This document shows, piece after piece, positions 1 to 64,000 of a DNA stretch of 64,000 nt. The notes under the pieces are model-generated. The model worked only from the letters and a program-made list of their open reading frames with translations, was not told the origin of the DNA and made no database searches. The translations under genes and the position numbers were made by a program. The stretch lies in contig CAZYVU010000003.1 in the NCBI GenBank assembly GCA_964651435.1, positions 51,269 to 115,268 on the forward strand, given 5' to 3'. Each line of letters starts with the position of its first letter. Positions within the stretch are counted from its first letter, which is position 1. This DNA comes from an uncultured Pseudomonadota bacterium. Lineage in GTDB: Bacteria > Desulfobacterota > Syntrophorhabdia > Syntrophorhabdales > CAYQXL01.

Positions 1-304
1 GATGGTGCGGCGAGATGACGTGGACCTGGGTCTCTGGGACTTTATCGATCCCGGGAGCCTCATCGTTCCGCTGGACACGCATATTTACAAGATCGGCATA
101 TGCCAGGGATGGACGAAGAGAAAGACCCCTTCGTGGAGGGCAGCGGAAGAAATAACGGAGGCACTAAAGGTATTTTCCCCCCGCGATCCGCTGAAATACG
201 ACTTTCTCTTGTGTCATTGCGTGGGGATTGGTTTGGGATGCACGGGAAGGCGAGGCGACGGCTGTGAGGGGAGGTGCCCGCTGGGAGTTCGGAGTAGAGA
301 GTAG
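1..304 (+). CDS. TIGR02757/DUF2400-family protein, C-terminal part (5' truncated by window edge)
   Basis: MVRRDDVDLGLW, IVPLDTHI, DPLKYDFLLCH motifs typical of this family; Cys-rich tail; stop lies inside a heptamer array. Confidence 0.75.
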   Translation, partial: MVRRDDVDLGLWDFIDPGSLIVPLDTHIYKIGICQGWTKRKTPSWRAAEEITEALKVFSPRDPLKYDFLLCHCVGIGLGCTGRRGDGCEGRCPLGVRSRE

Positions 305-332
305 AGAGTTCGGAGTTCGGAGTTCGGAGAAA
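284..332 (+). repeat. Tandem heptamer array (RGAGTTC/RGAGTAG, about 7 units)
   Basis: ggagttc ggagtag agagtag agagttc ggagttc ggagttc ggagaaa read directly. Confidence 0.9.
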
Positions 333-336
333 AGAC

Positions 337-376
337 GAAACGGTGAAGCGGGGAAACGGGGAATCAATGAAACGGA
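337..376 (+). repeat. Tandem octamer array (GAAACGGN-like, 5 units)
   Basis: gaaacggt gaagcggg gaaacggg gaatcaat gaaacgga. Confidence 0.7.
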
Positions 377-473
377 AAGAGTTAGGAGCGAAGCGTTCTT
401 TGTTCAGCAGTTGCGCCGATTCGACCATTCGCCCCCTCTCCGGTTCGCGCCCGAGATCAGGGGGGCCGCACCC

Positions 474-1748
474 GTGAACTTCCGCATCGTCAGCCTGGGC
501 TGCCCCAAGAATCTCGTTGACTCGGAATACGTGGCCGCGAGGCTTGAGGCTTCGGGGCACACCATGTCCCAGGACGCTGCCGTTGTCATCATCAATACCT
601 GCGCCTTTATTGCCGACTCGGCCAAAGAGTCCATTGAAACGATACTTGAAGAGTCGGGCAGGAAGGGTCCCCATGGCAAGGTGATCGTAACGGGCTGCCT
701 CGTGGAGCGATATGGCGAACAGTTGCGGGAGCTCCTCCCGGAAGTGGCGCTCTTTGTCGACCGAAACCGCTACCCCGATGTGGGTTCGCTGGTGGAGCGT
801 TCCGGATTATTCGTAGGGGAAGGGGGTTTTGCCGCCACCTATCCGCGGCGGATCCTCACCCGGTTGCCCACCGCCTACCTGAAGATACAGGAGGGCTGTA
901 ACAACCGGTGCACCTATTGTACCGTTCCATCCATCCGTGGCGGTCTACAGAGCCGCAACATAAGCGCCCTCCGCGACGAGCTGCGCTGGCTTCTCGACCA
1001 GGGTTTTCGCGAGATCAACGTCATTGGCCAGGACGTGACCTCCTACGGCCGCGACGTGGGCCTAAACCTGCAGGACCTCCTACAGGAGCTGCTAACGGTC
1101 AATGGGGACTATTTCCTGAGGCTCCTCTACATGCACCCGCGGTGGATTACGGAAGGGCTCATCGACATCATGGCCGCAGAGGAGCGGATTCTCCCCTATG
1201 TTGACGTCCCCATTCAGCACTCCGAGGACAGGATACTGAAGGCCATGAACAGGGGATACACGAGGGCCGACCTGGAGCGCCTCCTCGCGCTGCTTCGGGA
1301 GCGCATTCCCGGCGCAACGCTCAGGACATCCATCATTGTCGGATTCCCGGGCGAGGGCGACGGTGAGTTCGATGCCCTTTGCCGCTTCGTCGAGCGGTTT
1401 CCCTTCGACAACCTCGGTGCCTTCATGTATTCCCGGGAAGAGGGTACGGCGGCCTACCGGATGGCGGGGCAGGTACCCAAGGCGACAAAGAAAAGGAGAT
1501 TTGAGGCCCTCATGGAGCTTCAGGGGGCCATCTCGAAAAAGCGTCTCCAGGGGCGCGTCGACACGTACACACAGGTCATCGTCGAGGAGGAAGGGGCCCA
1601 GTTCAGGCTGGGGCGCGCCCTGTTTCAGGCGCCTGACATAGATGGCCTGGCCTTTGTGCAGGGTCCCTGCCGCGTTGGTGAAATCCGCCGGGCCAAAATA
1701 GTGAAAACTCTTGATTATGATGTTATAGTTGAAACTCGTGATTCGTGA
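474..1748 (+). CDS. rimO: Ribosomal protein S12 methylthiotransferase RimO
   Basis: SLGCPKNLVDSE N-terminal motif, radical SAM CNNRCTYC, C-terminal TRAM-like APDIDG; start moved to GTG at 474 (ORF track starts at 228 inside repeats). Confidence 0.93.
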   Translation: MNFRIVSLGCPKNLVDSEYVAARLEASGHTMSQDAAVVIINTCAFIADSAKESIETILEESGRKGPHGKVIVTGCLVERYGEQLRELLPEVALFVDRNRYPDVGSLVERSGLFVGEGGFAATYPRRILTRLPTAYLKIQEGCNNRCTYCTVPSIRGGLQSRNISALRDELRWLLDQGFREINVIGQDVTSYGRDVGLNLQDLLQELLTVNGDYFLRLLYMHPRWITEGLIDIMAAEERILPYVDVPIQHSEDRILKAMNRGYTRADLERLLALLRERIPGATLRTSIIVGFPGEGDGEFDALCRFVERFPFDNLGAFMYSREEGTAAYRMAGQVPKATKKRRFEALMELQGAISKKRLQGRVDTYTQVIVEEEGAQFRLGRALFQAPDIDGLAFVQGPCRVGEIRRAKIVKTLDYDVIVETRDS

Positions 1749-1763
1749 TTCGTGATTCGTGAA
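1736..1763 (+). repeat. Tandem heptamer array (TCGTGAT x3 + TCGTGAA) spanning the rimO stop
   Basis: tcgtgat tcgtgat tcgtgat tcgtgaa; TGA stop at 1746-1748 is within it. Confidence 0.92.
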
Positions 1764-1786
1764 AGGACTGAAATGAGCGATAGGTA

Positions 1787-1916
1787 AGAACCTGTGAAGG
1801 GATCATGGCCGGAACACTGTTTGCCTCGCTGCTTCGGTCGCTCCCTGGGTCGTGCTCCAAGGCGCGACTCGGCAAAAGCTCCTTCCGGCCATATAGGGAT
1901 TTTTTTCGTAGGTTCT
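1787..1916. other. About 130-nt extended imperfect hairpin (REP/MITE-like or structured RNA)
   Basis: agaacct/aggttct outer arms, perfect atggccggaa/ttccggccat inner arms, further ttgcc/ggcaa and gtcgc/gcgac pairing. Confidence 0.65.
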
Positions 1917-1994
1917 GAGTGATCAGTAGTTGCAATATGGGAATTAAGAAATAGAAAAATGGGAAATCGGATAGAAAATGTAGGAAACGGGTTA

Positions 1995-2015
1995 TCAAGC
2001 ATCCAGCATCAAGCA
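1995..2015 (+). repeat. Tandem heptamer array (TCMAGCA x3)
   Basis: tcaagca tccagca tcaagca. Confidence 0.8.
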
Positions 2016-2070
2016 TCGTTTAATGCTATGAACGCCACAAACCCAATAAACTGTCATTCTGGAGTCATAC

Positions 2071-3534
2071 ATGGAACCGTTGAATGAACTTATGGCTGTC
2101 AGGAAGGAAAAGGAGGAGTATCTCAAGAATGCCGGGATAGAGCCTTTTCCGCAAATAAGGGGGGAGTTTACCGGCACGGGGGAGATCGAGAGGCTCTTCG
2201 GTGCCATGGGCCCCGAAGAACTGGAAGAGCACAAAGAGCGCTTTTCTGTAGCCGGCCGCATCATGGCCTTTCGTGATTTTGGAAAGAGCGTTTTCCTTCA
2301 TGTGCAGGACCGTCAGGGCAGGATTCAGGTCTATGTGCGCAAAGACGTGCTCAAGAACCCGGGCTACGAGATCTTCAAGAAGTTCGACATTTCCGATCTC
2401 ATCAGCGTTGAAGGAACCATATTCAAAACGCGGACGGGGGAGCTCACGATCCTTGCCGACACGATCGTTCTGCTCACGAAGTCACTTCGGCCCCTTCCCG
2501 AGAAATGGCACGGCCTGAAAGACGTCGAGGAGCGATACAGGAGGCGGTATCTCGACCTCATCGTGAATGAAAAGGTGAAGGACGTCTTCATCAAGCGGGC
2601 CAGGATCATCGAGTTCATCCGCAACTATTTCGTGGCCCGGAGCTTCATCGAGGTGGAAACGCCCATGATGCAGGTCATCGCCGGGGGGGCCGTGGCCAAG
2701 CCCTTCGTGACCCACCACAACGCCCTGGGCATCGACCTGTACCTGCGAATCGCGCCGGAACTTTATTTAAAGCGGCTTATCGTCGGTGGCCTGGAGCGCG
2801 TTTTCGAGATTAACAGAAACTTCCGCAACGAGGGTATCTCGGTACGCCACAACCCGGAGTTCACCATGCTCGAGTTCTACCAGGCCTATGCCACCTATGA
2901 AGATCTGATGGCCTTTACCGAGGACATGGTGTCGTCCCTTGTCCGGGAGCTTTTCGGGGGGTACAGGATCACGTTCGGCGACGTCGAGCTCAACTTCGAG
3001 CCGCCGTGGCGGCGCATGACCATGGAGGAGGCGCTGAAAGACCTGGGCGGCTTTGACATCGCCATCATCAGGGACCACGAGAGGCTCATAGCCTTTGGAA
3101 AAGAGCTGGGCATCGAGGGCGTGGAAAAGGAAAAGCACGGCAAGCTTATCACCAAGGTCTTCGAAGATCTCTGCGAGAAAAAGCTGATTCAGCCGACCTT
3201 CATCACCCATTACCCCGTAGAGGTATCTCCGCTCGCCAAGAGGAGCACAGAGAACCCCGACATCACGGAACGGTTTGAGCTCTACATGGCCGGTATGGAG
3301 ATCGCCAACGGGTTCAACGAGCTGAACGACCCCGAAGATCAGCGCGGGCGCTTTGAGGAACAGATACGGGAAAAGGAGGAGGGCGCCATGATGGACGAGG
3401 ACTACATAACGGCCCTCGAGTATGGCCTCCCGCCCACGGCCGGAGAGGGTATCGGCATAGACCGCCTTACCATGCTTTTGACCGACAGCCCGTCAATACG
3501 GGAAGTGATCCTTTTTCCGCTCCTGAGACCTTGA
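2071..3534 (+). CDS. lysS: Lysine--tRNA ligase (class II)
   Basis: YRRRYLDL, YLRIAPELYLKRL, FRNEG..HNPEFT, GEGIGIDRL motifs. Confidence 0.97.
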   Translation: MEPLNELMAVRKEKEEYLKNAGIEPFPQIRGEFTGTGEIERLFGAMGPEELEEHKERFSVAGRIMAFRDFGKSVFLHVQDRQGRIQVYVRKDVLKNPGYEIFKKFDISDLISVEGTIFKTRTGELTILADTIVLLTKSLRPLPEKWHGLKDVEERYRRRYLDLIVNEKVKDVFIKRARIIEFIRNYFVARSFIEVETPMMQVIAGGAVAKPFVTHHNALGIDLYLRIAPELYLKRLIVGGLERVFEINRNFRNEGISVRHNPEFTMLEFYQAYATYEDLMAFTEDMVSSLVRELFGGYRITFGDVELNFEPPWRRMTMEEALKDLGGFDIAIIRDHERLIAFGKELGIEGVEKEKHGKLITKVFEDLCEKKLIQPTFITHYPVEVSPLAKRSTENPDITERFELYMAGMEIANGFNELNDPEDQRGRFEEQIREKEEGAMMDEDYITALEYGLPPTAGEGIGIDRLTMLLTDSPSIREVILFPLLRP

Positions 3535-4730
3535 ACTACGAAACGCTTATAGGGCTGCGCTACCTGAGGTCAAAGAAGAAAGGGGCCTTCGTCTCCTTTA
3601 CGACTTGGATCTCCGTGGTCGGCATTGCCATCGGCGTCATGGCTCTCATCGTCGTTATCGCCGTTATGACGGGTTTCCAGGACGAAATCAAGGACCGGAT
3701 CCTGAGCATTAACCCCCATATTCTCGTTATGAACCTGAGCGGCGAGATCAGGGATGCCGAAAAGGTTGCCGAGACGGCGAGAAAGAGCAAGGACGTTGAA
3801 CACGCCTTTCCCTTCATCGCCTTTCAGGCCATGGTCCAGAGCGGCAGGCAGCTTTCCGGTGTAGCCGTTAAGAGCGCCGACCCCAAGGATATCCGGTTCA
3901 TGAAAAGGATCATCAGGGAAGGGTCGCTCGATGCCCTCTCCACCAAGGGAAGTATCCTCATCGGCAAGGAACTGGCAAAGAGGCTGGGGCTTTTTGTCAA
4001 CGACAACTTTGTTCTTCTCATCCCCTTCGGCGGTTACTCGCCTATGGGTGCCATGCCGGAAACGGTGCGGGTGAAGGTGGGCGCTATCTTCGAGACGGGC
4101 ATGTTCGACATCGATAACACGATGGTTTTCATGCCCATCAAGGATGTGGAGCAGATATTCGGCATCGGCGCCACAGGTATAGAGGTGAAGCTGAAGGACG
4201 TGTACCGGGCAGATGCGGTGCGCAAGGATCTCTTAAGAGAGTTGGGCCCGGCGTTCTTCGGCAGGACCTGGATCGAGATGAACAGGAATCTCTTTTCTGC
4301 CCTCAAGCTCGAAAAACTGATCATGTTCATCATCCTTGCCCTCATCATCCTCGTGGCCAGCTTCAACATCATCAGCTCCCTCATCATGACGGTTATGGAG
4401 AAGAAAAAGGATATCGCCATTCTGAGGGCCATGGGGGCGAGATGGCAGAGTATCATGAAGGTTTTTATGGCCCAGGGCCTTGCCATCGGGATCGCAGGGG
4501 TCCTCCTCGGTTTTGTGAGCGGCTTCATCATGTGCGAGATCCAGCAGCGATACCAGGTGGTGAGGCTCCCCGAGGACGTCTACAACATGGGTGCCCTGCC
4601 CATGAAGATCAGCATCTTCGACATGCTCATCGTCGTCGGCGTCACCATGCTCATCTGTGTTGTATCGACCCTCTATCCGTCCTACAAGGCGGCAAAGATA
4701 GACCCCGTGGAGACGCTCCGCTATGAGTGA
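3531..4730 (+). CDS. lolE: Lipoprotein-releasing ABC transporter permease (LolC/E type)
   Basis: GLRYLRSKK N-terminus, VIAVMTGF, WIEMNRNLFSALKLEK, IAILRAMGA, P..LRYE end; followed by lolD. Confidence 0.92.
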   Translation: MNYETLIGLRYLRSKKKGAFVSFTTWISVVGIAIGVMALIVVIAVMTGFQDEIKDRILSINPHILVMNLSGEIRDAEKVAETARKSKDVEHAFPFIAFQAMVQSGRQLSGVAVKSADPKDIRFMKRIIREGSLDALSTKGSILIGKELAKRLGLFVNDNFVLLIPFGGYSPMGAMPETVRVKVGAIFETGMFDIDNTMVFMPIKDVEQIFGIGATGIEVKLKDVYRADAVRKDLLRELGPAFFGRTWIEMNRNLFSALKLEKLIMFIILALIILVASFNIISSLIMTVMEKKKDIAILRAMGARWQSIMKVFMAQGLAIGIAGVLLGFVSGFIMCEIQQRYQVVRLPEDVYNMGALPMKISIFDMLIVVGVTMLICVVSTLYPSYKAAKIDPVETLRYE

Positions 4731-5406
4731 TGCCGTGCTGGAGACGAAGGGGCTCGTCAAGGCCTTCCGGAAGGACAGCGTGGAAATCCGCGTCCTGAAG
4801 GGCATCGACCTGGCCGTCAATGGCGGCGACTTCATTACCATCATGGGCCCGTCGGGCGCCGGCAAGAGCACGCTGCTCTACCTGCTGGGCACCCTCGATA
4901 CGCCCACGGAGGGTGACATCCTTTACCGCGGAAAGAGCATCCGGGCCTTCACCCGCGACGAGGAGAACCGCTTCCGGAACGAGCACGTCGGCTTTGTCTT
5001 CCAGTTCTACCACCTGCTTCACGATTTCAACGTCATCGAGAACATCACCTTCCCGCTCCTCATCCGGGGCGTCAAACCGGCCGAGGCGACGGCGAAGGCC
5101 GAGGCCTTTCTGGAGATCATGGGCCTCGGCGGCCGCCGTACCCACAAGCCCGGAGAACTCTCCGGCGGAGAGCAGCAGCGCGTCGCCATCGCCCGGGCTT
5201 TGGTAAATGAGCCGGAGATCATCCTTGCCGATGAGCCTACGGGCAACCTGGACCGCAAGACGGGCCACGAGGTGCTGAGCTATATCCTCTCTGTTCGGGA
5301 CCGTCTCTCGGCGGCCCTCATCCTCGTCACCCACGACCCCGAGATCGGGGCGCTCGGGAGCCGTCGCCTCCACATGGTCGACGGCGAGATCTCGTCAGAA
5401 ACGTAA
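4723..5406 (+). CDS. lolD: Lipoprotein-releasing ABC transporter ATPase
   Basis: Walker [33 protein letters not shown]; overlaps the permease stop. Confidence 0.92.
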
Positions 5407-5434
5407 GATAAGGGTGGGCGTTTGGGCGGGACCT

Positions 5435-5650
5435 TTACGGCCCGTCGGCTATCTTCTTGATGCCGACAAAGATCAGGAGGACCCCCAGGGCAAGGAAGAA
5501 ACGGTAGGGGATGAGCCAGACCTTCAGGGCGAGCAGGTTGGAAAGAAAGTCTGCCCCAGGCTTATATCCGGTTACGAAAAAGAGGGGGCAGAGGGCGATA
5601 AGACATCCGACGGCAATGAGGGCGGAGGCGGTCTGCGTTAATTTCTTCAT
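5435..5650 (-). CDS. Small hypothetical two-TM membrane protein
   Basis: MKKLTQTASALIAVGCLIAL... two hydrophobic segments; fills the gap between lolD and ade. Confidence 0.5.
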   Translation of the reverse strand: MKKLTQTASALIAVGCLIALCPLFFVTGYKPGADFLSNLLALKVWLIPYRFFLALGVLLIFVGIKKIADGP

Positions 5651-5773
5651 AAGACAATGTGAACTATACGACGGAAGGAAGTCCCGATGCAAAGGAAAAA
5701 CGGGCCTTCCTGCGGTGGCATGTTTCCCCTGCCGTCGGGCAGCTCGGGGTGTCCATGAGGAGAGAGAGGTGGT

Positions 5774-7453
5774 TCACGCTTGAGTAGGGGGTGGATCGTC
5801 GAATAGGTCGACGAAGCGGAAGGACTCACCGTCAAAAAGGCCCCGGTCGCTGAGCTTCAGTCTCGGTATGACGAGAAGGGCCATGAATGAGAGGGCCATG
5901 AACGGGGCGCTGAGAAGCGATCCGAGCTGCTTGGCAAGGTGGTCGAGCCTCGAGTAGGCCCTGGCAACGGTAAACCCGTCCCCGTCCGCCATGAGACCTG
6001 CTATGGGAAGGGGGAGGATGGCCTCCTCGCCGTCATGGACGGCTGCGACCCCACCCTTGGCCTTGATGACGAGATTGGCGGCGCGGCAGATCTCCTCATC
6101 CGTTGCCCCCACCACAACGACGTTATGGGAATCGTGGGCTACCGAAGACGCTATGGCCCCCTTTTTCAATCCGAAATTCCGCACAAAACCGATGGCTGGC
6201 GGCGAATCGTCGTACCGGTTCACGACGGCCAGCTTCAGGATATCCCTTTCCGAATCCGACACCACGTTGCCATTGCTGATGGCAGGGGAGACCCGCATCC
6301 AGCCCGTAATGACCTGGCCGCCTATGGTCTCGATCACGTTCATTGTCCCGGGCCGTTTGCTTACGCGAAACTGAGAGGCATCCTTGCCCGCGGCCGCGAA
6401 GTTGTTCGGCAGGGCGCCGGTCAGGTGGGGCAGGAGGGCCTCGCCGCGCCGGGCCACGAGATGACCGTTGACAAAGGTCCGAAGCACCGAAAATCGCTCC
6501 AGATTTGCGACCTCAATGAAATCGGCAGGGTCGCCCACCCTGAGGAGACCTACGTCGAGGCCGTAGTGAAGGACAGGGTTGACGCAGGCCGAGCGGAGTG
6601 CCGTCAACGGTTCAATGCCCATTCGGACGGCCCTGGAAACGAGCTCGTTGATGTGGCCGCCCGTGAGGTCGTCGGGATGTTTGTCGTCGCTGCACAACAT
6701 GCACCGGTCGGCATGGCGTTCCATGAGCGGTGCAAGGGTATCGAAGTTCTTGGCTGCCGAACCCTCTCTGATGAGAAGCTTGACTCCAAGGGCCAGCTTG
6801 TCCACGCCCTCGTCGTACTGATAGGTTTCGTGGTCCGTCGATATGCCGGCGGCCACGTAGCGCCTGAGGGCGTCGCCCGTGAGCCCCGGGGCATGCCCGT
6901 CTATGGGTTTCTTTCGTGCCTTCGCTTTAGCTATTTTTCCCATAACCGACGGATCGCCTTCGATGACGCCGGGGACGTTCATCATCTCGCTCAGGTACTT
7001 TATGTCCTCCCGTTGCAGAAGCCTGTCGATGGTCTCTTCGTCCAGCACGGCGCCGGCTGTCTCAAAGGCTGTGGCAGGTACGCATGGTGAGGCCCCGAAG
7101 GCAAACTTGAAGGGGACCCGCTTTCCATTTTCGATCATGTATTCAACACCGGGAAGGCCAAGGACGTTTGCGATTTCGTGGGGATCGGAGACCGTGGCTA
7201 CGGTACCGTGCACCGTGGCCAGCCGCGCGAACTCCGATGGGGCAAGCATGCTGCTTTCCACGTGTACGTGGGCATCGACGAATCCCGGCAGGATGTACGT
7301 GCTGTGCCCCTTGCTGTCGCGGACTATGCGCGCTATTCTTCCATCCTCGACAACAACTGTGCCGGAAAAGATCGATCCGTTGAGGACGTCTACTATGTTT
7401 CCCGAAACAGTAAAAACGGTTGACCGGTTTGTCTTGTTTCTTTTGTGTATCAT
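5774..7453 (-). CDS. ade: Adenine deaminase
   Basis: DAHVHVESS, DPHEIANVLG, IDGHAP, CSDDKHP, SSVAHDSHN amidohydrolase motifs; start chosen at ATG 7453 (ORF extends to 7555). Confidence 0.93.
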   Translation of the reverse strand: MIHKRNKTNRSTVFTVSGNIVDVLNGSIFSGTVVVEDGRIARIVRDSKGHSTYILPGFVDAHVHVESSMLAPSEFARLATVHGTVATVSDPHEIANVLGLPGVEYMIENGKRVPFKFAFGASPCVPATAFETAGAVLDEETIDRLLQREDIKYLSEMMNVPGVIEGDPSVMGKIAKAKARKKPIDGHAPGLTGDALRRYVAAGISTDHETYQYDEGVDKLALGVKLLIREGSAAKNFDTLAPLMERHADRCMLCSDDKHPDDLTGGHINELVSRAVRMGIEPLTALRSACVNPVLHYGLDVGLLRVGDPADFIEVANLERFSVLRTFVNGHLVARRGEALLPHLTGALPNNFAAAGKDASQFRVSKRPGTMNVIETIGGQVITGWMRVSPAISNGNVVSDSERDILKLAVVNRYDDSPPAIGFVRNFGLKKGAIASSVAHDSHNVVVVGATDEEICRAANLVIKAKGGVAAVHDGEEAILPLPIAGLMADGDGFTVARAYSRLDHLAKQLGSLLSAPFMALSFMALLVIPRLKLSDRGLFDGESFRFVDLFDDPPPTQA

Positions 7454-7569
7454 GTCAGGAGGGAAACCGCTCCAAAGGGACGTCGGAGAAAAACCACCAT
7501 CGACCGATCCCGTCGAGGGATCCGATGAACGCCACAAACCAGACAGGTCAGGCAAACCGGACCGACGCT

Positions 7570-8130
7570 TTATTCTCCGCCGTTCACCTTAATGATTTCC
7601 GTTTCCTTGAAGGCGCGGGTGTAAGCGTTAATGTTTTTTAGGGCTATAACGCCGAAGCGGTCCCGCACGGGGCCCTCCAGCGATTCAATGTCCACGACGC
7701 CCGTCACCTTTACGAGTGCGCCCAACATCGTCGTGTTGGTTATGGGAACGCCCATCTCCTCTTTGGCAATCTTTGAAGCGTCCACAAAGGCAATGTTTCT
7801 CCCGGGGAAGAGAGCCTTGAGCTCGTCGCCCGATCGATGGGAGTTAATGATGACGAACCCTTCTTCCTTAAGGCCATCCGTCGGGTTCACGGTACCCAGA
7901 AGCGTTGAATCGAGAATGAGGACCGTATCAGGTGCATAAACCTTTGACCGCAGGCGGATGGGGTCGGAGGAGACCCGGAGAAAAGCCTGGACCGGCGCAC
8001 CCCGCCGTTCCGGGCCAAAGCTTGGAAATGCCTGAGCGAACATGCCTTTCTTGATTGCTGCCTGGGCTATAAGCTCAGCGGATGTGACGGCACCCTGACC
8101 GCCCCTGCCGTGAAATCTCACCTCGATCAT
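7570..8130 (-). CDS. 2-oxoacid:ferredoxin oxidoreductase gamma subunit (PorG-like), stand-alone
   Basis: EVRFHGRGGQGAVTSAELIA, FPSFGPERRGAPV, NTTMLGA. Confidence 0.9.
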   Translation of the reverse strand: MIEVRFHGRGGQGAVTSAELIAQAAIKKGMFAQAFPSFGPERRGAPVQAFLRVSSDPIRLRSKVYAPDTVLILDSTLLGTVNPTDGLKEEGFVIINSHRSGDELKALFPGRNIAFVDASKIAKEEMGVPITNTTMLGALVKVTGVVDIESLEGPVRDRFGVIALKNINAYTRAFKETEIIKVNGGE

Positions 8131-8148
8131 GGCTCATGTCTCCTTTTC

Positions 8149-9591
8149 TCAAGAAATATTCTTTACCCGCCAGTCAGTGCCCTGAGGGGTGTCGAGAAGC
8201 TGGATGCCCTTACCCGCAAGATCTTGCCGTATATGGTCGGCCTTGGCGTAATCCTTTTTCTTCCTTGCCTCCGCCCGCTCCGTAATCGCCGCATCGACGG
8301 CCGACGGTTCCATGCCGATGCGTTGCAGGTGCCGGGCTTTTTCACCGCCGTTGAAGTTGTCGGGCGTATCCTGGAGGAGGCCCAAGGTGGAAGCGAGCGT
8401 CCTGAGCAGTGCGGCGCTGGAAAGCACCTTCGCCATGGCGCTCTCGTCCGCTTCGTCGAGCATCTTGTTGATCATTTTGGAAAGTTCGAACATGGAAGAG
8501 AGGGCGAGGGCTGCATTGAAGTCATCGTCCATGGCATCGAAAAATGCCTTCTCCAGCACGTCGATATCGCCGAAAGGCGCCGGGACGGCTTTCGTGGTCC
8601 GCGATGCGCCTTCCACCCGTTCCAACGTTCCGTATAGCCTGTGCAGGGCGGCGTTGCTGTCCTCGATGGCTTTCTTGCTGTAATCAACGGGATTTCTGTA
8701 ATGGGTTGTAAGAAAAAAGAGGCGCAAGGCGTCAGCGTGGAATTCCTTAAGAAAATCCTTTATGAGCAGAAAGTTGCCGATGGACTTGGACATCTTTTCT
8801 TTTTCAATGTTAACGAAGCCATTATGAACCCAATAGTTAACGAAGGTCTTGCCCGTCGCTGCTTCTGTCTGTGCCCGTTCGTTTTCGTGGTGGGGAAAGA
8901 TGAGGTCTCTGCCGCCGCCGTGAATATCAAAGGGGTTTCCCAGATACTTCGTGCTCATGACTGAGCACTCCAGGTGCCACCCGGGCCGTCCTTCGCCAAA
9001 GGGGGTTGCCCAGAACGGCTCGCCGTCCTTCGACTTCTTCCAGAGGGCAAAGTCGAGAGGGTTTCGCTTTCTGTCATCCACTTCCACGCGCGCCCCGGCC
9101 AGCATCTCATCGAGGCCCCTCCGCGAGAGCTGCCCATAGGGGCGAAAGCTTTCGATGGAGAAATAGACGTCCCCATCGACACGGTACGCGTGGCCGTTCG
9201 AAAGAAGCGTCTCCACGAGCCGGATCATGTCATCTATGTGGAGGGTTGCCCGCGGTTCGTAGGTGGGCCTGAGGATGTTCAGGCTCGCCATATCCTCGTA
9301 AAAAGAGGCTATATATTTCTCACCCACCTCTTGCCAGGGTATGCCTTCCTCATTGGCCCTTCGGATGATCTTGTCGTCAATGTCGGTGAAGTTCTTCACT
9401 GAAACGACATCGTAGCCACGGGCGAGGAGGTAGCGGTTGATGACATCGAAAACGAATGCACTCCGCGCGTGACCTATGTGACAGTGGTCATAGACGGTAA
9501 CGCCGCAGACATACATTCCGGCCTTACCGGGCTCTATGGGAACAAAGTCCTCTTTCTGCTGCGTGAAGGTATTGTGTAGACGGATACCCAT
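8149..9591 (-). CDS. cysS: Cysteine--tRNA ligase
   Basis: YVCGVTVYDHCHIGH, NFTDIDDK, GRPGWHLECS, KMSKS; start ATG 9591. Confidence 0.97.
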   Translation of the reverse strand: MGIRLHNTFTQQKEDFVPIEPGKAGMYVCGVTVYDHCHIGHARSAFVFDVINRYLLARGYDVVSVKNFTDIDDKIIRRANEEGIPWQEVGEKYIASFYEDMASLNILRPTYEPRATLHIDDMIRLVETLLSNGHAYRVDGDVYFSIESFRPYGQLSRRGLDEMLAGARVEVDDRKRNPLDFALWKKSKDGEPFWATPFGEGRPGWHLECSVMSTKYLGNPFDIHGGGRDLIFPHHENERAQTEAATGKTFVNYWVHNGFVNIEKEKMSKSIGNFLLIKDFLKEFHADALRLFFLTTHYRNPVDYSKKAIEDSNAALHRLYGTLERVEGASRTTKAVPAPFGDIDVLEKAFFDAMDDDFNAALALSSMFELSKMINKMLDEADESAMAKVLSSAALLRTLASTLGLLQDTPDNFNGGEKARHLQRIGMEPSAVDAAITERAEARKKKDYAKADHIRQDLAGKGIQLLDTPQGTDWRVKNIS

Positions 9592-9600
9592 AGACCGTAT

Positions 9601-9629
9601 TTCTAACACAGAGAGCCTTTAGTTGTCAA
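9601..9629 (-). promoter_or_regulatory. Putative sigma70 promoter for cysS
   Basis: Minus strand TTGACA (9629-9624), 18 nt, then TG-n-TAGAAA; -10 imperfect. Confidence 0.4.
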
Positions 9630-9667
9630 AACTTAGGTGCCTGCGTCCGGTTCCCGTTCAGTTTGCC

Positions 9668-11530
9668 TTAATTGGTTGGGGGAGGGAGCGGGGTTTCCGC
9701 TTCCGGGAACCTGAAGAGGGCGAAACGTTCCTCATCGTCGTCCTTTTCCGTCTTCTGGAGGAGTATGGGCGTGAGGCCCTTCAGGTAAACGTGGGTCTTG
9801 AAAAGCCTCATCATGCTTACGTCCATGATGAGAAGGCCACCGGGGTTGCGAAGACCGAAGGTCCGGAGTTCGGCAGGCGTGTTGACACTCTGTATACAGC
9901 CGACGTCAAGGTAATAGATGAGCGAGGCCGTCGCCCCCAGGAAGACAGCGACCCTCTGCCTGTCTGCGGCAGCGACGTGAGGCCGGACCTCGTTGCAGAA
10001 GGCCTTGAGCGTCCTGCCCCGCTCCGCAATGGACGTGCCTGCACCGAGGACCAAGAGCTCCATGATCACGACCCCTGCGAAGAGGGTGGTGGCCGCCAGG
10101 GGCCGTGATCCCCTCTTCAGCATCACAAGTGCTGCAAGCCCTGCAGCCATCACCGCCGGCCCGGCCAGGAAGAGGGAGTAATGCCGGTATGCGGGCGCAA
10201 TAAAGGGCGCTGCCAGTGCTGCAAGTCCGGCTGCCGCAACGGCAGAAGCGGTAACTGCGATGACGAAGGAGAGAAGGTCCTTTGCCTTGACGGGCCCACG
10301 GCTGATCCAGTCACCCACGGCCTTACCTGCGATGAGGGTGAGCCCAGGAACGATCGGAAGGATGTAGTAGCCGCGGCGTGAGCCCGAGAGGGTGAAAAAG
10401 ACAAAGATGCCGAGCACTGAGAAAAGGCACCACAGCTTGCGGCGGTCCCTTTCCCAGCGCCGCCCGTCCCAGAGGCCGGCTATGGCCACGAGGGTCCAGG
10501 GGACGAGGAAGACGGGCGTGTGAAGGAGATAGGTGTAGACGGGATCCTTGTGGTCAAAGGGCCGGAAAAACCGTGTAATGTTTTCTGTGACCATGAGCTG
10601 CACGGGCAGCCAGGACCCTGTGGCCGCCACGGGCCAGAGAAGAAGGGCGGAAAAGAGCGCTGCGCCGGCGACGATGGCCGCCAGGGCCGGTGCGGAGAGA
10701 AGCCAGCGAAACTCCTCCCGGAGGATGGGCCACGCCTGCGCCTGCCACGGAAGCCCCTGAGCGGCGGCGGCTCGGCACCGGTACGCAACGGCAGCAAGGC
10801 TGTAGCTACCCGCTGCAAAGAGGGCCACGGCCGGTGCCACGGGTCCTTTACAAAAGGAGGCCACCGCCCCTGTTCCATAGAAGGCGAGAAGCCAGGGAAA
10901 CCTTCCCCGGGCAGCGCCCGCCAGAAAAAAGAAGGCCATGGACCAGATGCCGAGCAGGTTCAGCACCTCGGCGGAAGCCGTGCGGGACCAGAAAAGAAAC
11001 ATGGTCATGGTGGTCAGGAGAAGTGCCGCCGTACCGCCTGCGGGCCTGCTGAAAAGCCTTCTGCCGATAAGATAGGTAATGACGACGGCGAGAAGGCCGG
11101 CGATGGCGCTGGGGAGGCGAAGAGTAAGCTCCGTCAGGCCGAAGGGGAAGGCAAAAGGAAGGGTGAGCCAGTGAGAAAGAAGCGGCTTGTCGAAGTCGGG
11201 AACGCAGTTGGTCGTGGGGTAGAAGTAGTTGCCCGATACCATCATCTCGCGGACGATGAGGGCCCACCGGCCCTCGGGTCCCCACAACGTCCTGACGGAG
11301 AGGCCGACGGAGAGGAGTAGGGCCGCAAGGAGGCCAAGGCCGAGAAGCCAAAGCCAGTCGGCCTTTGACCATCGCAGCCCAGGAAAGAGGCTCTCGGGAG
11401 GCCCAAGTATGTTCGGTCTCTCGGACAAGGGTGCAATCAATGAACCATACTTCGAGGCGGCGTGGCAAGATATCCTATTACCCAACCGTACCCGAAGTCG
11501 CCATGAAGCGCCAGATCCTTCCCGTCGCAA
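9668..11530 (-). CDS. ArnT/GT-C family membrane glycosyltransferase (start uncertain, probably downstream of 11530)
   Basis: WGPEGRWALIVREM, FDKPLLSHW, multiple TM helices, SRRGYYILP; ArnT/PMT-like architecture. Confidence 0.8.
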   Translation of the reverse strand: MRREGSGASWRLRVRLGNRISCHAASKYGSLIAPLSERPNILGPPESLFPGLRWSKADWLWLLGLGLLAALLLSVGLSVRTLWGPEGRWALIVREMMVSGNYFYPTTNCVPDFDKPLLSHWLTLPFAFPFGLTELTLRLPSAIAGLLAVVITYLIGRRLFSRPAGGTAALLLTTMTMFLFWSRTASAEVLNLLGIWSMAFFFLAGAARGRFPWLLAFYGTGAVASFCKGPVAPAVALFAAGSYSLAAVAYRCRAAAAQGLPWQAQAWPILREEFRWLLSAPALAAIVAGAALFSALLLWPVAATGSWLPVQLMVTENITRFFRPFDHKDPVYTYLLHTPVFLVPWTLVAIAGLWDGRRWERDRRKLWCLFSVLGIFVFFTLSGSRRGYYILPIVPGLTLIAGKAVGDWISRGPVKAKDLLSFVIAVTASAVAAAGLAALAAPFIAPAYRHYSLFLAGPAVMAAGLAALVMLKRGSRPLAATTLFAGVVIMELLVLGAGTSIAERGRTLKAFCNEVRPHVAAADRQRVAVFLGATASLIYYLDVGCIQSVNTPAELRTFGLRNPGGLLIMDVSMMRLFKTHVYLKGLTPILLQKTEKDDDEERFALFRFPEAETPLPPPTN

Positions 11531-11643
11531 ACCTGCGGAGGGAGGAGCTCTTGCAGGCCCTCACCTGTGCGCAGGGAGAGTAAGGGTTCGCCCATGAGAG
11601 GGCCCCGCGCTCCTCAAACCCCTTGGCCTCCCATCGTTCCTTG

Positions 11644-12339
11644 TTATTTCCGCCAGGACAGGCGCTTTTCCGTCCACCGCGAGAGGCTGGTGAAGGCGAA
11701 GCAGATGATGAAGTAGATGACGGCGACGAAGGCGAAGATTTCCGTGGGATAGATCATGGTGCGGTTGTTGATCTGCGTGGCTGCGTGCGTCAGCTCCGAG
11801 ACCCCGACGATGAAAGCCAGGGACGTATCTTTGATCATGGAGACGAACTGGTTGACGAAGGATGGTATCATGTTCCTCAGGCCCTGGGGCAGGACGATAA
11901 AGACCATGACCTGCCAGGGCTTAAGCCCCGTCGAAAGGCCCGCCTCCGTCTGGCCCCGCGGGATGCCCTCGACGCCTGCCTTGACGATCTGCGACATGTA
12001 GGCGGAGGTGAAGATGGTGAGGGCCGCGATGACGGTCCAGCTCTCCGATACGGTGCCTCCCATGACGGCAGGCAGAAGGAAGTACATCCAGAATATGACC
12101 ATGAGGAGCGGCATGCCCCTGATGAAGTTGAGGACGACCAGCGTGGCGTACCGGATGGGCCTGTTGTGGGAGATGTTCAGGAGACCGAGAATGAGACCGC
12201 CGAAAAAGGAGAGGATACAGGCCACGACGGCGAGATAGAGGGTCAGCGCGATGCCGCCGAGGGGGCCGTGGGGAAAGCGGCCGATAAAAAAGTAGGTGAT
12301 GTTCGTCCAGATGACGGTGAAATTAAGACCCGTTTCCAT
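11644..12339 (-). CDS. Polar amino-acid ABC transporter permease
   Basis: FIRGMPLL, EAA loop GQTEAGLSTG, MIKDTSLA. Confidence 0.92.
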   Translation of the reverse strand: METGLNFTVIWTNITYFFIGRFPHGPLGGIALTLYLAVVACILSFFGGLILGLLNISHNRPIRYATLVVLNFIRGMPLLMVIFWMYFLLPAVMGGTVSESWTVIAALTIFTSAYMSQIVKAGVEGIPRGQTEAGLSTGLKPWQVMVFIVLPQGLRNMIPSFVNQFVSMIKDTSLAFIVGVSELTHAATQINNRTMIYPTEIFAFVAVIYFIICFAFTSLSRWTEKRLSWRK

Positions 12340-12340
12340 G

Positions 12341-13048
12341 TCACCGTGCCTTCATGGGACTGAGAAACTTCTCGTCGTAGTAGGTAATGAGGAGCGTGAT
12401 GATGACGGAAAGGACGACATAGACGAGGGTTGCGGCCGTGAAGGCCTCGAAACCCTTGAACGTATAACTTTCCACCTGCCGTGCCTGATAGGTCAGCTCC
12501 ATGACCCCGATGGTCATGGCCAACGACGAGTTCTTCGTCAGGTTCAGGAACTGGTTAATGAGGGGCGGTATGGTGAGCCGCACTGCCTGGGGCAGAATGA
12601 TGTACTGCATGGACCGTATGTAGGAGAAGCCCGAACTTCGTGCCGCCTCCAACTGCTCCTTCGGGATTGAGCGAACGCCGGACCGAATATCCTCGGCGAT
12701 GAATGCCGATGTGTAGATGGTCAGTGCGATAACGGCGGCGGCGAACTCGAAATTGGTCTTGTTGAGCCAGTCGTTGAAGGCCTGGGGCAGGATCTTGTAG
12801 GAACCGAAATACCAGAAGAAGATCTGGATAAGGAGCGGCGTATTGCGGAAGAACTCAAGGTATCCGTGGGCAAACCATCGGAAAGGTCCCACGTGGCTCA
12901 TGCGCATCATGGCGATGATGAGCCCCAGGAGGAAAGAAAGGACGATGGAGACGACGGAAAGCTGCACCGTCGTATAGAAGCCCGAAAGAAGCCACTCGAA
13001 ATATTTTCCCGAGGTGACGACGGACCAATCGAACTGGTACTTAAGCAC
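12341..13048 (-). CDS. Polar amino-acid ABC transporter permease
   Basis: FRNTPLLIQ, EQLEAARSSG, LTKNSSLA. Confidence 0.92.
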   Translation of the reverse strand: MLKYQFDWSVVTSGKYFEWLLSGFYTTVQLSVVSIVLSFLLGLIIAMMRMSHVGPFRWFAHGYLEFFRNTPLLIQIFFWYFGSYKILPQAFNDWLNKTNFEFAAAVIALTIYTSAFIAEDIRSGVRSIPKEQLEAARSSGFSYIRSMQYIILPQAVRLTIPPLINQFLNLTKNSSLAMTIGVMELTYQARQVESYTFKGFEAFTAATLVYVVLSVIITLLITYYDEKFLSPMKAR

Positions 13049-13177
13049 CGGTCTTAACCCTGTCCCTTATCAAGCAACGGTATAGAGCCGGAGAGGGGCC
13101 TATCGGCGAGCCGCAGCAAGAAGTTTTGTGCCTTTTCTCCGTTTCGCCGATTCTCCCCATCCCCATCTCGCTCTTTT

Positions 13178-13993
13178 CTACTTGTCCGCCGTGATCTTAA
13201 ACTTACCCCGTGCCATCGGGGTGGAGGCGGTGGGTCCGAACCATTTGTCGAATATCTTCTTTGCCTCGCCGGTCTTTTCCATGTCAAGGAGCGTCTTGTT
13301 GACGAAATCCACGAACGCCTTTTCGCCCTTCCTGATGCCGAGGCCGTAGGGTTCATCCGATATCTGGATGTCGGGAATCTCGAACTGTTCCTTGTTTGGT
13401 GCCTTGCCGAGGAGGTTGGCCAGGATCGACTCGTCCGTTGTCACGGCAACGACCTTGCCCTGCTGGAGGGCCAGGAATGCCTGCGGGTAGTCGTCAAAGG
13501 AGAGGACCGTCGCCTTCGGCAGGGCCTTCGAAGCGTTCTGCTCCGACGTGGAGCCCTTTGCCGTCCCTATCCTTTTGCCTTCGAGGTCGGCAAGGCTTTT
13601 CACCGTGCCCTTCTTGGTCAGAAATTTCTGGCCCGTCATGAAATAGGTGTAGCTAAAATCGATCTGTTTTGCTCTTTCGGCTGTCTTCGTCATCGTTGCC
13701 GCAATCATGTCGATGTTGCCCTCAACGAGCTGCGGCATGCGGCTCGCCGACGTAACAGGCTTGAGCTGCAGCTTCACGCCCAGCTTGTTGGCGATGTAGC
13801 GGCAAAAGTCAACGTCGTACCCTACGATTTCCCTGGTCTTCTCATCGATAAAACCGAAGCCCGGCGTGGAGTCCTTTACCCCACAGACGAGGGCGCCCCT
13901 CTTCTTGATGTTGTCGAGGGTGTCGGCCATGACGGCCGTTGCGGCGAAGGTGATTACCATCACCGCCAGGATAAGGAAACTGACCTTTTTCAT
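13178..13993 (-). CDS. Polar amino-acid ABC transporter substrate-binding protein (family 3)
   Basis: Signal peptide, GYDVDFC, TMTKTAERAKQIDFS, EPYGLG. Confidence 0.92.
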   Translation of the reverse strand: MKKVSFLILAVMVITFAATAVMADTLDNIKKRGALVCGVKDSTPGFGFIDEKTREIVGYDVDFCRYIANKLGVKLQLKPVTSASRMPQLVEGNIDMIAATMTKTAERAKQIDFSYTYFMTGQKFLTKKGTVKSLADLEGKRIGTAKGSTSEQNASKALPKATVLSFDDYPQAFLALQQGKVVAVTTDESILANLLGKAPNKEQFEIPDIQISDEPYGLGIRKGEKAFVDFVNKTLLDMEKTGEAKKIFDKWFGPTASTPMARGKFKITADK

Positions 13994-14017
13994 AGTGTAA
14001 ACTCCTCCTTATTTGAT

Positions 14018-14752
14018 TCAGTGCATGGGCGACAGTATCTCTTTCAGGAACTGGCGGGCCCTGTCTGTCTTTGGTGCCTTGAAAAACTCATCGGGTTTTG
14101 CCTCCTCCACGATAACGCCATAATCCATGAAGGCAACCCGGTCGGAGACCTCGCTCGCAAAGCCCATCTCGTGGGTTACTACAATCATGGTCATGCCGGA
14201 CTTGGCAAGGTCCTGCATAACCAGAAGCACCTCGCCTATCATTTCCGGGTCGAGGGCTGACGTGGGCTCGTCGAAAAGCATGATCCGAGGCTTCATTGCC
14301 AGCGCCCGCGCTATAGCAACACGCTGCTGTTGGCCCCCTGAAAGCTGCGACGGGTAGGCGTCGCGCTTGTCCGCCAGGCCCACCCTCTCCAGGAGGGTCA
14401 TGGCCTGCTGCTCCGCCTCTGCCTTCCCCAGACCGCGAATCTTTACCGGTGCCAGCGTGACGTTCCTGAGGACGGAAAGGTGGGGATAGAGGTTGAACTG
14501 CTGGAACACAAACCCTATCTCCGCCCTCAACTTGTTGATGTCCGTCTTGCGGTCCGATATGTCCAGGCCATCGACGATGAGTTTGCCTTCGTTGATCGGT
14601 TCCAGCTTGTTAATCGTTCGAATGAGTGTTGATTTGCCCGACCCCGAGGGGCCGCAAACGACCAGCACCTCCCCCTGTCTGACGAAGAGATTGACGTTGT
14701 TCAAGACGTGTAGGTCTTTGAACCACTTGTGCACACCCTGGAATTCGATCAT
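14018..14752 (-). CDS. Polar amino-acid ABC transporter ATPase (GlnQ-like)
   Basis: [34 protein letters not shown]; start ATG 14752. Confidence 0.93.
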
Positions 14753-14898
14753 CTGCCGCTCCTGGCCCGGGACTCGCAATCTTCCTTTAAAGCCTATCTC
14801 TTCAGAAGCTCGCTGAAAAGCGTATTACTATACACTAATTAGGGACTTACAGGCAATGGGTGTGTCGTCCTTGAGCCCAGAGGCGGAGTTGAAGGGGG

Positions 14899-15588
14899 TT
14901 AGACCATAAGGTACTTCTTCTTCACTTCCTCATTTGCCTCGAGCTCTGCCACGGTGCCTTCGAAACGGATGTTCCCATTATCTATAACGTAGGCCCTGTT
15001 AATGAGTTTGAGAGCGCTACGAACGTTTTGCTCCGAAAGAAGGATGCTGATGCCTGCATCCTTAAGCCTCAGAATCTGCTCCTCCAGATCGCGCACAATA
15101 AGGGGGGCGAGGCCTTCCGTGGGCTCGTCGAGCAAAAGGAGCTCAGGACCACCCATCAGTGCCCTTGCTATGGTAAGCATCTGTTGCTCTCCGCCGCTTA
15201 AGTTGCCGGCACGCCTCGTCTTTATTTCGGCCAGGGCAGGAAATATGTTGTAAACGCGCTCCTTGTTCCAGTCCTGTGCCCGTGCGTGAACGATGTCGAG
15301 GTTATCGTCAACGGAAAGGTCGGCAAAGACCCGCCTGTCATCAGGTACATATCCAATGCCCTTTCTGAACAGCAGGTAGGGCTTGGCTCCCGTGATGTCT
15401 TTGCCGTTAAACGTGATGGTGCCCTCTTTGGGTGGGGTGAGCCCCATAATGCTCCTCATGGTGGTGCTCTTGCCGGCGCCGTTGCGGCCGAGCAGACCCA
15501 CGACCTCACTCCTGGTGACGGTAAGGCTTACATTGAAGAGGATGTGGCTCAGCCCGTAGTATGTGTGAATGCCGTCTACATTAAGCAT
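14899..15588 (-). CDS. Branched-chain amino-acid-type ABC ATPase (LivF-like)
   Basis: GRNGAGKST, LSGGEQQMLTIARAL, DEPTEGLAP. Confidence 0.92.
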   Translation of the reverse strand: MLNVDGIHTYYGLSHILFNVSLTVTRSEVVGLLGRNGAGKSTTMRSIMGLTPPKEGTITFNGKDITGAKPYLLFRKGIGYVPDDRRVFADLSVDDNLDIVHARAQDWNKERVYNIFPALAEIKTRRAGNLSGGEQQMLTIARALMGGPELLLLDEPTEGLAPLIVRDLEEQILRLKDAGISILLSEQNVRSALKLINRAYVIDNGNIRFEGTVAELEANEEVKKKYLMV

Positions 15589-16325
15589 ACGTCGCTCCCG
15601 CCCAGATAGGCGTCCTGCACCGCCTCGTTGCAGCGCACCTCGTTGCAGGTACCTTGGACGATTGTTGTCCCCCGCACCATGACCATAATCCTATTTGCTA
15701 TGCCGAACACAATCTCCATGTCGTGTTCGCAAAAAAGGATCGTCAGCCCCATCTTTTCCCTAAGGTGCTGGATAAGGTCTATGCACCGGGCCGTCTCTTC
15801 CGGCGACATGCCTGCCGTCGGTTCATCGAGAATGAGGAACTCCGGGTTGCCCCCCAAAGCCATAGCGATTTCCAGGACCTTTCGGTCACCGTGGGACAGC
15901 GCCCCGCTCATTCTATCTTTTTTGTCCAGAAGGCCCACGTTCCTCAGCAGCTCTGTCGTCTCTTCGACGGCCAACTTTGTCGATGGGGTGAAGAGATTCC
16001 ATGTCTTTTTCTCACGGGAGAGGATGGAAATCTGGGTGTTTTCGAAAATGGTGAGGCGATTAAAGACGTTGACAACCTGAAAGGACCGGGAAATTCGCTT
16101 TCTGCACACCTGATGAGGTTGAAGGCCCTTGATATCCTCGCCCTTGAAGAGGACTTGTCCGGAATCAGGCTTCAGCACGCCGGTAATGAGGTTGAAGAGG
16201 GTCGTTTTTCCTGCGCCATTTGGGCCGATGACAGCGACAATCTCTCCCTGATTGACGTCAAGGTTGGCATTGCTGACGGCCTTAAATCCGCCGAACGATT
16301 TCGCTAATGATCTAACCTGCAGCAC
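15576..16325 (-). CDS. Branched-chain amino-acid-type ABC ATPase (LivG-like)
   Basis: GPNGAGKTT, LSHGDRK, DEPTAGM, AYLG end. Confidence 0.92.
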   Translation of the reverse strand: MLQVRSLAKSFGGFKAVSNANLDVNQGEIVAVIGPNGAGKTTLFNLITGVLKPDSGQVLFKGEDIKGLQPHQVCRKRISRSFQVVNVFNRLTIFENTQISILSREKKTWNLFTPSTKLAVEETTELLRNVGLLDKKDRMSGALSHGDRKVLEIAMALGGNPEFLILDEPTAGMSPEETARCIDLIQHLREKMGLTILFCEHDMEIVFGIANRIMVMVRGTTIVQGTCNEVRCNEAVQDAYLGGSDVCLM

Positions 16326-16328
16326 CGG

Positions 16329-17285
16329 TCACTCCTTGATTGCGACAACGGTTCCCTTGCGGCGGAACATCCCTTCCAGCCACCCAAGGACGCCGTCAGG
16401 TAAGAAGAAAATGACGGCCATAAAAATGATGCCAAGAACGAGTGCCCAATAGAGCGTGTAGGTACTCACAAAGGTCCTGAGCAATACAATGATGGCCGCG
16501 CCGAGCATAGGCCCGAGGAAGGTGAACCATCCCCCGAGGAGGCACATGATGATGGACTCCATGGACAGTGTCCAAAACATCATGTCGGGAAAGACCGTGT
16601 TGTCGACGGCAACGAAGAGCGTTCCCGCCACGCCGGCGAAAAAGCCTGCGATGGCGAGGGCCACAAGTTGGTGCCGCCGCACGTTGACTCCGATCATGCC
16701 GCTCCGCACCGGATTGTCCCGTATGCCTTGTAGGACGCTGCCAAAAGGTGACTTGAGCATCCTGTACATGAGGTAGAGTGAGATGACCGACACGATGAGG
16801 GTAAAGTAGTAGGCGCCGGTGGCCGAAGAGATGATATCGGGCATCGATATCCCGTGGATGCCGTCGTCGCCGCCGGTAAAGGAGTACCAGCGGTAGACGA
16901 TGGCCCACACCAGCGATCCGAGAGAGATCTGGAGCATACCGAAATAGAGCTTGGAAAGGCGTATGCAAATGATCCCCATAACGAGGCTCAAGGCTGCCGC
17001 CACGACCGGCCCCACAATAAAACCAAGCCAGGGGGAAAGCCCTGATTTGGTGATCATGAGGGCGGCTCCGTAGGCCCCCACCCCGTAAAAGACGGCATGG
17101 TGGAGCTGGAAGATACCTCCGAATCCAAGCACAAAGTTGTTGCTTGTAGCCAGAAGCCCGTAGAGAAAGATGATGGACAGCACATAGATGTAAAACCGGG
17201 GTAACACAAAGGGCAAGAGACAAAGAACGACGAGTGCCGCTGTCCACCAGATTTTTTCCTTTGCGCTTAGCGTACCCGTTGCCAT
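16329..17285 (-). CDS. LIV-type ABC permease (LivM-like)
   Basis: TGGDDGIHG, SPFG..LQGIRDNP, LGGWFTFLGP. Confidence 0.9.
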   Translation of the reverse strand: MATGTLSAKEKIWWTAALVVLCLLPFVLPRFYIYVLSIIFLYGLLATSNNFVLGFGGIFQLHHAVFYGVGAYGAALMITKSGLSPWLGFIVGPVVAAALSLVMGIICIRLSKLYFGMLQISLGSLVWAIVYRWYSFTGGDDGIHGISMPDIISSATGAYYFTLIVSVISLYLMYRMLKSPFGSVLQGIRDNPVRSGMIGVNVRRHQLVALAIAGFFAGVAGTLFVAVDNTVFPDMMFWTLSMESIIMCLLGGWFTFLGPMLGAAIIVLLRTFVSTYTLYWALVLGIIFMAVIFFLPDGVLGWLEGMFRRKGTVVAIKE

Positions 17286-17298
17286 GCTCTGCTCCTCG

Positions 17299-18198
17299 TC
17301 ACCACGTTGATTTCAGCAGGCCCGTCGGCCTGAACAGGAGAACGACAATAACGGCCAGATAGGGGAAGATAATGCCGAACTGGGGCCATACGAGAATGCC
17401 CAGGGATTGGGTAAGACCGAAAATGAGGGCGCCGAGGAGCGCTCCCCAAATGTTTCCCAGTCCGCCCATAATTACTATGAGAAAGGCCTCCATGATGAGT
17501 GTGTGGTCCATGCCCAGGGTGACGCTTACGGTGGGCGCGACGAGAACGCCTCCGAGGCCGGCGAGGAAGCAGCCGATAACAAAAACGGAGGCGAAGACCC
17601 AGCTTACGTTGATGCCCACGGCACCGACCATTTCCCTATCCACGGCCGCCGCCCTGGCGATCTTGCCGATCTTCGTTTTGTTGACGAGAAGCCAGAGCGC
17701 GACGGCGATGACAGGGCCGGCAATGAGGAGAAAGGTGCTGTACAGCGGAAAGGGCAGCCCGCCGAAAAGCGGAATGTACCCCTGGAACAGGCGAGGCACG
17801 GGGACGGACTTGTATTCGCCGCCCCAAACAAGTTTTACGAGATCCCCGAAAACGAGGGAGAAGGCAAAGGTGAGGAGAATAAGCATCAGGTGTTCGCGTT
17901 CGTATAGAAACTGAAAAACACCCCTTTCCGCTATGAGGCTTATGGCGGCGACTGCAAGGGGGGCCCCCAAAAGGGCCATCCAGAATCCCATTTCGCCGCC
18001 GCCGAAGACTTTGGAAAGGGAGAAGGCCATGAAGGCCCCTATCATATACAGTGACCCGTGGGCCACATTGGGGATGCGGAGCACCCCCAGAATGAGGCTC
18101 AATCCCGACGAAACGATGAAGAGGATCGTCGTCCTGCTCAGACCCACAAGGATCTGACTCAGAATTCCCGGCGGAATGATGGCGTATATGGCGTCCAC
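17299..18198 (-). CDS. LIV-type ABC permease (LivH-like)
   Basis: NVAHGSLYMIGA, KTKIGKIARA, GGLGNIWGA, RPTGL. Confidence 0.9.
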   Translation of the reverse strand: MDAIYAIIPPGILSQILVGLSRTTILFIVSSGLSLILGVLRIPNVAHGSLYMIGAFMAFSLSKVFGGGEMGFWMALLGAPLAVAAISLIAERGVFQFLYEREHLMLILLTFAFSLVFGDLVKLVWGGEYKSVPVPRLFQGYIPLFGGLPFPLYSTFLLIAGPVIAVALWLLVNKTKIGKIARAAAVDREMVGAVGINVSWVFASVFVIGCFLAGLGGVLVAPTVSVTLGMDHTLIMEAFLIVIMGGLGNIWGALLGALIFGLTQSLGILVWPQFGIIFPYLAVIVVLLFRPTGLLKSTW

Positions 18199-18224
18199 GG
18201 CCCCTTCTCCTTTACCGGAAGACC

Positions 18225-19433
18225 TTAATTCTTACGCTGCTTCAAGACCTCCTGGCAACTCGGCATATAGTCCTTGGCAGGGATGACCTGAATGTCGCCG
18301 GAAATAAGGAAATCATACTTGGGATCCTTCTTCGTTACGCCCCAGTAGGTCGGTAGCTCGAGCTGATGGTCGCAGGCCCTGATGGCTATGGGGCCGACGG
18401 GGCTGTCCAGGGTCATGCCCTCCAGCGTCTTGATAAAGGCGTCGGTGTTCACCTTTCCTGCCTTCTTGTAGCCCTCGGCAATAAACTGGGCCGTCATGTA
18501 GCCCACAATGGCACTCGCCTTGGGATAGCGCTTGTAGGTCTTGTAAAACTCGTCCGCGAAGGCCTTGTTGGCCGGTGTCTCGGGATAGTAGAAGAAATAG
18601 TTCGATGTCCCCCACACGCCCTCGGGTGCATCCTTGCCCTGCGGCAAGAGTGTGCCGAGCTCGTTGGCTGTGTGCTGATAGAAGGGGATCTTCTGGCTCA
18701 GGCCCGTTGCCTTGGCAGCCTTCTGGAAGTTGACCATGCCCGAGCCGCCGGTGGCCACGATGATGAAATCGGGTTTCGCTGCCAATATCTGGGTGATGTA
18801 GGGCGTAAAGTCGGGCTCGCCCAGCTTCCACCACGATTCTCCTATCTTCTGCACCTTCGGGTTCAGCCTTTTCAGGTTGGTCCAGGTGGCATCGGCGATG
18901 GCGTGGCCGTACTCATAATCGTCGCCCGCGATCCAGTACTTGATGAAGGGCTTCTTGGCAAGCGCAACGGCTGCCGCTCTTCCGGCCATCTCCGTGTTTT
19001 CGTTCATGTTGAACACATACTTGTGACCCTTCTCGCCTATGATCTTCTCGCTTTTTGAATAGAAAACAAAGAAAGGTATTTTCTCTTTCTTGGCAAAGTC
19101 CGAGATGGCCAGGGCAGTGCCGCTGTTGATGGTGCCGGCCAGTATATCGACCTTCTCCTTCAGAACCAGCTCTTTTGCCATGGAAAGTCCGATATCGGGT
19201 TTAAACTTCTCGTCTCTGGTGGTGTATTCGATCTTCTTGCCCAACACGCCGCCTTTGGCGTTAATCTTCTCTACCGCCAACTTAAAGCCGTCCAGTGCAT
19301 CCTGGGTAAATGTTGTCGCCGGTCCCGTATACGTGTCGACGATGCCCACCTTGATGGTGTTGGCACCATAGGACATGGAGCCGAGCAACACGAAGCCGAT
19401 GATCAGAAAGACCGAAAGCAAAGTCCTTTTCAT
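18225..19433 (-). CDS. LIV-type ABC substrate-binding protein
   Basis: Signal peptide, IKVG..TYTGP, INAKGGVLGKKIE; heads the operon. Confidence 0.9.
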   Translation of the reverse strand: MKRTLLSVFLIIGFVLLGSMSYGANTIKVGIVDTYTGPATTFTQDALDGFKLAVEKINAKGGVLGKKIEYTTRDEKFKPDIGLSMAKELVLKEKVDILAGTINSGTALAISDFAKKEKIPFFVFYSKSEKIIGEKGHKYVFNMNENTEMAGRAAAVALAKKPFIKYWIAGDDYEYGHAIADATWTNLKRLNPKVQKIGESWWKLGEPDFTPYITQILAAKPDFIIVATGGSGMVNFQKAAKATGLSQKIPFYQHTANELGTLLPQGKDAPEGVWGTSNYFFYYPETPANKAFADEFYKTYKRYPKASAIVGYMTAQFIAEGYKKAGKVNTDAFIKTLEGMTLDSPVGPIAIRACDHQLELPTYWGVTKKDPKYDFLISGDIQVIPAKDYMPSCQEVLKQRKN

Positions 19434-19473
19434 TGAGGCACCCCTTTTTGATGATTTTTGTTACATGCTGAAT

Positions 19474-20205
19474 CTAATTGTTGAACACCGACGCCCTTTT
19501 GTCAATATCAAAACGGCCGGGCCGAGGAAGATTCCCCTCATCCGCTTCCGCCAGAACGAGCCTGAGGATGTCCTTTCTCGTCTCGTTAAGATGGTTCTCA
19601 ATGGTCCGTGCAACGGTCTCCTCTTGCCCCGTTTCGACGGCGGCGACGATGCGTCGGTGGCCCTCGAGAGAGCGAAGCGCCGTCTCCTCTATGTGGATGC
19701 ATCTAACCCGGTACCTGAGCATGTGTCGCCTCAGGGTTTGGGCCAGCTCCAAAAGCCGCTCGCTGCCGCTTGATTTGGCGATGATCTCATGAAATTGGGC
19801 GTCGAAGTCGATGTAGCTCGCCAGGTTGCCCTTGGCCACCGCCCGCTCCTGGCGAAGGACGATCCGTTTCAGGTCTTTCAGAAGCCTTGATCGCGACCTC
19901 TTCATGGCCCAGCGGGCAGCGAGCGCTTCGATGACACCTCTAATTTCACAGATCTGCTCAATCTCTTCTTCATCCAGATCGACGACGACGTAACCCACCC
20001 GCGGCATGGACCGGATAAGCTTCTCCATCTCAAGGCTGTGCAGGGCCTCCCTCACGGGCGTTCTGGACGTGCCTATCTCCCTGGCGATTCTTGTTTCTAC
20101 AAGTCTCTCGTGAGGGGCAATGTCACCACAAAGGATGCGCTCTCTCAGATAATGGTAGACGCGCTCGCGAATGCTCTCATGTTCGTTTTTTTGGGGGTCC
20201 TTCAT
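19474..20205 (-). CDS. GntR/FCD (FadR-subfamily) transcriptional regulator
   Basis: wHTH LVETRIAREIGTSRTPVREAL, FCD DAQFHE and EH..I motifs; start ATG 20205. Confidence 0.92.
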   Translation of the reverse strand: MKDPQKNEHESIRERVYHYLRERILCGDIAPHERLVETRIAREIGTSRTPVREALHSLEMEKLIRSMPRVGYVVVDLDEEEIEQICEIRGVIEALAARWAMKRSRSRLLKDLKRIVLRQERAVAKGNLASYIDFDAQFHEIIAKSSGSERLLELAQTLRRHMLRYRVRCIHIEETALRSLEGHRRIVAAVETGQEETVARTIENHLNETRKDILRLVLAEADEGNLPRPGRFDIDKRASVFNN

Positions 20206-20218
20206 GACCGGATCGTAT

Positions 20219-20303
20219 ACTGTACCCCAGTACCCCACAGGCTGTCAATCTGCGGTCGGCATCTCGTTTCTTGTTGACAGTTCATCGCCATTTGTATGAG
20301 AAT
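20219..20303. promoter_or_regulatory. Back-to-back sigma70 promoters (gntR leftward, TRAP rightward)
   Basis: Minus: TTGACA (20248-20243)-N18-TACAGT; plus: TTGACA (20274-20279)-N18-GAGAAT. Confidence 0.5.
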
Positions 20304-20337
20304 CAATATCAAAATTCACCCGAAGGGGGACAGAGCC

Positions 20338-21345
20338 ATGAAAAAGATCGGACTGGGCCTTTGTTTGCTTGCAGCATGTTTTCTGTGTCTTTCCGCCGTT
20401 GCCGAGGCAAAGATAATCGTCAAATATGGCCACGTGGGCCCGCCGGTTCATCCGCAGCACCTGGGTGCCCTTGCCTTCGCCAAGTACGTAAACGATAGGG
20501 CGAAGGGTGAGATTGAGGTGCAGGTTTTTCCCATGGGGCAGTTGGGCGGAGAGCGTTCCATGACGGAACAGGTCCAGGCGGGAAACCTACAGATGACGGC
20601 AGTGACGGCCGGCGTGCTGGCCAACTTTGTGCCGGAGATGGGGATCATCGAGATGCCCTTCATCTATCCCAACCGGGAGACGGCCTATCGCACGCTGGAC
20701 GACAAAGAGGTAAAGGAGCGCTTCGCCAAGTATTGCGACCCCAAGGGGTTTGTTTTTATCGGTTACACGGAGAACGAGTTCAGGGACATGACGAACTCGA
20801 AGCGGCCCATCAAGAGGCCGGAGGATCTCAAGGGCCTCAAGATCCGCGTGGTGGAAAGCCCCGTTTTCATTGATACCTTCAAAGCCCTCGGCGCCAACCC
20901 GACGCCCCTTCCCTTCCCTGAAATCTACAATGCGCTTCAGCAGAAGGTGATCGACGGCCAGGATAACCCTCTTTTTACCTCCATCCTGATGAAGTTCACG
21001 GAGGTAAACAAGTATGCGACCGTTACAAACCACATTCTCACGGAATGCCCCGTGGTGGTGAACAAAAAGTTCTGGAACTCCCTCACCCCGGAGCAGCAGA
21101 AGCTCTTCCGCGAAGCGGCGGACGTGCAGATAAAGACGAACAGGGAAGGAAACGCCAAGGGCAGGGCTGAGGCCATCGAGAAGGCCAAGGCACAGAAGAT
21201 CGACCTCTACATCCTTACCGATGCCGACCGTGCTGCTTTTAAGACGGCGGTAAAGCCGGTTCTGGACAAGTACAGGGGTGTTTACGGTGCCGAATGGTTC
21301 GACTTCTTTATGAAAAAGATCGACTTCTATTCGAAGAAGAAGTGA
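20338..21345 (+). CDS. dctP: TRAP transporter substrate-binding protein DctP
   Basis: QLGGE, DLKGLKIRV (conserved Arg), EIYNALQQKVIDGQDNP; start ATG 20338. Confidence 0.93.
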   Translation: MKKIGLGLCLLAACFLCLSAVAEAKIIVKYGHVGPPVHPQHLGALAFAKYVNDRAKGEIEVQVFPMGQLGGERSMTEQVQAGNLQMTAVTAGVLANFVPEMGIIEMPFIYPNRETAYRTLDDKEVKERFAKYCDPKGFVFIGYTENEFRDMTNSKRPIKRPEDLKGLKIRVVESPVFIDTFKALGANPTPLPFPEIYNALQQKVIDGQDNPLFTSILMKFTEVNKYATVTNHILTECPVVVNKKFWNSLTPEQQKLFREAADVQIKTNREGNAKGRAEAIEKAKAQKIDLYILTDADRAAFKTAVKPVLDKYRGVYGAEWFDFFMKKIDFYSKKK

Positions 21346-21365
21346 TCCCATAGAATAAAAACAGC

Positions 21366-21416
21366 GCCCCGGGCGCCGCACATATACCGGTTGCGACCTA
21401 TGTCCGGCGCAGGGGC
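21366..21416. other. GC-rich intercistronic stem-loop between dctP and dctQ
   Basis: gcccc/ggggc, gcgccg/cggcgc and acata/tatgt nested arms. Confidence 0.65.
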
Positions 21417-21434
21417 CCAAAGATCGACAAACGC

Positions 21435-21941
21435 ATGGACAATCTGATTCGCAAGCTTAACAAGGTGGAGGAAGGATGCCTCGCCTTTGCCCTCCTGGGC
21501 ATTGCCATCTTTACCTTCGTGGAGACGGGACTCCGTTACACCATCTCGTACACCTTCACGTGGTTTAACGAGCTTGCCAACTATACCATGATCTTCTGTA
21601 CCTACCTCGGCGCGTCGATAGGCGTCAAGTACGGTGCCCACTTCTCCATGGAGGCCGTGACGGAGTATGCCCCCGACCGGGCAAGCCATCTGCTGAAGGC
21701 AGCGGCCTACGCGGTTTCAGGCATCATGGCCGTCCTCTTTGTCTGGTTCGGCACGAAACACCTCATTCACCTGAAGACTTTCAACGTGACCAGTTCGGCC
21801 ATGCAGATACCCATGTTCATCCCCTATATTCCCATTCCGCTTTTCTCCATCACCATGGCCTTCAGGTTCTTTGTCTTGTCGCATCGGCATTTCAGAAGCT
21901 TTCTGAAAAGAGAGCCCTTTGAAAGGGTTAGGAAGAGATAG
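21435..21941 (+). CDS. dctQ: TRAP transporter small permease DctQ
   Basis: 4 TM helices, WFNELANY, GAHFSME; between dctP and dctM. Confidence 0.9.
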   Translation: MDNLIRKLNKVEEGCLAFALLGIAIFTFVETGLRYTISYTFTWFNELANYTMIFCTYLGASIGVKYGAHFSMEAVTEYAPDRASHLLKAAAYAVSGIMAVLFVWFGTKHLIHLKTFNVTSSAMQIPMFIPYIPIPLFSITMAFRFFVLSHRHFRSFLKREPFERVRKR

Positions 21942-21944
21942 GCC

Positions 21945-23228
21945 ATGAGCCTCACCATCATCCTTGTCTGTTTCTTCGCCATGCTTGCCCTGAGCATGCC
22001 TATTTCCCTGGTGCTGGCCGGGACGACGGCCATCTACCTCCTTTTTATTGCCCAGACGCCACTGACGTCTCTTATCCAGCAGCTTTTCAACGGCCTCGAC
22101 AATTTTGTGCTCCTCGGTGTCCCCTTCTTTATCCTCGCCGGAAACATTATGGCCGAGGGGGCCATATCGGATCGCCTCGTCAACGTGATGAAGCTTTTCG
22201 TGGGGCGGTTCACCGGCGGGCTCGCCATGGCCTCCGTCATGGCATGCATGTTTTTTGCGGCTATTTCGGGCTCTTCGCCCGCCACCGTCATTGCCATCGG
22301 GAGTATCATGATGCCGGCTCTGATCAGGGAGGGCTACGGGGACCGGTTTTCCGTCGGCCTTCTTACCTCGGCAGGATCGCTGGGGATTCTCATACCCCCA
22401 AGCATTCCCATGATTCTCTATGCCCTCGTCATGAACGTCTCGGTGGCTGAGATATTCATGGCCGGATTCCTGCCGGGCCTCTTTATCGGCACCTGTCTCA
22501 TGAGCTACTCCTATTTCATGGCGCGGAAACACGAATGGCGCTCCAAAACGAGATACACCGTAAAGGAGGGTGTCAAGATCCTGCGTGATGGGCTGTGGGC
22601 CCTTTTCCTTCCGGTGCTGGTCCTCGGCGGTATTTACGGAGGGGTCTTTACGCCGACGGAGGCGGCGGCCGTTTCCGTCGTTTATGCCCTGATTGTTGAA
22701 CTGTTTATTTATAAGGAGCTGAAGTTCTCGAAGCTCTTCTCCATCTGCCGCGATTCGGCCATCCTTTCGGCGTGCCTTCTGTTCATTCTTTCCTGCGCCA
22801 TGAGCTTCATCTGGCTCCTCACCGTCGAGCAGATACCGGTCAGGCTTGCCGAGGCCATCGTGTCCAACATCCACAACAAGTGGCTCTTTCTTCTGGCAAT
22901 CAACGGGGCGCTCCTCCTTATCGGCGCCCTTATGGACATCGTGACCGCCATCATCGTCATATCGCCCATCCTGTCCGAAACGCTCTCCCGCTACGATATA
23001 GACCTTGTTCATTACGGCATTATCATGATTATAAACATAGAATGCGGATTCCTCACACCCCCCTTCGGCCTCAACCTCTTCGTGTCTATGGCGATCATGA
23101 GGAAGTCCCTCGTTGACATAGGCAGGTCCATACTGCCGTTCATGCTGCTGTTCCTTGCCTGCCTGCTCGTTATCACATTCGTACCGTGGATTTCCACATT
23201 TCTCCCTGACATACTTTTAAAAAGGTAG
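21945..23228 (+). CDS. dctM: TRAP transporter large permease DctM
   Basis: VPFFILAG, ISGSSPAT, LIPPSIPM, TPTEAA, TPPFGLNLF. Confidence 0.95.
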   Translation: MSLTIILVCFFAMLALSMPISLVLAGTTAIYLLFIAQTPLTSLIQQLFNGLDNFVLLGVPFFILAGNIMAEGAISDRLVNVMKLFVGRFTGGLAMASVMACMFFAAISGSSPATVIAIGSIMMPALIREGYGDRFSVGLLTSAGSLGILIPPSIPMILYALVMNVSVAEIFMAGFLPGLFIGTCLMSYSYFMARKHEWRSKTRYTVKEGVKILRDGLWALFLPVLVLGGIYGGVFTPTEAAAVSVVYALIVELFIYKELKFSKLFSICRDSAILSACLLFILSCAMSFIWLLTVEQIPVRLAEAIVSNIHNKWLFLLAINGALLLIGALMDIVTAIIVISPILSETLSRYDIDLVHYGIIMIINIECGFLTPPFGLNLFVSMAIMRKSLVDIGRSILPFMLLFLACLLVITFVPWISTFLPDILLKR

Positions 23229-23238
23229 GGCAGATCAT

Positions 23239-24462
23239 ATGAAAATCAGCATGAAACATGATCTCTGGAACGAGAACTATGACCTCGAGCTCGACCTACC
23301 CGGACGCTGGGATGTGGAGGTCCTCCATATGGGGGGGTGTCGGAAAAGGGCGCTCACGCCGGAACGATACCGGCGGGCCCTGGCGCCCCTCGGCCCGATG
23401 CTGAAGGGGGCGAGGGAGGTTTGCGTCCTCTTCGACGACCTTTCGCGGCCCACCCGGACCTCTCAGATTCTCCCGTACCTGTGGGAGGTTTGCGAGCAGA
23501 GCGGCCTGAGAGACGAACAGGTGAGGCTTATCTGCGCCCTTGGAACGCATGCGCCCCATGACAACGCGGCCTTTCGAAAGAAGGTGGGGGCCGAAACGCT
23601 GGAGCGGTTCCCGGTTTACAATCACAATCCCTACGAAAACTGCGATTTCCTGGGCAAGACGGCCCTCGGCACCCCCATTATGGTCAACAGGGAGTATCTC
23701 GCCTGTGATGTCCGGATCGCCATTGGGTCCTTTATACCCCACTCCTTCTGCGGTTTTGGCGGCGGCTACAAGATCATTATGCCCGCCGTCAGCCATATCG
23801 ACGCCATAACCTACCATCACGGTACGCTCCTGAAGCGGTACTGGGATCAGGCCTACGTCATGGGGAAGTCTGAAGGCAACCCTCTCCTCGACGATTTGAT
23901 CGAATACGGTAACATGGTGGGGCTTAATGCGAAGATCGATGTGCTCGTCAACGAAGAGGCCGAACACGTGGACATCTTTGCCGGCAGGCCCGATGAGCTT
24001 TACGCATATTATAGGGAACGGGCCCTAAGGCATTACGCCACGGCGTCCCGGGGCTTGGCCGACGTGGTCTTCGTCAACGCCTACGCCAAGGCAAACGAGG
24101 CAGTGATCGGCCTCTCCCTGGCTGAACAACTGGTCAAGGAAGAGGGGGGCTCGATCGTTGTCCTGTGCAACATACCGGGCGGTCAGGTGGTCCACTACCT
24201 GTTGGGCCGTTTCGGCAAGGAAACGTGGGGACGTCTCGCCTTCGGGCCCCGGGAGAATGCGAAGCGGGTGAAAAGAATCTTTCTCTACTCGGGCTGGAGG
24301 GACCGCGCCAACGAATGGTGGTTCGGCGGAAGCGACGCCGTCGTTTGTTCGGGAGACCTAAAGGCTATTGTCGGGGCTATCGACGCCGAGTACGGGGCGG
24401 CACCGGTGCGCGCTTTTGTGATCCCCGACGGGACCGTTCAAATGCTGTCACGGCCGCAATAG
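23239..24462 (+). CDS. LarA-family (lactate racemase-like, nickel-pincer nucleotide dependent) protein
   Basis: DDLSRP, LGTH, VYNHNP, PHSFCGFGGGYK, AITYHH match LarA active-site motifs. Confidence 0.85.
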   Translation: MKISMKHDLWNENYDLELDLPGRWDVEVLHMGGCRKRALTPERYRRALAPLGPMLKGAREVCVLFDDLSRPTRTSQILPYLWEVCEQSGLRDEQVRLICALGTHAPHDNAAFRKKVGAETLERFPVYNHNPYENCDFLGKTALGTPIMVNREYLACDVRIAIGSFIPHSFCGFGGGYKIIMPAVSHIDAITYHHGTLLKRYWDQAYVMGKSEGNPLLDDLIEYGNMVGLNAKIDVLVNEEAEHVDIFAGRPDELYAYYRERALRHYATASRGLADVVFVNAYAKANEAVIGLSLAEQLVKEEGGSIVVLCNIPGGQVVHYLLGRFGKETWGRLAFGPRENAKRVKRIFLYSGWRDRANEWWFGGSDAVVCSGDLKAIVGAIDAEYGAAPVRAFVIPDGTVQMLSRPQ

Positions 24463-25945
24463 TGCAGATGAAGGCCAGGCAGACGAGAATGACAAAATAA
24501 TCGCCGAAGCGGACGTAAAACGTCTGCCCCTGCTTGACGCCGAACCTGCCCAAGAGAACGGCGTCCACAAAAATGTCCGTTCGGTTCGTTATCTCCCCTT
24601 TGGAATTGATCACAGCCGAGACACCCGTATTGGCTGCCCGGACGACGTAGCGGTCCGTCTCGATGGCCCGAAAGACATAGGCGGCCAGGTGCTGGTACGG
24701 TGCCGAGGTTGTGCCGAACCAGGCGTCGTTGGTAATGTTGACGAGAAAGCCTGCCCCGCTCCTCACCGTTTCGTTCGTTTCGGCAGGAAACATGCCTTCG
24801 TAGCAGATAAGGATTCCGGCGGGGCCCAGGCTCGTCGGCACCGGTCCGTGGGAGGCGCCCCGCAGGAAACCGCTGCCGGCAACGCTCATGCTTTCCAGAA
24901 AAGGGATGTAGCTGCTTAAGGGTGTGAATTCCCCAAAGGGCACCAGATGAACCTTGTTGTACTGACCAGCGACGACACCTGTTTTGGCGGTCACAAAGGC
25001 CGAGTTGTAGGCGCCCCCGTCCTTTCCTTTCGACACGGCCCCGAACATGATATCTGCCCCCGTCCTTGCGGCGAGGTCCGCCATGGCCCGCCCCACCGGT
25101 CCGTCGCCGTCGAATATGAAGGGCAGTGCCGTCTCAGGCCAGACGACAAGGTCTGCCCCCTTGCCCTTTGTTTCCGTGGCAGCTACGTACTTTTCCAAAG
25201 ACCGGGACATTGCCTCGGCCGTCCATTTGAGGTTCTGGGGTACGTTGCCCTGTACAAGGGCGACCCTGTGGTCCGGGGTTTCAGGCCGCGCCATTACCGT
25301 AAAGCCATAGAGCAGAGAGCCGATCATAAGAAGGCCCACGGAGGCAACGTAGGCCCAATGGATCCGTTTCCTCGAAAGGAGGTGGTAGAGGACGGTGTTT
25401 ACGGCGACGATGAGAAAGGAGATAAAATAGCTACCCGTAAAGGAGACTATCTGGATAAAGGGAAGAAAGGCGTGCTGCGAATGGGCGAGGAGGCTCCAGG
25501 GAAAGCCCGTCAGCAGGAAACCGCGCAGATACTCGAGGATGATCCATGCCATGGGCGCCGTCACATAGAGCGGTATTCCATGCCTGCGTTCGACAAAGCG
25601 CAGGAGAAAGGCAAAGACCCCTGTGTAGCAGGACAGATAGAGGGCCAGAAGGAGCAGGATAAGGAGGCTCAGGGGAAGGGGGATGCCTCCGTACCGGTTC
25701 ATCGCCACGGTGACCCAGTAGATGAGGCCCAAGTATGATGCAAGGCCTGCAAGAAAACCCCTCAGGAAGGCCGCGCGGGGCGTGAGGCCTTCAACGGCGA
25801 AGAAGAGGGGAACCAGGGCCGCGAAGGCGAGAAAGGACATGGAAAAGGGCGGTTGGCTGACGACAAGAAGAAGCCCCGAGAGGAGGGGAAGGCCTATCGT
25901 AAACGGTAAACGGTGAACGGTAAATGGTGAGTTACGGCTCATCAA
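24377..25945 (-). CDS. lnt: Apolipoprotein N-acyltransferase
   Basis: Catalytic triad motifs WPETA, YNKVHLVPFGE, ICYEG; TNDAWFG, RAANTGVS; start TTG 25945 or ATG 25942 after AAGGAG. Confidence 0.95.
   Translation of the reverse strand: MMSRNSPFTVHRLPFTIGLPLLSGLLLVVSQPPFSMSFLAFAALVPLFFAVEGLTPRAAFLRGFLAGLASYLGLIYWVTVAMNRYGGIPLPLSLLILLLLALYLSCYTGVFAFLLRFVERRHGIPLYVTAPMAWIILEYLRGFLLTGFPWSLLAHSQHAFLPFIQIVSFTGSYFISFLIVAVNTVLYHLLSRKRIHWAYVASVGLLMIGSLLYGFTVMARPETPDHRVALVQGNVPQNLKWTAEAMSRSLEKYVAATETKGKGADLVVWPETALPFIFDGDGPVGRAMADLAARTGADIMFGAVSKGKDGGAYNSAFVTAKTGVVAGQYNKVHLVPFGEFTPLSSYIPFLESMSVAGSGFLRGASHGPVPTSLGPAGILICYEGMFPAETNETVRSGAGFLVNITNDAWFGTTSAPYQHLAAYVFRAIETDRYVVRAANTGVSAVINSKGEITNRTDIFVDAVLLGRFGVKQGQTFYVRFGDYFVILVCLAFICTIAAVTAFERSRRGSQKRAPVPPRTRRR
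25900..25927 (+). repeat. Tandem heptamer array (TRAAYGG x4) within the lnt 5' end
   Basis: taaacgg taaacgg tgaacgg taaatgg. Confidence 0.88.
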
Positions 25946-26130
25946 GCGTCAGCACTCCTTTCTCCGTTTTGCTCGAAGAACGGCCTTCGGCCTTGACGAG
26001 CGTTCTTGCGAACTTGACGAGGGGCCACTCCGTGGCCTTGAGGCCTTATGCGTACAGCGAAGCGCTCATCAAGTCCCGCCGATGCGGGACGTTCCTCAAA
26101 CGCAGTGCTCATCAAGCGTCAGCGCTCCTT
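25937..26130. repeat. 24-bp direct repeats (1 mismatch) flanking a hairpin-rich insert; possible MITE/REP insertion
   Basis: gctcatcaagcgtcagc(a/g)ctcctt at 25937-25960 and 26107-26130; internal hairpins ggccac/gtggcc and gtcccgc/gcgggac. Confidence 0.75.
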
Positions 26131-26579
26131 ATCTCAACCAGTTTTCCGTAGATCGGGTGTGCCCTGACCTTGGCCATCAGTTTCTGCTCGCGGTAGCGCA
26201 TCCTCCTGGCCTCCGCGGCCCCTGCTTCGTGGTCGAAGCCGGCTATATGGACCATGCCGTGAACGATGAGCGCCAGGAGCCTGTCGTAAAAGGGGAATCC
26301 GGAGTCTTCCGCCTCCTCGGCAGCCCGTTCAACGGATATGATGATATCCCCCAGGACTTCGCCCTCGGCACAGGCGCCGTAGCCGAAGGAGATGACATTC
26401 GTCGGCCTGTTCCTGTCAAAGTATTGTTTGTTTATTTGGGTGATGCGCCTGTTGCTGACCAGCAGCAGGCTAAGGTCTCCGGCGCCCAGCGAGAGGCTGC
26501 CGATGACATCACCGACGATGTGGGCGAGGGCGGTTGCATCAACCCTGCGCTGTTTTTGGGAGTTTTTTATCAGTACCAT
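26112..26579 (-). CDS. ybeY: rRNA maturation endoribonuclease YbeY
   Basis: NKQYFDRNRPTNVISF, LGDIIIS, HGMVHIAGFDH (H-x3-H-x5-H). Confidence 0.93.
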   Translation of the reverse strand: MVLIKNSQKQRRVDATALAHIVGDVIGSLSLGAGDLSLLLVSNRRITQINKQYFDRNRPTNVISFGYGACAEGEVLGDIIISVERAAEEAEDSGFPFYDRLLALIVHGMVHIAGFDHEAGAAEARRMRYREQKLMAKVRAHPIYGKLVEIRSADA

Positions 26580-28191
26580 TGGGGGCCGCCGTTATTTTTT
26601 CCGGGTATTCGATGCGATGGTGGAAGATGCCCAGAAGTATGTTGGTAAAACTCTTCTCTATGCCATAGAGGTCTTTCATCGTCAGCTCGCACTCATCGAG
26701 CTGTCCGTCCACGAAGATGCGCTCTATGATCTGCTGCACGTGCGACTCGATACGTTTCGGCGTGGGATCCTCAAGGGTCCGCGATGCCGCTTCCACGGCG
26801 TCGGCCAGCATGACGATACCCGCTTCCTTGGTCTGTGGCTTAGGGCCCGCGTACCGGAAGTCCTTTTCCTCGATAATATGCAGGGTAGGGTCTTCCCGCT
26901 CTTTGGCCCTGCTGTAAAAGTAACTGACGAGGCTCGTGCCGTGATGCTGGCGGACGATATCCTCCAGTTTGGTGCCGAGCCGGAAGCGTGCGGCAAGCTC
27001 CGTGCCCTCCTTGACGTGGGAGTGAATGATGAGGGCGCTCATGCTCGGTGAAAGGGCCTTGTGGGCATCCTCGAACCCCTTCCGGTTTTCGATAAAATAG
27101 TGGGGCATCTTCAGCTTGCCCACATCGTGGTAGTACGCTGCCACCCTTGCCAGCAGAGGGTTTGCGCCTATCCGCTCCGCTGCCGCCTTGGACAGGTTTC
27201 CCACCACGATGCTGTGGTGGTAGGTCCCCGGCGCATTGATCATCATTTCTTCGAGGAGCGGGTGCTCGAGATCGGCAAGTTCGAGAAGCCGTATATCCGT
27301 CGTGTAGTCAAAAAGATACTCGACGACGGGCAATAACCCCATGGCGATGAAGCTGCTCAGGATTCCAGCGATGAGGACGAAAGAAAGCCTCAGGGGAATG
27401 CCGGACAGGGAATCACCGGTGAAGACGTTGAGCAGAAAGGTGACGAGGCACATGATGAGTGAGGTGAGGAGGCCCGCCCTGAGAATCATGTTGCGGCGTT
27501 CGCATTTCCCGGAGAAGTATGCTGCGCAAATGTTCCCCAGGAAAAAGTAGAGTACCATAGAGATGGTGTTTTCGAGAACAAATGAGACGGACAGGGCGAA
27601 GAGAACGACGAGAATGATGGCCGCCTCGGAAAAAAGAACGATCCTAAGAACCATGCCGAAAAAGAAGAGTGGAACGATATACAGGATATTTCCAGCGTAC
27701 TGAGGGGCGAACTGCTCGAAGACCGTTGTAGAGAGCCGCAAAAGCAGAACGGAAAAGACCGAAAGAGATGTGACGAAGAGGAGGTCCTTCTGGGAGAGAG
27801 AAAACTTCTTGATGTTCCGGTTCGCAAACTCGATGAGGATGGTTGTGGCGATGAAGAGGAGGAAGACGAGGGAGAGGAACTTTGTGATGGGCAGAAAATG
27901 CTGGCCCAACAGCCCCTTAAGTGCCGAGAGCCTCCGAAGGTGTTCCGCATTGATCCGTTCGCCTTCGCGGACGATTACCTCGCCGCGCTTGATTGTTATA
28001 TCGGCCTCCGGCGAGTACACATCCTCCGTAGCCCTCACGGTGGAACGGACCACTTCCCCCAGGCCATATTCGTCAAACCAGAATGGATTCTGGATGGAAA
28101 TGATAAGAGAGACGACAAGGGAGAAGAGAAAAAATACGAGAAGCCTCTTAAGATCGGGGTACGAGGGAGGTTTATCTTTTCCGTTCTGCAT
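26539..28191 (-). CDS. 7TM-HDIG phosphohydrolase (PgpH/YqfF-like) with a very short ectodomain
   Basis: APGTYHHS, YYHDVGK, HVKEG, QHHGT, MLADAVEAASR; conserved phoH-HD-ybeY order; start ATG 28191. Confidence 0.9.
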   Translation of the reverse strand: MQNGKDKPPSYPDLKRLLVFFLFSLVVSLIISIQNPFWFDEYGLGEVVRSTVRATEDVYSPEADITIKRGEVIVREGERINAEHLRRLSALKGLLGQHFLPITKFLSLVFLLFIATTILIEFANRNIKKFSLSQKDLLFVTSLSVFSVLLLRLSTTVFEQFAPQYAGNILYIVPLFFFGMVLRIVLFSEAAIILVVLFALSVSFVLENTISMVLYFFLGNICAAYFSGKCERRNMILRAGLLTSLIMCLVTFLLNVFTGDSLSGIPLRLSFVLIAGILSSFIAMGLLPVVEYLFDYTTDIRLLELADLEHPLLEEMMINAPGTYHHSIVVGNLSKAAAERIGANPLLARVAAYYHDVGKLKMPHYFIENRKGFEDAHKALSPSMSALIIHSHVKEGTELAARFRLGTKLEDIVRQHHGTSLVSYFYSRAKEREDPTLHIIEEKDFRYAGPKPQTKEAGIVMLADAVEAASRTLEDPTPKRIESHVQQIIERIFVDGQLDECELTMKDLYGIEKSFTNILLGIFHHRIEYPEKITAAPNGTDKKLPKTAQG

Positions 28192-29173
28192 CGGCGGGTT
28201 CCCGCTGAGGTTTTTCCTTGGACTCGTATGCCCGTATGATCTTTTGAACGAGAGGATGCCTGACCACATCCTTCTCGGAAAAATAGACGAATTGGATGCC
28301 CTTGATGCCCTTAAGAATGGTCTGTATCTCTACGAGACCGCTTGCCTTCTTGTCGGGTAAATCGATCTGTGTGATGTCTCCCGTAATGACCGTTTTCGAC
28401 GAAAACCCGAGCCGCGTGAGAAACATCTTCATCTGTTCGGAGGCCGTGTTCTGGGCCTCGTCGAGAATGACAAAGGCGTCGTTCAGCGTCCGCCCCCTCA
28501 TGAAGGCCAGAGGGGCGATCTCGATCACATTTCTCTCGATGAGGCGGGTGGCCCGTTCGATGTCGAGCATGTCGTAGAGGGCATCGTAGAGCGGCCTGAG
28601 GTAGGGGTTCACCTTTTCGTACATCGTGCCCGGCAGATAGCCCAGCTTTTCTCCCGCCTCGATGGCCGGCCTCGCCAGTATAATACGGGAAACCTCTTTC
28701 CGGTAGTATGCCGAAAGTGCCATGGCCATGGCCAAATAGGTCTTACCTGTGCCGGCCGGGCCCACCCCGATGACCATATCGTATTTACCGATGGCCTCGA
28801 CGTATCGGGTCTGGTTTCGCCCCTTCGGCACGATTACCTTTCGGGAAGGGAATATCTGGATCTGATGGCCGCCCGTTGCGCCTTCAGTGCCCTCGGAGTG
28901 GGCGAGAAAGCGTACCGCATGGTCGATGTCGCTCGGGTTAATGGAAAAACCCTTCATCACCATGCCCTTGAGCTCGTCGATGACCTTTCCGGTGCTCTCC
29001 AGGTCTTTCTTGCCGCCGACGACGGTCAGGTGATTTCCCCTGACGCTTGCCCTTATGTTGAAGTACTTTTTGAGATGTTTGATGTTTTCTTCGCGGGGCC
29101 CGAATATGTTGCGGGCCACGTTGATATCATCAAAGGAGAGCCTTAAAAGGCTCTCTTCGGTCTGTTCGGCCAA
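28172..29173 (-). CDS. phoH: PhoH-family ATPase
   Basis: GPAGTGKTYLA, RPAIEAGEKLGYLPG, LAFMRGRTL, DEAQN, VVRHPLV. Confidence 0.95.
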   Translation of the reverse strand: MAEQTEESLLRLSFDDINVARNIFGPREENIKHLKKYFNIRASVRGNHLTVVGGKKDLESTGKVIDELKGMVMKGFSINPSDIDHAVRFLAHSEGTEGATGGHQIQIFPSRKVIVPKGRNQTRYVEAIGKYDMVIGVGPAGTGKTYLAMAMALSAYYRKEVSRIILARPAIEAGEKLGYLPGTMYEKVNPYLRPLYDALYDMLDIERATRLIERNVIEIAPLAFMRGRTLNDAFVILDEAQNTASEQMKMFLTRLGFSSKTVITGDITQIDLPDKKASGLVEIQTILKGIKGIQFVYFSEKDVVRHPLVQKIIRAYESKEKPQREPADAERKR

Positions 29174-29223
29174 AAAGGTGTCCGATCCTCCTCAGTTAAG
29201 AAATTGCTCCCTGCTCTGCGGAG

Positions 29224-29232
29224 ATTATAACA
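29224..29232 (-). promoter_or_regulatory. Extended -10 promoter upstream of the phoH operon
   Basis: Minus strand TG-T-TATAAT; GAGGAGG RBS downstream. Confidence 0.55.
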
Positions 29233-29259
29233 CAACGGGGATTTTTTTGCTTCACACCC

Positions 29260-30315
29260 TCACTTCCATATATCGGTCTGTGGTTGCGGGAGCTGGTGCG
29301 ACATGATCTGCTGGATATACCTGTTAAACCCGTCGCTACCCGCCTTCTCCAGCTTTTCTACCTCCGGGCGCAGGCGGTTCATGACCTTTTCGTCCTTGAC
29401 GACGCTCGCAGGGTAGTTCATATACGACGCCCTCCTCAGGAGGGAGTAGGCTTGCCGCTCCACCTTCGTCAGGGCAAGGTACGTATCCAGCTCTTCCAGC
29501 ATCTGATCCTTCTTCTCGTCCAGATATCCGTCGACATACATGAGAAGGTTGAGGCTGAAGTCGGCCTGAGAGAAGTAGCTGTGCATGGCGTCGAGGTTCT
29601 CGACGAGCAACCTGATCTCGGCGACGATCTCGTCATCCGTCATTGGAATGAAGGTTCCGTCTTCGACCATCTTCACCATCGGTGACATGGGGTGCATGGC
29701 AAAGGTCCTGACGCGAATGAAGTCAGGTTGTATCAGGTTAAGAAGCCGCGCCGTCTCGACGGCATGTTCTTCGCTGAGGCCCTTGCCGCCCAGGCCGGGC
29801 ATGATGTATTCGGACAGTTGAATCCCGGCCTCAACAACCCTCTTGCCGCCTTCGACGATATCCTCCGGCGTAATGCCTTTTCGTATCATTTTCAAAACTG
29901 TGGCCGAGCCGCTCTCCATCCCCACATGGATTCTGTTCAGCCCCTCCTCTTTCAACTGCTTGAGCTCCTCGACGGTCTTTCGCTTCAACGTCGTCGAGCG
30001 TGCGTAGCTTGTAATCCGTTCGATGTGGGGGAAATTTTGCCTCAGATAGGCAAGAATCTGCAGGAGCTGATCCGTCGGAACCGTCAGGCTGTCGGCATCC
30101 TGAAGGAACACTGTTTTGACCATCCGTTCGTAGCCCTTATACTCCGAGACCATGGCGTCTATATCCTTCTTGACCTCATCCACGCTCCGTCTCGAAAACT
30201 TAGTCCCTTTGTAGGCGGGACAAAATAAGCATTGGTTCCAAGGGCAGTTCCGCGTCACCCTTACGAGAAGGCTCTGGGCTTCGCTGGGCGGCCGTATGAC
30301 TCCCTGTTCGTACAT
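29260..30315 (-). CDS. Radical SAM protein, function unknown
   Basis: RPPSEAQSLL N-terminus, CPWNQCLFC, GMESGS; AAGGAG RBS before ATG 30315. Confidence 0.88.
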   Translation of the reverse strand: MYEQGVIRPPSEAQSLLVRVTRNCPWNQCLFCPAYKGTKFSRRSVDEVKKDIDAMVSEYKGYERMVKTVFLQDADSLTVPTDQLLQILAYLRQNFPHIERITSYARSTTLKRKTVEELKQLKEEGLNRIHVGMESGSATVLKMIRKGITPEDIVEGGKRVVEAGIQLSEYIMPGLGGKGLSEEHAVETARLLNLIQPDFIRVRTFAMHPMSPMVKMVEDGTFIPMTDDEIVAEIRLLVENLDAMHSYFSQADFSLNLLMYVDGYLDEKKDQMLEELDTYLALTKVERQAYSLLRRASYMNYPASVVKDEKVMNRLRPEVEKLEKAGSDGFNRYIQQIMSHQLPQPQTDIWK

Positions 30316-30444
30316 TATATTCTCCTTTCTCCGGCCCGCTTTCGGGGTCACCCTTAATATAGGCACTGAATCGCAAGACCGCAAGGCGGCGAGGCCCAAA
30401 AGGAGGCGTTGTCAAGAGGGAGACTTTCGAGTAAACTATGAGCC

Positions 30445-31689
30445 ATGAGCAAGATACTGATTATTGACGACGAAAGAGACATTCTGGATAGCCTGTCGTC
30501 GGTCCTGGAGGACGAAGGCTTTACGGTGGTGAAGGCGGCTAACGGTGTCGAGGGCCTGTCCGTGTTTGCGAGGGAGCAGCCCGACCTGGTGCTCCTCGAC
30601 GTGTGGATGCCTGAGATGGACGGCCTGGAGGTGTTGAGCCTCATCAAGAAAGAGGCCGGTCATGCGGTGGTCATTGTCATTTCCGGCCACGGAACCATCT
30701 CCACCGCTGTAGAGGCCGTCAAGATGGGCGCCTATGACTTTCTGGAGAAACCATTGCACGTCGACAAGGTGCTCGAGGTGATCAACCGCGGGCTCGCAAG
30801 GGACGTGCGGTCCCCGGAGCCCGTCGATGACTTCAAGATTGAGGCGGCAGGCGGTCCCCAGCTTTTCCGGCAGCGAACGATCCGGAAGAGCACCGTCGTG
30901 TATGGTATGGGACTCCACTCGGGGACGAAGACGGGCATGATACTGCTTCCCATGCCCGAGAATACGGGGATTGTCTTCGAACACGTGCCCGACGGGGAGC
31001 GCATCCCGGCCTACGTGGATTATGTGTACTCTGTGGGATACGCCTCATCTGTGAAAGGCAAGAACTGTGTAGTGAGGACGATCGAGCATCTTCTGGCGGC
31101 ACTCCACATGTACGGTATCACGAACCTTCTTGTGAAGGTTAGCGAAGAGGTGCCCATCTTTGACGGGTCGGCCGCTGAGATGTGCGGAAAGATCGAGGAG
31201 GCCGGCCTGACGGACCAGTCCTCAGGCATAGAGCCGGTAAGGATCGACCGCACAGTGGCGCTTCCCGGCCTTTCCGACGGACGCCATCTGTCCATCGAGC
31301 CCTGCGACAGGTTCGAGGTCGACTATACGCTCGATCACGCCAAGCCGATCGGCTTCCAGAACTACCACTTTCGGGGTGATGCCGCGGATTTTGTCCGCGA
31401 GATAGCACCTGCAAGGACCTTCGGCTTCATCAAGGACTTTGAGAGGCTTTCAAGCATGGGGCTCGCCTCGGGGGGGCGGATCAACAACGTCATTATCCTG
31501 AGCGACGAAGAGGTGGTCAATACGAAGCTCCGGTTTGCCGATGAGTTTGTGCGGCACAAGATCCTTGACGTGGTAGGCGATTTCTATCTGCTCAACAGGC
31601 CTGTGCTGGGCAAGGTTGTGGCCAGGCAGACAGGTCACCTCGAAAACATCGGGCTGATTCGGGAGCTGAAGCGGCTCTACCTCAACTGA
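30445..31689 (+). CDS. lpxC: Response-regulator receiver fused to UDP-3-O-acyl-GlcNAc deacetylase LpxC
   Basis: REC: IDDE, VLLDVWMP, SGHG, DFLEKP; LpxC: QRTI..GMGLHSG, TIEHLLAAL, PIFDGSA, APARTFGF, RHKILD, TGH. Confidence 0.92.
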   Translation: MSKILIIDDERDILDSLSSVLEDEGFTVVKAANGVEGLSVFAREQPDLVLLDVWMPEMDGLEVLSLIKKEAGHAVVIVISGHGTISTAVEAVKMGAYDFLEKPLHVDKVLEVINRGLARDVRSPEPVDDFKIEAAGGPQLFRQRTIRKSTVVYGMGLHSGTKTGMILLPMPENTGIVFEHVPDGERIPAYVDYVYSVGYASSVKGKNCVVRTIEHLLAALHMYGITNLLVKVSEEVPIFDGSAAEMCGKIEEAGLTDQSSGIEPVRIDRTVALPGLSDGRHLSIEPCDRFEVDYTLDHAKPIGFQNYHFRGDAADFVREIAPARTFGFIKDFERLSSMGLASGGRINNVIILSDEEVVNTKLRFADEFVRHKILDVVGDFYLLNRPVLGKVVARQTGHLENIGLIRELKRLYLN

Positions 31690-32183
31690 AACAGGTCGAC
31701 GACGAAGGCGGCTATCTTTTCAACGTCGTCCCTTTTGAACGTCGGTAGGGGCAGCTCGACGGGTTCATCGGTAACGATGGCCACGATGCCGGTGCGGCTT
31801 AACGCAAGGGGTTTGTCGCTTCCCTTTGCGGCGTAGACTTCAATCTTGGGTACGTCGGCGTCCTTACACCCCTCAATAAGGCAGATGTGGGCATTGACGG
31901 CGAATCTTGACACGATCTCACGCAGGTCCGGCTTGCCGGGGATGTCGGCCGTAAGGGCGATCTTGTGCGGCAGCAGCAGCATGGTGGCCACCGCCCCCGC
32001 TTTCCGGTGGCGATGGGAATCCTTGCCCGGCTTATCGATCCGCAAATCATGAGGGTGATGCTTTGCCGTGGCAACCCGGAGGCCTTTTGCCTTCAGTGCT
32101 CCGATGAGCCTCTCGACGAGGGTCGTTTTTCCCGTCTTCGAGTGGCCAATGATTCCAAGAACGGGTAAGCCGGCGTCCTGCAT
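31677..32183 (-). CDS. mobB: Molybdopterin-guanine dinucleotide biosynthesis protein B
   Basis: GHSKTGKTT, KHHPH, DKPGKDSHRH, LIEG.K..PKIEV. Confidence 0.88.
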   Translation of the reverse strand: MQDAGLPVLGIIGHSKTGKTTLVERLIGALKAKGLRVATAKHHPHDLRIDKPGKDSHRHRKAGAVATMLLLPHKIALTADIPGKPDLREIVSRFAVNAHICLIEGCKDADVPKIEVYAAKGSDKPLALSRTGIVAIVTDEPVELPLPTFKRDDVEKIAAFVVDLFQLR

Positions 32184-32186
32184 GGG

Positions 32187-32738
32187 CTATGCGTTGTAAA
32201 GGTTGAGGAAATGGAAAGCCACCAGAACGAGGGCATGGCTGATGGTGCCGTTTCTGATGAGAGACGGGATCTCATCGACGGGCACAAGCACCACATCAAT
32301 ATCCTCGTCGGGATCCAGGTTGGAGTCGGCAACCTTTACGGCGTTGTGAACGAGGTAGGTGTGGCAGAGGTTCGTGAAGATTGCAGGGTTGGGGTTCGTT
32401 GTCCCCAGGTGAAGAACCCTTTCCCCGGAAAAGCCTGTTTCTTCCAAAAGCTCCCGCAGGGCCGCTTCTTCCGAGCTTGCTTCCTCCACGATGCCCCCCG
32501 GTATTTCCAGGGTGACATCCTTGGACCCATGGCGGAACTGCCTGACCATAACCACCTTCCCGTCGTCGGTAAGGGGTATGATGTTGACCCAATCGTTGGC
32601 CTCGATGACGTAAAATGTCTCGACCCTGCTCGTCCTGGGCGAACGGGCCTTCTTCGTCCGTATCTGAAAAACGCCGTAATCCTTATCTACCCTGGAGTCG
32701 AGAAGTTCCCACTCTTTGATCATGGTTAAGGGTACCAT
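32187..32738 (-). CDS. NUDIX hydrolase (ADP-ribose pyrophosphatase-like)
   Basis: VRQFRHG, EIPGG..EEAALRELLEETG Nudix box. Confidence 0.9.
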   Translation of the reverse strand: MVPLTMIKEWELLDSRVDKDYGVFQIRTKKARSPRTSRVETFYVIEANDWVNIIPLTDDGKVVMVRQFRHGSKDVTLEIPGGIVEEASSEEAALRELLEETGFSGERVLHLGTTNPNPAIFTNLCHTYLVHNAVKVADSNLDPDEDIDVVLVPVDEIPSLIRNGTISHALVLVAFHFLNLYNA

Positions 32739-32791
32739 AGGAACCCGACGAAGAGCAACGGCTACGGATAGCCCACGCTCGCGTAAGCGGA

Positions 32792-34126
32792 CTATTTTGT
32801 AAAAAGGCCTTCGTAAGCCGCCACACCTGCCTCATAGCCCCTTTGGTTCTTTGCCCAATCTTGATGGCAGCCGTTGCAGGAGTTGGCCAGTGCGGAGCCG
32901 GGGTCTTTCTTAAATAGCGCGAGGCTTTCCGACGGCTTAATGATCCTGAAGTCGTGCGAATGGATATCCCCTGCTTCGGCGGACGAGGCTGTCCTTACCA
33001 TGTGGCAGCCTGAGCACTTTCCCGTACCCCTTGTCTCGGGCGCATAGTTATGCTTTGTGTGGGCACGGATTGCCGCGGGGCTCGCAAACCTCTTGTCTTT
33101 GCCGTGGCAGGACAGACAGAGGTTGTTGTTGTGATCGGCCCTGACGAGCTGGTTCTCCCCGGGCCCGCCATGGGCTGCATGGCAGTCCCAGCAGGCGACC
33201 TTTGCCGCGTAGTGTTTGCTTTTCAGGAGGTCATTCCACTGTTGGTGATGTTGCCGTGAATGTGCCTGCGGATCTCCCCAGACCCCCGGTTTAAATCGGT
33301 AGAAATCGGCCAGGTTGTCTCCCGGCTTGAAGGGCTTGTTTTCTTTATCATTCCAGGGAAACTCGAAGGTTCCGGCGGGAACGCTTACCCCCCGGTTGTG
33401 ACACTGACCGCAGACTTCGATTGCCCGTTCATATGCGATCTTCCTGGGATTCACAATCTTCCCCTTCGACTTGGGCGCTTTCACGTGCTCCGAACCGGGA
33501 CCGTGGCAGCGTTCACAACCCGTATTCAGCTCCACGTAAACCGATTCATAACCACCGTTAATCTTCTTAAGCTGTAAGCCCGTGTTGTGGCACCCCGCGC
33601 AGCTCATTTCAAAGGACTTGTTGGCGGCGATGGTCTTCAGGCTTCCATCGTCGTTGTACCAGTTCTGCAGATTGTAGGGTACCCAGCGGGACGTCGCCTG
33701 GTTCCACTGGATGGGGAGGATAAAGTGATTGTTTCCTATCCTTGCCTGGTACCGCTGCTTCCACCCCCACCCTCCGTAAGTCCGCACAATATCGTAGGTC
33801 ATTTCTTTGGACGGGTCTCTTGCATCAACAAGTGTGGCACGATAGGCGCCGCCGGGACCTTTCGACAGCTTGACCATCACCTCAGGGATGCTGCCGGCCT
33901 TGAGCTTCACCGTTCCCCCCCAATCGACCACAACGGTGTCGTTGGTAGGGCTTAAGACCTGCTGGGACTTGTTGTGCAGCGTATCCCTCCAATTATCGTG
34001 GATTGCCTTGTGACATTTCACGCACTGCTCGGAACCGACGACCGTCTGGGCGAGCGCAGCAACCGGCAGAAGCATCGCTGTTATACAGCAGAGGACGATT
34101 TTTGGAATAGCCACCCTTGCAGGCAT
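32792..34126 (-). CDS. Periplasmic octaheme c-type cytochrome
   Basis: Signal peptide; eight CxxCH: CVKCH, CAGCH, CERCH, CGQCH, CWDCH, CLSCH, CSGCH, CNGCH. Confidence 0.9.
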   Translation of the reverse strand: MPARVAIPKIVLCCITAMLLPVAALAQTVVGSEQCVKCHKAIHDNWRDTLHNKSQQVLSPTNDTVVVDWGGTVKLKAGSIPEVMVKLSKGPGGAYRATLVDARDPSKEMTYDIVRTYGGWGWKQRYQARIGNNHFILPIQWNQATSRWVPYNLQNWYNDDGSLKTIAANKSFEMSCAGCHNTGLQLKKINGGYESVYVELNTGCERCHGPGSEHVKAPKSKGKIVNPRKIAYERAIEVCGQCHNRGVSVPAGTFEFPWNDKENKPFKPGDNLADFYRFKPGVWGDPQAHSRQHHQQWNDLLKSKHYAAKVACWDCHAAHGGPGENQLVRADHNNNLCLSCHGKDKRFASPAAIRAHTKHNYAPETRGTGKCSGCHMVRTASSAEAGDIHSHDFRIIKPSESLALFKKDPGSALANSCNGCHQDWAKNQRGYEAGVAAYEGLFTK

Positions 34127-34173
34127 CGTAATACCTCCCCGTTATGTCGTAAGTCCGGGTGCCTTATCAGCCG

Positions 34174-34467
34174 CTACTTTCTCTTCTGTTTCATTGGAGC
34201 GCCACAGCAGATGAGGTCGCATGTCTCAACGCAACCGCATGCCGTGTCGACGCTTACAACGATACCGCAGACTTCGCAGGCGAGTCTGGCCCCTTCCTTC
34301 AACTGCTTGCTTTTCGCTCCCGCTGCCTTGGCAGGCGCCTTCTTTGGGGCTGTCGCCTTCGCCGCCTTGGGCTCGGCCGCCTTCTTTGTTGCCGGCTTCG
34401 CAGATGTTGCCTTCTTTGCAGCCGGCTTCGCAGGTGCCGGTTTTGTTGCAGCAGTCTTCGTTGCCAT
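34174..34467 (-). CDS. Lys/Ala/Pro-rich (histone H1-like) protein with C-terminal Cys-rich desulforedoxin-like domain
   Basis: PAK/AKK repeats, then CEVCG...CGC...C...CCGAPM; AGGGGG RBS; strong upstream promoter. Confidence 0.8.
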   Translation of the reverse strand: MATKTAATKPAPAKPAAKKATSAKPATKKAAEPKAAKATAPKKAPAKAAGAKSKQLKEGARLACEVCGIVVSVDTACGCVETCDLICCGAPMKQKRK

Positions 34468-34509
34468 CAATGAACCCCCTTATTAGAGTATTTTTGAGCG
34501 GTTGTTTCT

Positions 34510-34537
34510 ATTCTATGAAAATAGGCTAATCTGTCAA
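34510..34537 (-). promoter_or_regulatory. Sigma70 promoter upstream of the H1-like gene
   Basis: Minus strand TTGACA (34537-34532)-N16-TAGAAT (34515-34510). Confidence 0.65.
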
Positions 34538-34665
34538 GAGAAGTTTTTGGATTCGGCGGAATGAGGATGTACCTGGTGTATGACGGAATCGCCGGGAGAT
34601 CATCTTTCCCAACCTTTTTGCCGGCATGCCGTGACGTTAAGCCGCTGTAACGGTGGAAAGACCTG

Positions 34666-37503
34666 TTAAAGGCCGCAGAGGCAGTTAAAGGCGCAGCCGG
34701 GGCAGGCGCGGTCATCGAAGGGGGCAAAGGAAATGGCGGGGTTTCTGAGGTGCGTGAGAACGGTGGCCGCCATGGCCATAAAGTGTTTTTGAACCCCTTC
34801 CTTCTCGTCTCTCTCGATCCCTTTGAAAAGGTGCTCCTCTTTGTTTGTCTTGAGGAGGGCCAGCACGGCGTCCATGTCGGCAACAGGAACGGACGCCCGC
34901 TCCGCGTAGACCTGCACGTAGAGGGGAAGCTGCAGGCTCGGCACGCGGCAATGGATTTCTTCCATGGAGGCCGGGTCTACTTGGCGAAGCGCCTTTGAAT
35001 ACTGGGGTCCGCCGCCGGTCTTGTAGTCAATGATCGTGTGCATTCCCGTGGCGGGAACATAATCAACCCGGTCGATGCGGCCGCGAAACCGGACCTCCGG
35101 GCCAAGGGCCGGGATGGAGCCCTCCACGGGCTCTTCGAGGTGGGCTATGGTGACGGGACCATCCAGCTCATCGATATGTTTCTGGAGAAATGCTTTCAGC
35201 TTGTGCTCGGCTACTCTCCTGAAGAGATAATAGTCTCCCGTCACGATCCTGCCGTCGAAGTGCCTGTTAAGGGCTTCGTCAAGGTTCCTCAGGAGCGCCG
35301 GCCGGTCATCCTTGGCAAGCGGTCTGTTCAGGTATCCGGCAAAGGTATCGAAGAGTATGGCATGGATAATCGTCCCGCGGTCGCTGTCCTCGATGTCGCT
35401 GGAAAGAAGCTGCTCCTCTTCGAAGCGCAGCATGTGGCGATGGTAAAAAAATACAGGGCAGCGCACGTAGTCGTCTATGCTGGACGGAGAGAAGGTCTTT
35501 CCCGCCAGCGCACGGATGATGGCGGGGGTCTTGGGAAATGAAGGCGGCTCCTTTTTTGTCCTCAGGCGTATCTTCTGGGTGGACCTTTCCACCGTCACCA
35601 CATCCAGGCTGCCGAGGGACCGTTCTTTTTGCCAAATGAGCATTTCGATATAGCGGCTTCTGGGCTTGTCTTCGGCCTCCACGTAAATGAGATGGGCCTC
35701 TCTCGCCCCCGCGACGAGTCGCTGAAAGTAGTAGCGGAAGACCTCTTCATGTTCCTCGGCGGCAGGCAGGCCCAGGCTCTCGTAGACGCCCACGGGGACC
35801 AGCGGGTCGATGTGCTTTGCCGCCGGTATGACCCCCTCATTGATGTCGAGAATAAGCACGGTCTCGAAGCGGAGGCTTCTTGTTTCAAGGAGGCCCAGTA
35901 TTTCGAGGGTCTCCAGAGGAGTCGTGTCGAAGGGAACGCTGAGATGCTTCAGGTGCCTCCGAAGGAAATCCCTAAGCGCCCTTCCGTGCTCCTCATCGTT
36001 GTCGTGAAACCGTTCTGTAGCGATGCGGGATCGCTTGATGTCCTCCAGGGCTTCGATGAGGCGGGTAAAAATCTCGCCGGAGAGTACGTATGATTTGAGC
36101 TCCGTGTTAAGCATCAGGAACTCGAACGCCTCCTGCAGCCGAAGCGACAGTTCGGCCAAGTCGGACGGTCGCTCAAAGGCGCGGAAGAAGACGTGGTGAA
36201 TCTTCTTGAGGCCTTCGACGACAGCACCGTCCCTCTCGCACAGTTCGCGGCCCCTGGGCGTTCGCTTGAGCCAGGAGACCGCTGCCTCTTCCACATCGTC
36301 GACACCAAGGAAGGCTTTTCCGTAAAGGGGGCTCGACGCGTCCCGGGTCAGCCACTCCTTCACTGCTGACAGGAGGCGCCATAGCAGAGGGGTGAGCCGA
36401 GCATTCTTCACAAACGGATGAAGGATGATGCCAAGATAGTCTGGGGCGGCATAGACGGACCTCTCGGCTGTGCCGTCCTGGGCGCGGAGGAGGGCGTCCA
36501 TGAGGCTGAACAGTGAGGTGCGTGAGAGTGGATATGCGATGGAAACGTTATAGTTGTCGTGCCATCGGTCGACGGCAAAGGTGAGAAGGGGAAAGAGCGT
36601 TGCGGGCAGGGGAAGAACGACGGCGGTTCTGTTCGGCGGCGCCGTGCCCAGAATCGATGCTGCGTGAAGCGCCTCGGCATGGGTGTCGAAGCCCGAGTAG
36701 ATCCTGACCATCGTATCGCCCTTGGCCATGTTCCTGTCCAGGGGTTCCACGGGAGCACCAAGATGGCGGACAAGCTCGTTAAGGACGGGCCATTCTCCCG
36801 GATTGCCTTCCAAAATGATCTCCGCCTGTCCCACCTCCCAGAGCCTCCTGACGATCCGGCGTTCCACCTCCGTCGTGGCGAAGAGGCCCGCAAAGATAAC
36901 GGCATCGAAGTCCGGCAGCGACGGTGCGTCCAGAGCCTCCAGAGCCTTCAGGTACTTGTACCCCCGCGTGAGGCAGCGTTCCGTTTCGAGAAGCGCATGA
37001 AAGGCGCTGCGAACTGCTACGATCTGGCGCAGCAACAGGTTGACGCTCTCGGGAACATCGTATCCGATAGCCGCATTCTCTTCCACCGAAAGAAGCCTTT
37101 CCTGCGGCACGTTTTCCACGTCCACGGACTCGATGAAAGAGAGGAGGTGGCTACCCCAGGGGAAGAAGTCGCCAAAATTGTCCTTTGCAAAGAGCGACCC
37201 ACTGAGGCGTAGTGATCTGACGGCCTTGAAAAGCATCCAGACGGCATCGGGCTGATCGACATCTGAAAGGCCGGGCCAGCGGCTCGCTACAAGATGATCT
37301 ATGAATCCATCGACGGAGAAAGACGCCGGCGGGAAAAACGGCGCCTTGCGCGTTGCGGCCAGGGCTTCCTTGAGGTAAAGCCCCGGACGTTTTCCGGGAA
37401 AGATTATAGCCGTACGGTTCAGCGGAACCTCGAGGCCTTCAAGAAAGTCCCTGACGGCCTCGATGAAGTCGCACCCCATGGGAACGATACGGACAGGCTT
37501 CAT
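34666..37503 (-). CDS. addB: AddB-like PD-(D/E)xK nuclease subunit
   Basis: Degenerate helicase scaffold, SPSSIDDYVRCP, GRIDRVD, IIDYKTG, terminal CPGCAFNCLC; coupled to addA. Confidence 0.85.
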   Translation of the reverse strand: MKPVRIVPMGCDFIEAVRDFLEGLEVPLNRTAIIFPGKRPGLYLKEALAATRKAPFFPPASFSVDGFIDHLVASRWPGLSDVDQPDAVWMLFKAVRSLRLSGSLFAKDNFGDFFPWGSHLLSFIESVDVENVPQERLLSVEENAAIGYDVPESVNLLLRQIVAVRSAFHALLETERCLTRGYKYLKALEALDAPSLPDFDAVIFAGLFATTEVERRIVRRLWEVGQAEIILEGNPGEWPVLNELVRHLGAPVEPLDRNMAKGDTMVRIYSGFDTHAEALHAASILGTAPPNRTAVVLPLPATLFPLLTFAVDRWHDNYNVSIAYPLSRTSLFSLMDALLRAQDGTAERSVYAAPDYLGIILHPFVKNARLTPLLWRLLSAVKEWLTRDASSPLYGKAFLGVDDVEEAAVSWLKRTPRGRELCERDGAVVEGLKKIHHVFFRAFERPSDLAELSLRLQEAFEFLMLNTELKSYVLSGEIFTRLIEALEDIKRSRIATERFHDNDEEHGRALRDFLRRHLKHLSVPFDTTPLETLEILGLLETRSLRFETVLILDINEGVIPAAKHIDPLVPVGVYESLGLPAAEEHEEVFRYYFQRLVAGAREAHLIYVEAEDKPRSRYIEMLIWQKERSLGSLDVVTVERSTQKIRLRTKKEPPSFPKTPAIIRALAGKTFSPSSIDDYVRCPVFFYHRHMLRFEEEQLLSSDIEDSDRGTIIHAILFDTFAGYLNRPLAKDDRPALLRNLDEALNRHFDGRIVTGDYYLFRRVAEHKLKAFLQKHIDELDGPVTIAHLEEPVEGSIPALGPEVRFRGRIDRVDYVPATGMHTIIDYKTGGGPQYSKALRQVDPASMEEIHCRVPSLQLPLYVQVYAERASVPVADMDAVLALLKTNKEEHLFKGIERDEKEGVQKHFMAMAATVLTHLRNPAISFAPFDDRACPGCAFNCLCGL

Positions 37504-40500
37504 AGGCTGAGCACCCTGCGTTCATCGACGTAAAGAAGAAACTTCCGTATCTCTTTGCCGGGATAGATGGCGGAAAGGAGCTGTCCGTAGCGCATGATCT
37601 GCGATTTGTGCTCAGCGCTTTCCGTTTCGCCCGTTTTGAAATCGATGACATCGATATGGTCTGCCGACACGATGACCCGATCGATCTTGTGCGTCTGTCC
37701 CGCGCCGTCGACCACCTCCAGTTCCGTGAGCACCGTCTCCCCTGCCCCCAATCGAAAAAAGGCTTCGAACCGGGGGTCCGAGAGGCACCCTTTCAGGAGC
37801 GACGCGACCTCTTCCGGGTCCGCCGCCCCCCGATGGCGGGCAAGCCCGGAGGCGACAGCGTCCCTCACCGTTTTACCTCCGTCTTCGCCCAGCGAGGCTA
37901 CGAGTGAGAGTATGTAGTGTATCAGATCGCCCTTTCTGCGAGCGGCCAGGCGGGCCCGCGAAAGGCCCGATCCGTCGGCGAGCTTGGACCGCATTCTATC
38001 TATCCAGTGAACGCCGTTGCCGGGAAGCCACGCCGCTTCGGGTGCACGGACCGGCGGCCGCTCCGGAGAATCGTGAGCCGAAGAGGGGGCTGCGACGTGC
38101 GGCGACAGGGGGGGCTCGATGCCGAAGGTGCAGGCCCTATCGGTCGTGCGATGTGCGGCCTCGCTGAGGGCAAAGCAATGATCGATGAGAAAGTTCCTTT
38201 GGCGTTTCGAGTCGGTGAGGAGGACATACAGTTCCCCCTTGGCCCTTGTAAGGGCCACATAGATACCGTTCAGCTCGTCGAGAAGGTATTCCGCCTCCCG
38301 CTGAGATGCGATCGCATCCAGTGCCGGCGAGCATGCCCGTAACGCTGCATTGATGTACAACAGGTGTGCCGATTGGCCCTCCCTGACGACGTACCGATTC
38401 TTGTCGGCGGCGTCTGATTGGGCGAAGTTCGTAAGCTTCAGAAAAGGAAGGATGACAAGGGGAAATTGAAGCCCCTTGGCCTTATGGATTGTGAGGACCT
38501 TGACGGCATCCGTTCCTTCAACGGCCTTCAGCAGAAACCTCTCCTCGCCTTCGCCGGTGCCCCGGTCATCGGGGTTTCCGTGCTCCCTCCAGAATCGCAC
38601 AAAGGTGCTGAGGCTGCCCGTGCTGCTGTCATCCGTTTGTTGCAGCATCTCGCAGAGGTGGAGCAGATAGGGCCGGTCATCGGGGAAGTTTTCCAGCACC
38701 CGGCAGCGCTTCAAGATGGTGAGGAGGAGCTCGTAGAGGGGGAAAAAGCCGGCATTTCGAACAAAGTAGGCCAGATGCTTTTCCCACAATGCAGGAAAGT
38801 CCCTTTGCAGAAAGCCGGCGAGGGGTATCCTCTCTTCCTCGAGACGCACCGTCTCGATCCAGCCGTGAAGGCATCCGCAAGGAAGCCCGGTAAGCTCTGT
38901 GAATATTTCTCCCTCAAGAAACGTGGCGAGCGATAGATCGTCGTCTATGGAATCGAGGAAGGAAAGAAGGGCCAGAACCTCCTTAACCAACCGATTGTTG
39001 CGCACGTCGACGGTCAGGTCGGATTCGACGGCTATGCCCATGGTGAGCAGGAGGTTGGCGACAAACTCCATCTCATCCCTCCGTCGGAGCAGGATTGCAA
39101 TGTCGGCGTCACGGATGGTCCCCCGGGAGCGTATCGCCCCGACAAGTTCCCTCATCCGCTCTCCCACGACACGGAACCGCTCATCCTTGGAGAATTGGTC
39201 TTGGACATCGTCATCGTCTCCGGGCACGACGACCCTCTCTACGGAAACATAGCCCAGGCCCGCGTTGGCACGTGTAAAGTCCTGGGCCGTATCATCATAG
39301 ACCGCCAGTATCCGACCCACCCCCTCGTGGTGGTCGCCAAGGATCCGCTGCAAGGTCTGCCGGAGGTTGTCACGATGAAAGAGGAGGTTGTTGAAGGCAA
39401 CGATATGCTCACCGCTGCGGTAGTTCGTGGTCAGGGCAATTTCCAGAGGGCTGAAGGAGCGGTAGCGGCTGAGGAGGTGGTCCACAAGGCCCGTATCGGC
39501 GCCGCGCCACCGGTAGATCGACTGTTTCTTGTCTCCTACGACAAAGAGCGTGCCCCCCCTGCTCAGCGCCTCGTCGGCAAGGACGGCTATGTTGTGCCAT
39601 TGCAGGCCGTTCGTGTCCTGAAACTCGTCGATGAGAAAATGGTGGTACCGGTCGGCAAGGCTGTAATAGACCTCCGGCACAAAGGAGGATCGGCCGACGA
39701 CGGCGCGAAGGAGCCGGTTGAGCTCCTCGATGAGGAGAAGACGCCTCCGGTACGTCAGCTCCTTTGTCAGGAAACCCTTGAAGACCCCGTAAATGTCCAG
39801 ATAGGACGAGAACTTGGAAGCCGCAAGCAGTTCTCCGTGGGACCCCAGGGCTTCTCGAAACTCTCTCCACCGGTCTTCCAGGGCCTCTTCGGGAAGCGCA
39901 CTGGCCTTGGTCACGGAAGCGGTGACGCTTGGCCTTTGGAGAAAGGCGCTGACCTTGAGCTGCGGGCCCGACGGGGGGGCGAACTGCTCAAGGGCCTTGA
40001 CGAACCCGGCATGGAGCTTCAGCCCCGGCGACGAGGATATGTGATCCCTGAGAGAGGCGACGAGGGACTCCAGGCGGCGTCCCGACTCGGTCATGCGCTT
40101 ACGCGTCGGCGCCGGGTTAAAGGCGGCGCTCTCCTTCGATTCCTCCTGCCACAAGAGGTCCATCATGGACCTCAGGAAGGCCTTTGGCACCCAACTGGCC
40201 CTCTCGCCCTCGAGCTCCAGGTAATTCGTCACGAAACGATCAAACTGCCGCCGGACGCGCTCGTCGTCAAGGATGTGCCGGAGTGTTTCGTTGAGCACGA
40301 TGTCGAAGTAGTCCGACGATCGCGTTGAAATCTCGAAATCAGGGGGCAGTTGAAGCTTGAAGGCCGAGGCCCTCAGGGTCAGATGAACGAAACTGTCTAT
40401 GGTGCTTACCTTGAAATCGTAGAAATGGCGCAACAGGTCATCGAATACCCTTGCCAGCCGTTCGGCCGCCGCTGCCTGAAGACGCTCCGTCCCCGTTGAG

Positions 40501-40781
40501 GGGTGGACCCCTTCGCCTTCGGTGAGCAGAAGCGTTAGGGGATTTTCCGCGCTATTGTCAAAAGAGATGCCCAGGATGACCCGTTTTATCCATTCGATAA
40601 TGCGCGAACGCATCTCTGCCGCGGCCTTGTTCGTAAAGGTAATGGCAAGGATGTTGCCGGGCCCGCACGGCTTCATCTTTTGGCCGAGCATGTCGGCAAG
40701 AAGTATGGAGAGGTAGCGACGGGTGAGGCTGAATGTCTTGCCTGACCCGGCCGAGGACTTGAGGGCTATGAACTGACTCAT
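37500..40781 (-). CDS. addA: AddA-like UvrD helicase-nuclease
   Basis: SAGSGKT, ILAITFTNKAAAEM, IDEFQDT, VGDKKQSIYRWRG, TIHKAKGL, YVALTRA, IDRV..IDFKTG. Confidence 0.92.
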   Translation of the reverse strand: MSQFIALKSSAGSGKTFSLTRRYLSILLADMLGQKMKPCGPGNILAITFTNKAAAEMRSRIIEWIKRVILGISFDNSAENPLTLLLTEGEGVHPSTGTERLQAAAAERLARVFDDLLRHFYDFKVSTIDSFVHLTLRASAFKLQLPPDFEISTRSSDYFDIVLNETLRHILDDERVRRQFDRFVTNYLELEGERASWVPKAFLRSMMDLLWQEESKESAAFNPAPTRKRMTESGRRLESLVASLRDHISSSPGLKLHAGFVKALEQFAPPSGPQLKVSAFLQRPSVTASVTKASALPEEALEDRWREFREALGSHGELLAASKFSSYLDIYGVFKGFLTKELTYRRRLLLIEELNRLLRAVVGRSSFVPEVYYSLADRYHHFLIDEFQDTNGLQWHNIAVLADEALSRGGTLFVVGDKKQSIYRWRGADTGLVDHLLSRYRSFSPLEIALTTNYRSGEHIVAFNNLLFHRDNLRQTLQRILGDHHEGVGRILAVYDDTAQDFTRANAGLGYVSVERVVVPGDDDDVQDQFSKDERFRVVGERMRELVGAIRSRGTIRDADIAILLRRRDEMEFVANLLLTMGIAVESDLTVDVRNNRLVKEVLALLSFLDSIDDDLSLATFLEGEIFTELTGLPCGCLHGWIETVRLEEERIPLAGFLQRDFPALWEKHLAYFVRNAGFFPLYELLLTILKRCRVLENFPDDRPYLLHLCEMLQQTDDSSTGSLSTFVRFWREHGNPDDRGTGEGEERFLLKAVEGTDAVKVLTIHKAKGLQFPLVILPFLKLTNFAQSDAADKNRYVVREGQSAHLLYINAALRACSPALDAIASQREAEYLLDELNGIYVALTRAKGELYVLLTDSKRQRNFLIDHCFALSEAAHRTTDRACTFGIEPPLSPHVAAPSSAHDSPERPPVRAPEAAWLPGNGVHWIDRMRSKLADGSGLSRARLAARRKGDLIHYILSLVASLGEDGGKTVRDAVASGLARHRGAADPEEVASLLKGCLSDPRFEAFFRLGAGETVLTELEVVDGAGQTHKIDRVIVSADHIDVIDFKTGETESAEHKSQIMRYGQLLSAIYPGKEIRKFLLYVDERRVLSL

Positions 40782-40909
40782 GGGCTGTGAGCTAAGGCCT
40801 CTGAAGCTATGTCGTTATGTCGCTGCCCGAGCTTCAGACCGGGTACGGCCCGGCCGCAGCCGCCCTCCGACGAATATGACAACCGGGGAGCGTTTCGTCA
40901 GCCAAAGGG

Positions 40910-41926
40910 TCAGCGGCCTTCGTAGTCGCCCTGCTGGGTAATACCCGAGAGCACCCACTGCTTGTCCCCCACTTTTCGCGAAAAGGTCCAGTACTCGAGA
41001 AACTTTACGGGGTTGGAGGCGCTTCCCGAAACGACATCGCCCGTGGACTCGCTGACAACGTAGTCCAGAAGACTTGCTGTAAACTTGACCGTTATGTACT
41101 CCTCGCCGCGGTCCTGGGCGGCATCGACGATCTCGACGCTGCGGACTGCCACATTCTCCAGGCGGTTGAACTGCTTATCGGCGACGTACCGGTTTGCGTC
41201 GGCCTGCAGGACGTTGAGCATCTCGGCTGACAAGAGCTGGCGGGCGGGGCCGAGGTCCCGTTTGGTCCAGGCGCTCTGAATCCTGAAGAAGAGATCTTCC
41301 GCCGTTTCCCTGAAGGCGCTTTCGCTGAAACCGGGGTCCATCTCTGCAATATGGCGGAGGCCCCTGCCCAGCCCGTCTCCAGGCTCATCCGCCTCCTGAG
41401 GCTCCCCGGAGTATGTTCCGGCCTGCGGCTGGTCGTAGGCGTACGGTGCGTAGCCGGCGCCGGCGCTGCTCATCTGCATGGCCTCCCGGCGAGCCCGGAA
41501 GCGCTTGACGATGAAATAAACGATGCCGAGAATGACAAGAACGATGATGAGGTCCCCCATGCCGAAACCCCCGGTGCCACCCCATCCGGCCGCCTGACCG
41601 TGGCCACCGAAGAGCAGGCTTCCTATCATCCCGCCCAGAAAGAGGCCTCCAAGACCGTACATAAGTCCCCTTCCGATGCCCGACGAGGGCTGCTGCAGAG
41701 GTCTCTGCTGGGTCATGCCCGACCGGGGCTGCGTGGGTTGCCTGGAGGGAGAGGTGGGCGTTGAGCGCTGGAAGGAGCCCCCCGACGAAAAGCCCCGGCT
41801 TCCCGAGGAGCGTCCCCCGCCTACGCGCGCGTGGACAGCCGTCTCCATGGCCAAGCAGATAAAAAAGAACACGGCAAAACCTAAGACGCAGTATATAAAT
41901 CGGTTTTTTGCAGCCTTTCTTGTCAT
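40910..41926 (-). CDS. Tim44-domain protein
   Basis: ARVGGGRSSG-type N-terminus, Gly-rich TM region, Tim44 core (IQSAWTKRD, EYWTF); start ATG 41926. Confidence 0.88.
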   Translation of the reverse strand: MTRKAAKNRFIYCVLGFAVFFFICLAMETAVHARVGGGRSSGSRGFSSGGSFQRSTPTSPSRQPTQPRSGMTQQRPLQQPSSGIGRGLMYGLGGLFLGGMIGSLLFGGHGQAAGWGGTGGFGMGDLIIVLVILGIVYFIVKRFRARREAMQMSSAGAGYAPYAYDQPQAGTYSGEPQEADEPGDGLGRGLRHIAEMDPGFSESAFRETAEDLFFRIQSAWTKRDLGPARQLLSAEMLNVLQADANRYVADKQFNRLENVAVRSVEIVDAAQDRGEEYITVKFTASLLDYVVSESTGDVVSGSASNPVKFLEYWTFSRKVGDKQWVLSGITQQGDYEGR

Positions 41927-42084
41927 GATAACCCCCTGGGTAGTCTCGTCATTGAGCGTTAAGGATATCAAACACCGGGGGGGCGTGTCAAAAAGGTCCG
42001 GGGCGCCCGTTGCCCCCGCATCTTCTGTTGTCAAAAGGGGGCGACTCCGGCTATGATAAGAGGAAAGCCCTGCGGGAGTAAATC

Positions 42085-43467
42085 ATGAAGATTCGTTTTT
42101 TGGGTGCGGCAAGGACGGTAACCGGCTCGTGTTACCATCTCGCGCTGGACGGAACACAGGTGCTGGTGGATTGCGGCATGTACCAGGGCAGGCGAGGCGA
42201 CGAGATGAACAGCAAGACGTTTCAGTTCAATCCGTCGGATATCGATTATGCGCTCCTCACCCACGCCCATATAGACCATTCCGGCCTGCTCCCCAGGCTG
42301 GTAGCCCAAGGTTTCGGAGGGCCGATCATAGCCACCCCGGCAACGGCCGACCTCTGCGAGATCATGCTTCTCGATTCGGCTGTGATCCAGGAAAAGGACG
42401 CCGAGTGGATGACGAAAAAGGCCATGAGGATGGGTAGGAACGTAACCTATGAGCCCCTCTACACGCAGGACGACGTTAAGGCCGTCATTCCGCGCTTTCG
42501 AAGACAGGACTACGGTCGCGTCGAGGTCCTGGAGCAGGGCCTCGAGGTCCGTTTCGTCGACGCCGGGCATATCCTCGGGTCCGGAACGCTGGAGGTCTGG
42601 TATCCTTCCGCAGAAGGAAAAAAGAAGATTGTTTTTTCGGGCGACATCGGGAAGAGCGAAAACCCGATTATCAAGGACCCCGAGACAGTGGCCGAGGCCG
42701 ATTATGTCGTCGTCGAGTCCACCTACGGCAATCGCTTCCACAAGGACCTGGAAAAAAGCATCGAGGAGCTTATCGATGCCATCATTGGAACGTTCCGGCG
42801 GGGCGGTAACGTCCTCATCCCATCCTTTGCCGTGGGGAGAACGCAGGACCTCCTGTACATCTTCAACAAGCTCGTCGGCGAGGGGAGGTTGCCCCCTCTC
42901 GATGTTTTTGTCGACAGCCCCCTGGCGCAGCGGGCCACGACCGTTTATGCATCGCACCCTGAGCTTTACGATGCCGAGGCGATGGCCTTTATGCGTTCCG
43001 GCAGGCAGGGAAAGCTGCGCATCCATTTCACGACGTCCGTCGAGGAGTCCCAGAAGATCAACAGGATTAAGTCCGGCGCCATCATTATGGCCGGCAGCGG
43101 CATGTGTGAGGGCGGCAGGATTCGCCACCATTTCAAACACAATCTCTGGCGGTCGGAGTGCAGCATCATCTTTGTGGGGTACCAGGCATACGGCACGCTC
43201 GGGCGCGCTATTGTGGACGGCGCGAAAAAGGTGCACGTTCTGGGTGAGGAGATCGCCGTCCGGGCAAAGGTCTTCACGATCGGGGGTTTCTCGGCCCATG
43301 CCGACCAGGGTGAGCTCATCGAATGGCTATCCGCCTTCAAGAACCGTCCGGAGGTCTTCATCGTCCATGGCGAGGAAAAGGCGGCCCTGGAGTTCGAAAA
43401 GGTTGTTCGCTCCCGGCTCGACCTCTCTACGCGGATTCCGTTCAAGGGGGAGGAGTTTATTATTTGA
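42085..43467 (+). CDS. MBL-fold beta-CASP metallo-hydrolase (putative RNase, YSH1-like)
   Basis: VTGSCY, THAHIDHSG, AGHILGS, ESTYG, GGRIRHH, FSAHADQ, VHGE. Confidence 0.92.
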   Translation: MKIRFLGAARTVTGSCYHLALDGTQVLVDCGMYQGRRGDEMNSKTFQFNPSDIDYALLTHAHIDHSGLLPRLVAQGFGGPIIATPATADLCEIMLLDSAVIQEKDAEWMTKKAMRMGRNVTYEPLYTQDDVKAVIPRFRRQDYGRVEVLEQGLEVRFVDAGHILGSGTLEVWYPSAEGKKKIVFSGDIGKSENPIIKDPETVAEADYVVVESTYGNRFHKDLEKSIEELIDAIIGTFRRGGNVLIPSFAVGRTQDLLYIFNKLVGEGRLPPLDVFVDSPLAQRATTVYASHPELYDAEAMAFMRSGRQGKLRIHFTTSVEESQKINRIKSGAIIMAGSGMCEGGRIRHHFKHNLWRSECSIIFVGYQAYGTLGRAIVDGAKKVHVLGEEIAVRAKVFTIGGFSAHADQGELIEWLSAFKNRPEVFIVHGEEKAALEFEKVVRSRLDLSTRIPFKGEEFII

Positions 43468-43590
43468 TTGATGCCGGAAGCGAACCGGAGGACCGGGGCG
43501 TGGCCGGGAAAGGGTCGATTTGAGGATCTTCGCTACACATAGAATAGGGTATTGCCACCAAAGCGCCGGTGGTGGGGAGGGAAAGGGCCG

Positions 43591-44718
43591 ATGAGAATTG
43601 ACAGCAGGAGACTACAACATATCGACTGGTTTCTTGTTATCAATGGAATGCTCATATTCGGCGTTGGACTGATCAACCTCGTAAGCGCCACGAGCGGATT
43701 CTATAGCGGGTCGCTCAACTTTATCATGAAGCAGCTCATAGCCTTCTGCGGTGGCCTCATTGCCATAGGTTTCATAGCTAAAATGGATTACAAGGCCATA
43801 TCGGAATACGCATTGTACGCATACCTTCTCGTCCTGGCTCTCGTTCTCGCCGTCCTCATCTGGGGTGCGGCCATCAGCGGTTCGCGACGATGGTTCGTCT
43901 TGTTCGGCTTTAGCCTTCAACCCTCGGAACTCATGAAGCCCGTGCTCGTCCTCATGCTTGCTGGCATGTTTCACAGGCAGAAGGAACAGGGGATTCCTCT
44001 CGGCTGGCTCGACGTGGGTAAGGGCCTTGCCGTTATTATGGTGCCCGTTTTTCTTGTCATCGCTCAGCCCGATCTGGGAACGGGGATTATTCTCTTGGTC
44101 ACGGGAATGGCCGTCCTTTGGTTTGTGGGCATGCGGCGCTCGGTTTACGTTACCTTTTCGAGCCTGACGCTCGGGTTTATTCTCTCCCTCCCCTACGTCA
44201 TCCATTACGTGCTCAAGCCTTATCAGATGGCCCGTATCAAGACGTGGCTGAGCATCCTTATGGGCCAGCCCGTCGACACGTCGGGGGCGGGCTACCACGC
44301 CCGCCAGGCCATGATTGCCGTGGGTTCGGGAAAGCTGTTCGGCAAGGGGTACATGGCCGGGACGCAACACAAACTCCAGTTTATTCCCGAGCACCACACG
44401 GATTTTGCCTTTACCGTCATAGCCGAGGAATGGGGTTTCGTGGGTGCCCTTGCCCTCCTTGCCCTCTTCGGCTCCTTCATAGCCCGCTGTCTCAAGGTGG
44501 CCAAGGAGGCTAACGACGGTCTGGCGGCGACGATCGTCTTCGGCGTCACGGCGATGATCTTTTTTCAGTTCGCCATAAATATCCTCATGACCGTCCAGAT
44601 ATTTCCCGTCGTCGGTGTACCGCTACCCTTCATCAGCTACGGGGGTTCGTCTCTCCTGTCGACCCTCATGGCCGTCGGGCTCATTATCAACATTCGGATG
44701 CGTCGATACATGTTCTAA
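43591..44718 (+). CDS. rodA: Rod shape-determining SEDS protein RodA
   Basis: GSRRW..QPSELMK, QPDLGTG, GYHARQAMIAVGSG, PEHHTDF, PLPFISYGGSS; start ATG 43591. Confidence 0.92.
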   Translation: MRIDSRRLQHIDWFLVINGMLIFGVGLINLVSATSGFYSGSLNFIMKQLIAFCGGLIAIGFIAKMDYKAISEYALYAYLLVLALVLAVLIWGAAISGSRRWFVLFGFSLQPSELMKPVLVLMLAGMFHRQKEQGIPLGWLDVGKGLAVIMVPVFLVIAQPDLGTGIILLVTGMAVLWFVGMRRSVYVTFSSLTLGFILSLPYVIHYVLKPYQMARIKTWLSILMGQPVDTSGAGYHARQAMIAVGSGKLFGKGYMAGTQHKLQFIPEHHTDFAFTVIAEEWGFVGALALLALFGSFIARCLKVAKEANDGLAATIVFGVTAMIFFQFAINILMTVQIFPVVGVPLPFISYGGSSLLSTLMAVGLIINIRMRRYMF

Positions 44719-44722
44719 CCGG

Positions 44723-45748
44723 TTACCGGCGTCTGTTGAGAAAGTTGCCCCGGAGGTAGGCCCACTCGGAGGAGTCCATCTCCCACTCACTGTACAGCGC
44801 TATGCCGCCATAAGCCGGAGGCATTACCTTCAAATCGGTAAGGCCCCGGTGGACGCCCGAGAGGGCGTTCTGAAGATTTTCTACGCGTGAGAAGTGATGC
44901 CGCGCACCCTTGCCTTCGTAAACAGGCAGGCCGAGGAGAACGTCCGTGTGCCCGGCCCAGGTCAGGGCCTCCTTCGTCCACGTTGATATAAGGTGGATGT
45001 AAGGCTTTTGGATGCGGAGGCCCGTGTCGTACATCATAATGACCATCTGATCCACTTCCTGTGCCACTACCTTAAAGTAGCCTTCCTGCCAGTGCACCCT
45101 CGGAAAGGGGTGGAGGACGGTTGGCGGCGGGTAGGCGGCAACGGAGAGAATGGCGTCCTGGGGCAGAGCCCGGCGTAATTCAGCAAGGAGCTTGACAAAA
45201 TCACCGTTGCCCGTGGGTACGGGCTCCACATTGACGTGGATGCCCGCGAAGGCAGGGTAGGAGGTGATAAGATTGACAACGGAAGTGACGAAGTTCCTTC
45301 TCCACTCCGGCGAACCGAGAAAGACCTGCTTGCCGAGAATGCCTCCAACCCAGGGGATGATCCGAAATCCGGCCATTTCTTCCAGGAAGAGTTCCGTCTG
45401 GGCCCTATCGACGGCCGGAATGGTGCCGTCAGGGGAGCACGGACACAAATGGGGGAAGACGTAAAGAATGCGGTGGTCATCGAGGAGCCTTCCGAGGCCC
45501 TGTATGCTGGCCCTGTTCCGAAAGGGTGCCGGATCTTTTTTGGCCTTGCCAAACCATTCATCGTCGCCCAGCCATCCGTGCTGAACCCATATACCGTTGG
45601 TGCCAAGGTCGTATCTCCCGTCCGTCACCACGACGCCCGGCCTCCAGGCGAGATACATCGCCGCCACGAGGGCGGACAGGATCAGCAACGCTGCCGCCGA
45701 GGCGGCGAGCCACAGCAAAAGTCTGTTGTGCGAGCCCTTCCGTCGCAT
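44723..45748 (-). CDS. Membrane-anchored GH18-like TIM-barrel protein
   Basis: N-terminal TM, GIHVNVEP (DxDxE-like), IMMYDT, LLGLPVY, GIALYSEW. Confidence 0.6.
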   Translation of the reverse strand: MRRKGSHNRLLLWLAASAAALLILSALVAAMYLAWRPGVVVTDGRYDLGTNGIWVQHGWLGDDEWFGKAKKDPAPFRNRASIQGLGRLLDDHRILYVFPHLCPCSPDGTIPAVDRAQTELFLEEMAGFRIIPWVGGILGKQVFLGSPEWRRNFVTSVVNLITSYPAFAGIHVNVEPVPTGNGDFVKLLAELRRALPQDAILSVAAYPPPTVLHPFPRVHWQEGYFKVVAQEVDQMVIMMYDTGLRIQKPYIHLISTWTKEALTWAGHTDVLLGLPVYEGKGARHHFSRVENLQNALSGVHRGLTDLKVMPPAYGGIALYSEWEMDSSEWAYLRGNFLNRRR

Positions 45749-45875
45749 GCCCCATTGTTCCATAGTCGTCAACCAAAAGTATGCCATTGCCGAAAGGGCA
45801 TTTGCAACGTTAAGGAAGTGGGGAGGCGGCGGAGGCCCCCTTGCGATCCCGTGAAGCCGGTCTTATATTCGGTTC

Positions 45876-46118
45876 ATGACGACAAAAGAAAAAGAACTGA
45901 TAAAAACGTATTCTGAGGAAGCTTTCCGGGGAAGAACAATACGGCAGGATCTTCCGGTATGCGACTGCGGCAAGTTATACGACGAGAAACAGCTTTGCGA
46001 AGCACCGGGGGTCTTTTTCAAGGAGCTCGAGGTGTTCGGTAAAACCTATCATCTCATAGAGCCCGTGTGCCCTATCTGCAAGAAGAAGATCCCGGCCAGC
46101 TTCTTTGTTCTTAATTGA
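45876..46118 (+). CDS. Small Cys-containing hypothetical protein (possible Zn ribbon)
   Basis: CDCG and CPIC motifs; fills an intergenic gap, protein-like composition. Confidence 0.65.
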   Translation: MTTKEKELIKTYSEEAFRGRTIRQDLPVCDCGKLYDEKQLCEAPGVFFKELEVFGKTYHLIEPVCPICKKKIPASFFVLN

Positions 46119-46170
46119 CGGATTCCCCCGCGGGCAGGAATGGCCGGGAACCCAGTGCAGGGGATAGGTG

Positions 46171-46620
46171 CTATGACTGGTTGTGAATGCTGCCCAGGCG
46201 CCGTTTCAACTCCATGACGAACTCAAGAGGCGCGTCTACCATCCTTACGATTGTGCGGATGCGCTTGCCGTGAATGATGATCAGCTTGCCGAAGTTGAGC
46301 ATCGCACCCAACGAGGGCTGATAGAGGTCCACAAACGAAATGTCTTTCAGAAGGACATCGTAGTTTCTCCGTAAAAGAAATCCCGTTCGAATGTGGATCC
46401 GGTCGCTGCTGAGGGTGATGGCAGAGCGCTGGTATGTCATATAGGAGATTGCGCCCCAGAGAGCCCCAATGGCCATGAAAACGAGGGCTGCCGTACCCTT
46501 CGACTGTAAGGAGAGTCCCCCGAAGATGAATACCAACGCCGGGCCAAGAAATACAGCCCAGTGGAGGCGCGCCACCACTGTCGGCTTTCCGGATAAGTTT
46601 CCTGATGTCTCATCCTGCAT
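46171..46620 (-). CDS. Bacterial PH-domain (bPH_2-like) membrane protein
   Basis: ARLHWAVF, two TM, DRIHIRTGFL, QPSLGAMLNFGKLII; start ATG 46620. Confidence 0.72.
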   Translation of the reverse strand: MQDETSGNLSGKPTVVARLHWAVFLGPALVFIFGGLSLQSKGTAALVFMAIGALWGAISYMTYQRSAITLSSDRIHIRTGFLLRRNYDVLLKDISFVDLYQPSLGAMLNFGKLIIIHGKRIRTIVRMVDAPLEFVMELKRRLGSIHNQS

Positions 46621-46731
46621 GGTCTTGTAATATAGCACACCTTGGTATATAAGCGTAGGTATCGCACGCAATTGTGCCAGGGTTGTTGAAGGTGCAGAAA
46701 GAGGGTGCGGAAATATGCCAAAGGGGTTGCC

Positions 46732-47406
46732 ATGACCGCTGTAAGCCTCCTGCCCGCAGAATTGAAGGCCGTCGAGGAGCATAAACATTATTTATCCGAT
46801 CAACAGGGAAGGCCGGTAAGCTTTGAGGAGGCGCTCGATGATTTTTTCAGGAACTATCGCAGTGATTGGCTCAGGGAGAAGCAGAGAAGGGACAACGAGG
46901 AGCAGATAAGGGAGATAGAGCGGCACAAGTGGATCGTATCGGAAAGGGTGGGGTACGATATCGGCACGCAGGAGGCCTCGGCCGACTGGATCGAAAAGTA
47001 CGCTCGCATATGGCGCAGCTACAAGGAATCACTGGAGCACAACGGCTTTCTGGAGCTGCGGATGGTCGTCGAGAGAGGAGAGGGGTTACGGGTGCAGAGG
47101 GACTCGCCCTTTCTGAGGACCATTGCTTCCTTTGACTGTGACTGCTATTTCCACAGCCCGGGAATGGAGTACTACAACCTGGTAATGGACGGAAAAGGCT
47201 ATCTTCATGTGAAGTCGATCCTCGCCGTTAAAGAATTTTCTGTGCCGCCGGGCGAGGTGGTTGAGTTCATCGCCACGGGCAGAGAGGCCAAAAAGGCACT
47301 CGACGCCGTCCGGAGGGCCATACGCGAGCCTGGCTCCGATGAAGACCCCTCACCGGCACTGCCGGGAGAAGGGGGCGACATTTCAGAGACGTGGTGCATT
47401 TACTAA
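46732..47406 (+). CDS. Tandem DUF4032-like repeats fused to an HPr-fold domain lacking His15
   Basis: EEHKHYLS and ERHKWIVSE..GYDIG..A..DW repeats; C-terminal GLRV..FLRT..FDCD..KSILAV..GE..IATG.EA..ALDAV aligns with HPr. Confidence 0.75.
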   Translation: MTAVSLLPAELKAVEEHKHYLSDQQGRPVSFEEALDDFFRNYRSDWLREKQRRDNEEQIREIERHKWIVSERVGYDIGTQEASADWIEKYARIWRSYKESLEHNGFLELRMVVERGEGLRVQRDSPFLRTIASFDCDCYFHSPGMEYYNLVMDGKGYLHVKSILAVKEFSVPPGEVVEFIATGREAKKALDAVRRAIREPGSDEDPSPALPGEGGDISETWCIY

Positions 47407-47459
47407 GGTGTTTTCCTTCCCCGGTAATTCTGTTACAATGAAACGTGCAAGGAGGAGCT

Positions 47460-47666
47460 ATGCAGATCGGCGAAATCGAGAAGGGCAAGGACAAGATCAT
47501 TATTTCGATCAAGGAATTCAAGGGCAAACAATATGTCGATATAAGGACCTATTTTACCAATGACGAGGGAGATTGGATACCTACGAAGAAGGGCATTACG
47601 TTTTCCCCCGAAAATATAGACGATGCCATCCGTTACCTGCAGGACGCAAAGAAGCAGTTGGGTTGA
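47460..47666 (+). CDS. PC4/YdbC-family ssDNA-binding protein
   Basis: EFKGKQYVDIRTYF, WIPTKKGIT; AGGAGG RBS; TG-n-TACAAT upstream. Confidence 0.9.
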   Translation: MQIGEIEKGKDKIIISIKEFKGKQYVDIRTYFTNDEGDWIPTKKGITFSPENIDDAIRYLQDAKKQLG

Positions 47667-47745
47667 TTCCACGGAAGCGGCAGGTTTCCGGTATTCCAGC
47701 ACAGGGGTTTGAGACATGGCGGTCATTCAATTCAAAGGAGCATCG

Positions 47746-48195
47746 ATGAAGATCAACTTTACGAAGGCGCAGTACGAAACGCTTATCAAGGCCGTCTATC
47801 TCGGCAACTGGGTGGTCAACTCGACGGAAGGCGAAACGGTGGACGAGGACTTTGACGCGTTGGAAGAGTACATCCTCTCCTTCGCAAAGGACTTCGGCCT
47901 TGACCAATATGTCGAGTATGACGAGGGCGAGAAGAAGTTCTATGCCTCCCGGGAGCTGGAGGAGGGGGAAATAGAAGACCAGATACAGCGCTATGATGAC
48001 TATACCTTCTGGGACAAGCTGATTTTCAACCTTGCCGAGCGGGACCTTATTCGCAAGTACGGTGAGCGCGCGGTGGAGAAGATGGCTGATGCCGATCGTT
48101 TCGAGAAGGAGCAGGAATTTCTCGAAAAATACGAGCAGGAGTTCTCCCGGAACGGGATACGCAATCTCGTCATTAAGGTGAAGGGCGGGTCGTAA
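47746..48195 (+). CDS. Acidic hypothetical protein
   Basis: Long ORF with AAGGAG RBS before ATG 47746; no motif recognised. Confidence 0.7.
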   Translation: MKINFTKAQYETLIKAVYLGNWVVNSTEGETVDEDFDALEEYILSFAKDFGLDQYVEYDEGEKKFYASRELEEGEIEDQIQRYDDYTFWDKLIFNLAERDLIRKYGERAVEKMADADRFEKEQEFLEKYEQEFSRNGIRNLVIKVKGGS

Positions 48196-48224
48196 AGGCT
48201 GCCTGAAGGAAAAGCGGATCCCCA

Positions 48225-48704
48225 GTGCTGCCTGCGACGGTCGACAAGCTGGAAAAGATCAGAAAGGAGTGCCGGCGCATGGCGACAAAGCGCGCCCTGC
48301 TCTCAGCAACGGCATCCGTCGTGCCGATCCCGTTTACTGATGTGGCTACCGACGTGGTCCTCCTTGGGGAGGTCATTCCGGCCATAAGCAAGCGTTTCGG
48401 ACTGGCCAGGGAGCAGGTGGATGCCTATGATCCCCGGGTGGCGCTTCTCATTTACAATGGGGCAACCCGTCTGGGGGCCCATATGGTGGGCCGGTACGTG
48501 ACGAAGGAGCTGATCTTGAGGGTGCTCGCCAAGGTGGGTGTCCGGCTTACGGTCAAACAGGCGGCCCGCTATGTGCCCGTGGCGGGTCAGGCCGTGGCGG
48601 CGGGCATCAGTTTTTCGGCCATGAAGTTCATCATCAACAACCACATCAACCACTGCTACCGCGTGGCAAAAGGGGTTATTGAGGCCCACCCCTTTACGCC
48701 CTGA
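48225..48704 (+). CDS. Hypothetical protein (DUF697-like: VPIPFTD motif)
   Basis: ASVVPIPFTDVATD, ISKRFGL, YVPVAGQAVAAGISF. Confidence 0.65.
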   Translation: MLPATVDKLEKIRKECRRMATKRALLSATASVVPIPFTDVATDVVLLGEVIPAISKRFGLAREQVDAYDPRVALLIYNGATRLGAHMVGRYVTKELILRVLAKVGVRLTVKQAARYVPVAGQAVAAGISFSAMKFIINNHINHCYRVAKGVIEAHPFTP

Positions 48705-48852
48705 GACCGAAGAATACTTCTCCCTCAAGAAAACAGCTCTGCTGCGCTGCACCTATGGTAGAATGATCGAGACAATTTTGCAGTGAGGGGCAGCCAGGAA
48801 GCTTGCCCCTTGGGGCGGGGTCTTAAGGATACCTACTGAAGGAGGGACAGCG

Positions 48853-49260
48853 ATGAGCGGTGACTATGTAGACCACGACATATTGAGGCGGACGGCCGAC
48901 AGCCTCATCGAAGACTACAAGGAGGAGGGCGAAACGTTCACCGGGGAGAGGGAGGACGAGTTTCGGGCCTATCTGGCCGGGCTCGTCGATGCGGACCCGC
49001 CCACGAACGAACAGATATGGGAGACCGTCGAGGTCCTCATGAAGACCATCGAGGGCAGAGACAGGGAGCTGGCGCTGCGGGCTATCTCCGTGTTTATCGT
49101 CCAGTACATCTCCGGATGCGACCACACGCCGGAGGCCTTCCAGTGTGTGCCCACACTGCTTGAGGTGAAGAGCCACATAAAGGCAGAACACTTTCGCGAG
49201 GCACGGGAGGCCCTTATGGCATTTCTCAACAGGGCCAGGGCCGTCGCCCGGTCGATGTAG
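48853..49260 (+). CDS. Hypothetical helical protein
   Basis: GGAGG RBS, coding-like composition; no motif recognised. Confidence 0.65.
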   Translation: MSGDYVDHDILRRTADSLIEDYKEEGETFTGEREDEFRAYLAGLVDADPPTNEQIWETVEVLMKTIEGRDRELALRAISVFIVQYISGCDHTPEAFQCVPTLLEVKSHIKAEHFREAREALMAFLNRARAVARSM

Positions 49261-49405
49261 ATATAAGTCGTCGCAGACGCCTGCGGCCAACGTCAACAAG
49301 AGGGGGCTGCCTTATTGCAGCGGCTAAAGGAGAGGGGGAAGGGCGAACGGCACGGGCCGTCCGGGTCTTCCGGAAAACAGCACTACGCCGGGTGGGGAGA
49401 AGCTT

Positions 49406-50569
49406 GTGGACCAATATGATGCGCTCAGGGGAAGGGCCCTTCTTTTTCTTGTATTGCTCTGGTTTCTCTGGTTCATGAACTTTACGCTGAGAACCATCTT
49501 TGCGCCCATCCTCCCCCTCGTCGAAGACGAGTTTGCCATTAATCACGCCAAGGCGAGCAGCCTATTCGTCTTTCAGTCGCTCGGATACGGCACCTCGGTC
49601 CTCTTTTCCGGCTTTCTTTCGGGCCTCTTCGGCCACAAGCGGTCCATCACCGTTTCCCTGCTCATGTCTGCGGCAATCTTTCTCCTTCTGCCCTTTTTCA
49701 AGAGCTTTGCCGCCATGTCGGTCTGCATTTTCATCCTGGGCCTGTCAGCAGGCGTTTACATGCCGTCGGTCATGCCCATCATCACAGAGCGGTTTTCAGA
49801 ACGCATCTGGGGGAAGACCATCGCCATCCACGATTCCGCTGCAGCCATCGGCATATTCTCGACACCCTTCGTGGCCCTGGCAATTCTTCACTTTCTTCCC
49901 TGGAGAGGCATCTTCCTTGTGCTTGGCGCCGTTTTTCTCCTTAGCGCCCTCGTCTTCACCCTTAAAGTCGAAGAGTTAAAGATCAGGCAGACCAGAAAAC
50001 TGCTTTTCGGGGGCCTGCTGAAGAACAGGACGTTGTGGCTCATGTGCGCGGTCTGGATTTTTGCGGCCGGCGCAAACCTGGGCGTATTCTTCATCATCCC
50101 CCTCTATCTGACAAAGGAGCTGGGTCTTGCCGTAGGCTACGCCAACACCCTTCTCGGAGTTTCCCGTTTGGGCGGCATCATCGTGGCCCTCTCAGCCGGT
50201 TACCTGGTAGACCGTTTCAGCCTGCGCCCCGTCATGTTCACCATTCTTCTCTTCGCCGGCCTCTTGACAGTGCTGCTTTCCCTGGTTCCCGTCTCCGGAA
50301 TAGGCATCACCCTCCTCTTTCAGGCAAGCCTGATCACGGGCTTTTTTCCCGTGGCGCTGGTGGCTATCCCCCGGGCCTTTGGCCGCGAACAGAGGAGTGC
50401 TGCGACAGGAATAATTCTTGCCTGCTCCGTTATTTTCGGCTGGGGGATTGTGCCCTATCTGCTTGGGGTTATGGGTGACCTGGTGAGCTTCAAGGTGGGT
50501 CTTTTCGCCCTCGGTGCCCTTGTGGTGTTCAGCAGCGGCATCACGCTATCCCGCAAGGTGGGTGCGTAG
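49406..50569 (+). CDS. MFS transporter
   Basis: About 12 TM helices, motif-A-like GFLSGLFGHKR and GYLVDRFSLR. Confidence 0.9.
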   Translation: MDQYDALRGRALLFLVLLWFLWFMNFTLRTIFAPILPLVEDEFAINHAKASSLFVFQSLGYGTSVLFSGFLSGLFGHKRSITVSLLMSAAIFLLLPFFKSFAAMSVCIFILGLSAGVYMPSVMPIITERFSERIWGKTIAIHDSAAAIGIFSTPFVALAILHFLPWRGIFLVLGAVFLLSALVFTLKVEELKIRQTRKLLFGGLLKNRTLWLMCAVWIFAAGANLGVFFIIPLYLTKELGLAVGYANTLLGVSRLGGIIVALSAGYLVDRFSLRPVMFTILLFAGLLTVLLSLVPVSGIGITLLFQASLITGFFPVALVAIPRAFGREQRSAATGIILACSVIFGWGIVPYLLGVMGDLVSFKVGLFALGALVVFSSGITLSRKVGA

Positions 50570-50635
50570 CCCGAGCTCACCGACAGCGGGATCGGGCCCC
50601 CGCAGTCGTTTGTTTGTCCTGCGTCGAGAGGCCTG

Positions 50636-51127
50636 TTACGCTTCGGTAGTAAACCTCCATTTGCAGAAGAGGTCTTTTGGGTGCGGGTCTGGAGGTGCAA
50701 AGAGGCACTCTACGTCAACCGAAGGGTCTATCTCGGCGGCAAATGCGCGAAAAAGGGCCATGTGCATGGGTTTGCAGACGAACTCCCCCTGGCCGTGCCT
50801 GAGCCTTGCCTCCTGCGCGGAGCAGTGGGGGACCGTGAGGACAAGACCTTCAGGCGTCTCGTCAAACTGATAGCCAACGACCGATGCCATAGGGAAGAGC
50901 TTTAATGCCTTTGCGACCGCCGGCACTCCCCTTTCGGTGATGCCGAAACGGCGGACGGTCTCCCGTGCCGCGAGCTTCGCTGCGTTCCTCCAAACGGTTT
51001 CCACAATCTCTTCCGCTTTTTTCTGACCGACGGCCTCCGATACGCCGAGAAACCAAAAGCCATCGATGGCAGCATAGTGCCACAGAACAAAATCCAAATA
51101 TTCCTTGAGCTCTTTCTCAGTGTTCAC
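50636..51127 (-). CDS. DUF6125-family protein
   Basis: WHYAAIDGFWF, CSAQEAR, FVCK, VECLFAPPDPHP..FCKWRF pattern as recalled for this family. Confidence 0.7.
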   Translation of the reverse strand: MNTEKELKEYLDFVLWHYAAIDGFWFLGVSEAVGQKKAEEIVETVWRNAAKLAARETVRRFGITERGVPAVAKALKLFPMASVVGYQFDETPEGLVLTVPHCSAQEARLRHGQGEFVCKPMHMALFRAFAAEIDPSVDVECLFAPPDPHPKDLFCKWRFTTEA

Positions 51128-51194
51128 GTTACACTCCCCTTGCGGTCAAATATGCTCAACGGGCGGGCCGGCACTGCTCTTCGATCCAATGTCT

Positions 51195-52709
51195 CTATGC
51201 AGCGCTGTATTGCTCCCTAAGAATCTTCTTCTGTATCTTTCCCACGGGATCCTTGGGTAGGCCCTCTGCAAAGGCGACAGTCTTCGGCAGTTTGTACCGG
51301 GCCAGCCTTTCCGCACAGAATTGTATGAGCTCCTTCTCCGTAGCCTGCTGCCCCTTCTTGAGAACAACAATTGCCTTGACCTGCTCCCCCCACTTCTCGT
51401 CGGGAACACCGATGGCGGCACATTCCTGAACGGCCGGATGGAGGTGGAGCACGTCCTCGATCTCGTGCGGGGAGATGTTTTCGCCGCCGCTGATAATGAG
51501 GTCCTTTTTCCGGTCCACAACGTAGATATAGCCGTCCTCGTCCACAGTGGCCATGTCGCCCGTGTGGAGCCATCCCCCGTCGAAGGTCTTTGCCGTTTCC
51601 TCGGGGCGTTTCCAGTAGCCCTTCATTACGTTAGGTCCGCGGGCAATGATCTCGCCCATCTGGCCGGGCTTTACATCGTTGCCGTCACCATCCACAACCC
51701 TTACGTGGCAGCTGAAGAGCTCCTTTCCGACCGATGCAAGCCGCTTGAGCCCAACCCCGGCAAGGGCCACATCCTCCTTGGGCAGATAGGTGAGGAGGGG
51801 GGATGCCTCCGTAAGGCCGTAAACGACGAAGACAACGTCGGGGCCCAGGAGCTTCACGGCCCGCTGCAGGATCGGCAGTGGCGTTGTTTGGCCGCCAACC
51901 GAATAGCTCTTCAGGGACCCTATACTGTACTTGCCTTCCTCGAAGGCGTCGAGCACCATGACGAGGCCCGTGTAGACGAGGGTCATGTGGGTGATGCCGT
52001 CTCTCTCGACGGATTTCCAGAACTCGTGACCGTCGAAGTTGTTCATGATCACGTTCGTTCCACCGACGTAGAACTGGCAGAGGACCATATTCTTTTGCAT
52101 GGTGTGGTAAAAGGGTTGCACATGCAGACAGACATCGGAGGGACCCAGTCTGTAGGCGATGGTATTGTTTATGACCCCGGCCAGGAAGTTGTCGTGGGTC
52201 AGGACGACCCCCTTGGGGCCCCCCGTGGTGCCGCTTGTATAGAAGATTGAAAAGATGTCCTCCTGCCTAACGGCAACAGGCGGCTCATCGGCAGTGCCCG
52301 TCGCCAAAAAGGGCTCGTACTCCCCGTCCATCTGTATGATATGGGCTACGGAGATGTCGTTGTGGATCGTCTCAACCTCCTTCTTGAACGCATCGCCCAC
52401 AAAGAGGATGTCGATTTCGGCGTCATTGATGACGAACTGGAGCTCCACGGGGACAAGCCGGAAATTGAGCGGCACGTAAACCATCCCTGTTTTAGCTGCT
52501 GCAAAGCATATCTCCACCATCTCCGGGCTGTTCTTGCTCAGGACGGCAACCTTGCTGCCCGGTTCGAGTCCCAGGCGAAGAATGGCGTCAGCCAGCTTGT
52601 TGACTCGTTGATTGAATTCGTAGAACGTAAGTGACCGGCCTTCGTATACAAAGGCCTTTTTGCTTGGATAACGACGGGCGCATTGCACCGCCAAGTCGCC
52701 GATTACCAT
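51195..52709 (-). CDS. AMP-forming acyl-CoA synthetase (long-chain fatty acid/aryl-CoA ligase family)
   Basis: YTSGTTGGPKG, YGLTE, GWLHTGD, DLIISGGENI, GKIQK. Confidence 0.92.
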   Translation of the reverse strand: MVIGDLAVQCARRYPSKKAFVYEGRSLTFYEFNQRVNKLADAILRLGLEPGSKVAVLSKNSPEMVEICFAAAKTGMVYVPLNFRLVPVELQFVINDAEIDILFVGDAFKKEVETIHNDISVAHIIQMDGEYEPFLATGTADEPPVAVRQEDIFSIFYTSGTTGGPKGVVLTHDNFLAGVINNTIAYRLGPSDVCLHVQPFYHTMQKNMVLCQFYVGGTNVIMNNFDGHEFWKSVERDGITHMTLVYTGLVMVLDAFEEGKYSIGSLKSYSVGGQTTPLPILQRAVKLLGPDVVFVVYGLTEASPLLTYLPKEDVALAGVGLKRLASVGKELFSCHVRVVDGDGNDVKPGQMGEIIARGPNVMKGYWKRPEETAKTFDGGWLHTGDMATVDEDGYIYVVDRKKDLIISGGENISPHEIEDVLHLHPAVQECAAIGVPDEKWGEQVKAIVVLKKGQQATEKELIQFCAERLARYKLPKTVAFAEGLPKDPVGKIQKKILREQYSAA

Positions 52710-52734
52710 GGTTGTTACCTCCTCAGAAGTGATT

Positions 52735-53445
52735 CTACATGCCGAGATAGCTCTTCTTTATCTCGTCGTTCTCCAGCAGGGCCTCAGCCTTGCCTTCCGT
52801 AATTATCTTCCCCGTCTCCAGAACGTATGCGCGGTCCGCTATCCGCAGTGCGGCGTTTACGTTCTGCTCAACGAGCAGTATGGATATACCTGTGGAGCGC
52901 AGATGCTGTATTGCGGCCAGTATGGTTTCTACGACAAGAGGCGCCAGTCCCAGCGAGGGCTCATCGAGAAGCAGAAGCCTGGGCTGCGACATGAGGCCCC
53001 TGCCTATAGCGAGCATCTGCTGTTCACCGCCGCTCATCGTTCCTGCCTTCTGAGAAAGCCTTTTTTCGAGAATAGGGAAGAGGCCGAATACGGATGCAAG
53101 AAGCTTCTCCAGTTCGCCCTTTCGCACCGAGTGAACGTACGTTCCAAGAAGGAGGTTCTGTCGTACCGTCAGTGAGCCGAATATCTGCCTGCCTTCCGGA
53201 ACGTGGCTCAACCCCTCGCGGACGATGTGGTTCGGCTTTCGGTTTGTAATATTTTGTCCTTTGAAGGTGATGGTCCCCTGCAACGCCGGAATGATGCCTG
53301 AGATGACCTTAAGGAGCGTCGATTTGCCGGCACCGTTCGCCCCTACGAGGCAGACGATTTCGCCCTCGCCGACCTCCATGGCGATTTCCTTCAAGACCGC
53401 TACGCGGCCATAGCCCGCATTGAGGTTGCGAATGTCGAGTATCAT
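52735..53445 (-). CDS. LIV-type ABC ATPase (LivF-like)
   Basis: GANGAGKST, HVPEGR, MSGGEQQML, DEPSLGLAP; start ATG 53445. Confidence 0.92.
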   Translation of the reverse strand: MILDIRNLNAGYGRVAVLKEIAMEVGEGEIVCLVGANGAGKSTLLKVISGIIPALQGTITFKGQNITNRKPNHIVREGLSHVPEGRQIFGSLTVRQNLLLGTYVHSVRKGELEKLLASVFGLFPILEKRLSQKAGTMSGGEQQMLAIGRGLMSQPRLLLLDEPSLGLAPLVVETILAAIQHLRSTGISILLVEQNVNAALRIADRAYVLETGKIITEGKAEALLENDEIKKSYLGM

Positions 53446-54245
53446 TGCGGAACCCCACATGTGTTTCCTTGGGCCCCGAGATATGCCTCGATGACCTGGG
53501 TGTTGCCGCATATGTCGGTCGGCGTTCCCTCAGCAAGCTTTCTCCCAAAATCGAGCACGATTATGTCGTCGGCAATATTCATGACAACCTTCATGTTGTG
53601 TTCCACCAGAAGCAGGGTAATCCCCCGGTCCCGGATGGCGAGGAGGAGCTTGATAAACGTTTCCACCTCGGCATCGTTGAGCCCCGATGCGGGTTCATCG
53701 AGGAGAAGCATTTGCGGGTCCGTCATGAGCGACCGGGCCAGTTCGAGCAGCCTTTGGTTTCCGAAGGAGAGGGTGGCAGGGAAGACCTTCTCCTTTCCTC
53801 CGAGCCCGACGAACTGCAGCAGTTCCGCTGCCCTCTCCTCGGCCTCTCTCTCCGCACGCCTCATTTTTCCCGGCCTGAAGATGGCATCTACAATGCCCGG
53901 CCGCAGCCGTTTGTGGGCGCCGAGCATGACGTTATCCAGCACCGTAGCCTCGTTGATTGTAAATAACCTGACGAGCTGAAAGGTTCTGGATAGGCCGAGA
54001 AAGGCAATCCGGTCGGGGGTGAGGCCCGCAACCTGTCTGTCATTCAGATAAACGGAGCCGCTGTCGGGCGGCAGGAGGCCGCTGATGGCATTGAGAAGCG
54101 TTGTCTTTCCTGCCCCGTTCGGTCCGATAAGGGCCTTTATATGCCCTTTCTTGACCGCAAAGCTGACGTGGTCCAGGGCGTGGACGCCCTCAAAGGTCTT
54201 CACCACATTCTCAATCTTCAAAATGTTGCCGTCGGGGCCGCTCAT
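53442..54245 (-). CDS. LIV-type ABC ATPase (LivG-like)
   Basis: GPNGAGKTT, LSFGNQR, DEPASGL, EHNM, AYLG. Confidence 0.92.
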   Translation of the reverse strand: MSGPDGNILKIENVVKTFEGVHALDHVSFAVKKGHIKALIGPNGAGKTTLLNAISGLLPPDSGSVYLNDRQVAGLTPDRIAFLGLSRTFQLVRLFTINEATVLDNVMLGAHKRLRPGIVDAIFRPGKMRRAEREAEERAAELLQFVGLGGKEKVFPATLSFGNQRLLELARSLMTDPQMLLLDEPASGLNDAEVETFIKLLLAIRDRGITLLLVEHNMKVVMNIADDIIVLDFGRKLAEGTPTDICGNTQVIEAYLGAQGNTCGVPQ

Positions 54246-55198
54246 AGGTCCGCCCTTCGAAAGAGTTTGTTCCTCGCGCTGACGAGAATGCCATAAAGGC
54301 CCTTCGGCATGAACACGAGGACGACGATGAGGATGATGCCGTTAATAAGGAGTTCGTAATCCTGAAGCTGATAGGTGATCTCCGGAAGTATCTTCATAAA
54401 GGCCGCCCCCAGTACGGGGCCGAAGACGGTGCCGATTCCTCCCAGGAAGAGCATGACAAGAACATTGATTGAGGTCATAACCCCGAAGTCATCGGGGGCG
54501 ATGAACCCCATGTAGTGGGCGTAGAGGGATCCCGCAATGGATGCATATATGCTTGCCAGGATGAATATGCGGGTCTTGTATTTTGGGCTGTCGATGCCGA
54601 AATGGCGGGCCGCCGGCTCATCACTATGAATGGCGATGAGCGTCCTGCCGAAGGGCGAGCGGACGACGGCGATGCTGCTCGCGATGACAAGGAAAACGAC
54701 AAGCCAGACAAAATAGTAGTAATGAATGTGATTGTCGAGGGAAAAGCCGAAAATACTGAAAGCCGGTATGTCCCGCAGGCCCGACGCCCCGCCGGTGAAC
54801 CCTTCAAAGCCGATGATGAGCGTTATGACGATCTCGTTAAAGGCGAGGGTCGCCATGGCCAGGTAATACTCCTTGAGGGCCAGGACGGGCCGCCCTGTGG
54901 CCCATGCCAGAATGCCGCTCAGGAACATACCCGCGAAGAGGGCGATAAGGGGAGAGACCCCGTATTTTGCCGTCAAGATCCCTGAAGTGTAGGCCCCTAT
55001 GGCGAAGAAGGCTGCGTGGCCCACAGATATCTGGCCTCCGTAACCCATCAGCAGGTCGAGCCCTACGGCGAGCATGATGTAGATACCGACAAAGATAAGC
55101 ACGCCGCTCTTGTACGGTGACTGCCCACCGAGGGTAAACGGATATATGGCTATAAACGCCGCAAAGAGGATCCACCAGTATCTCTTAAGTGTCTTCAT
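54242..55198 (-). CDS. LIV-type ABC permease (LivM-like)
   Basis: GYGGQISVGHAAF, TGGASGL, SPFGRTLIAI; start ATG 55198. Confidence 0.9.
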   Translation of the reverse strand: MKTLKRYWWILFAAFIAIYPFTLGGQSPYKSGVLIFVGIYIMLAVGLDLLMGYGGQISVGHAAFFAIGAYTSGILTAKYGVSPLIALFAGMFLSGILAWATGRPVLALKEYYLAMATLAFNEIVITLIIGFEGFTGGASGLRDIPAFSIFGFSLDNHIHYYYFVWLVVFLVIASSIAVVRSPFGRTLIAIHSDEPAARHFGIDSPKYKTRIFILASIYASIAGSLYAHYMGFIAPDDFGVMTSINVLVMLFLGGIGTVFGPVLGAAFMKILPEITYQLQDYELLINGIILIVVLVFMPKGLYGILVSARNKLFRRADL

Positions 55199-55208
55199 GT
55201 CCTTCTGC

Positions 55209-56075
55209 CTAAGACTTGCTAAAAAGCCCGTTGGGCCTAAATATGAGCACCACCATGAGGAGCGCAAAGACGATCGTGTCGGAAAACTTTGACGATATGA
55301 GGCCGATCGTGTATGACTCCACGAGGCCGAGGAGGAACCCGGCCATAACAGACCCGGCTATGCTTGCCAGACCGCCGATGGACATGGCGATAAACCCCTT
55401 CACCATAGGCATGACCCCTCCCGTGTACTGCATAAAAAGGAGGGGCGAGACGGCAGCGCCTGCGAGGGCGCCGATGCCTGCTCCCCAAGCCCAGGCAAAG
55501 AGTGCCGCCCTCTGTACGTTGATGCCCATGAGGCTCGCACCGAGGGGATTTTCGGCACAAGCCCGCATGGCGATACCGAGGGATGTTTTCTCGAAAAAAT
55601 ACCAGATGACCAAGAGAACGACTATCGTTATGCCCACGATCCAAAGCACCTGTAGCTGGAGGGATGCCCCGAAGATGTGGAGGGGATCGCCCTTGGTAAA
55701 GGGGCTAAGGACGTGAGACTCCCGTCCCCACAATATCAGGGCGAGACCCCGGAGCGCCAGGGAGATGGCGATGGTCATGACGATAAGAGCGCCTACTGAG
55801 GAGCCCTGTATGGGCCGTATGAGGGCCTGCTGAATCAGGGCTCCCATGCAGACGGCGATGAAGACGGCGAGGGCGAAGGAGAGGGGCATGGGGAGCCCCT
55901 TGGACGTCAGGGTGACCATGGTCAGGGCCCCAAAAACGAAGAACTCCCCCTGGGCGAAGCAGATAAGCTTTGAGACTTTATAGACTATCACCAGGCTCAC
56001 GGCTATGAGGGCATAGATGCTGCCCGTGGTTATGCCGCTAAAGAGAAATTGCACTATGTGTGATAGGTCTATCAT
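55209..56075 (-). CDS. LIV-type ABC permease (LivH-like)
   Basis: GSIYALIA, FAQGEF, TSLGIAMRA, GGLASIAG, RPNGL. Confidence 0.9.
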   Translation of the reverse strand: MIDLSHIVQFLFSGITTGSIYALIAVSLVIVYKVSKLICFAQGEFFVFGALTMVTLTSKGLPMPLSFALAVFIAVCMGALIQQALIRPIQGSSVGALIVMTIAISLALRGLALILWGRESHVLSPFTKGDPLHIFGASLQLQVLWIVGITIVVLLVIWYFFEKTSLGIAMRACAENPLGASLMGINVQRAALFAWAWGAGIGALAGAAVSPLLFMQYTGGVMPMVKGFIAMSIGGLASIAGSVMAGFLLGLVESYTIGLISSKFSDTIVFALLMVVLIFRPNGLFSKS

Positions 56076-56085
56076 TGCCGTCCTC

Positions 56086-57234
56086 TCAGTTGGGCACTTC
56101 CCACTTGCCGGCTTTGATGGTGAGGAGTATCATGTCGTCGGGCCGGGTCCCATGGTGGTCTGTTGAGGTAAAGGTGTAGACGCCCTGCATGGCCGGAAAG
56201 TTTTTGATTGACTCTATGGCGGTACGAAGCTTCTGAGGGTCGGCCTTTCCTGTGACCTTGAGCCCTTCGGCTATGAGGGCAATGGCGTCTGCCAACTCGG
56301 CCGAGAAATAGTTGGCCGGTTCTTTATACTTGTCCATGTGGGCCTTGTTGAAATCGACGATGATCTTTTTGGTCGGGTCGCTGTCGGACAGGGCCTCCGG
56401 TTTCATCACCTTGCCTGACGGCACCAGTAGCTCGGTTTTGATATTTGCCACAAGCTTCAGAAAGCCCGGATTCGCGTTTCCGTGAGATACGAGAAAGGGC
56501 ACCTTAAGATTGAGCTGCTCCATGTTTCGCGCAATGAGGGCCGCCGGCTCACCGGTGGTAAAGGAGAAGATGGCCTGGGGGTTCATGGTCCGGATCTTGG
56601 CGAGTTGCGATGTCACGTCGGGTGCCTTCACATCGAACTTCTCCTCGCCCACAATGGTGATCTTGTAGTCGGCTGCATATTTTCTCGCAATGGTTGATCC
56701 GAGCTCTCCGAGGGGACCGATGGGCATGAGCAGAGCCAGCTTCGTTATCCCTTTCTTCTGGAAATACTTGTAGGCCGTGATGACGGCAAAATCAGTTTTG
56801 TGAGACGTGTTGAACAGGTAGGGGTCCTTGGCCGTGTCGACGGCATAGCCGGAGTTGATGATTGTGGGTATCTTGTACCTGTTGGCCATGGAAGCTACGG
56901 CCCCGGAGATCGGCACCGATGCTGTTCCGGCCATGGCTACGACGTTGTCCTTGGAGATAAGCCTCTGAGCCACCTTCGATGCCTGCTCCGGAGATGAGGT
57001 GTCGTCGTAGGAGATAAGCTCCAGAGGGACACCGTTAATGCCGCCGGCCTTGTTGATAAGCTCCACCTTGAGCTCCGCAGCCTTCTTCTTGTATTCTCCC
57101 AGCCAGGAGAGGTATCCCGTCAGAGAGAAGATGCCGCCGATCTTATACGTTTTGGGCTCCGAGAACCCGGCCTGCGGCATCCCAAGGACCATACAAAAGG
57201 CCATCAGGACAATAAAAACGAATGTTTTCCTCAT
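56086..57234 (-). CDS. LIV-type ABC substrate-binding protein
   Basis: Signal peptide, KIGGIFSLTG, INKAGGING, YDDTSSPE. Confidence 0.9.
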   Translation of the reverse strand: MRKTFVFIVLMAFCMVLGMPQAGFSEPKTYKIGGIFSLTGYLSWLGEYKKKAAELKVELINKAGGINGVPLELISYDDTSSPEQASKVAQRLISKDNVVAMAGTASVPISGAVASMANRYKIPTIINSGYAVDTAKDPYLFNTSHKTDFAVITAYKYFQKKGITKLALLMPIGPLGELGSTIARKYAADYKITIVGEEKFDVKAPDVTSQLAKIRTMNPQAIFSFTTGEPAALIARNMEQLNLKVPFLVSHGNANPGFLKLVANIKTELLVPSGKVMKPEALSDSDPTKKIIVDFNKAHMDKYKEPANYFSAELADAIALIAEGLKVTGKADPQKLRTAIESIKNFPAMQGVYTFTSTDHHGTRPDDMILLTIKAGKWEVPN

Positions 57235-57269
57235 GAGAAACCTCCTCTCAATTATTTGACGAATGTTTT

Positions 57270-57286
57270 AGCAATAAGCGTGCCAA
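57270..57286 (-). promoter_or_regulatory. Sigma54 (-24/-12) promoter
   Basis: Minus strand TTGGCACGCTTATTGCT = TGGCAC-N5-TTGCT consensus, about 35 nt upstream of the SBP start. Confidence 0.85.
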
Positions 57287-57507
57287 TTGCGCTGCGAAGG
57301 AACTTCGGCGTCCCGACGCGGCGGTACCATTTGTGTTCCGCACCACGGCGTAATATTTAGGTGATTCCGCCTGTCGGGAGGGGCCCGGGACCCACCGATG
57401 GGGACGATATTGGGGGGTTGTCAAGCGTGCAGTGACGGCTCCCTTTGGAGGCGCTGTGCCGAAAAGGATGCCCGGCGAGGAAGGAGCGGCCATACCGATC
57501 GGCAGGC

Positions 57508-57525
57508 ATGGTCATAATTGACCAT
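57508..57525. promoter_or_regulatory. Palindrome GGTCA-N4-TGACC, candidate activator site 1
   Basis: atggtcataattgaccat. Confidence 0.65.
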
Positions 57526-57575
57526 ATGAGAAGAAACTGAAACGATAACAGGCAATAAATCAGGCAAGAAAATAT

Positions 57576-57591
57576 ATGGTCATTTATGACC
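57576..57591. promoter_or_regulatory. Palindrome GGTCA-N4-TGACC, candidate activator site 2 (overlaps the activator stop)
   Basis: atggtcatttatgacc. Confidence 0.62.
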
Positions 57592-59025
57592 GTCAATCTT
57601 GATAAGCCTGAGCCTTCTTGTGAGCGTAGAGAGGCTGATGCCGAGGACGTGGGCGGCCTCCTCGAGGGTTTTTGTCTGAGATACGGCCCTTCTGATAAGG
57701 CTTAGCTCATATCTTTCAACAGCTCCTCGGAGGGAGGTGATGTCTTCAGGGAAGTCCGTGCGATCTTGTGCGCCGGAGAGGTACTTCCGGGGAAGGTGGT
57801 CCGGTTTGAGGACCGCCTCGTCTGTGACAACGACGAGGTGCTCCATCAGGTTGGCCAGCTCCCGGACGTTGCCCGGCCAACGGTAGTTCGTGAGCCGGTC
57901 CACGGTCTCCTTGGCCAGTCGTGTTCCCAGATTGTATTTGCCGTTATATTGCTTGAGGTAGTGGAAGAGAAGAAAGGGAATGTCCTCCCGCCGTTCGCGA
58001 AGCGGAGGAATAGTGATAGGAACGACGTTGAGGCGGTAAAAGAGGTCCTCCCTGAACTTGCCTTCCCTCACCGCCTTCTCAAGGTCCCGGTTCGTTGCGG
58101 CCATAATCCTTACATCGATCTTCTTGGGCCTGGTTCCACCGACGCGGATCACCTCATGGTCCTGAATGACGGAAAGGAGCTTGACCTGAAGCTTCAGGGG
58201 CAGATCGGCGATCTCATCGAGGAGCAGGCTGCCCTTGTCAGCAATCTCGAAATAGCCGGCCTTCCCCTCCTTGCTCGCTCCCGTAAAGGCGCCCGCCTCA
58301 TAGCCGAAGAGCTCCGACTCGAGAAGTTCGCCGGGAATGGCGCCGCAGTTAATCTTTACGAACGACCCCGTTTCTGCCCTCTGGCTCGCCTCGTGGATGA
58401 TCCGGGCTATGAGCTCCTTGCCGACGCCCGATTCGCCGAGAATGAGGACCGTTGCGTCAACGCGGGCAATTCTGAAGGCCGTTTCTATAATCTGTTTCAT
58501 GGGCTTGCTGTGCGCTATGAACTGGGTTTGCATGGTCTGGTGCTGCTTCACATCGTGGAGCTCGAGAAGATACTTGGAGAGGAGCTTCTGGGACTGTTCG
58601 AACTTTTCCTTCAGCATGTTCAACTCTGTAATATCCCGCAGGTTACAATAGATCCTTGAGATATTGCCGTCCCTGTCAAAGACGGGGACACCCGTGCTGA
58701 GGACCTGCCTGCCTGCCATTGTGTTTATGATAACCGTTTGCGCCTTGCCCGTTTCAAGGACCTTAAGGGATGCGGCCGTGTCGGAGACCCCTTCATCAAC
58801 GAGCTCCTTGATCATGCGGCCGATGATCTGCTCGTTTGTGAGGCCCATAACCCTCTCAAAGGAGGGGTTCAGAAGGACGAGCCTGCTGTCGCCGTCAACA
58901 ATGGCCAGGGCATCATAGGAGTTTTCGACCATGCCCATAAGGTCTCTGTTGAGCGCCTCCACTTCGGCAATGCGACGAAGGAGCGCTGTCCTGTCCATCT
59001 CTTCTTTTGCCTGCTTTGCCTTCAT
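57580..59025 (-). CDS. PAS-domain sigma54-dependent transcriptional activator
   Basis: PAS/PAC, GESGVGKE, ESELFGYEAGAFTGA, FREDLFYRLNV, WPGNVREL, C-terminal HTH; start ATG 59025. Confidence 0.93.
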   Translation of the reverse strand: MKAKQAKEEMDRTALLRRIAEVEALNRDLMGMVENSYDALAIVDGDSRLVLLNPSFERVMGLTNEQIIGRMIKELVDEGVSDTAASLKVLETGKAQTVIINTMAGRQVLSTGVPVFDRDGNISRIYCNLRDITELNMLKEKFEQSQKLLSKYLLELHDVKQHQTMQTQFIAHSKPMKQIIETAFRIARVDATVLILGESGVGKELIARIIHEASQRAETGSFVKINCGAIPGELLESELFGYEAGAFTGASKEGKAGYFEIADKGSLLLDEIADLPLKLQVKLLSVIQDHEVIRVGGTRPKKIDVRIMAATNRDLEKAVREGKFREDLFYRLNVVPITIPPLRERREDIPFLLFHYLKQYNGKYNLGTRLAKETVDRLTNYRWPGNVRELANLMEHLVVVTDEAVLKPDHLPRKYLSGAQDRTDFPEDITSLRGAVERYELSLIRRAVSQTKTLEEAAHVLGISLSTLTRRLRLIKIDGHK

Positions 59026-59307
59026 CGGGTGTTCCCGGTAACCGTCCTTTCCTCCGTCGGGTAAGTCCAGGATCGTCACGATGCCGGAGCACCGGGATCC
59101 ACCCCTTTTCTTAGCAATTTTTGTGCCTTTCACGGTCATTGTTGACCAACCCCCTGCGGAAAGCGGCATAGTGTTACGCATTCAGTTTGGCACCATTTGC
59201 CTCGATAGTCAAAAATGAACATATATGACGGGCAGGCACCGGTAGCAGGAGGCTTGCACCCTTGGAAAAGGACGGAGGTATGCTACAATAAGGTCTGAGG
59301 TAAAGAC

Positions 59308-59907
59308 ATGCGGTTTGCGATGAAGGCAGTGAGCGGGCCCCAAAAAGGCCGGGCCCTATTCTGCCTCGGCCTCCTGGTCCTTGCCGCCCTCCTTTCGGGC
59401 GGCTGCGGACACGTAATCTCCGAGGGCCTGCGCCGGCAGGCCGACCCCAAGCTTACCTTGGCCATGGTCCAACAGGACCCCGAGGCCCACAGGGGCAGGG
59501 TCGTCATCTGGGGAGGTGAAATTGTGGAGGCCGCTAACGAAGAAGACGACAGGACATCCATCGAAGTCTACCAGAGACCTCTGGGCTTTTCCGAGGAGCC
59601 CGACTCGACGCTTCCTTCCGAGGGCCGGTTCTTCATCCTTGCAGAGATGGTTCTCGACACCTATCCGCTGAAGCAGGGCCGAAAGATCACTGTGGCTGGA
59701 AACGTTGCAGGGGAACGGGCAAAGCGAATCGGGGAAACGGAATTCCGGTATCCGCTCGTCCGGAGCCGGGAGCTGCACCTGTGGCCGGAATACTATTGCC
59801 CTCGGGATTATCCACCCTTCAACTATTATTTTGGCGGTCCCTTCGGCCCCTGGCCCCCGTACCCCTACTGGTACCCCTACGGACTCTACCGCTGCTACCC
59901 GTGGTAA
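59308..59907 (+). CDS. Slp-family outer-membrane lipoprotein
   Basis: Lipobox LSGGC, VIWGGEI, SEGRF, GRKITVAG, YPL..LHLWP, Pro/Tyr-rich tail. Confidence 0.88.
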   Translation: MRFAMKAVSGPQKGRALFCLGLLVLAALLSGGCGHVISEGLRRQADPKLTLAMVQQDPEAHRGRVVIWGGEIVEAANEEDDRTSIEVYQRPLGFSEEPDSTLPSEGRFFILAEMVLDTYPLKQGRKITVAGNVAGERAKRIGETEFRYPLVRSRELHLWPEYYCPRDYPPFNYYFGGPFGPWPPYPYWYPYGLYRCYPW

Positions 59908-60013
59908 GCCCGGAGAGGGGCCAGGGCGGCGCCCAAAGAATAGTGTTGAATTAATCGATTTGTTCATAGTAAACCAATGGTATTCCAAACTAAAATCTTT
60001 GGGAGGTGCGAAC

Positions 60014-61009
60014 ATGAGGCAGCCCGAACAGACCTTCATGAATTTTCTGCTTGCCCATCAGGAAAAGCATAACCGAACGTACCACTTCCTCATCCTCATG
60101 GATGCGATTATCAGCGCAGCAAAACACATCCAGCACTACTATCTTACCGGCGCCCTGAAGGGCAACCTGGGGTTGGCCGGTGCCACAAACATACAGGGCG
60201 AAGATGTCATGCAGATGGATCAGATCGCTCACCAGATCGTCATACACTATCTGAACACGACGAGCCGGGTGATCCACGCCGTCAGCGAGGAGGCCGATGA
60301 GATCATCCCCCTCGATACGGAGGGCGGCCGGTATTTTGTCTATTTCGATCCCCTCGACGGGTCGTCCAACGTAGCCCACGGGCTGCCCGTGGGCTTTCTC
60401 TTCGGCATTGCAAAGAGAAACCTGGAAGGTCCCGAGGACGGCCACCTGAGGGCCGGCAAGGACTACATAGCGGCCGGCATGTTTGTCATACCGACGGGTA
60501 CCTTCACGCTGGCTCTGAGGAATGCGGGAACATGGAGGTTCCATATCGACAGCACAATGAACTTCGTGAAGCCCGTTCAGATGGTCCTCCCGGAAGACAA
60601 GAAGACCTGGGAGCTCTCTTTCAACGCCGCCAACGGCGATACCTACGCCGCGGGAGTCCGGGACTGGATCATCCAGAATCAGGGCAGGTACGCATTCAGA
60701 TACCTGGGGGCGCTGGCCGGGGACTTCCACCGGATACTTTCCAACGGTGGCATGTTCATGTACCCTGCCATCGTCAACCATCCGAACCCGAAGAAGAACC
60801 GGCCCGACGGGAAGCTGCGGCTCATGTATGAGGCGGCAGTGGTTGCTTTTATGTGCCGGGAAGCGGGCGGCGACGCCGTCGATGAGAAGGGAACTCCCAT
60901 ACTGGAGATCGAGCCGAAGAAACACCATCAGAGAACGGCGCTCTACGTCGGCTCGAAGCCCCTCATTGATGAGATTCGGGAGGTTTTGAAGGCACAAAAA
61001 GCGGACTAG
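60014..61009 (+). CDS. fbp: Fructose-1,6-bisphosphatase class I
   Basis: FDPLDGSSN, RYLGALAGDFHRIL, FMYP, KLRLMYEA; GGAGG RBS before ATG 60014. Confidence 0.93.
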   Translation: MRQPEQTFMNFLLAHQEKHNRTYHFLILMDAIISAAKHIQHYYLTGALKGNLGLAGATNIQGEDVMQMDQIAHQIVIHYLNTTSRVIHAVSEEADEIIPLDTEGGRYFVYFDPLDGSSNVAHGLPVGFLFGIAKRNLEGPEDGHLRAGKDYIAAGMFVIPTGTFTLALRNAGTWRFHIDSTMNFVKPVQMVLPEDKKTWELSFNAANGDTYAAGVRDWIIQNQGRYAFRYLGALAGDFHRILSNGGMFMYPAIVNHPNPKKNRPDGKLRLMYEAAVVAFMCREAGGDAVDEKGTPILEIEPKKHHQRTALYVGSKPLIDEIREVLKAQKAD

Positions 61010-61011
61010 GC

Positions 61012-61152
61012 CCATTGGCCGGCCTCACGCGACCGGCCAATGGTGACGACAAGGATTCTGCCCCATAAATGTATCGATAGGTGGGGCTCATGCTGAAACA
61101 GTGAGCGACGGCGGGAGGCGGTCAACGGGCCTACCCGCCGTCGATTTTTTTA
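61012..61152. terminator. Hairpin cluster between convergent fbp and aldolase genes; last hairpin is followed by a T-run
   Basis: ccattggccgg/ccggccaatgg (61012-61043), gcccca/tggggc, gacggcggg/cccgccgtc (61107-61142) then ttttttt. Confidence 0.65.
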
Positions 61153-61220
61153 TGATCTGCTGCCAGGCTCCTTGACAGTGCAGGCACCCTGTTCACCGCT
61201 TCCGGCCCTTTCTGCGCCTA

Positions 61221-62642
61221 TCAGTCGGCGAGGTCGCTCACGTTTTCAACTCCCGCCGCTTCGCCAAGATAATCTTTCAGGTTCGGCTGTATTGCCACGG
61301 GCTTGATGGACTGTTCCACGTAGCGGCGTGTGCCCTGCATGCCCAGAACATCGAAAAGCCTTTTAAACTGTGACTCCCAGTCTTGCGCTATCTCGGCCTT
61401 AACGGAGGCGGGAAGGGCCCACGACTGGGTTTTAAAGGGGCCGACGGCGTTCTTCCGAACCTTATAGTAGAACTGTTCGTCCGTCATGTCGCTCTTACGA
61501 TCCGAGGCGTGCTTGTCCCTCAGGAAGGCATACATCTCGTCGCGTAGGGCGCCGGGAAGGCGGTTGAAGTACATGTTCATGAAGTTTGTTGCCAGGTGGA
61601 TCTCGCAGGTCTCTGTCTCCACGAACTTACCGAAGGCCTCTTCGGGTAACGTCGATGCGCCGTGCTGGACCGCGCCGCCCATGCCGTAGTCGCGCCGGGC
61701 AATCAGGCTCAGGTTGCGGAGGGTCTCAAAGTCAACCTTCACCTTGGCGATGGAGCCGTCGGGTAAAACGACCCCGCCGTGCGATGTGCCCGTCTGAATG
61801 CTGATCTTGCTGAGGCCGGTCATGCCTGTGCCGCGTTTGTCGAGCTCCTTCCGGAATCCTTCGATGTAGGCCCTGAGCTCCTCCTCCGTCGAGTTGCGTC
61901 CGCCCACCTCACCGATTTCGCCGCCCACGGAAATGGTCACGCCCTTCGGCTCCACCTTGCGGATGAAGGCCGTCAGTTCGGCGGAAAGCTCCGTGTTCAG
62001 TGCCTGCTGCAGGGGTACGGTGGGCTTGCTGAGATCGACGAGCGTCGATGTGTCCACATCAATGTTGAAGAATCCTGCCGCAACCGATTGGGTAATGAGA
62101 TCCTTGACGGCCTCTACCTCTGCGTCGGGACTTGTGCCGTAACGCTTTGCCGATACCTGAAAGTGGTCGCCCTGAATAAAGACAGGGCCCCTGAAGTCCT
62201 CGGCAATGGCCGCTGCAAGGACTGACGTCGTGTATTCTGCCGGCCGCTGGCCGGTGTAGCCGATCTCGGACCGGGCGATCTCAAAGATAAACGCGCCGGC
62301 GTCCATGCTCTTGGCGACACGAAAGATGATACGGGCCGCGTCGAAAGAGAGCGCCCTCAGGTTGATGGCGGGGACGGTAAAAACGGGCGGTACGTCGCCC
62401 CGGCCGCGGGCCATGTAAAGATCGTGGATGGAGGCCGGAACGATGCCCAGATCGAGGGCCGCAGCGCGGGTCAGAAACCGCGCGAGTCCCTGCTTCTCCC
62501 CTGAATCGAGCGCCGACATCTCTGCAAGAAGGTAAATTTTTTCCCGCAGCTTCGCCGGATTGACGACACGAATCGCCCCCTGTTGAACCTCCAGACTGTT
62601 ATCAACCGCTTTCAGAACCTCTGTGATCCTTACCTCAGCCAT
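61221..62642 (-). CDS. Class II fructose-bisphosphate aldolase family protein (long form)
   Basis: VPAINLR, IQGDHFQ, GGEIGEVG, GTSHGG, VQHGASTL, EIHLAT; adjacent to fbp. Confidence 0.85.
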   Translation of the reverse strand: MAEVRITEVLKAVDNSLEVQQGAIRVVNPAKLREKIYLLAEMSALDSGEKQGLARFLTRAAALDLGIVPASIHDLYMARGRGDVPPVFTVPAINLRALSFDAARIIFRVAKSMDAGAFIFEIARSEIGYTGQRPAEYTTSVLAAAIAEDFRGPVFIQGDHFQVSAKRYGTSPDAEVEAVKDLITQSVAAGFFNIDVDTSTLVDLSKPTVPLQQALNTELSAELTAFIRKVEPKGVTISVGGEIGEVGGRNSTEEELRAYIEGFRKELDKRGTGMTGLSKISIQTGTSHGGVVLPDGSIAKVKVDFETLRNLSLIARRDYGMGGAVQHGASTLPEEAFGKFVETETCEIHLATNFMNMYFNRLPGALRDEMYAFLRDKHASDRKSDMTDEQFYYKVRKNAVGPFKTQSWALPASVKAEIAQDWESQFKRLFDVLGMQGTRRYVEQSIKPVAIQPNLKDYLGEAAGVENVSDLAD

Positions 62643-63264
62643 AACAACCTCCTTTCGTTCGGTACGAACCCGGTTATGGATTTGCCCCCTTCATATTGAG
62701 GGGCGGATTCCCCTGAGATGTGCTAACCAGCCCATGGAAATGTCAGTGCCCTGTAGTGGCTCCTTTATTGAAAATACCACGACACCATATCTTCTGCCAA
62801 GGTTTTAATCGGCCCGTTCCACGCCAAAGCCCCCTTTTCTCGTCAGGAGAGCTGCATCGCCCCCAGGGCTGGGGTGTTGGGGCTGGGGCTGAGAGCGGGG
62901 CCGTGATTATGGGGGTTGGAGCAGAGCAAAGAAGGCGGTCTCCTGCGTTGGGGGGGTAGAGGGTGATGTGCAGGAAGACCGCCTCGGGCTTGCGCCCGGT
63001 TGACCAAACATTGTCGGTGACAAGCTTAGTGCCACCCTCGTTCTATGATTGTGAAACCTTTGGCAGGCAATGTCAAGGAATGTTTTTTCTGCGCCAGACC
63101 ACGCCCCCGGCCAAAGCCCCGGCATGATGCGTCGGCGAAGACAGAAAAATAACACATTCGGAGAGACTTCTGGTACATTAGGAGCGGCGACAGTAAGCGA
63201 CCCCCGGGGTCAGAGCCCCCATGGCGAGCTAATCAACAAAGCGCCGGCGAGGAGGATAGAAGCG

Positions 63265-64000
63265 ATGAAGGGAAGGATGATTCTTGTTGCGGCGGCACTT
63301 CTTGTGCTGACTGCCTGGTCTATGGGACCGGCGGAAACAGTGGTGGTGTCGGGTCATCCCGAGTATCCGCCAATCATGTGGAGGGAAGGGGACACCATAA
63401 TCGGCGTAGGCCCTGAGCTCGTGAAACGGGCCTTCGGTGACCTCGGGGTCAGCGTAGATTGCATATTTGCGGGAAATTGGGCGCAGGTGCAGGAGGCCCA
63501 GAAGAAGGGAACCGTGGATGTGCTGGCCGGGGTCTATCTCACAGAGGAGCGGAAGGCAGCCATGGAGTATTCGGTGCCCTATACGCAGGACCCGGTGGTC
63601 CTCTTTGTTGCCAAAGGCAAGGCCTTTCCATTTAACAAGTGGGAGGACCTTATCGGCAAACGGGGCACGACAACGACCGGCGACAGCTACGGTCAGAAAT
63701 TCGACTCCTTTATAACCGCCAAGCTCACTATGGAAAGGGCGGCGACGGTACAGGAGAACTTCGAGAAACTGCTGTCGGGAAAGGCCGATTACTTCATTTT
63801 TGCCATGTACTCCGGCAACTTCGAAGCCAGGAAGCTTAACATCCTCGATAAGATCGAGCAGATCAAAAAGCCTGCCACCGTTGAAGACTTCTACATATCT
63901 GTGGGAAAAGGATCAAAATACGTCAGTCTCCTCCCCGAGCTCAACCGCAAGATTGAGCGGATGGCAAAGGACGGCACGGTAGAATCCTTGATCAAGAAAT
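63265..64000 (+). CDS. Family-3 (amino acid) solute-binding protein, runs off the window
   Basis: Own translation (not in ORF track): MKGRMILVAAALL..SGHPEYPP..W..VDVLAG..TEERK; GGAGGA RBS; no stop before 64000. Confidence 0.85.
   Translation, partial: MKGRMILVAAALLVLTAWSMGPAETVVVSGHPEYPPIMWREGDTIIGVGPELVKRAFGDLGVSVDCIFAGNWAQVQEAQKKGTVDVLAGVYLTEERKAAMEYSVPYTQDPVVLFVAKGKAFPFNKWEDLIGKRGTTTTGDSYGQKFDSFITAKLTMERAATVQENFEKLLSGKADYFIFAMYSGNFEARKLNILDKIEQIKKPATVEDFYISVGKGSKYVSLLPELNRKIERMAKDGTVESLIKK

Follow-up and report, generated by a model that had tools for sequence, protein, structure and literature searches.

In the 64-kb stretch of DNA analyzed here (hereafter, the window), a single open reading frame (ORF) joins a complete receiver domain to a complete LpxC deacetylase. 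LpxC commits cells to the synthesis of lipid A and is both the control point of lipopolysaccharide (LPS) synthesis and an antibiotic target; outside the enterobacteria, the regulation of this enzyme is largely unknown. The fusion of LpxC to a receiver is found in at least three lineages, Syntrophorhabdia, Binatia and Nitrospinota, and this family of proteins points to a direct switch on outer-membrane synthesis that has not been described before. The reading that we favor, and hold with moderate confidence, is that the protein is a true response regulator with LpxC as its output, that it originated by the fusion of ntrX with lpxC, and that phosphorylation tunes the activity of the enzyme.

Full-text literature searches brought up no account of LpxC fused to a receiver or to NtrX; a mention in the subscription literature is possible. 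A 2025 review of lipid A regulation covers only transcriptional and proteolytic routes and contains neither the word 'receiver' nor the word 'fusion' (PMC12444477), and where two-component systems are known to be linked to LpxC, the link is transcriptional (NtrYX, PMC7240162, PMC12444477; DVU2934, PMC3333781). As a response regulator, the protein has an enzymatic output that had not been described before, and the control of LpxC that we propose for it would likewise be of an undescribed kind. With its receiver covalently attached, this LpxC would be the first to be placed directly under two-component control.

Receiver and LpxC domains in one reading frame

The ORF starts with ATG and encodes 414 amino acids followed by a stop codon (Table 1). 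In Pfam searches, Response_reg (PF00072) matches aa 4-113 of the protein with 106.7 bits, against a cut-off of 30.2, and LpxC (PF03331) matches aa 143-408, covering positions 1-266 of the 268 in the model, with 262.9 bits and an E-value of 4e-78. The protein also passes the cut-off of the TIGR00325 lpxC equivalog (233.6 bits, with the cut-off at 187.25). An earlier, sequence-only reading of this DNA had described a full receiver and a full LpxC in one ORF, and Pfam, TIGR00325 and the ORF list all agree with that description, including the profile matches to both domains that it had proposed as a check. Each of the motifs that it had named, namely, IDDE, VLLDVWMP, SGHG and EKP in the receiver and TIEHLL, RHKILD and TGH in LpxC, is present and in frame, and the linker, which it had put at about 25 aa, measures 24 aa.

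The LpxC part opens at the native N-terminus of the enzyme (QRTI; compare MIKQRTL in E. coli), so that the receiver is attached, through aa 117-140, to a complete enzyme. In E. coli LpxC, the zinc ligands are His79, His238 and Asp242, and the catalytic residues are Glu78, His265, Thr191, Lys239 and Asp246. In the window protein, H215, H371, D375, E214, H398, T325, K372 and D379 all map onto the motifs of P. aeruginosa LpxC in a residue-by-residue alignment. By its sequence and predicted fold, the protein has the features of an LpxC and of a phospho-accepting receiver.

Table 1 Features of the REC-LpxC gene and its product (coordinates are those of the window).
Feature	Position	Strand	Basis
REC-LpxC gene	30445..31689	+	ORF list; Pfam and NCBIfam matches; full-length homologues in 80 genomes
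Receiver (REC), aa 1-116	30445..30792	+	PF00072, E 1e-30; best NCBIfam match NtrX, 130 bits
Inter-domain linker, aa 117-140	30793..30864	+	pLDDT 45-59; poorly conserved sequence
LpxC deacetylase domain, aa 141-414	30865..31686	+	PF03331, TIGR00325, P. aeruginosa alignment, Foldseek
Receiver acidic pocket I7 D8 D9 E10 (IDDE)	aa 7-10	+	In-frame DNA reading
Phospho-acceptor D52 (VLLDVWMP)	codon 30598-30600, GAC	+	In-frame DNA reading
Receiver S80 (SGHG), aromatic switch F99, K102 P103 (EKP)		+	In-frame reading
LpxC E214, H215 (TIEHLL)	31084-31089	+	P. aeruginosa LpxC alignment
LpxC T325, F326 (ARTFGF)		+	P. aeruginosa LpxC alignment
LpxC H371, K372, D375 (RHKILD)	31555-31569	+	P. aeruginosa LpxC alignment
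LpxC D379	within 31555-31581	+	P. aeruginosa LpxC alignment
LpxC H398 (TGH)	31636-31638	+	P. aeruginosa LpxC alignment

Distribution of the fusion

A search of 5.8 billion proteins identified the same two-domain architecture in at least 120 protein clusters (at the 90% identity level), which consist of proteins of 412-425 aa with 67-87% identity to the window protein and are drawn from JGI, ENA, NCBI and Logan assemblies. In a scan of genomes, one per species, the fusion is encoded as a contiguous, full-length ORF at 80 loci, 45 of which belong to Syntrophorhabdia (61-72% identity) and 35 to Binatia and relatives (44-52% identity). The carriers among the Syntrophorhabdia include Syntrophorhabdus aromaticivorans UI, a cultured organism, and one closed 5.5-Mb chromosome; several of the Binatia-type loci are on closed chromosomes as well. 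Chromosomes with the fusion include OY762209.1 from Syntrophorhabdaceae and OY282432.1, OZ253480.1 and OY762897.2 from Binatia. The database annotation of these proteins is plain LpxC or NtrX.

The sequence-only reading had called for a survey of the fusion across genomes and had named a frameshift or misassembly at the junction as an outcome that would overturn it. The presence of the fusion in 80 species-level genomes shows that it is not specific to one assembly, and a joining error at the junction is excluded by the contiguous ORFs, among them those in the isolate genome and on the closed chromosomes. Given that the same ORF recurs in so many clusters from four assembly sources as well as in these genomes, the probability that two separate genes have been fused by an assembly or frameshift artefact is vanishingly small.

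Predicted structure and conservation of the two domains

The AlphaFold2 (AF2) model of the protein, built from a 38-sequence alignment, has a mean pLDDT of 88.9 and a pTM of 0.88, with disorder confined to the linker. In the receiver part, where pLDDT exceeds 90, five beta strands and five helices alternate. The LpxC part, with pLDDT mostly above 90, shows the two-domain beta-alpha-alpha-beta fold of LpxC and matches LpxC structures in the PDB with a Foldseek E-value of 6e-31, target-normalised TM-scores of 0.83-0.95 and rmsd of 1.5-2.2 A. By our estimate, a receiver of 115 residues placed freely with respect to an LpxC of 275 residues would be expected to yield a pTM of about 0.6-0.65. The much higher value obtained here indicates that the placement of the receiver on LpxC in the model is confident, and the model thus implies a receiver docked on the LpxC domain.

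Within Syntrophorhabdia, the mean identity is 75.5% for the receiver and 73.8% for LpxC, and within Binatia, the respective values are 71.3% and 65.7%. Thus, in both clades, the receiver is at least as conserved as the enzyme, which argues that it evolves under purifying selection even where no kinase gene is adjacent. The linker sequence is only 27-36% identical (27% in Syntrophorhabdia), and its length is 24 aa in 36 of the 41 Syntrophorhabdia sequences. Across the 38 aligned sequences, which extend down to 32% identity, D9, D52, S80, K102 and P103 of the receiver are invariant and D8 is conserved in at least 90%; in the same alignment, E214, H215, H371, K372, D375, D379 and H398 of LpxC are invariant as well. 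Conservation of the zinc-binding and catalytic residues of LpxC, including T325, reaches at least 90% whether the enzyme is fused or stands alone. Overall, the phosphorylation-site residues of the receiver with its aromatic switch residue, as well as the key residues of LpxC, vary little or not at all among Syntrophorhabdia, Binatia and divergent representatives, although overall identity between lineages is only 32-50%. Five positions in the LpxC domain, G164, Y223, K231, C247 and 351 (Ile in the window protein, against a Leu consensus among the fusions), are conserved in the fused enzymes and rare in the stand-alone ones; from the alignment, we regard these as candidates for the interface with the receiver and nothing more.

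Longer relatives and the likely NtrX origin

We searched 1.84 billion representative proteins with HMMER and scanned the matches for domains. Among the best 150 matches, 20 are REC-LpxC proteins (412-483 aa), 15 have the architecture REC-AAA+-LpxC (650-736 aa), and two, of about 500 aa, have an intermediate form in which REC is separated from LpxC by a Fis-type HTH; this set further includes eight N-terminally truncated fragments or proteins with other N-terminal extensions (347-615 aa) and 57 stand-alone LpxCs (267-339 aa) that are, bar two artefacts, at most 45% identical. Binatia carry REC-LpxC, and Nitrospinota carry REC-HTH-LpxC together with the full NtrX-like form, REC-AAA+-HTH-LpxC; the long forms come from Nitrospina and from MAGs assigned to Nitrospinota and 'Deltaproteobacteria'.

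The N-terminal 444 aa of the long forms fit the NtrX model end to end, and NtrX is their best match, with a score that falls under the equivalog cut-off (343 versus 600 bits); some of these proteins are named NtrX in the JGI annotation. NtrX lacks GAFTGA, a motif carried by sigma-54 activators, and the long forms lack it as well, the corresponding stretch being SSSKQGGQK. NtrX is also the best family for the window receiver, at 130 bits against the same 600-bit cut-off, a match that involves the REC part only. With neither AAA+ nor HTH and with a score below the cut-off, the window protein is, by its sequence, not a member of NtrX. Given the existence of the long forms and of an NtrY-type kinase upstream of the fusion in its relatives (see below), it looks like a trimmed NtrX::LpxC fusion, either derived from NtrX or related to it. 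Most likely, the family goes back to a two-component operon, ntrY-ntrX, in which the regulator gene ntrX became joined to an lpxC gene lying downstream. Nitrospinota would then retain the long form, and in Binatia and Syntrophorhabdia, the protein would have been trimmed down to REC-linker-LpxC.

In a neighbor-joining tree of LpxC domains, 38 of the 43 fused domains form one clade. This clade has only a very short stem and leaves out five divergent REC-LpxC proteins, so that a single origin of the fusion is not secure. All of the seemingly unfused LpxCs that cluster with the fused domains are fragments or stem from a frameshifted contig. In particular, P0164, the closest stand-alone LpxC at 51% identity, was considered as a potential unfused ancestor and rejected, because its long-read contig is riddled with frameshifts and the kinase upstream of it is split.

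Kinase genes and gene neighborhoods

Each of the 35 Binatia-type loci encodes an NtrY-type histidine kinase of about 750 aa directly upstream of the fusion, on the same strand, and the kinase gene ends approximately 10-150 nt before the REC-LpxC start. At one of these loci (L047), the upstream protein consists of the NtrY_N, HAMP, PAS, HisKA and HATPase_c domains (Pfam), and relatives of the Binatia-type kinase are named NtrY in the JGI annotation. When the kinase from L048 was used as the query, the best 120 matches listed were all Binatia-type, with at least 60% identity, a result that says nothing about Syntrophorhabdia. An NtrY-type kinase is also encoded directly upstream, on the same strand, at all six longer-form loci, three of which (L081-L083) encode the 505-aa form and the other three (L084, L089 and L090) the long forms. 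Upstream of the kinase, five of the six contain DUF4390; downstream of the fusion, LolA is found at five, MlaC at three and RseP at two, which gives this side of the locus an envelope flavor. With an NtrY-type kinase directly upstream, the fusion fills the ntrX slot of an ntrY-ntrX-type operon.

A conserved adjacent kinase is absent from the window and from the examined neighborhoods of all 45 Syntrophorhabdia loci; one of these (L007) has a single, unrelated protoglobin kinase nearby. The lack of a histidine kinase in the window, already pointed out in the sequence-only reading, holds in a tblastn search of the 64 kb with an NtrY-kinase query, and searches with LpxC and REC queries likewise detected neither a second LpxC nor another receiver in the window. 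The gene upstream of the fusion in Syntrophorhabdia is variable (PhoH, Sua5/YciO or DUF3786, with a P-type ATPase further off). The divergent REC-LpxC lineages P0174 and P0177 are orphans, with no adjacent kinase. The neighbors of the fusion in the window include no lpx gene, kinase or other regulator, and Rfam, promoter and terminator scans around the gene revealed nothing of note.

The window and the Syntrophorhabdia have in common a gene order in which the fusion is preceded by Lnt, 7TM-HD and PhoH, encoded on the opposite strand, and followed by MobB and NUDIX, in convergent orientation. By this order, the organism from which the window comes belongs within Syntrophorhabdaceae or close to that family. 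We considered Lnt, 7TM-HD and PhoH as a possible LpxC-related context and discarded this idea, as they form a housekeeping cluster that is not LpxC-specific.

Proposed control of LpxC and alternative explanations

In the mechanism that we propose, the unphosphorylated receiver would pack against the LpxC domain. An NtrY-type membrane kinase, encoded elsewhere in the genome, would phosphorylate Asp52, and phosphorylation would reshape the alpha4-beta5-alpha5 face of the receiver, altering its packing on LpxC. The deacetylase activity and, hence, the lipid A flux would then shift directly, at the post-translational level, following a CheB-like logic. The sequence-only reading had suggested that LpxC may be switched by phosphorylation, through a kinase whose gene lies outside the window. 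Such a switch is supported by the conservation of the key receiver and LpxC residues, the slow evolution of the receiver and the kinases encoded upstream of the fusion in relatives, and all points that can be checked in the sequences agree with it. The probable NtrY-type partner, the likely NtrX::LpxC origin, the longer relatives and the broad distribution are additions to that reading. The phosphotransfer itself, its effect on catalysis and the direction of this effect we infer.

Like the fusion, CheB consists of a receiver, a flexible linker and a monomeric hydrolase, and the AF2 model suggests a compact, docked arrangement for the window protein; the catalytic domain of CheB is, however, unrelated. 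In unphosphorylated CheB, the receiver blocks the active site. By this analogy, which for relief of inhibition is an analogy only, phosphorylation would relieve the inhibition of LpxC, a direction toward which we lean weakly. NtrYX lowers lpxC expression in alphaproteobacteria, and by that precedent, the pathway would be a brake, acting in the opposite direction.

Alternatively, the receiver might govern the amount of LpxC, with phosphorylation exposing or hiding a degradation signal or recruiting a protease, in replacement of FtsH/LapB. In E. coli, LpxC is controlled chiefly by proteolysis (PMC12444477), and the FtsH degradation signal is carried by the C-terminal tail of the enzyme (PMC3333781 ref. 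22, PMC12444477). The window protein, which lacks an E. coli-type tail and would therefore need another control, ends 6-8 residues past the last position aligned to solved LpxCs, and the E. coli and P. aeruginosa enzymes run some 28-32 residues longer; in the alignment with E. coli LpxC, the last aligned residues are 273 of the 305 in that chain and 406 of the 414 in the window protein, which leaves 8 residues in the latter. Furthermore, the best PDB match of the receiver is P. aeruginosa RssB (3eq2, E 3e-27), and E. coli RssB is a proteolysis adaptor. This likeness, however, reflects ordinary receiver similarity, the NtrX model scoring 26 bits above the RssB model. There is no conserved protease gene beside the fusion, and the high pTM favors intramolecular docking, though docking could gate a degron too. 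On balance, control through stability appears improbable.

It seems unlikely, too, that the fused protein is a conditional second LpxC that provides a signal-specific flux or acts on a variant substrate while a stand-alone lpxC does the housekeeping. Such a role would fit the location of the fusion, which in the window is not beside other lpx genes; lpxC is frequently unlinked from lpxA and lpxD in other bacteria. Nevertheless, the domain passes the NCBI equivalog cut-off for LpxC, its substrate-binding and catalytic residues are unaltered, and no second LpxC is encoded in the 64-kb window or within approximately 10 kb around the fusion (less at contig ends) in the 80 genomes; the unfused sequences closest to the fused domains in the tree are artefactual, as described above. 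The stronger proposition, that REC-LpxC and its NtrX-LpxC relatives are the only LpxC in these bacteria, is possible, but we advance it tentatively and would not count on it. If it is true, NtrY/NtrX would be, at its root, a sensor of outer-membrane and LPS homeostasis, and several phyla would set the LPS flux via phosphorylation of the enzyme rather than via FtsH/LapB-type proteolysis. Finally, with the kinase missing from every Syntrophorhabdia neighborhood, the NtrX receiver in this group might be vestigial, with no role in signaling and, at most, that of a structural appendage or phosphate sink. A vestigial domain would be expected to drift or vanish, as AAA+ and HTH did, but in Syntrophorhabdia, conservation of the receiver slightly exceeds that of LpxC, and D8, D9, D52, S80, F99 and K102 are all retained, so that we consider a loss of receiver function highly unlikely.

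Comparison with known systems

The best family match of the window receiver is NtrX, the partner of NtrY in alpha- and betaproteobacteria, and the relatives of the window protein keep REC, AAA+ without GAFTGA and a Fis-type HTH, encoded, like ntrX, behind a DUF4390-NtrY-type kinase. In contrast, the known NtrX acts only by DNA binding and affects lpxC at the level of transcription, by a route reported to be indirect, whereas here LpxC is covalently attached, and the window protein lacks AAA+ and HTH as well as an adjacent NtrY gene. For R. sphaeroides and C. crescentus, there is already evidence that connects NtrYX with lpxC and the envelope (PMC7240162, PMC12444477), and in R. sphaeroides, deletion of ntrYX leads to an 8.8-fold increase in lpxC mRNA and to elevated LPS (PMC7240162; reviewed in PMC12444477). 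The signal of NtrY/NtrX is debated (nitrogen, redox, pH or envelope); the gene fusion, which physically ties this system to lipid A synthesis, is a clue to function that fits a so far unexplained finding, the increased lpxC expression and LPS of alphaproteobacterial ntrYX mutants.

Stand-alone LpxCs of E. coli, P. aeruginosa and A. aeolicus share the fold of the LpxC part of the window protein and 32-38% identity with it, and their zinc ligands and catalytic residues are identical. The window protein differs by the addition of the N-terminal receiver and, compared to the E. coli enzyme, by the absence of the C-terminal tail of about 30 residues. LpxC-FabZ (PRK13188) is another natural fusion of LpxC, but its partner is a C-terminal metabolic enzyme, not a signaling domain; the window protein scores 188 bits with this model, against a cut-off of 465 bits, and has no FabZ part.

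Two-component control aimed at lpxC is also known in Desulfovibrio vulgaris (DVU2931/DVU2934). Unlike the control proposed here, it is transcriptional and is exerted by a separate DNA-binding regulator that is not fused to LpxC. The sole mapped target of DVU2934 is lpxC (PMC3333781), so that sulfate reducers do have a phosphorelay dedicated to the control of LpxC.

Full-length NtrX-like fusions and an apparent stand-alone LpxC

In six loci from Nitrospinota and related contigs (L081-L084, L089 and L090), LpxC is joined to full NtrX-like regulators with the REC-AAA+-HTH architecture. These proteins would be a DNA-binding regulator and an enzyme in one. In the operons, a DUF4390 gene (5 of the 6 loci) is followed by an NtrY-type kinase and then by the fusion, and the genes downstream of the fusion encode LolA (5/6), MlaC (3/6) and RseP (2/6).

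The closest apparent stand-alone LpxC, P0164, is encoded on a long-read contig (L085), where the upstream kinase is broken into HisKA and HATPase fragments, and a 430-nt gap precedes the LpxC gene. Because this gap occupies the place where the receiver is expected, the locus is probably a frameshifted fusion rather than an unfused ancestor, and, given also the split kinase, we rejected P0164 as evidence.

Gene neighborhood of REC-LpxC

The Lnt, 7TM-HD and PhoH cluster, which is similar to the ybeZ...lnt operon of E. coli, is kept upstream of REC-LpxC, the receiver-LpxC fusion gene, in about 30 Syntrophorhabdia loci. Among the 45 related Syntrophorhabdia loci compared, just the window and L014 carry the radical SAM gene, which thus looks like a local insertion into an otherwise conserved gene order. 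In a single case (L007, 1 of the 45 loci), REC-LpxC is preceded, at a distance of about 600 nt, by a protoglobin-HATPase_c kinase gene in the same orientation.

Downstream, the multihaem cytochrome c and the helicase-nuclease pair have no apparent link to the fusion. The 98-aa protein, which is kept in seven related loci, has no Pfam match; its N-terminal half is Ala/Lys/Pro-rich and histone-H1-like, and the Cys-rich tail reads CEVCG...CGC...CDLICCG. The FtsX permease and the PMT_2 glycosyltransferase are further envelope genes of the window; in locus L088, a PMT_2 gene and kdsB lie near a divergent REC-LpxC.

Features of the window and of two related loci
Feature	Location	Strand
LolC/E-like FtsX permease and following ORF (4723-5406)	window 3531-5406	+
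PMT_2 (ArnT-like) glycosyltransferase, 620 aa	window 9668-11530	-
Lnt, 7TM-HD membrane phosphohydrolase and PhoH cluster	window 24377-29173	-
Radical SAM gene, between PhoH and REC-LpxC	window 29260-30399	-
Multihaem cytochrome c, 444 aa	window 32792-34126	-
98-aa protein, Cys-rich tail	window 34174-34470	-
AddB/AddA-type helicase-nuclease pair	window 34666-40781	-
Protoglobin-HATPase_c kinase (one Syntrophorhabdus MAG)	L007 8130-9299	+
P0164 region	L085 6818-8879

Follow-up and report, generated by a model that had tools for sequence, protein, structure and literature searches.

The small minus-strand gene found in the 64,000-nucleotide stretch of DNA analysed here (the window) is understood as encoding a desulforedoxin relative of a widespread, unnamed kind, characterized by a second conserved site and a polycationic tail and distributed across at least 10 phyla of uncultured anaerobes. 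The combined reading of the protein is that of an iron or redox protein of the oxygen-defence network, which its tail would hold on a polyanion, and we see even chances that this reading is correct. The features of the gene and of its surroundings are collected in the table below.

The open reading frame is a real gene and not a chance one. Its product, MATKTAATKPAPAKPAAKKATSAKPATKKAAEPKAAKATAPKKAPAKAAGAKSKQLKEGA followed by RLACEVCGIVVSVDTACGCVETCDLICCGAPMKQKRK, comprises 97 residues read from the minus strand and contains seven cysteines in total (C64, C67, C77, C79, C83, C87, C88), which are found in the C-terminal sequence RLAC64EVC67GIVVSVD74TAC77GC79VETC83D84LIC87C88GAPMKQKRK and are arranged in the pattern C64xxC67-x9-C77xC79-x3-C83-x3-C87C88GxPM. 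The ATG at 34467 was preferred as the start over a TTG at 34470 because the relatives begin with MATK. Divergence from related loci at nonsynonymous sites (dN) is 0.18-0.28, with synonymous sites near or at saturation, and the dN/dS ratio of 0.23-0.28, where computable, indicates purifying selection. The promoter is composed of a -35 box TTGACA (34537-34532) and a -10 box TAGAAT (34515-34510), separated by a 16-nt spacer, and is one of three promoter-like sites found in the region as compared to 0.3 expected from shuffles. Alignment with the related Syntrophorhabdales loci L026, L030, L031 and L054 shows both boxes to be kept, as is the A-rich element AAAACTT(T/C)TC just upstream of the promoter, and the GGGGG run of the Shine-Dalgarno sequence is kept across the related-loci alignment. 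The initial annotation had described a near-consensus sigma70 promoter directly upstream of the gene and, within the product, a Lys/Ala/Pro low-complexity stretch that leads into a seven-cysteine motif. Both descriptions hold, the first through 11 of 12 matches and conservation in related loci, the second through the composition and the count of seven cysteines. The protein is basic overall, owing to the polycationic tail of 58-60 residues together with the basic C-terminus; the pI of the whole protein is 9.8. Two plus-strand open reading frames (33974-34486 and 34159-34473) were recognized as artefacts of the repeat composition, whose translations yield spurious 'families', and neighbour clusters 1 and 4 were discarded as antisense reading frames of the tail repeat that do not represent true neighbours.

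Table. Features of the small gene and of its immediate surroundings, in positions of the window.
Feature	Position	Strand	Basis or remark
Coding sequence, 97 aa and TAG stop	34174..34467	minus	ORF list, relatives, purifying selection
Sigma-70-type promoter	34510..34537	minus	11/12 consensus positions
Shine-Dalgarno sequence AAGGGGG	34475..34481	minus	7 nt 5' of ATG
Ala/Lys/Pro/Thr tail, residues 1-58	34294..34467	minus	Composition, predicted disorder
30-nt (10-codon) tandem repeat, 2.8 copies	34376..34460		Within tail-coding DNA
Desulforedoxin-like domain, residues 61-93	34189..34287	minus	hhalign, PDB profile, AF2/Foldseek
Insert and second-site residues Asp74, Cys77-Gly-Cys79, Cys83-Asp84	34216..34248	minus	Alignments, co-variation
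Short basic C-terminal end KQKRK	34177..34191	minus	Family consensus PMKxKK
Multihaem (octahaem) c-type cytochrome, 444 aa	32792..34126	minus	Pfam cytochrome c3/c7/c554 families

By the combined measure of profile and modelled structure, the C-terminal domain is a divergent desulforedoxin that lies beyond the reach of the curated models. As a single sequence, it scores below threshold against both PF06397 (Desulfoferrod_N; 14.8 bits, cut-off 23) and TIGR00319 (10.6, cut-off 36), and a PDB search returns desulforedoxin at an E of 0.32. PF06397 is the best match for 87 of 107 family members, albeit a sub-threshold one, and a precomputed match to this model exists in only 2 of 120 relatives. The relationship emerges from the comparison of profiles: hhalign, applied to 80 locus-derived family sequences and eight canonical desulforedoxin domains, gives a probability of 97.5% and an E of 6e-12. 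A profile search had been called for in the initial annotation; run against the PDB with the same 80-sequence profile, it returned desulforedoxin (PDB 1cfw, E 6e-4), with no other fold reaching a significant score. The AF2 model of the domain, built on the 80-sequence alignment, has a pLDDT of 87.6, and the six best Foldseek matches from the PDB (1dxg, 1dfx, 2ji2, 2ji1, 2ji2_B and 1vzg, in this order) are all desulforedoxins or desulfoferrodoxin N-domains; the best one, 1dxg_A, superimposes with a TM-score of 0.87 and an rmsd of 1.4 A at 40% identity over the domain. Since profile and predicted fold agree, and since all alignments place a 4-residue insert at the Gly-rich loop of desulforedoxin, the assignment appears well-founded, and the desulforedoxin likeness proposed in the initial annotation is supported by the hhalign result and by the top structural matches 1dxg, 1dfx and 2ji1. 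The arrangement CxxC...CC together with G-x-x-M is present as C64xxC67 ... C87C88-G-A-P-M, and Cys64, Cys67, Cys87 and Cys88 are predicted to constitute a desulforedoxin-type Cys4 site. None of the 136 family sequences lacks any of these four cysteines or the Gly, the set having been collected by the CxxC...CC pattern itself. The Pfam scan of the protein gave no match to rubredoxin (PF00301), the second knuckle being CC and not CPxC, nor to Bfd (PF04324), from which cysteine order and spacing differ. The domain carries a charge of -2 in the window protein, and the median for the family core is -4.

Beyond the desulforedoxin core, the domain exhibits three further cysteines located in or beside the insert, whose four residues C-G-C-V replace the Gly-rich loop and so lengthen the spacer from 15 to 19 residues. 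Among the 101 representatives having the 19-residue spacer, the third and fourth cysteines of the pattern are conserved at 91% and 90%, respectively, and the fifth position is occupied by Cys in 55% and by His in 31%; Asp74 is found in 88% of these representatives (and in 80 of 80 sequences of the locus-derived set), and the residue following the fifth position is acidic in 79%. A Cys or His ligand comes next in 85 of the 89 sequences that have both the third and the fourth cysteine, and in 0 of the 7 that have neither (Fisher P=3e-8, kinship ignored). The identity of the fifth ligand is furthermore coupled to that of the acidic residue, with Cys paired to Asp and His to Glu (46/6 against 3/16, P=2e-8, again with kinship ignored). 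Because the extra cysteines are kept or lost jointly, and because the exchange of Cys for His at the fifth position is the signature of a metal ligand, we infer that Cys77, Cys79 and Cys83 make up one second metal site, probably completed by Asp74, by Asp84 or by a partner subunit. The suggestion that the three extra cysteines could form a second site had been made in the initial annotation, and it gains from the joint loss (P=3e-8), the Cys/His exchange and the pairing of Cys-Asp and His-Glu. As in desulforedoxin, the working form of the domain is probably dimeric, and the existence of tandem two-domain relatives (P0062, P0092, P0134, P0139) supports this idea. The triad-less sequences appear to belong to just two or three clades.

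The family is neither curated nor named, and our search of the literature on desulforedoxin-like and lysine-rich desulforedoxin proteins found no paper on it. Its recovery depended on the search method, for a word-indexed search with the C-terminal 46 residues returned one protein only and exhaustive phmmer was needed to obtain 182 cluster representatives at E<=1e-3; among the phmmer results, P0003 (3181 aa) and P0048 (860 aa) are repeat-protein matches and do not belong to the family. Within the order to which the window belongs, 39 of 61 genomes have the domain (E<=1e-6). When one genome was scanned for each species, genomic relatives were located at no fewer than 206 positions, a number to be read as a lower bound because the query was a narrow alignment of 15 sequences, biased towards the CGCV(D/E)xCD subtype. 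The best 80 of these 206 loci come from strict anaerobes of at least 10 phyla. The bacterial hosts comprise Syntrophorhabdales and other Desulfobacterota, Thermodesulfovibrionales / Nitrospirota, Omnitrophota and Dehalococcoidia as well as Elusimicrobia / Endomicrobiia, Goldbacteria, WOR-3, Sumerlaeota, Planctomycetia and Clostridia; the archaeal hosts are ANME-1 and Methanoperedens. No cultured host was found among the sources of the family members, all named sources being metagenome bins.

A functional context for the family is provided by its gene neighbourhoods, for which adjacency was counted from the ORF clusters of the best 80 of the 206 loci. The commonest neighbour is a di-iron protein of the ferritin superfamily, of Bfr-like, DpsA-like or erythrin-like type. 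Its gene is found on the same strand and no more than 500 bp away in 15 of 80 loci, a count that rises to 19 of 80 when the limit is set at 6 kb. The six di-iron ligands are all invariant in these neighbours, which match the Pfam models Ferritin (10 of 16) and Rubrerythrin (14 of 16). The ferritin-like gene lies now upstream, now downstream of the family gene with the adjacency kept, and adjacency to PF00210, observed 6 times in the 40 genomes checked, compares to about 0.04 expected by chance at a mean background of 1.6 such genes per genome. The same clusters encode a flavodiiron protein, a superoxide reductase and a TrxR-like flavoprotein, as well as rubrerythrin, a PNPOx-like protein and an FNR-like reductase. 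In anaerobes, such ferritin, flavodiiron and superoxide reductase clusters constitute the island of oxygen/peroxide defence and iron storage. Classical rubredoxin is encoded in 11 loci, six of which have it immediately upstream of the family gene, and a canonical 40-residue desulforedoxin occurs in two loci of the family. A role as rubredoxin substitute was considered and ruled out, the genome having rubredoxins of its own and rubredoxin genes adjoining family genes; their position beside the family gene in Omnitrophota argues against a simple rubredoxin replacement. The members inside the oxygen-defence islands are short, 51-61 residues with a median of 53, compared to a median of 82 residues for members elsewhere (P=4e-9, kinship ignored). 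In sulfate reducers, oxygen induces Bfr, which is under PerR control (PMC13713477). Centres of the desulforedoxin type function as redox centres at potentials near 0 mV, and in Campylobacter desulforubrerythrin such a centre is fused to a di-iron rubrerythrin (PMC7482061).

Accordant with these observations, the window protein is viewed as a small cytoplasmic metalloprotein that would consist of two parts, a C-terminal desulforedoxin-like fold of 35-40 residues and an N-terminal polycation. Homology and predicted fold suggest that Cys64, Cys67, Cys87 and Cys88 bind iron in a distorted tetrahedral Fe(Cys)4-type centre, to which Cys77, Cys79 and Cys83 may add the second site, its metal and geometry both putative and its presence suggested by co-variation. 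The disordered tail, to judge from its composition, could give the acidic metal domain an electrostatic anchor on a polyanion, most likely DNA, otherwise RNA, polyphosphate or acidic partner proteins. The protein may then serve as a one-electron carrier or as an iron-handling partner of di-iron proteins such as rubrerythrin, ferritin- or Dps-like proteins and flavodiiron proteins. Its placement in oxygen defence and iron handling arises from the short-tailed members, which directly adjoin such genes in at least 6 other phyla, and the di-iron, oxygen-defence and rubredoxin neighbours found in other phyla argue for an iron or redox role rather than a purely architectural one. Applying this context to the long-tailed members is an extrapolation. 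The long-tailed subclass, with its lone gene and strong promoter, would have the tether function enlarged, and the iron domain would consequently concentrate on the nucleoid or another polyanion.

Several points count against the reading as an iron or redox protein of oxygen defence. The window gene is itself long-tailed and situated outside any oxygen-defence cluster, its neighbours encoding a periplasmic multihaem cytochrome, a NUDIX hydrolase and MobB, and Cys4 sites of the desulforedoxin kind can also hold structural zinc. The window's genome contains no Bfr/Dps-type ferritin, its only PF00210 match being a rubrerythrin on another contig, which rules out a Bfr partner in this genome. Elsewhere in the genome, there is a desulfoferrodoxin-rubrerythrin operon (contig C21), along with genes for two flavodiiron proteins, for additional rubrerythrins and for several ordinary rubredoxins.

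The alternative that deserves most consideration starts from the tail. It extends over 58-60 residues, and the first 60 residues of the protein (22 Ala, 16 Lys, 7 Pro and 6 Thr) have a net charge of +14 and a pI of 10.6. AlphaFold2 runs on full-length sequences give residues 1-55 a pLDDT of 43-54 and no secondary structure, and this part is thus predicted to be disordered. Tails of variable length are found throughout the family, with a net charge of at least +5 in 115 of 136 representatives and, when pooled, a content of 26% Lys and 18.5% Ala. The tandem repeat in the tail-coding part suggests that the tail grows through repeat expansion. Chlamydia Hc1/Hc2, Pseudomonas AlgP, the C-tail of mycobacterial HupB and the Lys-rich N-tail of E. 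coli Dps have a like low-complexity polycationic composition and share with the window tail both predicted disorder and repeat-driven length variation; the resemblance is compositional only, and the window tail, unlike that of the histone-like proteins, stands N-terminal to a metal domain and not to a DNA-binding fold. From its composition, binding of the tail to the nucleoid, as proposed in the initial annotation, is plausible, and the interpretation given there is supported in part.

The protein could accordingly be a nucleoid protein resembling histone H1, in which the desulforedoxin-like domain acts as a Zn/Fe dimerization clasp, possibly sensitive to oxidation, without an electron-transfer partner. 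This explanation comes near to the interpretation given in the initial annotation. It would make sense of an H1-like tail composition with high net charge and predicted disorder, of the conserved strong promoter and ribosome-binding site, and of the lone occurrence of the gene in Syntrophorhabdales, where the neighbours differ by subclade. The homodimeric nature of desulforedoxin and the known tandem-domain relatives would suit a clasp. The window gene is, moreover, the sole cytoplasmic polycationic AKP-rich reading frame of its genome; yet the genome already has four HU/IHF genes, and these rule out the window protein as its only nucleoid protein. Likewise, precomputed matches to HC2 (PF07382) fall on the tails of 12 of 120 relatives, but the Pfam scan of the window protein gave no match to PF07382 or to a linker-histone model at E<=10. 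The proposal of a structural clasp also leaves unexplained the second, co-varying Cys2-Cys/His site as well as the oxygen-defence and ferritin clusters of the short-tailed members across phyla, and we regard it as somewhat unlikely. The two views could be merged in a more ambitious proposal, according to which the long-tailed members would constitute an unrecognised class of chromatin protein in strict anaerobes, gated by iron or by redox state. A dimeric two-metal desulforedoxin core, with one Fe(Cys)4 site and one Cys2-Cys/His site in each chain, would be seated on DNA by its histone-like tails; oxidation or loss of iron would change dimerization and DNA bridging, or electrons or iron would be handled for di-iron detoxifiers at the nucleoid, limiting Fenton damage there. 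Such a scenario we consider rather unlikely.

Less is to be said for a small basic binder of RNA, ribosomes or polyphosphate, that is, a polyanion chaperone of the zinc-ribbon kind with structural zinc. A small, very basic protein with a Cys-rich knuckle fold does recall several ribosomal zinc-ribbon proteins, and the profile search of the PDB gave weak matches to ribosomal L37Ae and to zinc fingers. Those matches involve only the first CxxC knuckle, over just 10-14 residues and at E>0.09, whereas desulforedoxin is specifically indicated by the CC-G-x-P-M half, by the fold and by the profile comparison. Ribosomal or translation genes are, furthermore, absent from the conserved neighbours in the 80 loci. 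We consider this explanation very unlikely.

In the window itself, the small gene is followed after a gap of 47 nt by the gene of the octahaem cytochrome, which has its own ribosome-binding site GGGGAGG. The gap contains no terminator-like site on the minus strand, and the two genes are for this reason probably co-transcribed. Apart from the window, only L026 and L030, the two closest loci, show this pairing, and the cytochrome stands outside the conserved context of the family. An operon-specific accessory of the cytochrome, for instance a cytoplasmic protein that assists in making it through an iron or redox function, could be read from the short gap, the likely co-transcription and the same gene pair in L026 and L030, but it is highly improbable in view of the limitation of the pair to the three closest loci, of a small protein without signal peptide next to a cytochrome that is exported, and of a family-wide context unrelated to cytochromes. 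After the cytochrome come genes for a NUDIX hydrolase and for MobB. In other Syntrophorhabdales, the downstream position is taken by NUDIX genes or by unrelated ones.

Regarding known systems, the window protein shares with desulforedoxin (Desulfovibrio gigas Dx; 1DXG, 1CFW; PF06397) the CxxCG...CCGxPM motif, the predicted fold and the homology of profiles, and it differs from it by the second site (CGCV insert, Cys/His, Asp/Glu), the polycationic tail and the basic C-terminus. Free-standing desulforedoxin is a classic model iron centre that has, to our knowledge, no settled physiological role. The same small domain serves an oxygen-defence iron enzyme as the centre-I N-domain of desulfoferrodoxin (2Fe superoxide reductase; 1DFX, 2JI1), and Campylobacter desulforubrerythrin fuses it with a di-iron four-helix bundle, a combination that the family realizes, in other phyla, as a pair of gene neighbours. 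Compared to these enzymes, the window domain stands by itself and is distinguished by the extra site and the tail, and its gene is not placed beside an enzyme of this kind in the window's genome. A further analogy is offered by Bfd ([2Fe-2S], PF04324), which is encoded beside bfr as the short-tailed members are encoded beside Bfr-, Dps- and erythrin-like genes; rubredoxin-2 of Desulfovibrio desulfuricans is likewise a small iron protein encoded beside bfr. Adjacency of this sort makes a role of the short-tailed members as electron donor or in iron release plausible. The analogy does not extend to sequence, as the family is unrelated to Bfd and rubredoxin, and rubredoxin coexists with the family gene in several operons.

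The importance of these proteins, if they are indeed partners of di-iron enzymes or iron proteins bound to the nucleoid, would be that of a missing small component in the way strict anaerobes handle oxygen and iron. For bioinorganic chemistry, they would present a new two-site scaffold of the rubredoxin type. Members of the family are publicly named 'hypothetical', with a few mislabelled as 'rubrerythrin', 'TatB' or 'TonB', and gene callers may pick an antisense reading frame over the real gene.

Within Omnitrophota and Elusimicrobia, the gene of the desulforedoxin-like family can lie in compact oxygen-defence clusters, all genes of which share one strand (see table), and genes for 2-oxoacid:ferredoxin oxidoreductases are frequent upstream of them. 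At locus L039, the gene order runs from a flavodiiron protein through an erythrin- or Dps-like di-iron protein and a rubredoxin to the family gene, and continues with a superoxide reductase whose N-domain is rubredoxin-like, then a PNPOx-like protein and finally a TrxR-like reductase. The window organism has its own oxygen-defence genes on contigs C21, C2 and C54; its genome, 98% complete, contains no Bfr/Dps-type ferritin.

In Syntrophorhabdales, a NUDIX hydrolase gene after the family gene is common to the window and the related loci L033 and L036, with MobB following the hydrolase in the window and L036. In the window, as in both of its closest relatives, an insertion seems to have placed a multihaem cytochrome gene between the family gene and the NUDIX hydrolase gene. 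Downstream of the family gene, one Syntrophorhabdus subclade invariably has an anti-sigma-like gene together with a gene for an ECF-type sigma factor, an arrangement that probably reflects shared ancestry, not functional linkage.

Locations of genes and clusters discussed
Feature	Location	Strand
Desulfoferrodoxin-rubrerythrin operon	own genome, C21:18200-19050	-
Flavodiiron protein, then rubrerythrin	own genome, C2:90094-91900	+
Additional rubrerythrin	own genome, C54:11400-11900	+
Compact oxygen-defence cluster	L039:4082-8180	same-strand
Further such clusters	L040, L061, L068, L090, L094, L096, L097, L100	same-strand
NUDIX hydrolase; MobB	window 32187-32738; 31677-32183	-
Anti-sigma-like and ECF-type sigma factors	1.6-3.5 kb downstream of family gene (L038, L041, L046, L057, L060, L063, L066, L089)	opposite
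Antisense ORF, 170 aa, spanning the tail-coding repeat of the family gene	window 33974-34486	+
Antisense ORF, 104 aa, spanning the same repeat	window 34159-34473	+

Four homologues (P0062, P0092, P0134, P0139) are natural fusions of two family domains in tandem, preceded by a Lys/Glu-rich N-terminal region, and the spacer is of unequal length in the two domains; the fusion may represent a covalent version of the dimer. Some family members carry JGI names ('rubrerythrin', 'TatB' or 'TonB' for P0169, P0196, P0221, P0270 and P0271) that are misleading; it is the cysteine knuckle or the low-complexity tail that gave rise to them. The Phe/Ala/Gly-rich products of both antisense ORFs reappear in related loci and group like a family, so that gene callers may choose the wrong strand.

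Follow-up and report, generated by a model that had tools for sequence, protein, structure and literature searches.

HPr is among the best-studied bacterial signalling proteins, and the HPr fusions known to us all join it to other phosphotransfer domains. In FPr (EIIA-Fru/HPr), DhaM and the HPr-EI-EIIA multiphosphoryl transfer proteins, HPr lies within a larger polypeptide whose remaining parts are other PTS phosphotransfer domains. The textbook His-less regulator is Crh, a single-domain Firmicute paralogue of ptsH that carries Gln at position 15, acts through CcpA and MgsA and is, to our knowledge, confined to Bacilli. Crh is purely regulatory and is phosphorylated by HprK at Ser46 (PMC9631020). 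The literature searched contained no architecture that joins a helical repeat to HPr, nothing relevant on PF00381 architectures or on the PTS of Syntrophorhabdus, and no paper mentioning DUF4032. Here we analyse a gene in a 64,000-nucleotide stretch of DNA from an uncultured bacterium (the window). Its product, not described in that literature, represents a degenerate form within an HPr-fusion family that has yet to be studied.

Compared with HPr and NPr (PF00381, TIGR01003), the protein has the fold and the Ser46 motif in common, but it lacks His15, Arg17 and Pro18, carries an 11-residue insert, has a helical module of 104 residues joined to it, adjoins no PTS gene and matches the NCBIfam HPr models weakly, remaining below the cut-off of TIGR01003 (17.1 versus 47.9). 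With Crh it shares the HPr fold, a residue other than His at position 15 and the Ser46 equivalent; in contrast to Crh, however, it is a fusion protein with Arg at this position, and phosphorylation of its serine is putative. The NCBIfam models of FPr and DhaM weakly match the HPr part of its homologues, yet, unlike in these proteins, the fusion partner is a non-PTS helical repeat. The repeat, in turn, resembles DUF4032 (PF13224), with each copy matching the last approximately 40 of the 163 profile positions, but the module is a tandem pair of this terminal motif only and does not match the profile as a whole.

The gene is predicted to encode a soluble two-domain protein (Table 1). ATG 46732 was preferred as the start over an upstream GTG (46705), because a Shine-Dalgarno-like AAAGGGG precedes it by 5 nt and because it coincides with the N-termini of homologues in the family alignment. 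The C-terminal tail is unique to this protein and probably disordered, judging from the structural model and the alignment. Twenty-one clusters of close homologues share the same architecture at 38-67% identity in a full-length alignment; where named, they are annotated as 'HPr family phosphocarrier protein', and they come mostly from Syntrophorhabdales MAGs. The protein itself shows the features of this fusion family, namely two N-terminal repeats, an HPr domain, the insert of about 11 residues and the motif DCD.Y.H...GMEYYN. A species-level scan, using one genome per species and not including the genome of the window, retrieved 65 fusion loci, one per isolate and all in uncultured bacteria. 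The hosts are Verrucomicrobiota/Verrucomicrobiia, Kiritimatiellia, Syntrophorhabdales, other 'delta-proteobacterial' MAGs and Spirochaetales, as well as Elusimicrobia, FCPU426, Hydrogenedentota and Victivallales.

Table 1. Positions in the window of the gene, its upstream element and the parts of its product.
Feature	Position	Strand	Basis or remark
Shine-Dalgarno-like AAAGGGG	46720..46726	+	5 nt 5' of the ATG; read from the sequence; putative role
Complete coding sequence of the two-domain protein	46732..47406	+	224 aa plus stop; ORF list and translation
Repeat 1, residues ~5-52, LPAELKAVEEHKHYLS...DDFFRNYRSDWLREK	46744..46887	+	DUF4032 stretch; modelled helices 8-25 and 31 onward
Repeat 2, residues ~53-100, EEQIREIERHKWIVSERVGYDIG...ADWIEKYARIWRSYK	46888..47031	+	Best DUF4032 stretch; N-terminal-only AlphaFold2 model
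HPr-fold domain, residues ~105-201	47044..47334	+	Pfam PTS-HPr, AlphaFold2, Foldseek
Degenerate active site R-V-Q-R (Arg120, Val121, Gln122, Arg123) replacing H-x-R-P	47089..47100	+	Family alignments
Family-specific insert of ~11 residues, YFHSPGMEYYN, between HPr strands 2 and 3	47146..47178	+	Alignment to B. subtilis HPr
Ser162, equivalent of HPr Ser46, motif H-V-K-S-I-L-A	47215..47217	+	Codon TCG
C-terminal tail, residues 202-224	47335..47403	+	pLDDT <50; without counterpart in homologues

A preliminary description of this DNA had aligned the C-terminal part of the protein with HPr and proposed a comparison of its predicted structure with that fold. By sequence, the likeness is faint: Pfam PTS-HPr (PF00381) matches residues 118-198 with 23.5 bits, barely over the cut-off of 23, and sequence matches to HPr entries in the PDB are marginal (E 0.26). 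An AlphaFold2 model built on a 22-sequence family alignment (pLDDT 83, pTM 0.73) shows the HPr-type order of strands and helices across residues 107-198, with the lowest confidence around Ser162 (mean pLDDT of 65 for block 161-170). When this model was searched against the PDB with Foldseek, each of the approximately 30 best matches was an HPr, Crh or NPr entry (TM of 0.7-0.8 when normalised to the target, at a probability of 1.0), including the HPr-HprK complex (1kkl) and Crh with CcpA (1zvv). The strand and helix order together with the Foldseek matches therefore identify the C-terminal domain as a real HPr fold, with its four-stranded sheet on three helices, as the alignment had suggested, and a chance likeness to HPr is ruled out by Pfam, the model and Foldseek alike.

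The N-terminal half (residues 1-104) is a true tandem duplication of a helix-loop-helix unit of about 45 residues with the consensus E..AI..HK[WY]..SE..G.D.G...A..DW...YA..WR. Profile-profile comparison of residues 5-52 with residues 53-100 gave a probability of 99.1% (E 1.7e-18). Pfam DUF4032 matches the protein in two stretches (E 3.2e-9, 37.3 bits versus a cut-off of 23.8), both of which cover profile positions of about 123-161 only, while the first approximately 120 positions are absent; the better one aligns residues 51-89 to positions 123-161. In the AlphaFold2 model, residues 8-98 fold into three helices (8-25, 31-73 and 79-98) that form an elongated module, and a model of the N-terminal part by itself reached a pLDDT of 95. 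The duplication and the Pfam matches to DUF4032 and PTS-HPr bear out the earlier view of two helical, DUF4032-like repeats preceding and fused to an HPr domain.

Searching 1.84 billion representative proteins with a profile of the helical module returned 762 matches at E <= 1e-3. Among the best 150 of these 762, most are stand-alone proteins of 105-150 aa, 76 match DUF4032 and 23 match PTS-HPr. The module is thus widespread and exists mostly as a stand-alone protein of about 110 aa; these proteins are mostly unnamed, and the named ones are 'hypothetical protein' entries, mostly from Planctomycetes. A sequence-profile search of the PDB gave no credible match to the module (the best being a ribosomal L14 fragment, E 0.005), Foldseek found no structural neighbour of the N-terminal-only model in the PDB (best E >1), and a viral structure library held no structural match either. 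The repeat was also seen in other settings: in several copies after a ParB-like DGHHR region (P0165), beside Phage_Mu_F (P0135), beside a SpoVG-like segment (P0128) and beside enoyl-CoA hydratase (P0158); some of these arrangements may be assembly chimeras. In one NCBI MAG (L113), two 113-aa genes lie in tandem (4296-4637 and 5001-5342), the second of which encodes the stand-alone module.

Within the HPr domain, the canonical active site has been replaced at all of its characteristic residues. Arg120 (CGG, 47089-47091) occupies the position of His15, Gln122 that of Arg17 and Arg123 that of Pro18. When the protein is aligned locally with HPr of B. subtilis, Arg120 falls opposite His15 and Ser162 opposite Ser46, at the cost of two gaps (10 and 1 residues) between strands 2 and 3. 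Translation and alignment hence agree with the preliminary description on the substitution of His15 by Arg and on the serine, and the two gaps agree with its insert of about 11 residues. Since the His15/Arg17/Pro18 site is lost, the protein, judged by the residues now present, cannot be phosphorylated on the histidine normally used by Enzyme I; the former statement that it cannot transfer phosphate to sugars holds in the form that it cannot be a His-phosphocarrier.

The insert lies shortly ahead of Ser162 and occurs throughout the fusion family. It contains His141 and Met145, with Cys136 (47137-47139) just ahead of it, and all three residues are invariant in the 22 closest homologues and near-invariant across the family, including its His-less copies (in the species-level set, Cys at the position of C136 and His at that of H141 each occur in 57 of 64 sequences). 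Such conservation might suggest that the domain is still a phosphocarrier, using another residue at or in the insert such as His141 or Cys136. We consider this very improbable: the three residues are equally conserved where the canonical His15 site persists, a pattern that suits residues holding the extra hairpin in shape better than it suits a replacement phospho-site, and we know of no HPr that uses these positions for phosphorylation.

Outside its own branch, the family has largely retained the histidine. Position 15 is His in 56 of 64 species-level homologues, position 17 is Arg in 35 of 64, and position 46 is Ser in 63 of 64, with Thr in the remaining one. Conservation of both the Arg and the Ser had been put forward as a check on the preliminary description; in the species-level set the serine is widely kept, whereas most homologues have His in place of the Arg. 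The His-bearing relatives carry a canonical G-[LI]-H-x-R-P site and exceed the Pfam cut-off, and two of them, P0007 and P0019, score 51.2 and 49.0, respectively, with the NCBIfam HPr-family model, which is above its cut-off of 47.9. Together, the prevalence of His15 and these two scores therefore mark the family as ancestrally a phosphorylatable HPr fusion. In a neighbour-joining tree, the protein (Arg at position 15), P0002 (Arg) and P0003 (Ser) form a His-less clade, with Syntrophorhabdales sequences that carry His as its sister group. L010 and L046-L051, which have Asn, Val, Leu or Asp at this position, form another His-less clade that branches elsewhere, beside the His-bearing L055, and further His-less forms occur among the distant representatives. 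These placements indicate that the histidine was lost independently at least twice in the fusion family, and probably more often. The members of the second clade come from Syntrophorhabdaceae-type MAGs; here, G-T-V-I-D replaces G-L-H-x-R-P and N-V-K-S-I-L-C-P is kept at the serine.

Common descent with Bacillus Crh was considered and rejected, as the tree puts the protein inside the fusion family, beside His-bearing members, and it has two domains. In sequence, it resembles Crh marginally (E 0.016 in a phmmer search of the ORFs of the window). By its position in the tree, the protein is analogous to Crh and outside the Crh lineage, having lost its histidine independently. The preliminary view of a Crh-like regulator thus stands as far as the non-His residue at position 15 and the retained Ser46 are concerned, while as a mechanism it gained no support from the analysis.

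Given the loss of the active site, the HPr domain might be no more than a decaying, functionless remnant attached to an N-terminal module that alone matters. All three active-site positions are changed (H15R, R17Q, P18R), the Pfam score barely exceeds its cut-off and the N-terminal module is found elsewhere as a stand-alone protein. However, the reading frame is intact, AlphaFold2 predicts the HPr fold confidently, and the motifs DCD.Y.H, GMEYYN, VKS and EFIATG are all kept. Between the protein and P0002, identity is 63% in the HPr domain and 74% in the N-terminal module, and in comparisons with P0003 the corresponding values are 45-49% and 60%; other pairs in the fusion family likewise have a lower identity in the HPr domain than in the N-terminal part, and the 45-63% found among the three His-less relatives lies within the His-bearing range. 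Judging from these comparisons, the HPr domain of this clade is still constrained, and decay appears unlikely by a wide measure.

Genomic context was examined for candidate partners. The larger ORFs of the window, which together make up nearly all of its 64 kb, were scanned against Pfam, revealing no EI (ptsI), HprK, EIIA/B/C or other PTS gene among them; a search of the window found no second, canonical HPr. Neither the HprK signature [ILM]E[IV]RG[ILMV]G[IV][ILM] (PMC2937029) nor an EI active-site motif occurs in the window or in 1.3 Mb of retrieved loci, comprising the flanks of HPr-fusion homologues and of stand-alone-module genes, although this is a weak test, as hprK may be unlinked. We then clustered the ORFs within 6 kb of the fusion gene in 64 genome loci and the window. 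No PTS genes lie beside the fusion homologues in the 64 loci, and the best candidate for a conserved operon partner, a SpoU-type methylase, was found at 13 loci only and reflects synteny within one lineage. In 42 metagenome loci and on four long contigs, the neighbours of the stand-alone module are lineage-specific only; they include an ABC exporter and a gene of the inositol-monophosphatase-like kind. As neighbourhoods are conserved for neither the fusion nor the stand-alone module, no partner can be named.

The anatomy and the evolutionary placement of the protein are much more secure than any mechanistic reading. To the reading we favour, we would give an even chance: the family would be a PTS-coupled regulator, and the protein studied here a 'pseudo-HPr' acting through its fold and surface. 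In His-bearing members, the HPr domain would serve as a phosphorylation-sensing PTS input, with the helical module as the output or partner-binding part. In the protein, P0002 and P0003, where the site now reads R-x-Q-R, the HPr domain would have been kept as a 'pseudo-HPr' for binding, which we propose because it is still conserved, and it may act unphosphorylated or, with less certainty, be controlled by phosphorylation of Ser162. A broader and more tentative proposal is that the fusion family comprises unrecognised one-polypeptide PTS-coupled regulators, in which HPr, phosphorylated by Enzyme I and/or HprK, switches a helical effector.

One alternative, which centres on Ser162, is that the protein works as Crh does, with a His-less HPr phosphorylated only at this serine by a kinase of the HprK/P type and partner binding switched as a result. 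The K-S-I-L-A around Ser162 resembles the K-S-I-M-G of B. subtilis HPr, the serine is invariant among the 22 closest homologues, and it is kept in both His-less Syntrophorhabdales clades, that is, in three of three members of the clade containing the protein and in all six aligned members of the other. E. coli HPr, however, keeps Ser46 even though the organism is without HprK. The serine is equally conserved in the His-bearing members of the species-level set, as it is in the HPr of organisms that lack HprK, and Ser162 may for this reason be structural. Across the wider family, the serine is even lost more often where the histidine is missing (7 of 17 His-less versus 3 of 38 His-bearing representatives at 50% identity; kept in 10 and 35, respectively; Fisher p = 0.006). 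Moreover, the insert lies close ahead of Ser162, where the model is of low confidence. That neither the larger ORFs of the window nor the signature scan yielded hprK also counts against this alternative, if weakly, since linkage is unnecessary. Precedents exist in Crh, a His15-less HPr paralogue that is a pure Ser46-P regulator (PMC9631020), and in Gram-negatives with an incomplete PTS, where HprK/P phosphorylates NPr and has been reported in most delta-proteobacteria (PMC2937029). On balance, we regard Crh-like control of the protein as possible but doubtful.

If the 'pseudo-HPr' reading and the wider proposal of PTS-coupled regulators are correct, the conserved joining of HPr with a widespread helical module to which it is unrelated would point to a new output of carbon-state signalling in uncultured Verrucomicrobiota, Kiritimatiellia and Spirochaetales and in the syntrophic Syntrophorhabdales. 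The effector module would be one that also occurs by itself, as a small and abundant protein of Planctomycetes and other PVC-group bacteria, and the protein together with the second Syntrophorhabdaceae lineage would represent natural 'pseudo-HPr' forms in which the histidine input was rewired or dropped. Such natural His-less variants offer a built-in comparison of His-dependent with His-independent functions. For the DUF4032-type repeat, association with PTS signalling would be a first functional lead. We rate the significance as moderate, because the PTS link is a hypothesis drawn from sequence alone.

Several features of the surrounding DNA may be recorded. A 73-aa protein of the PC4/p15 transcriptional-coactivator family (E 7e-16) is encoded at 47445-47666 (+), 39 nt past the stop codon of the fusion gene; the two may be co-transcribed, because no terminator-like site was found on the + strand between them, and the pairing was not seen in relatives. 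On the other side, a divergent gene at 46171-46788 (-) encodes a membrane protein with a bPH_2 (bacterial PH) domain, and its longest ORF overlaps the first 57 nt of the fusion gene, so that its true start is probably an internal Met. Four small ORFs nearby (45876-46118, 47716-48195, 48225-48704 and 48853-49260, all +) had no Pfam or NCBIfam match. A role in anti-phage defence was rejected for the fusion protein, for which the PADLOC scan was negative; the ORF at 48225-48704 gave weak PADLOC matches to the candidate systems PDC-S29 and PDC-S30 (E 9e-4).

Elsewhere in the window, ORFs encode RodA/FtsW, a GH18-like protein, Liv-type and TRAP transporters, tRNA synthetases, FBPase and aldolase, in addition to AddAB-type helicase-nuclease genes. 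The latter form an AddB/AddA-type pair at 34666-40781 (-) and 40910-42034 (-), consisting of a PD-(D/E)XK nuclease and a UvrD helicase plus nuclease, and adjoin a gene for a Tim44-like domain protein. Finally, in a single ORF at 30445-31689 (+), a response-regulator receiver (residues 4-113) is followed by a complete LpxC deacetylase domain (residues 143-408), an arrangement hinting that phosphorylation controls lipid A synthesis at its first committed step.
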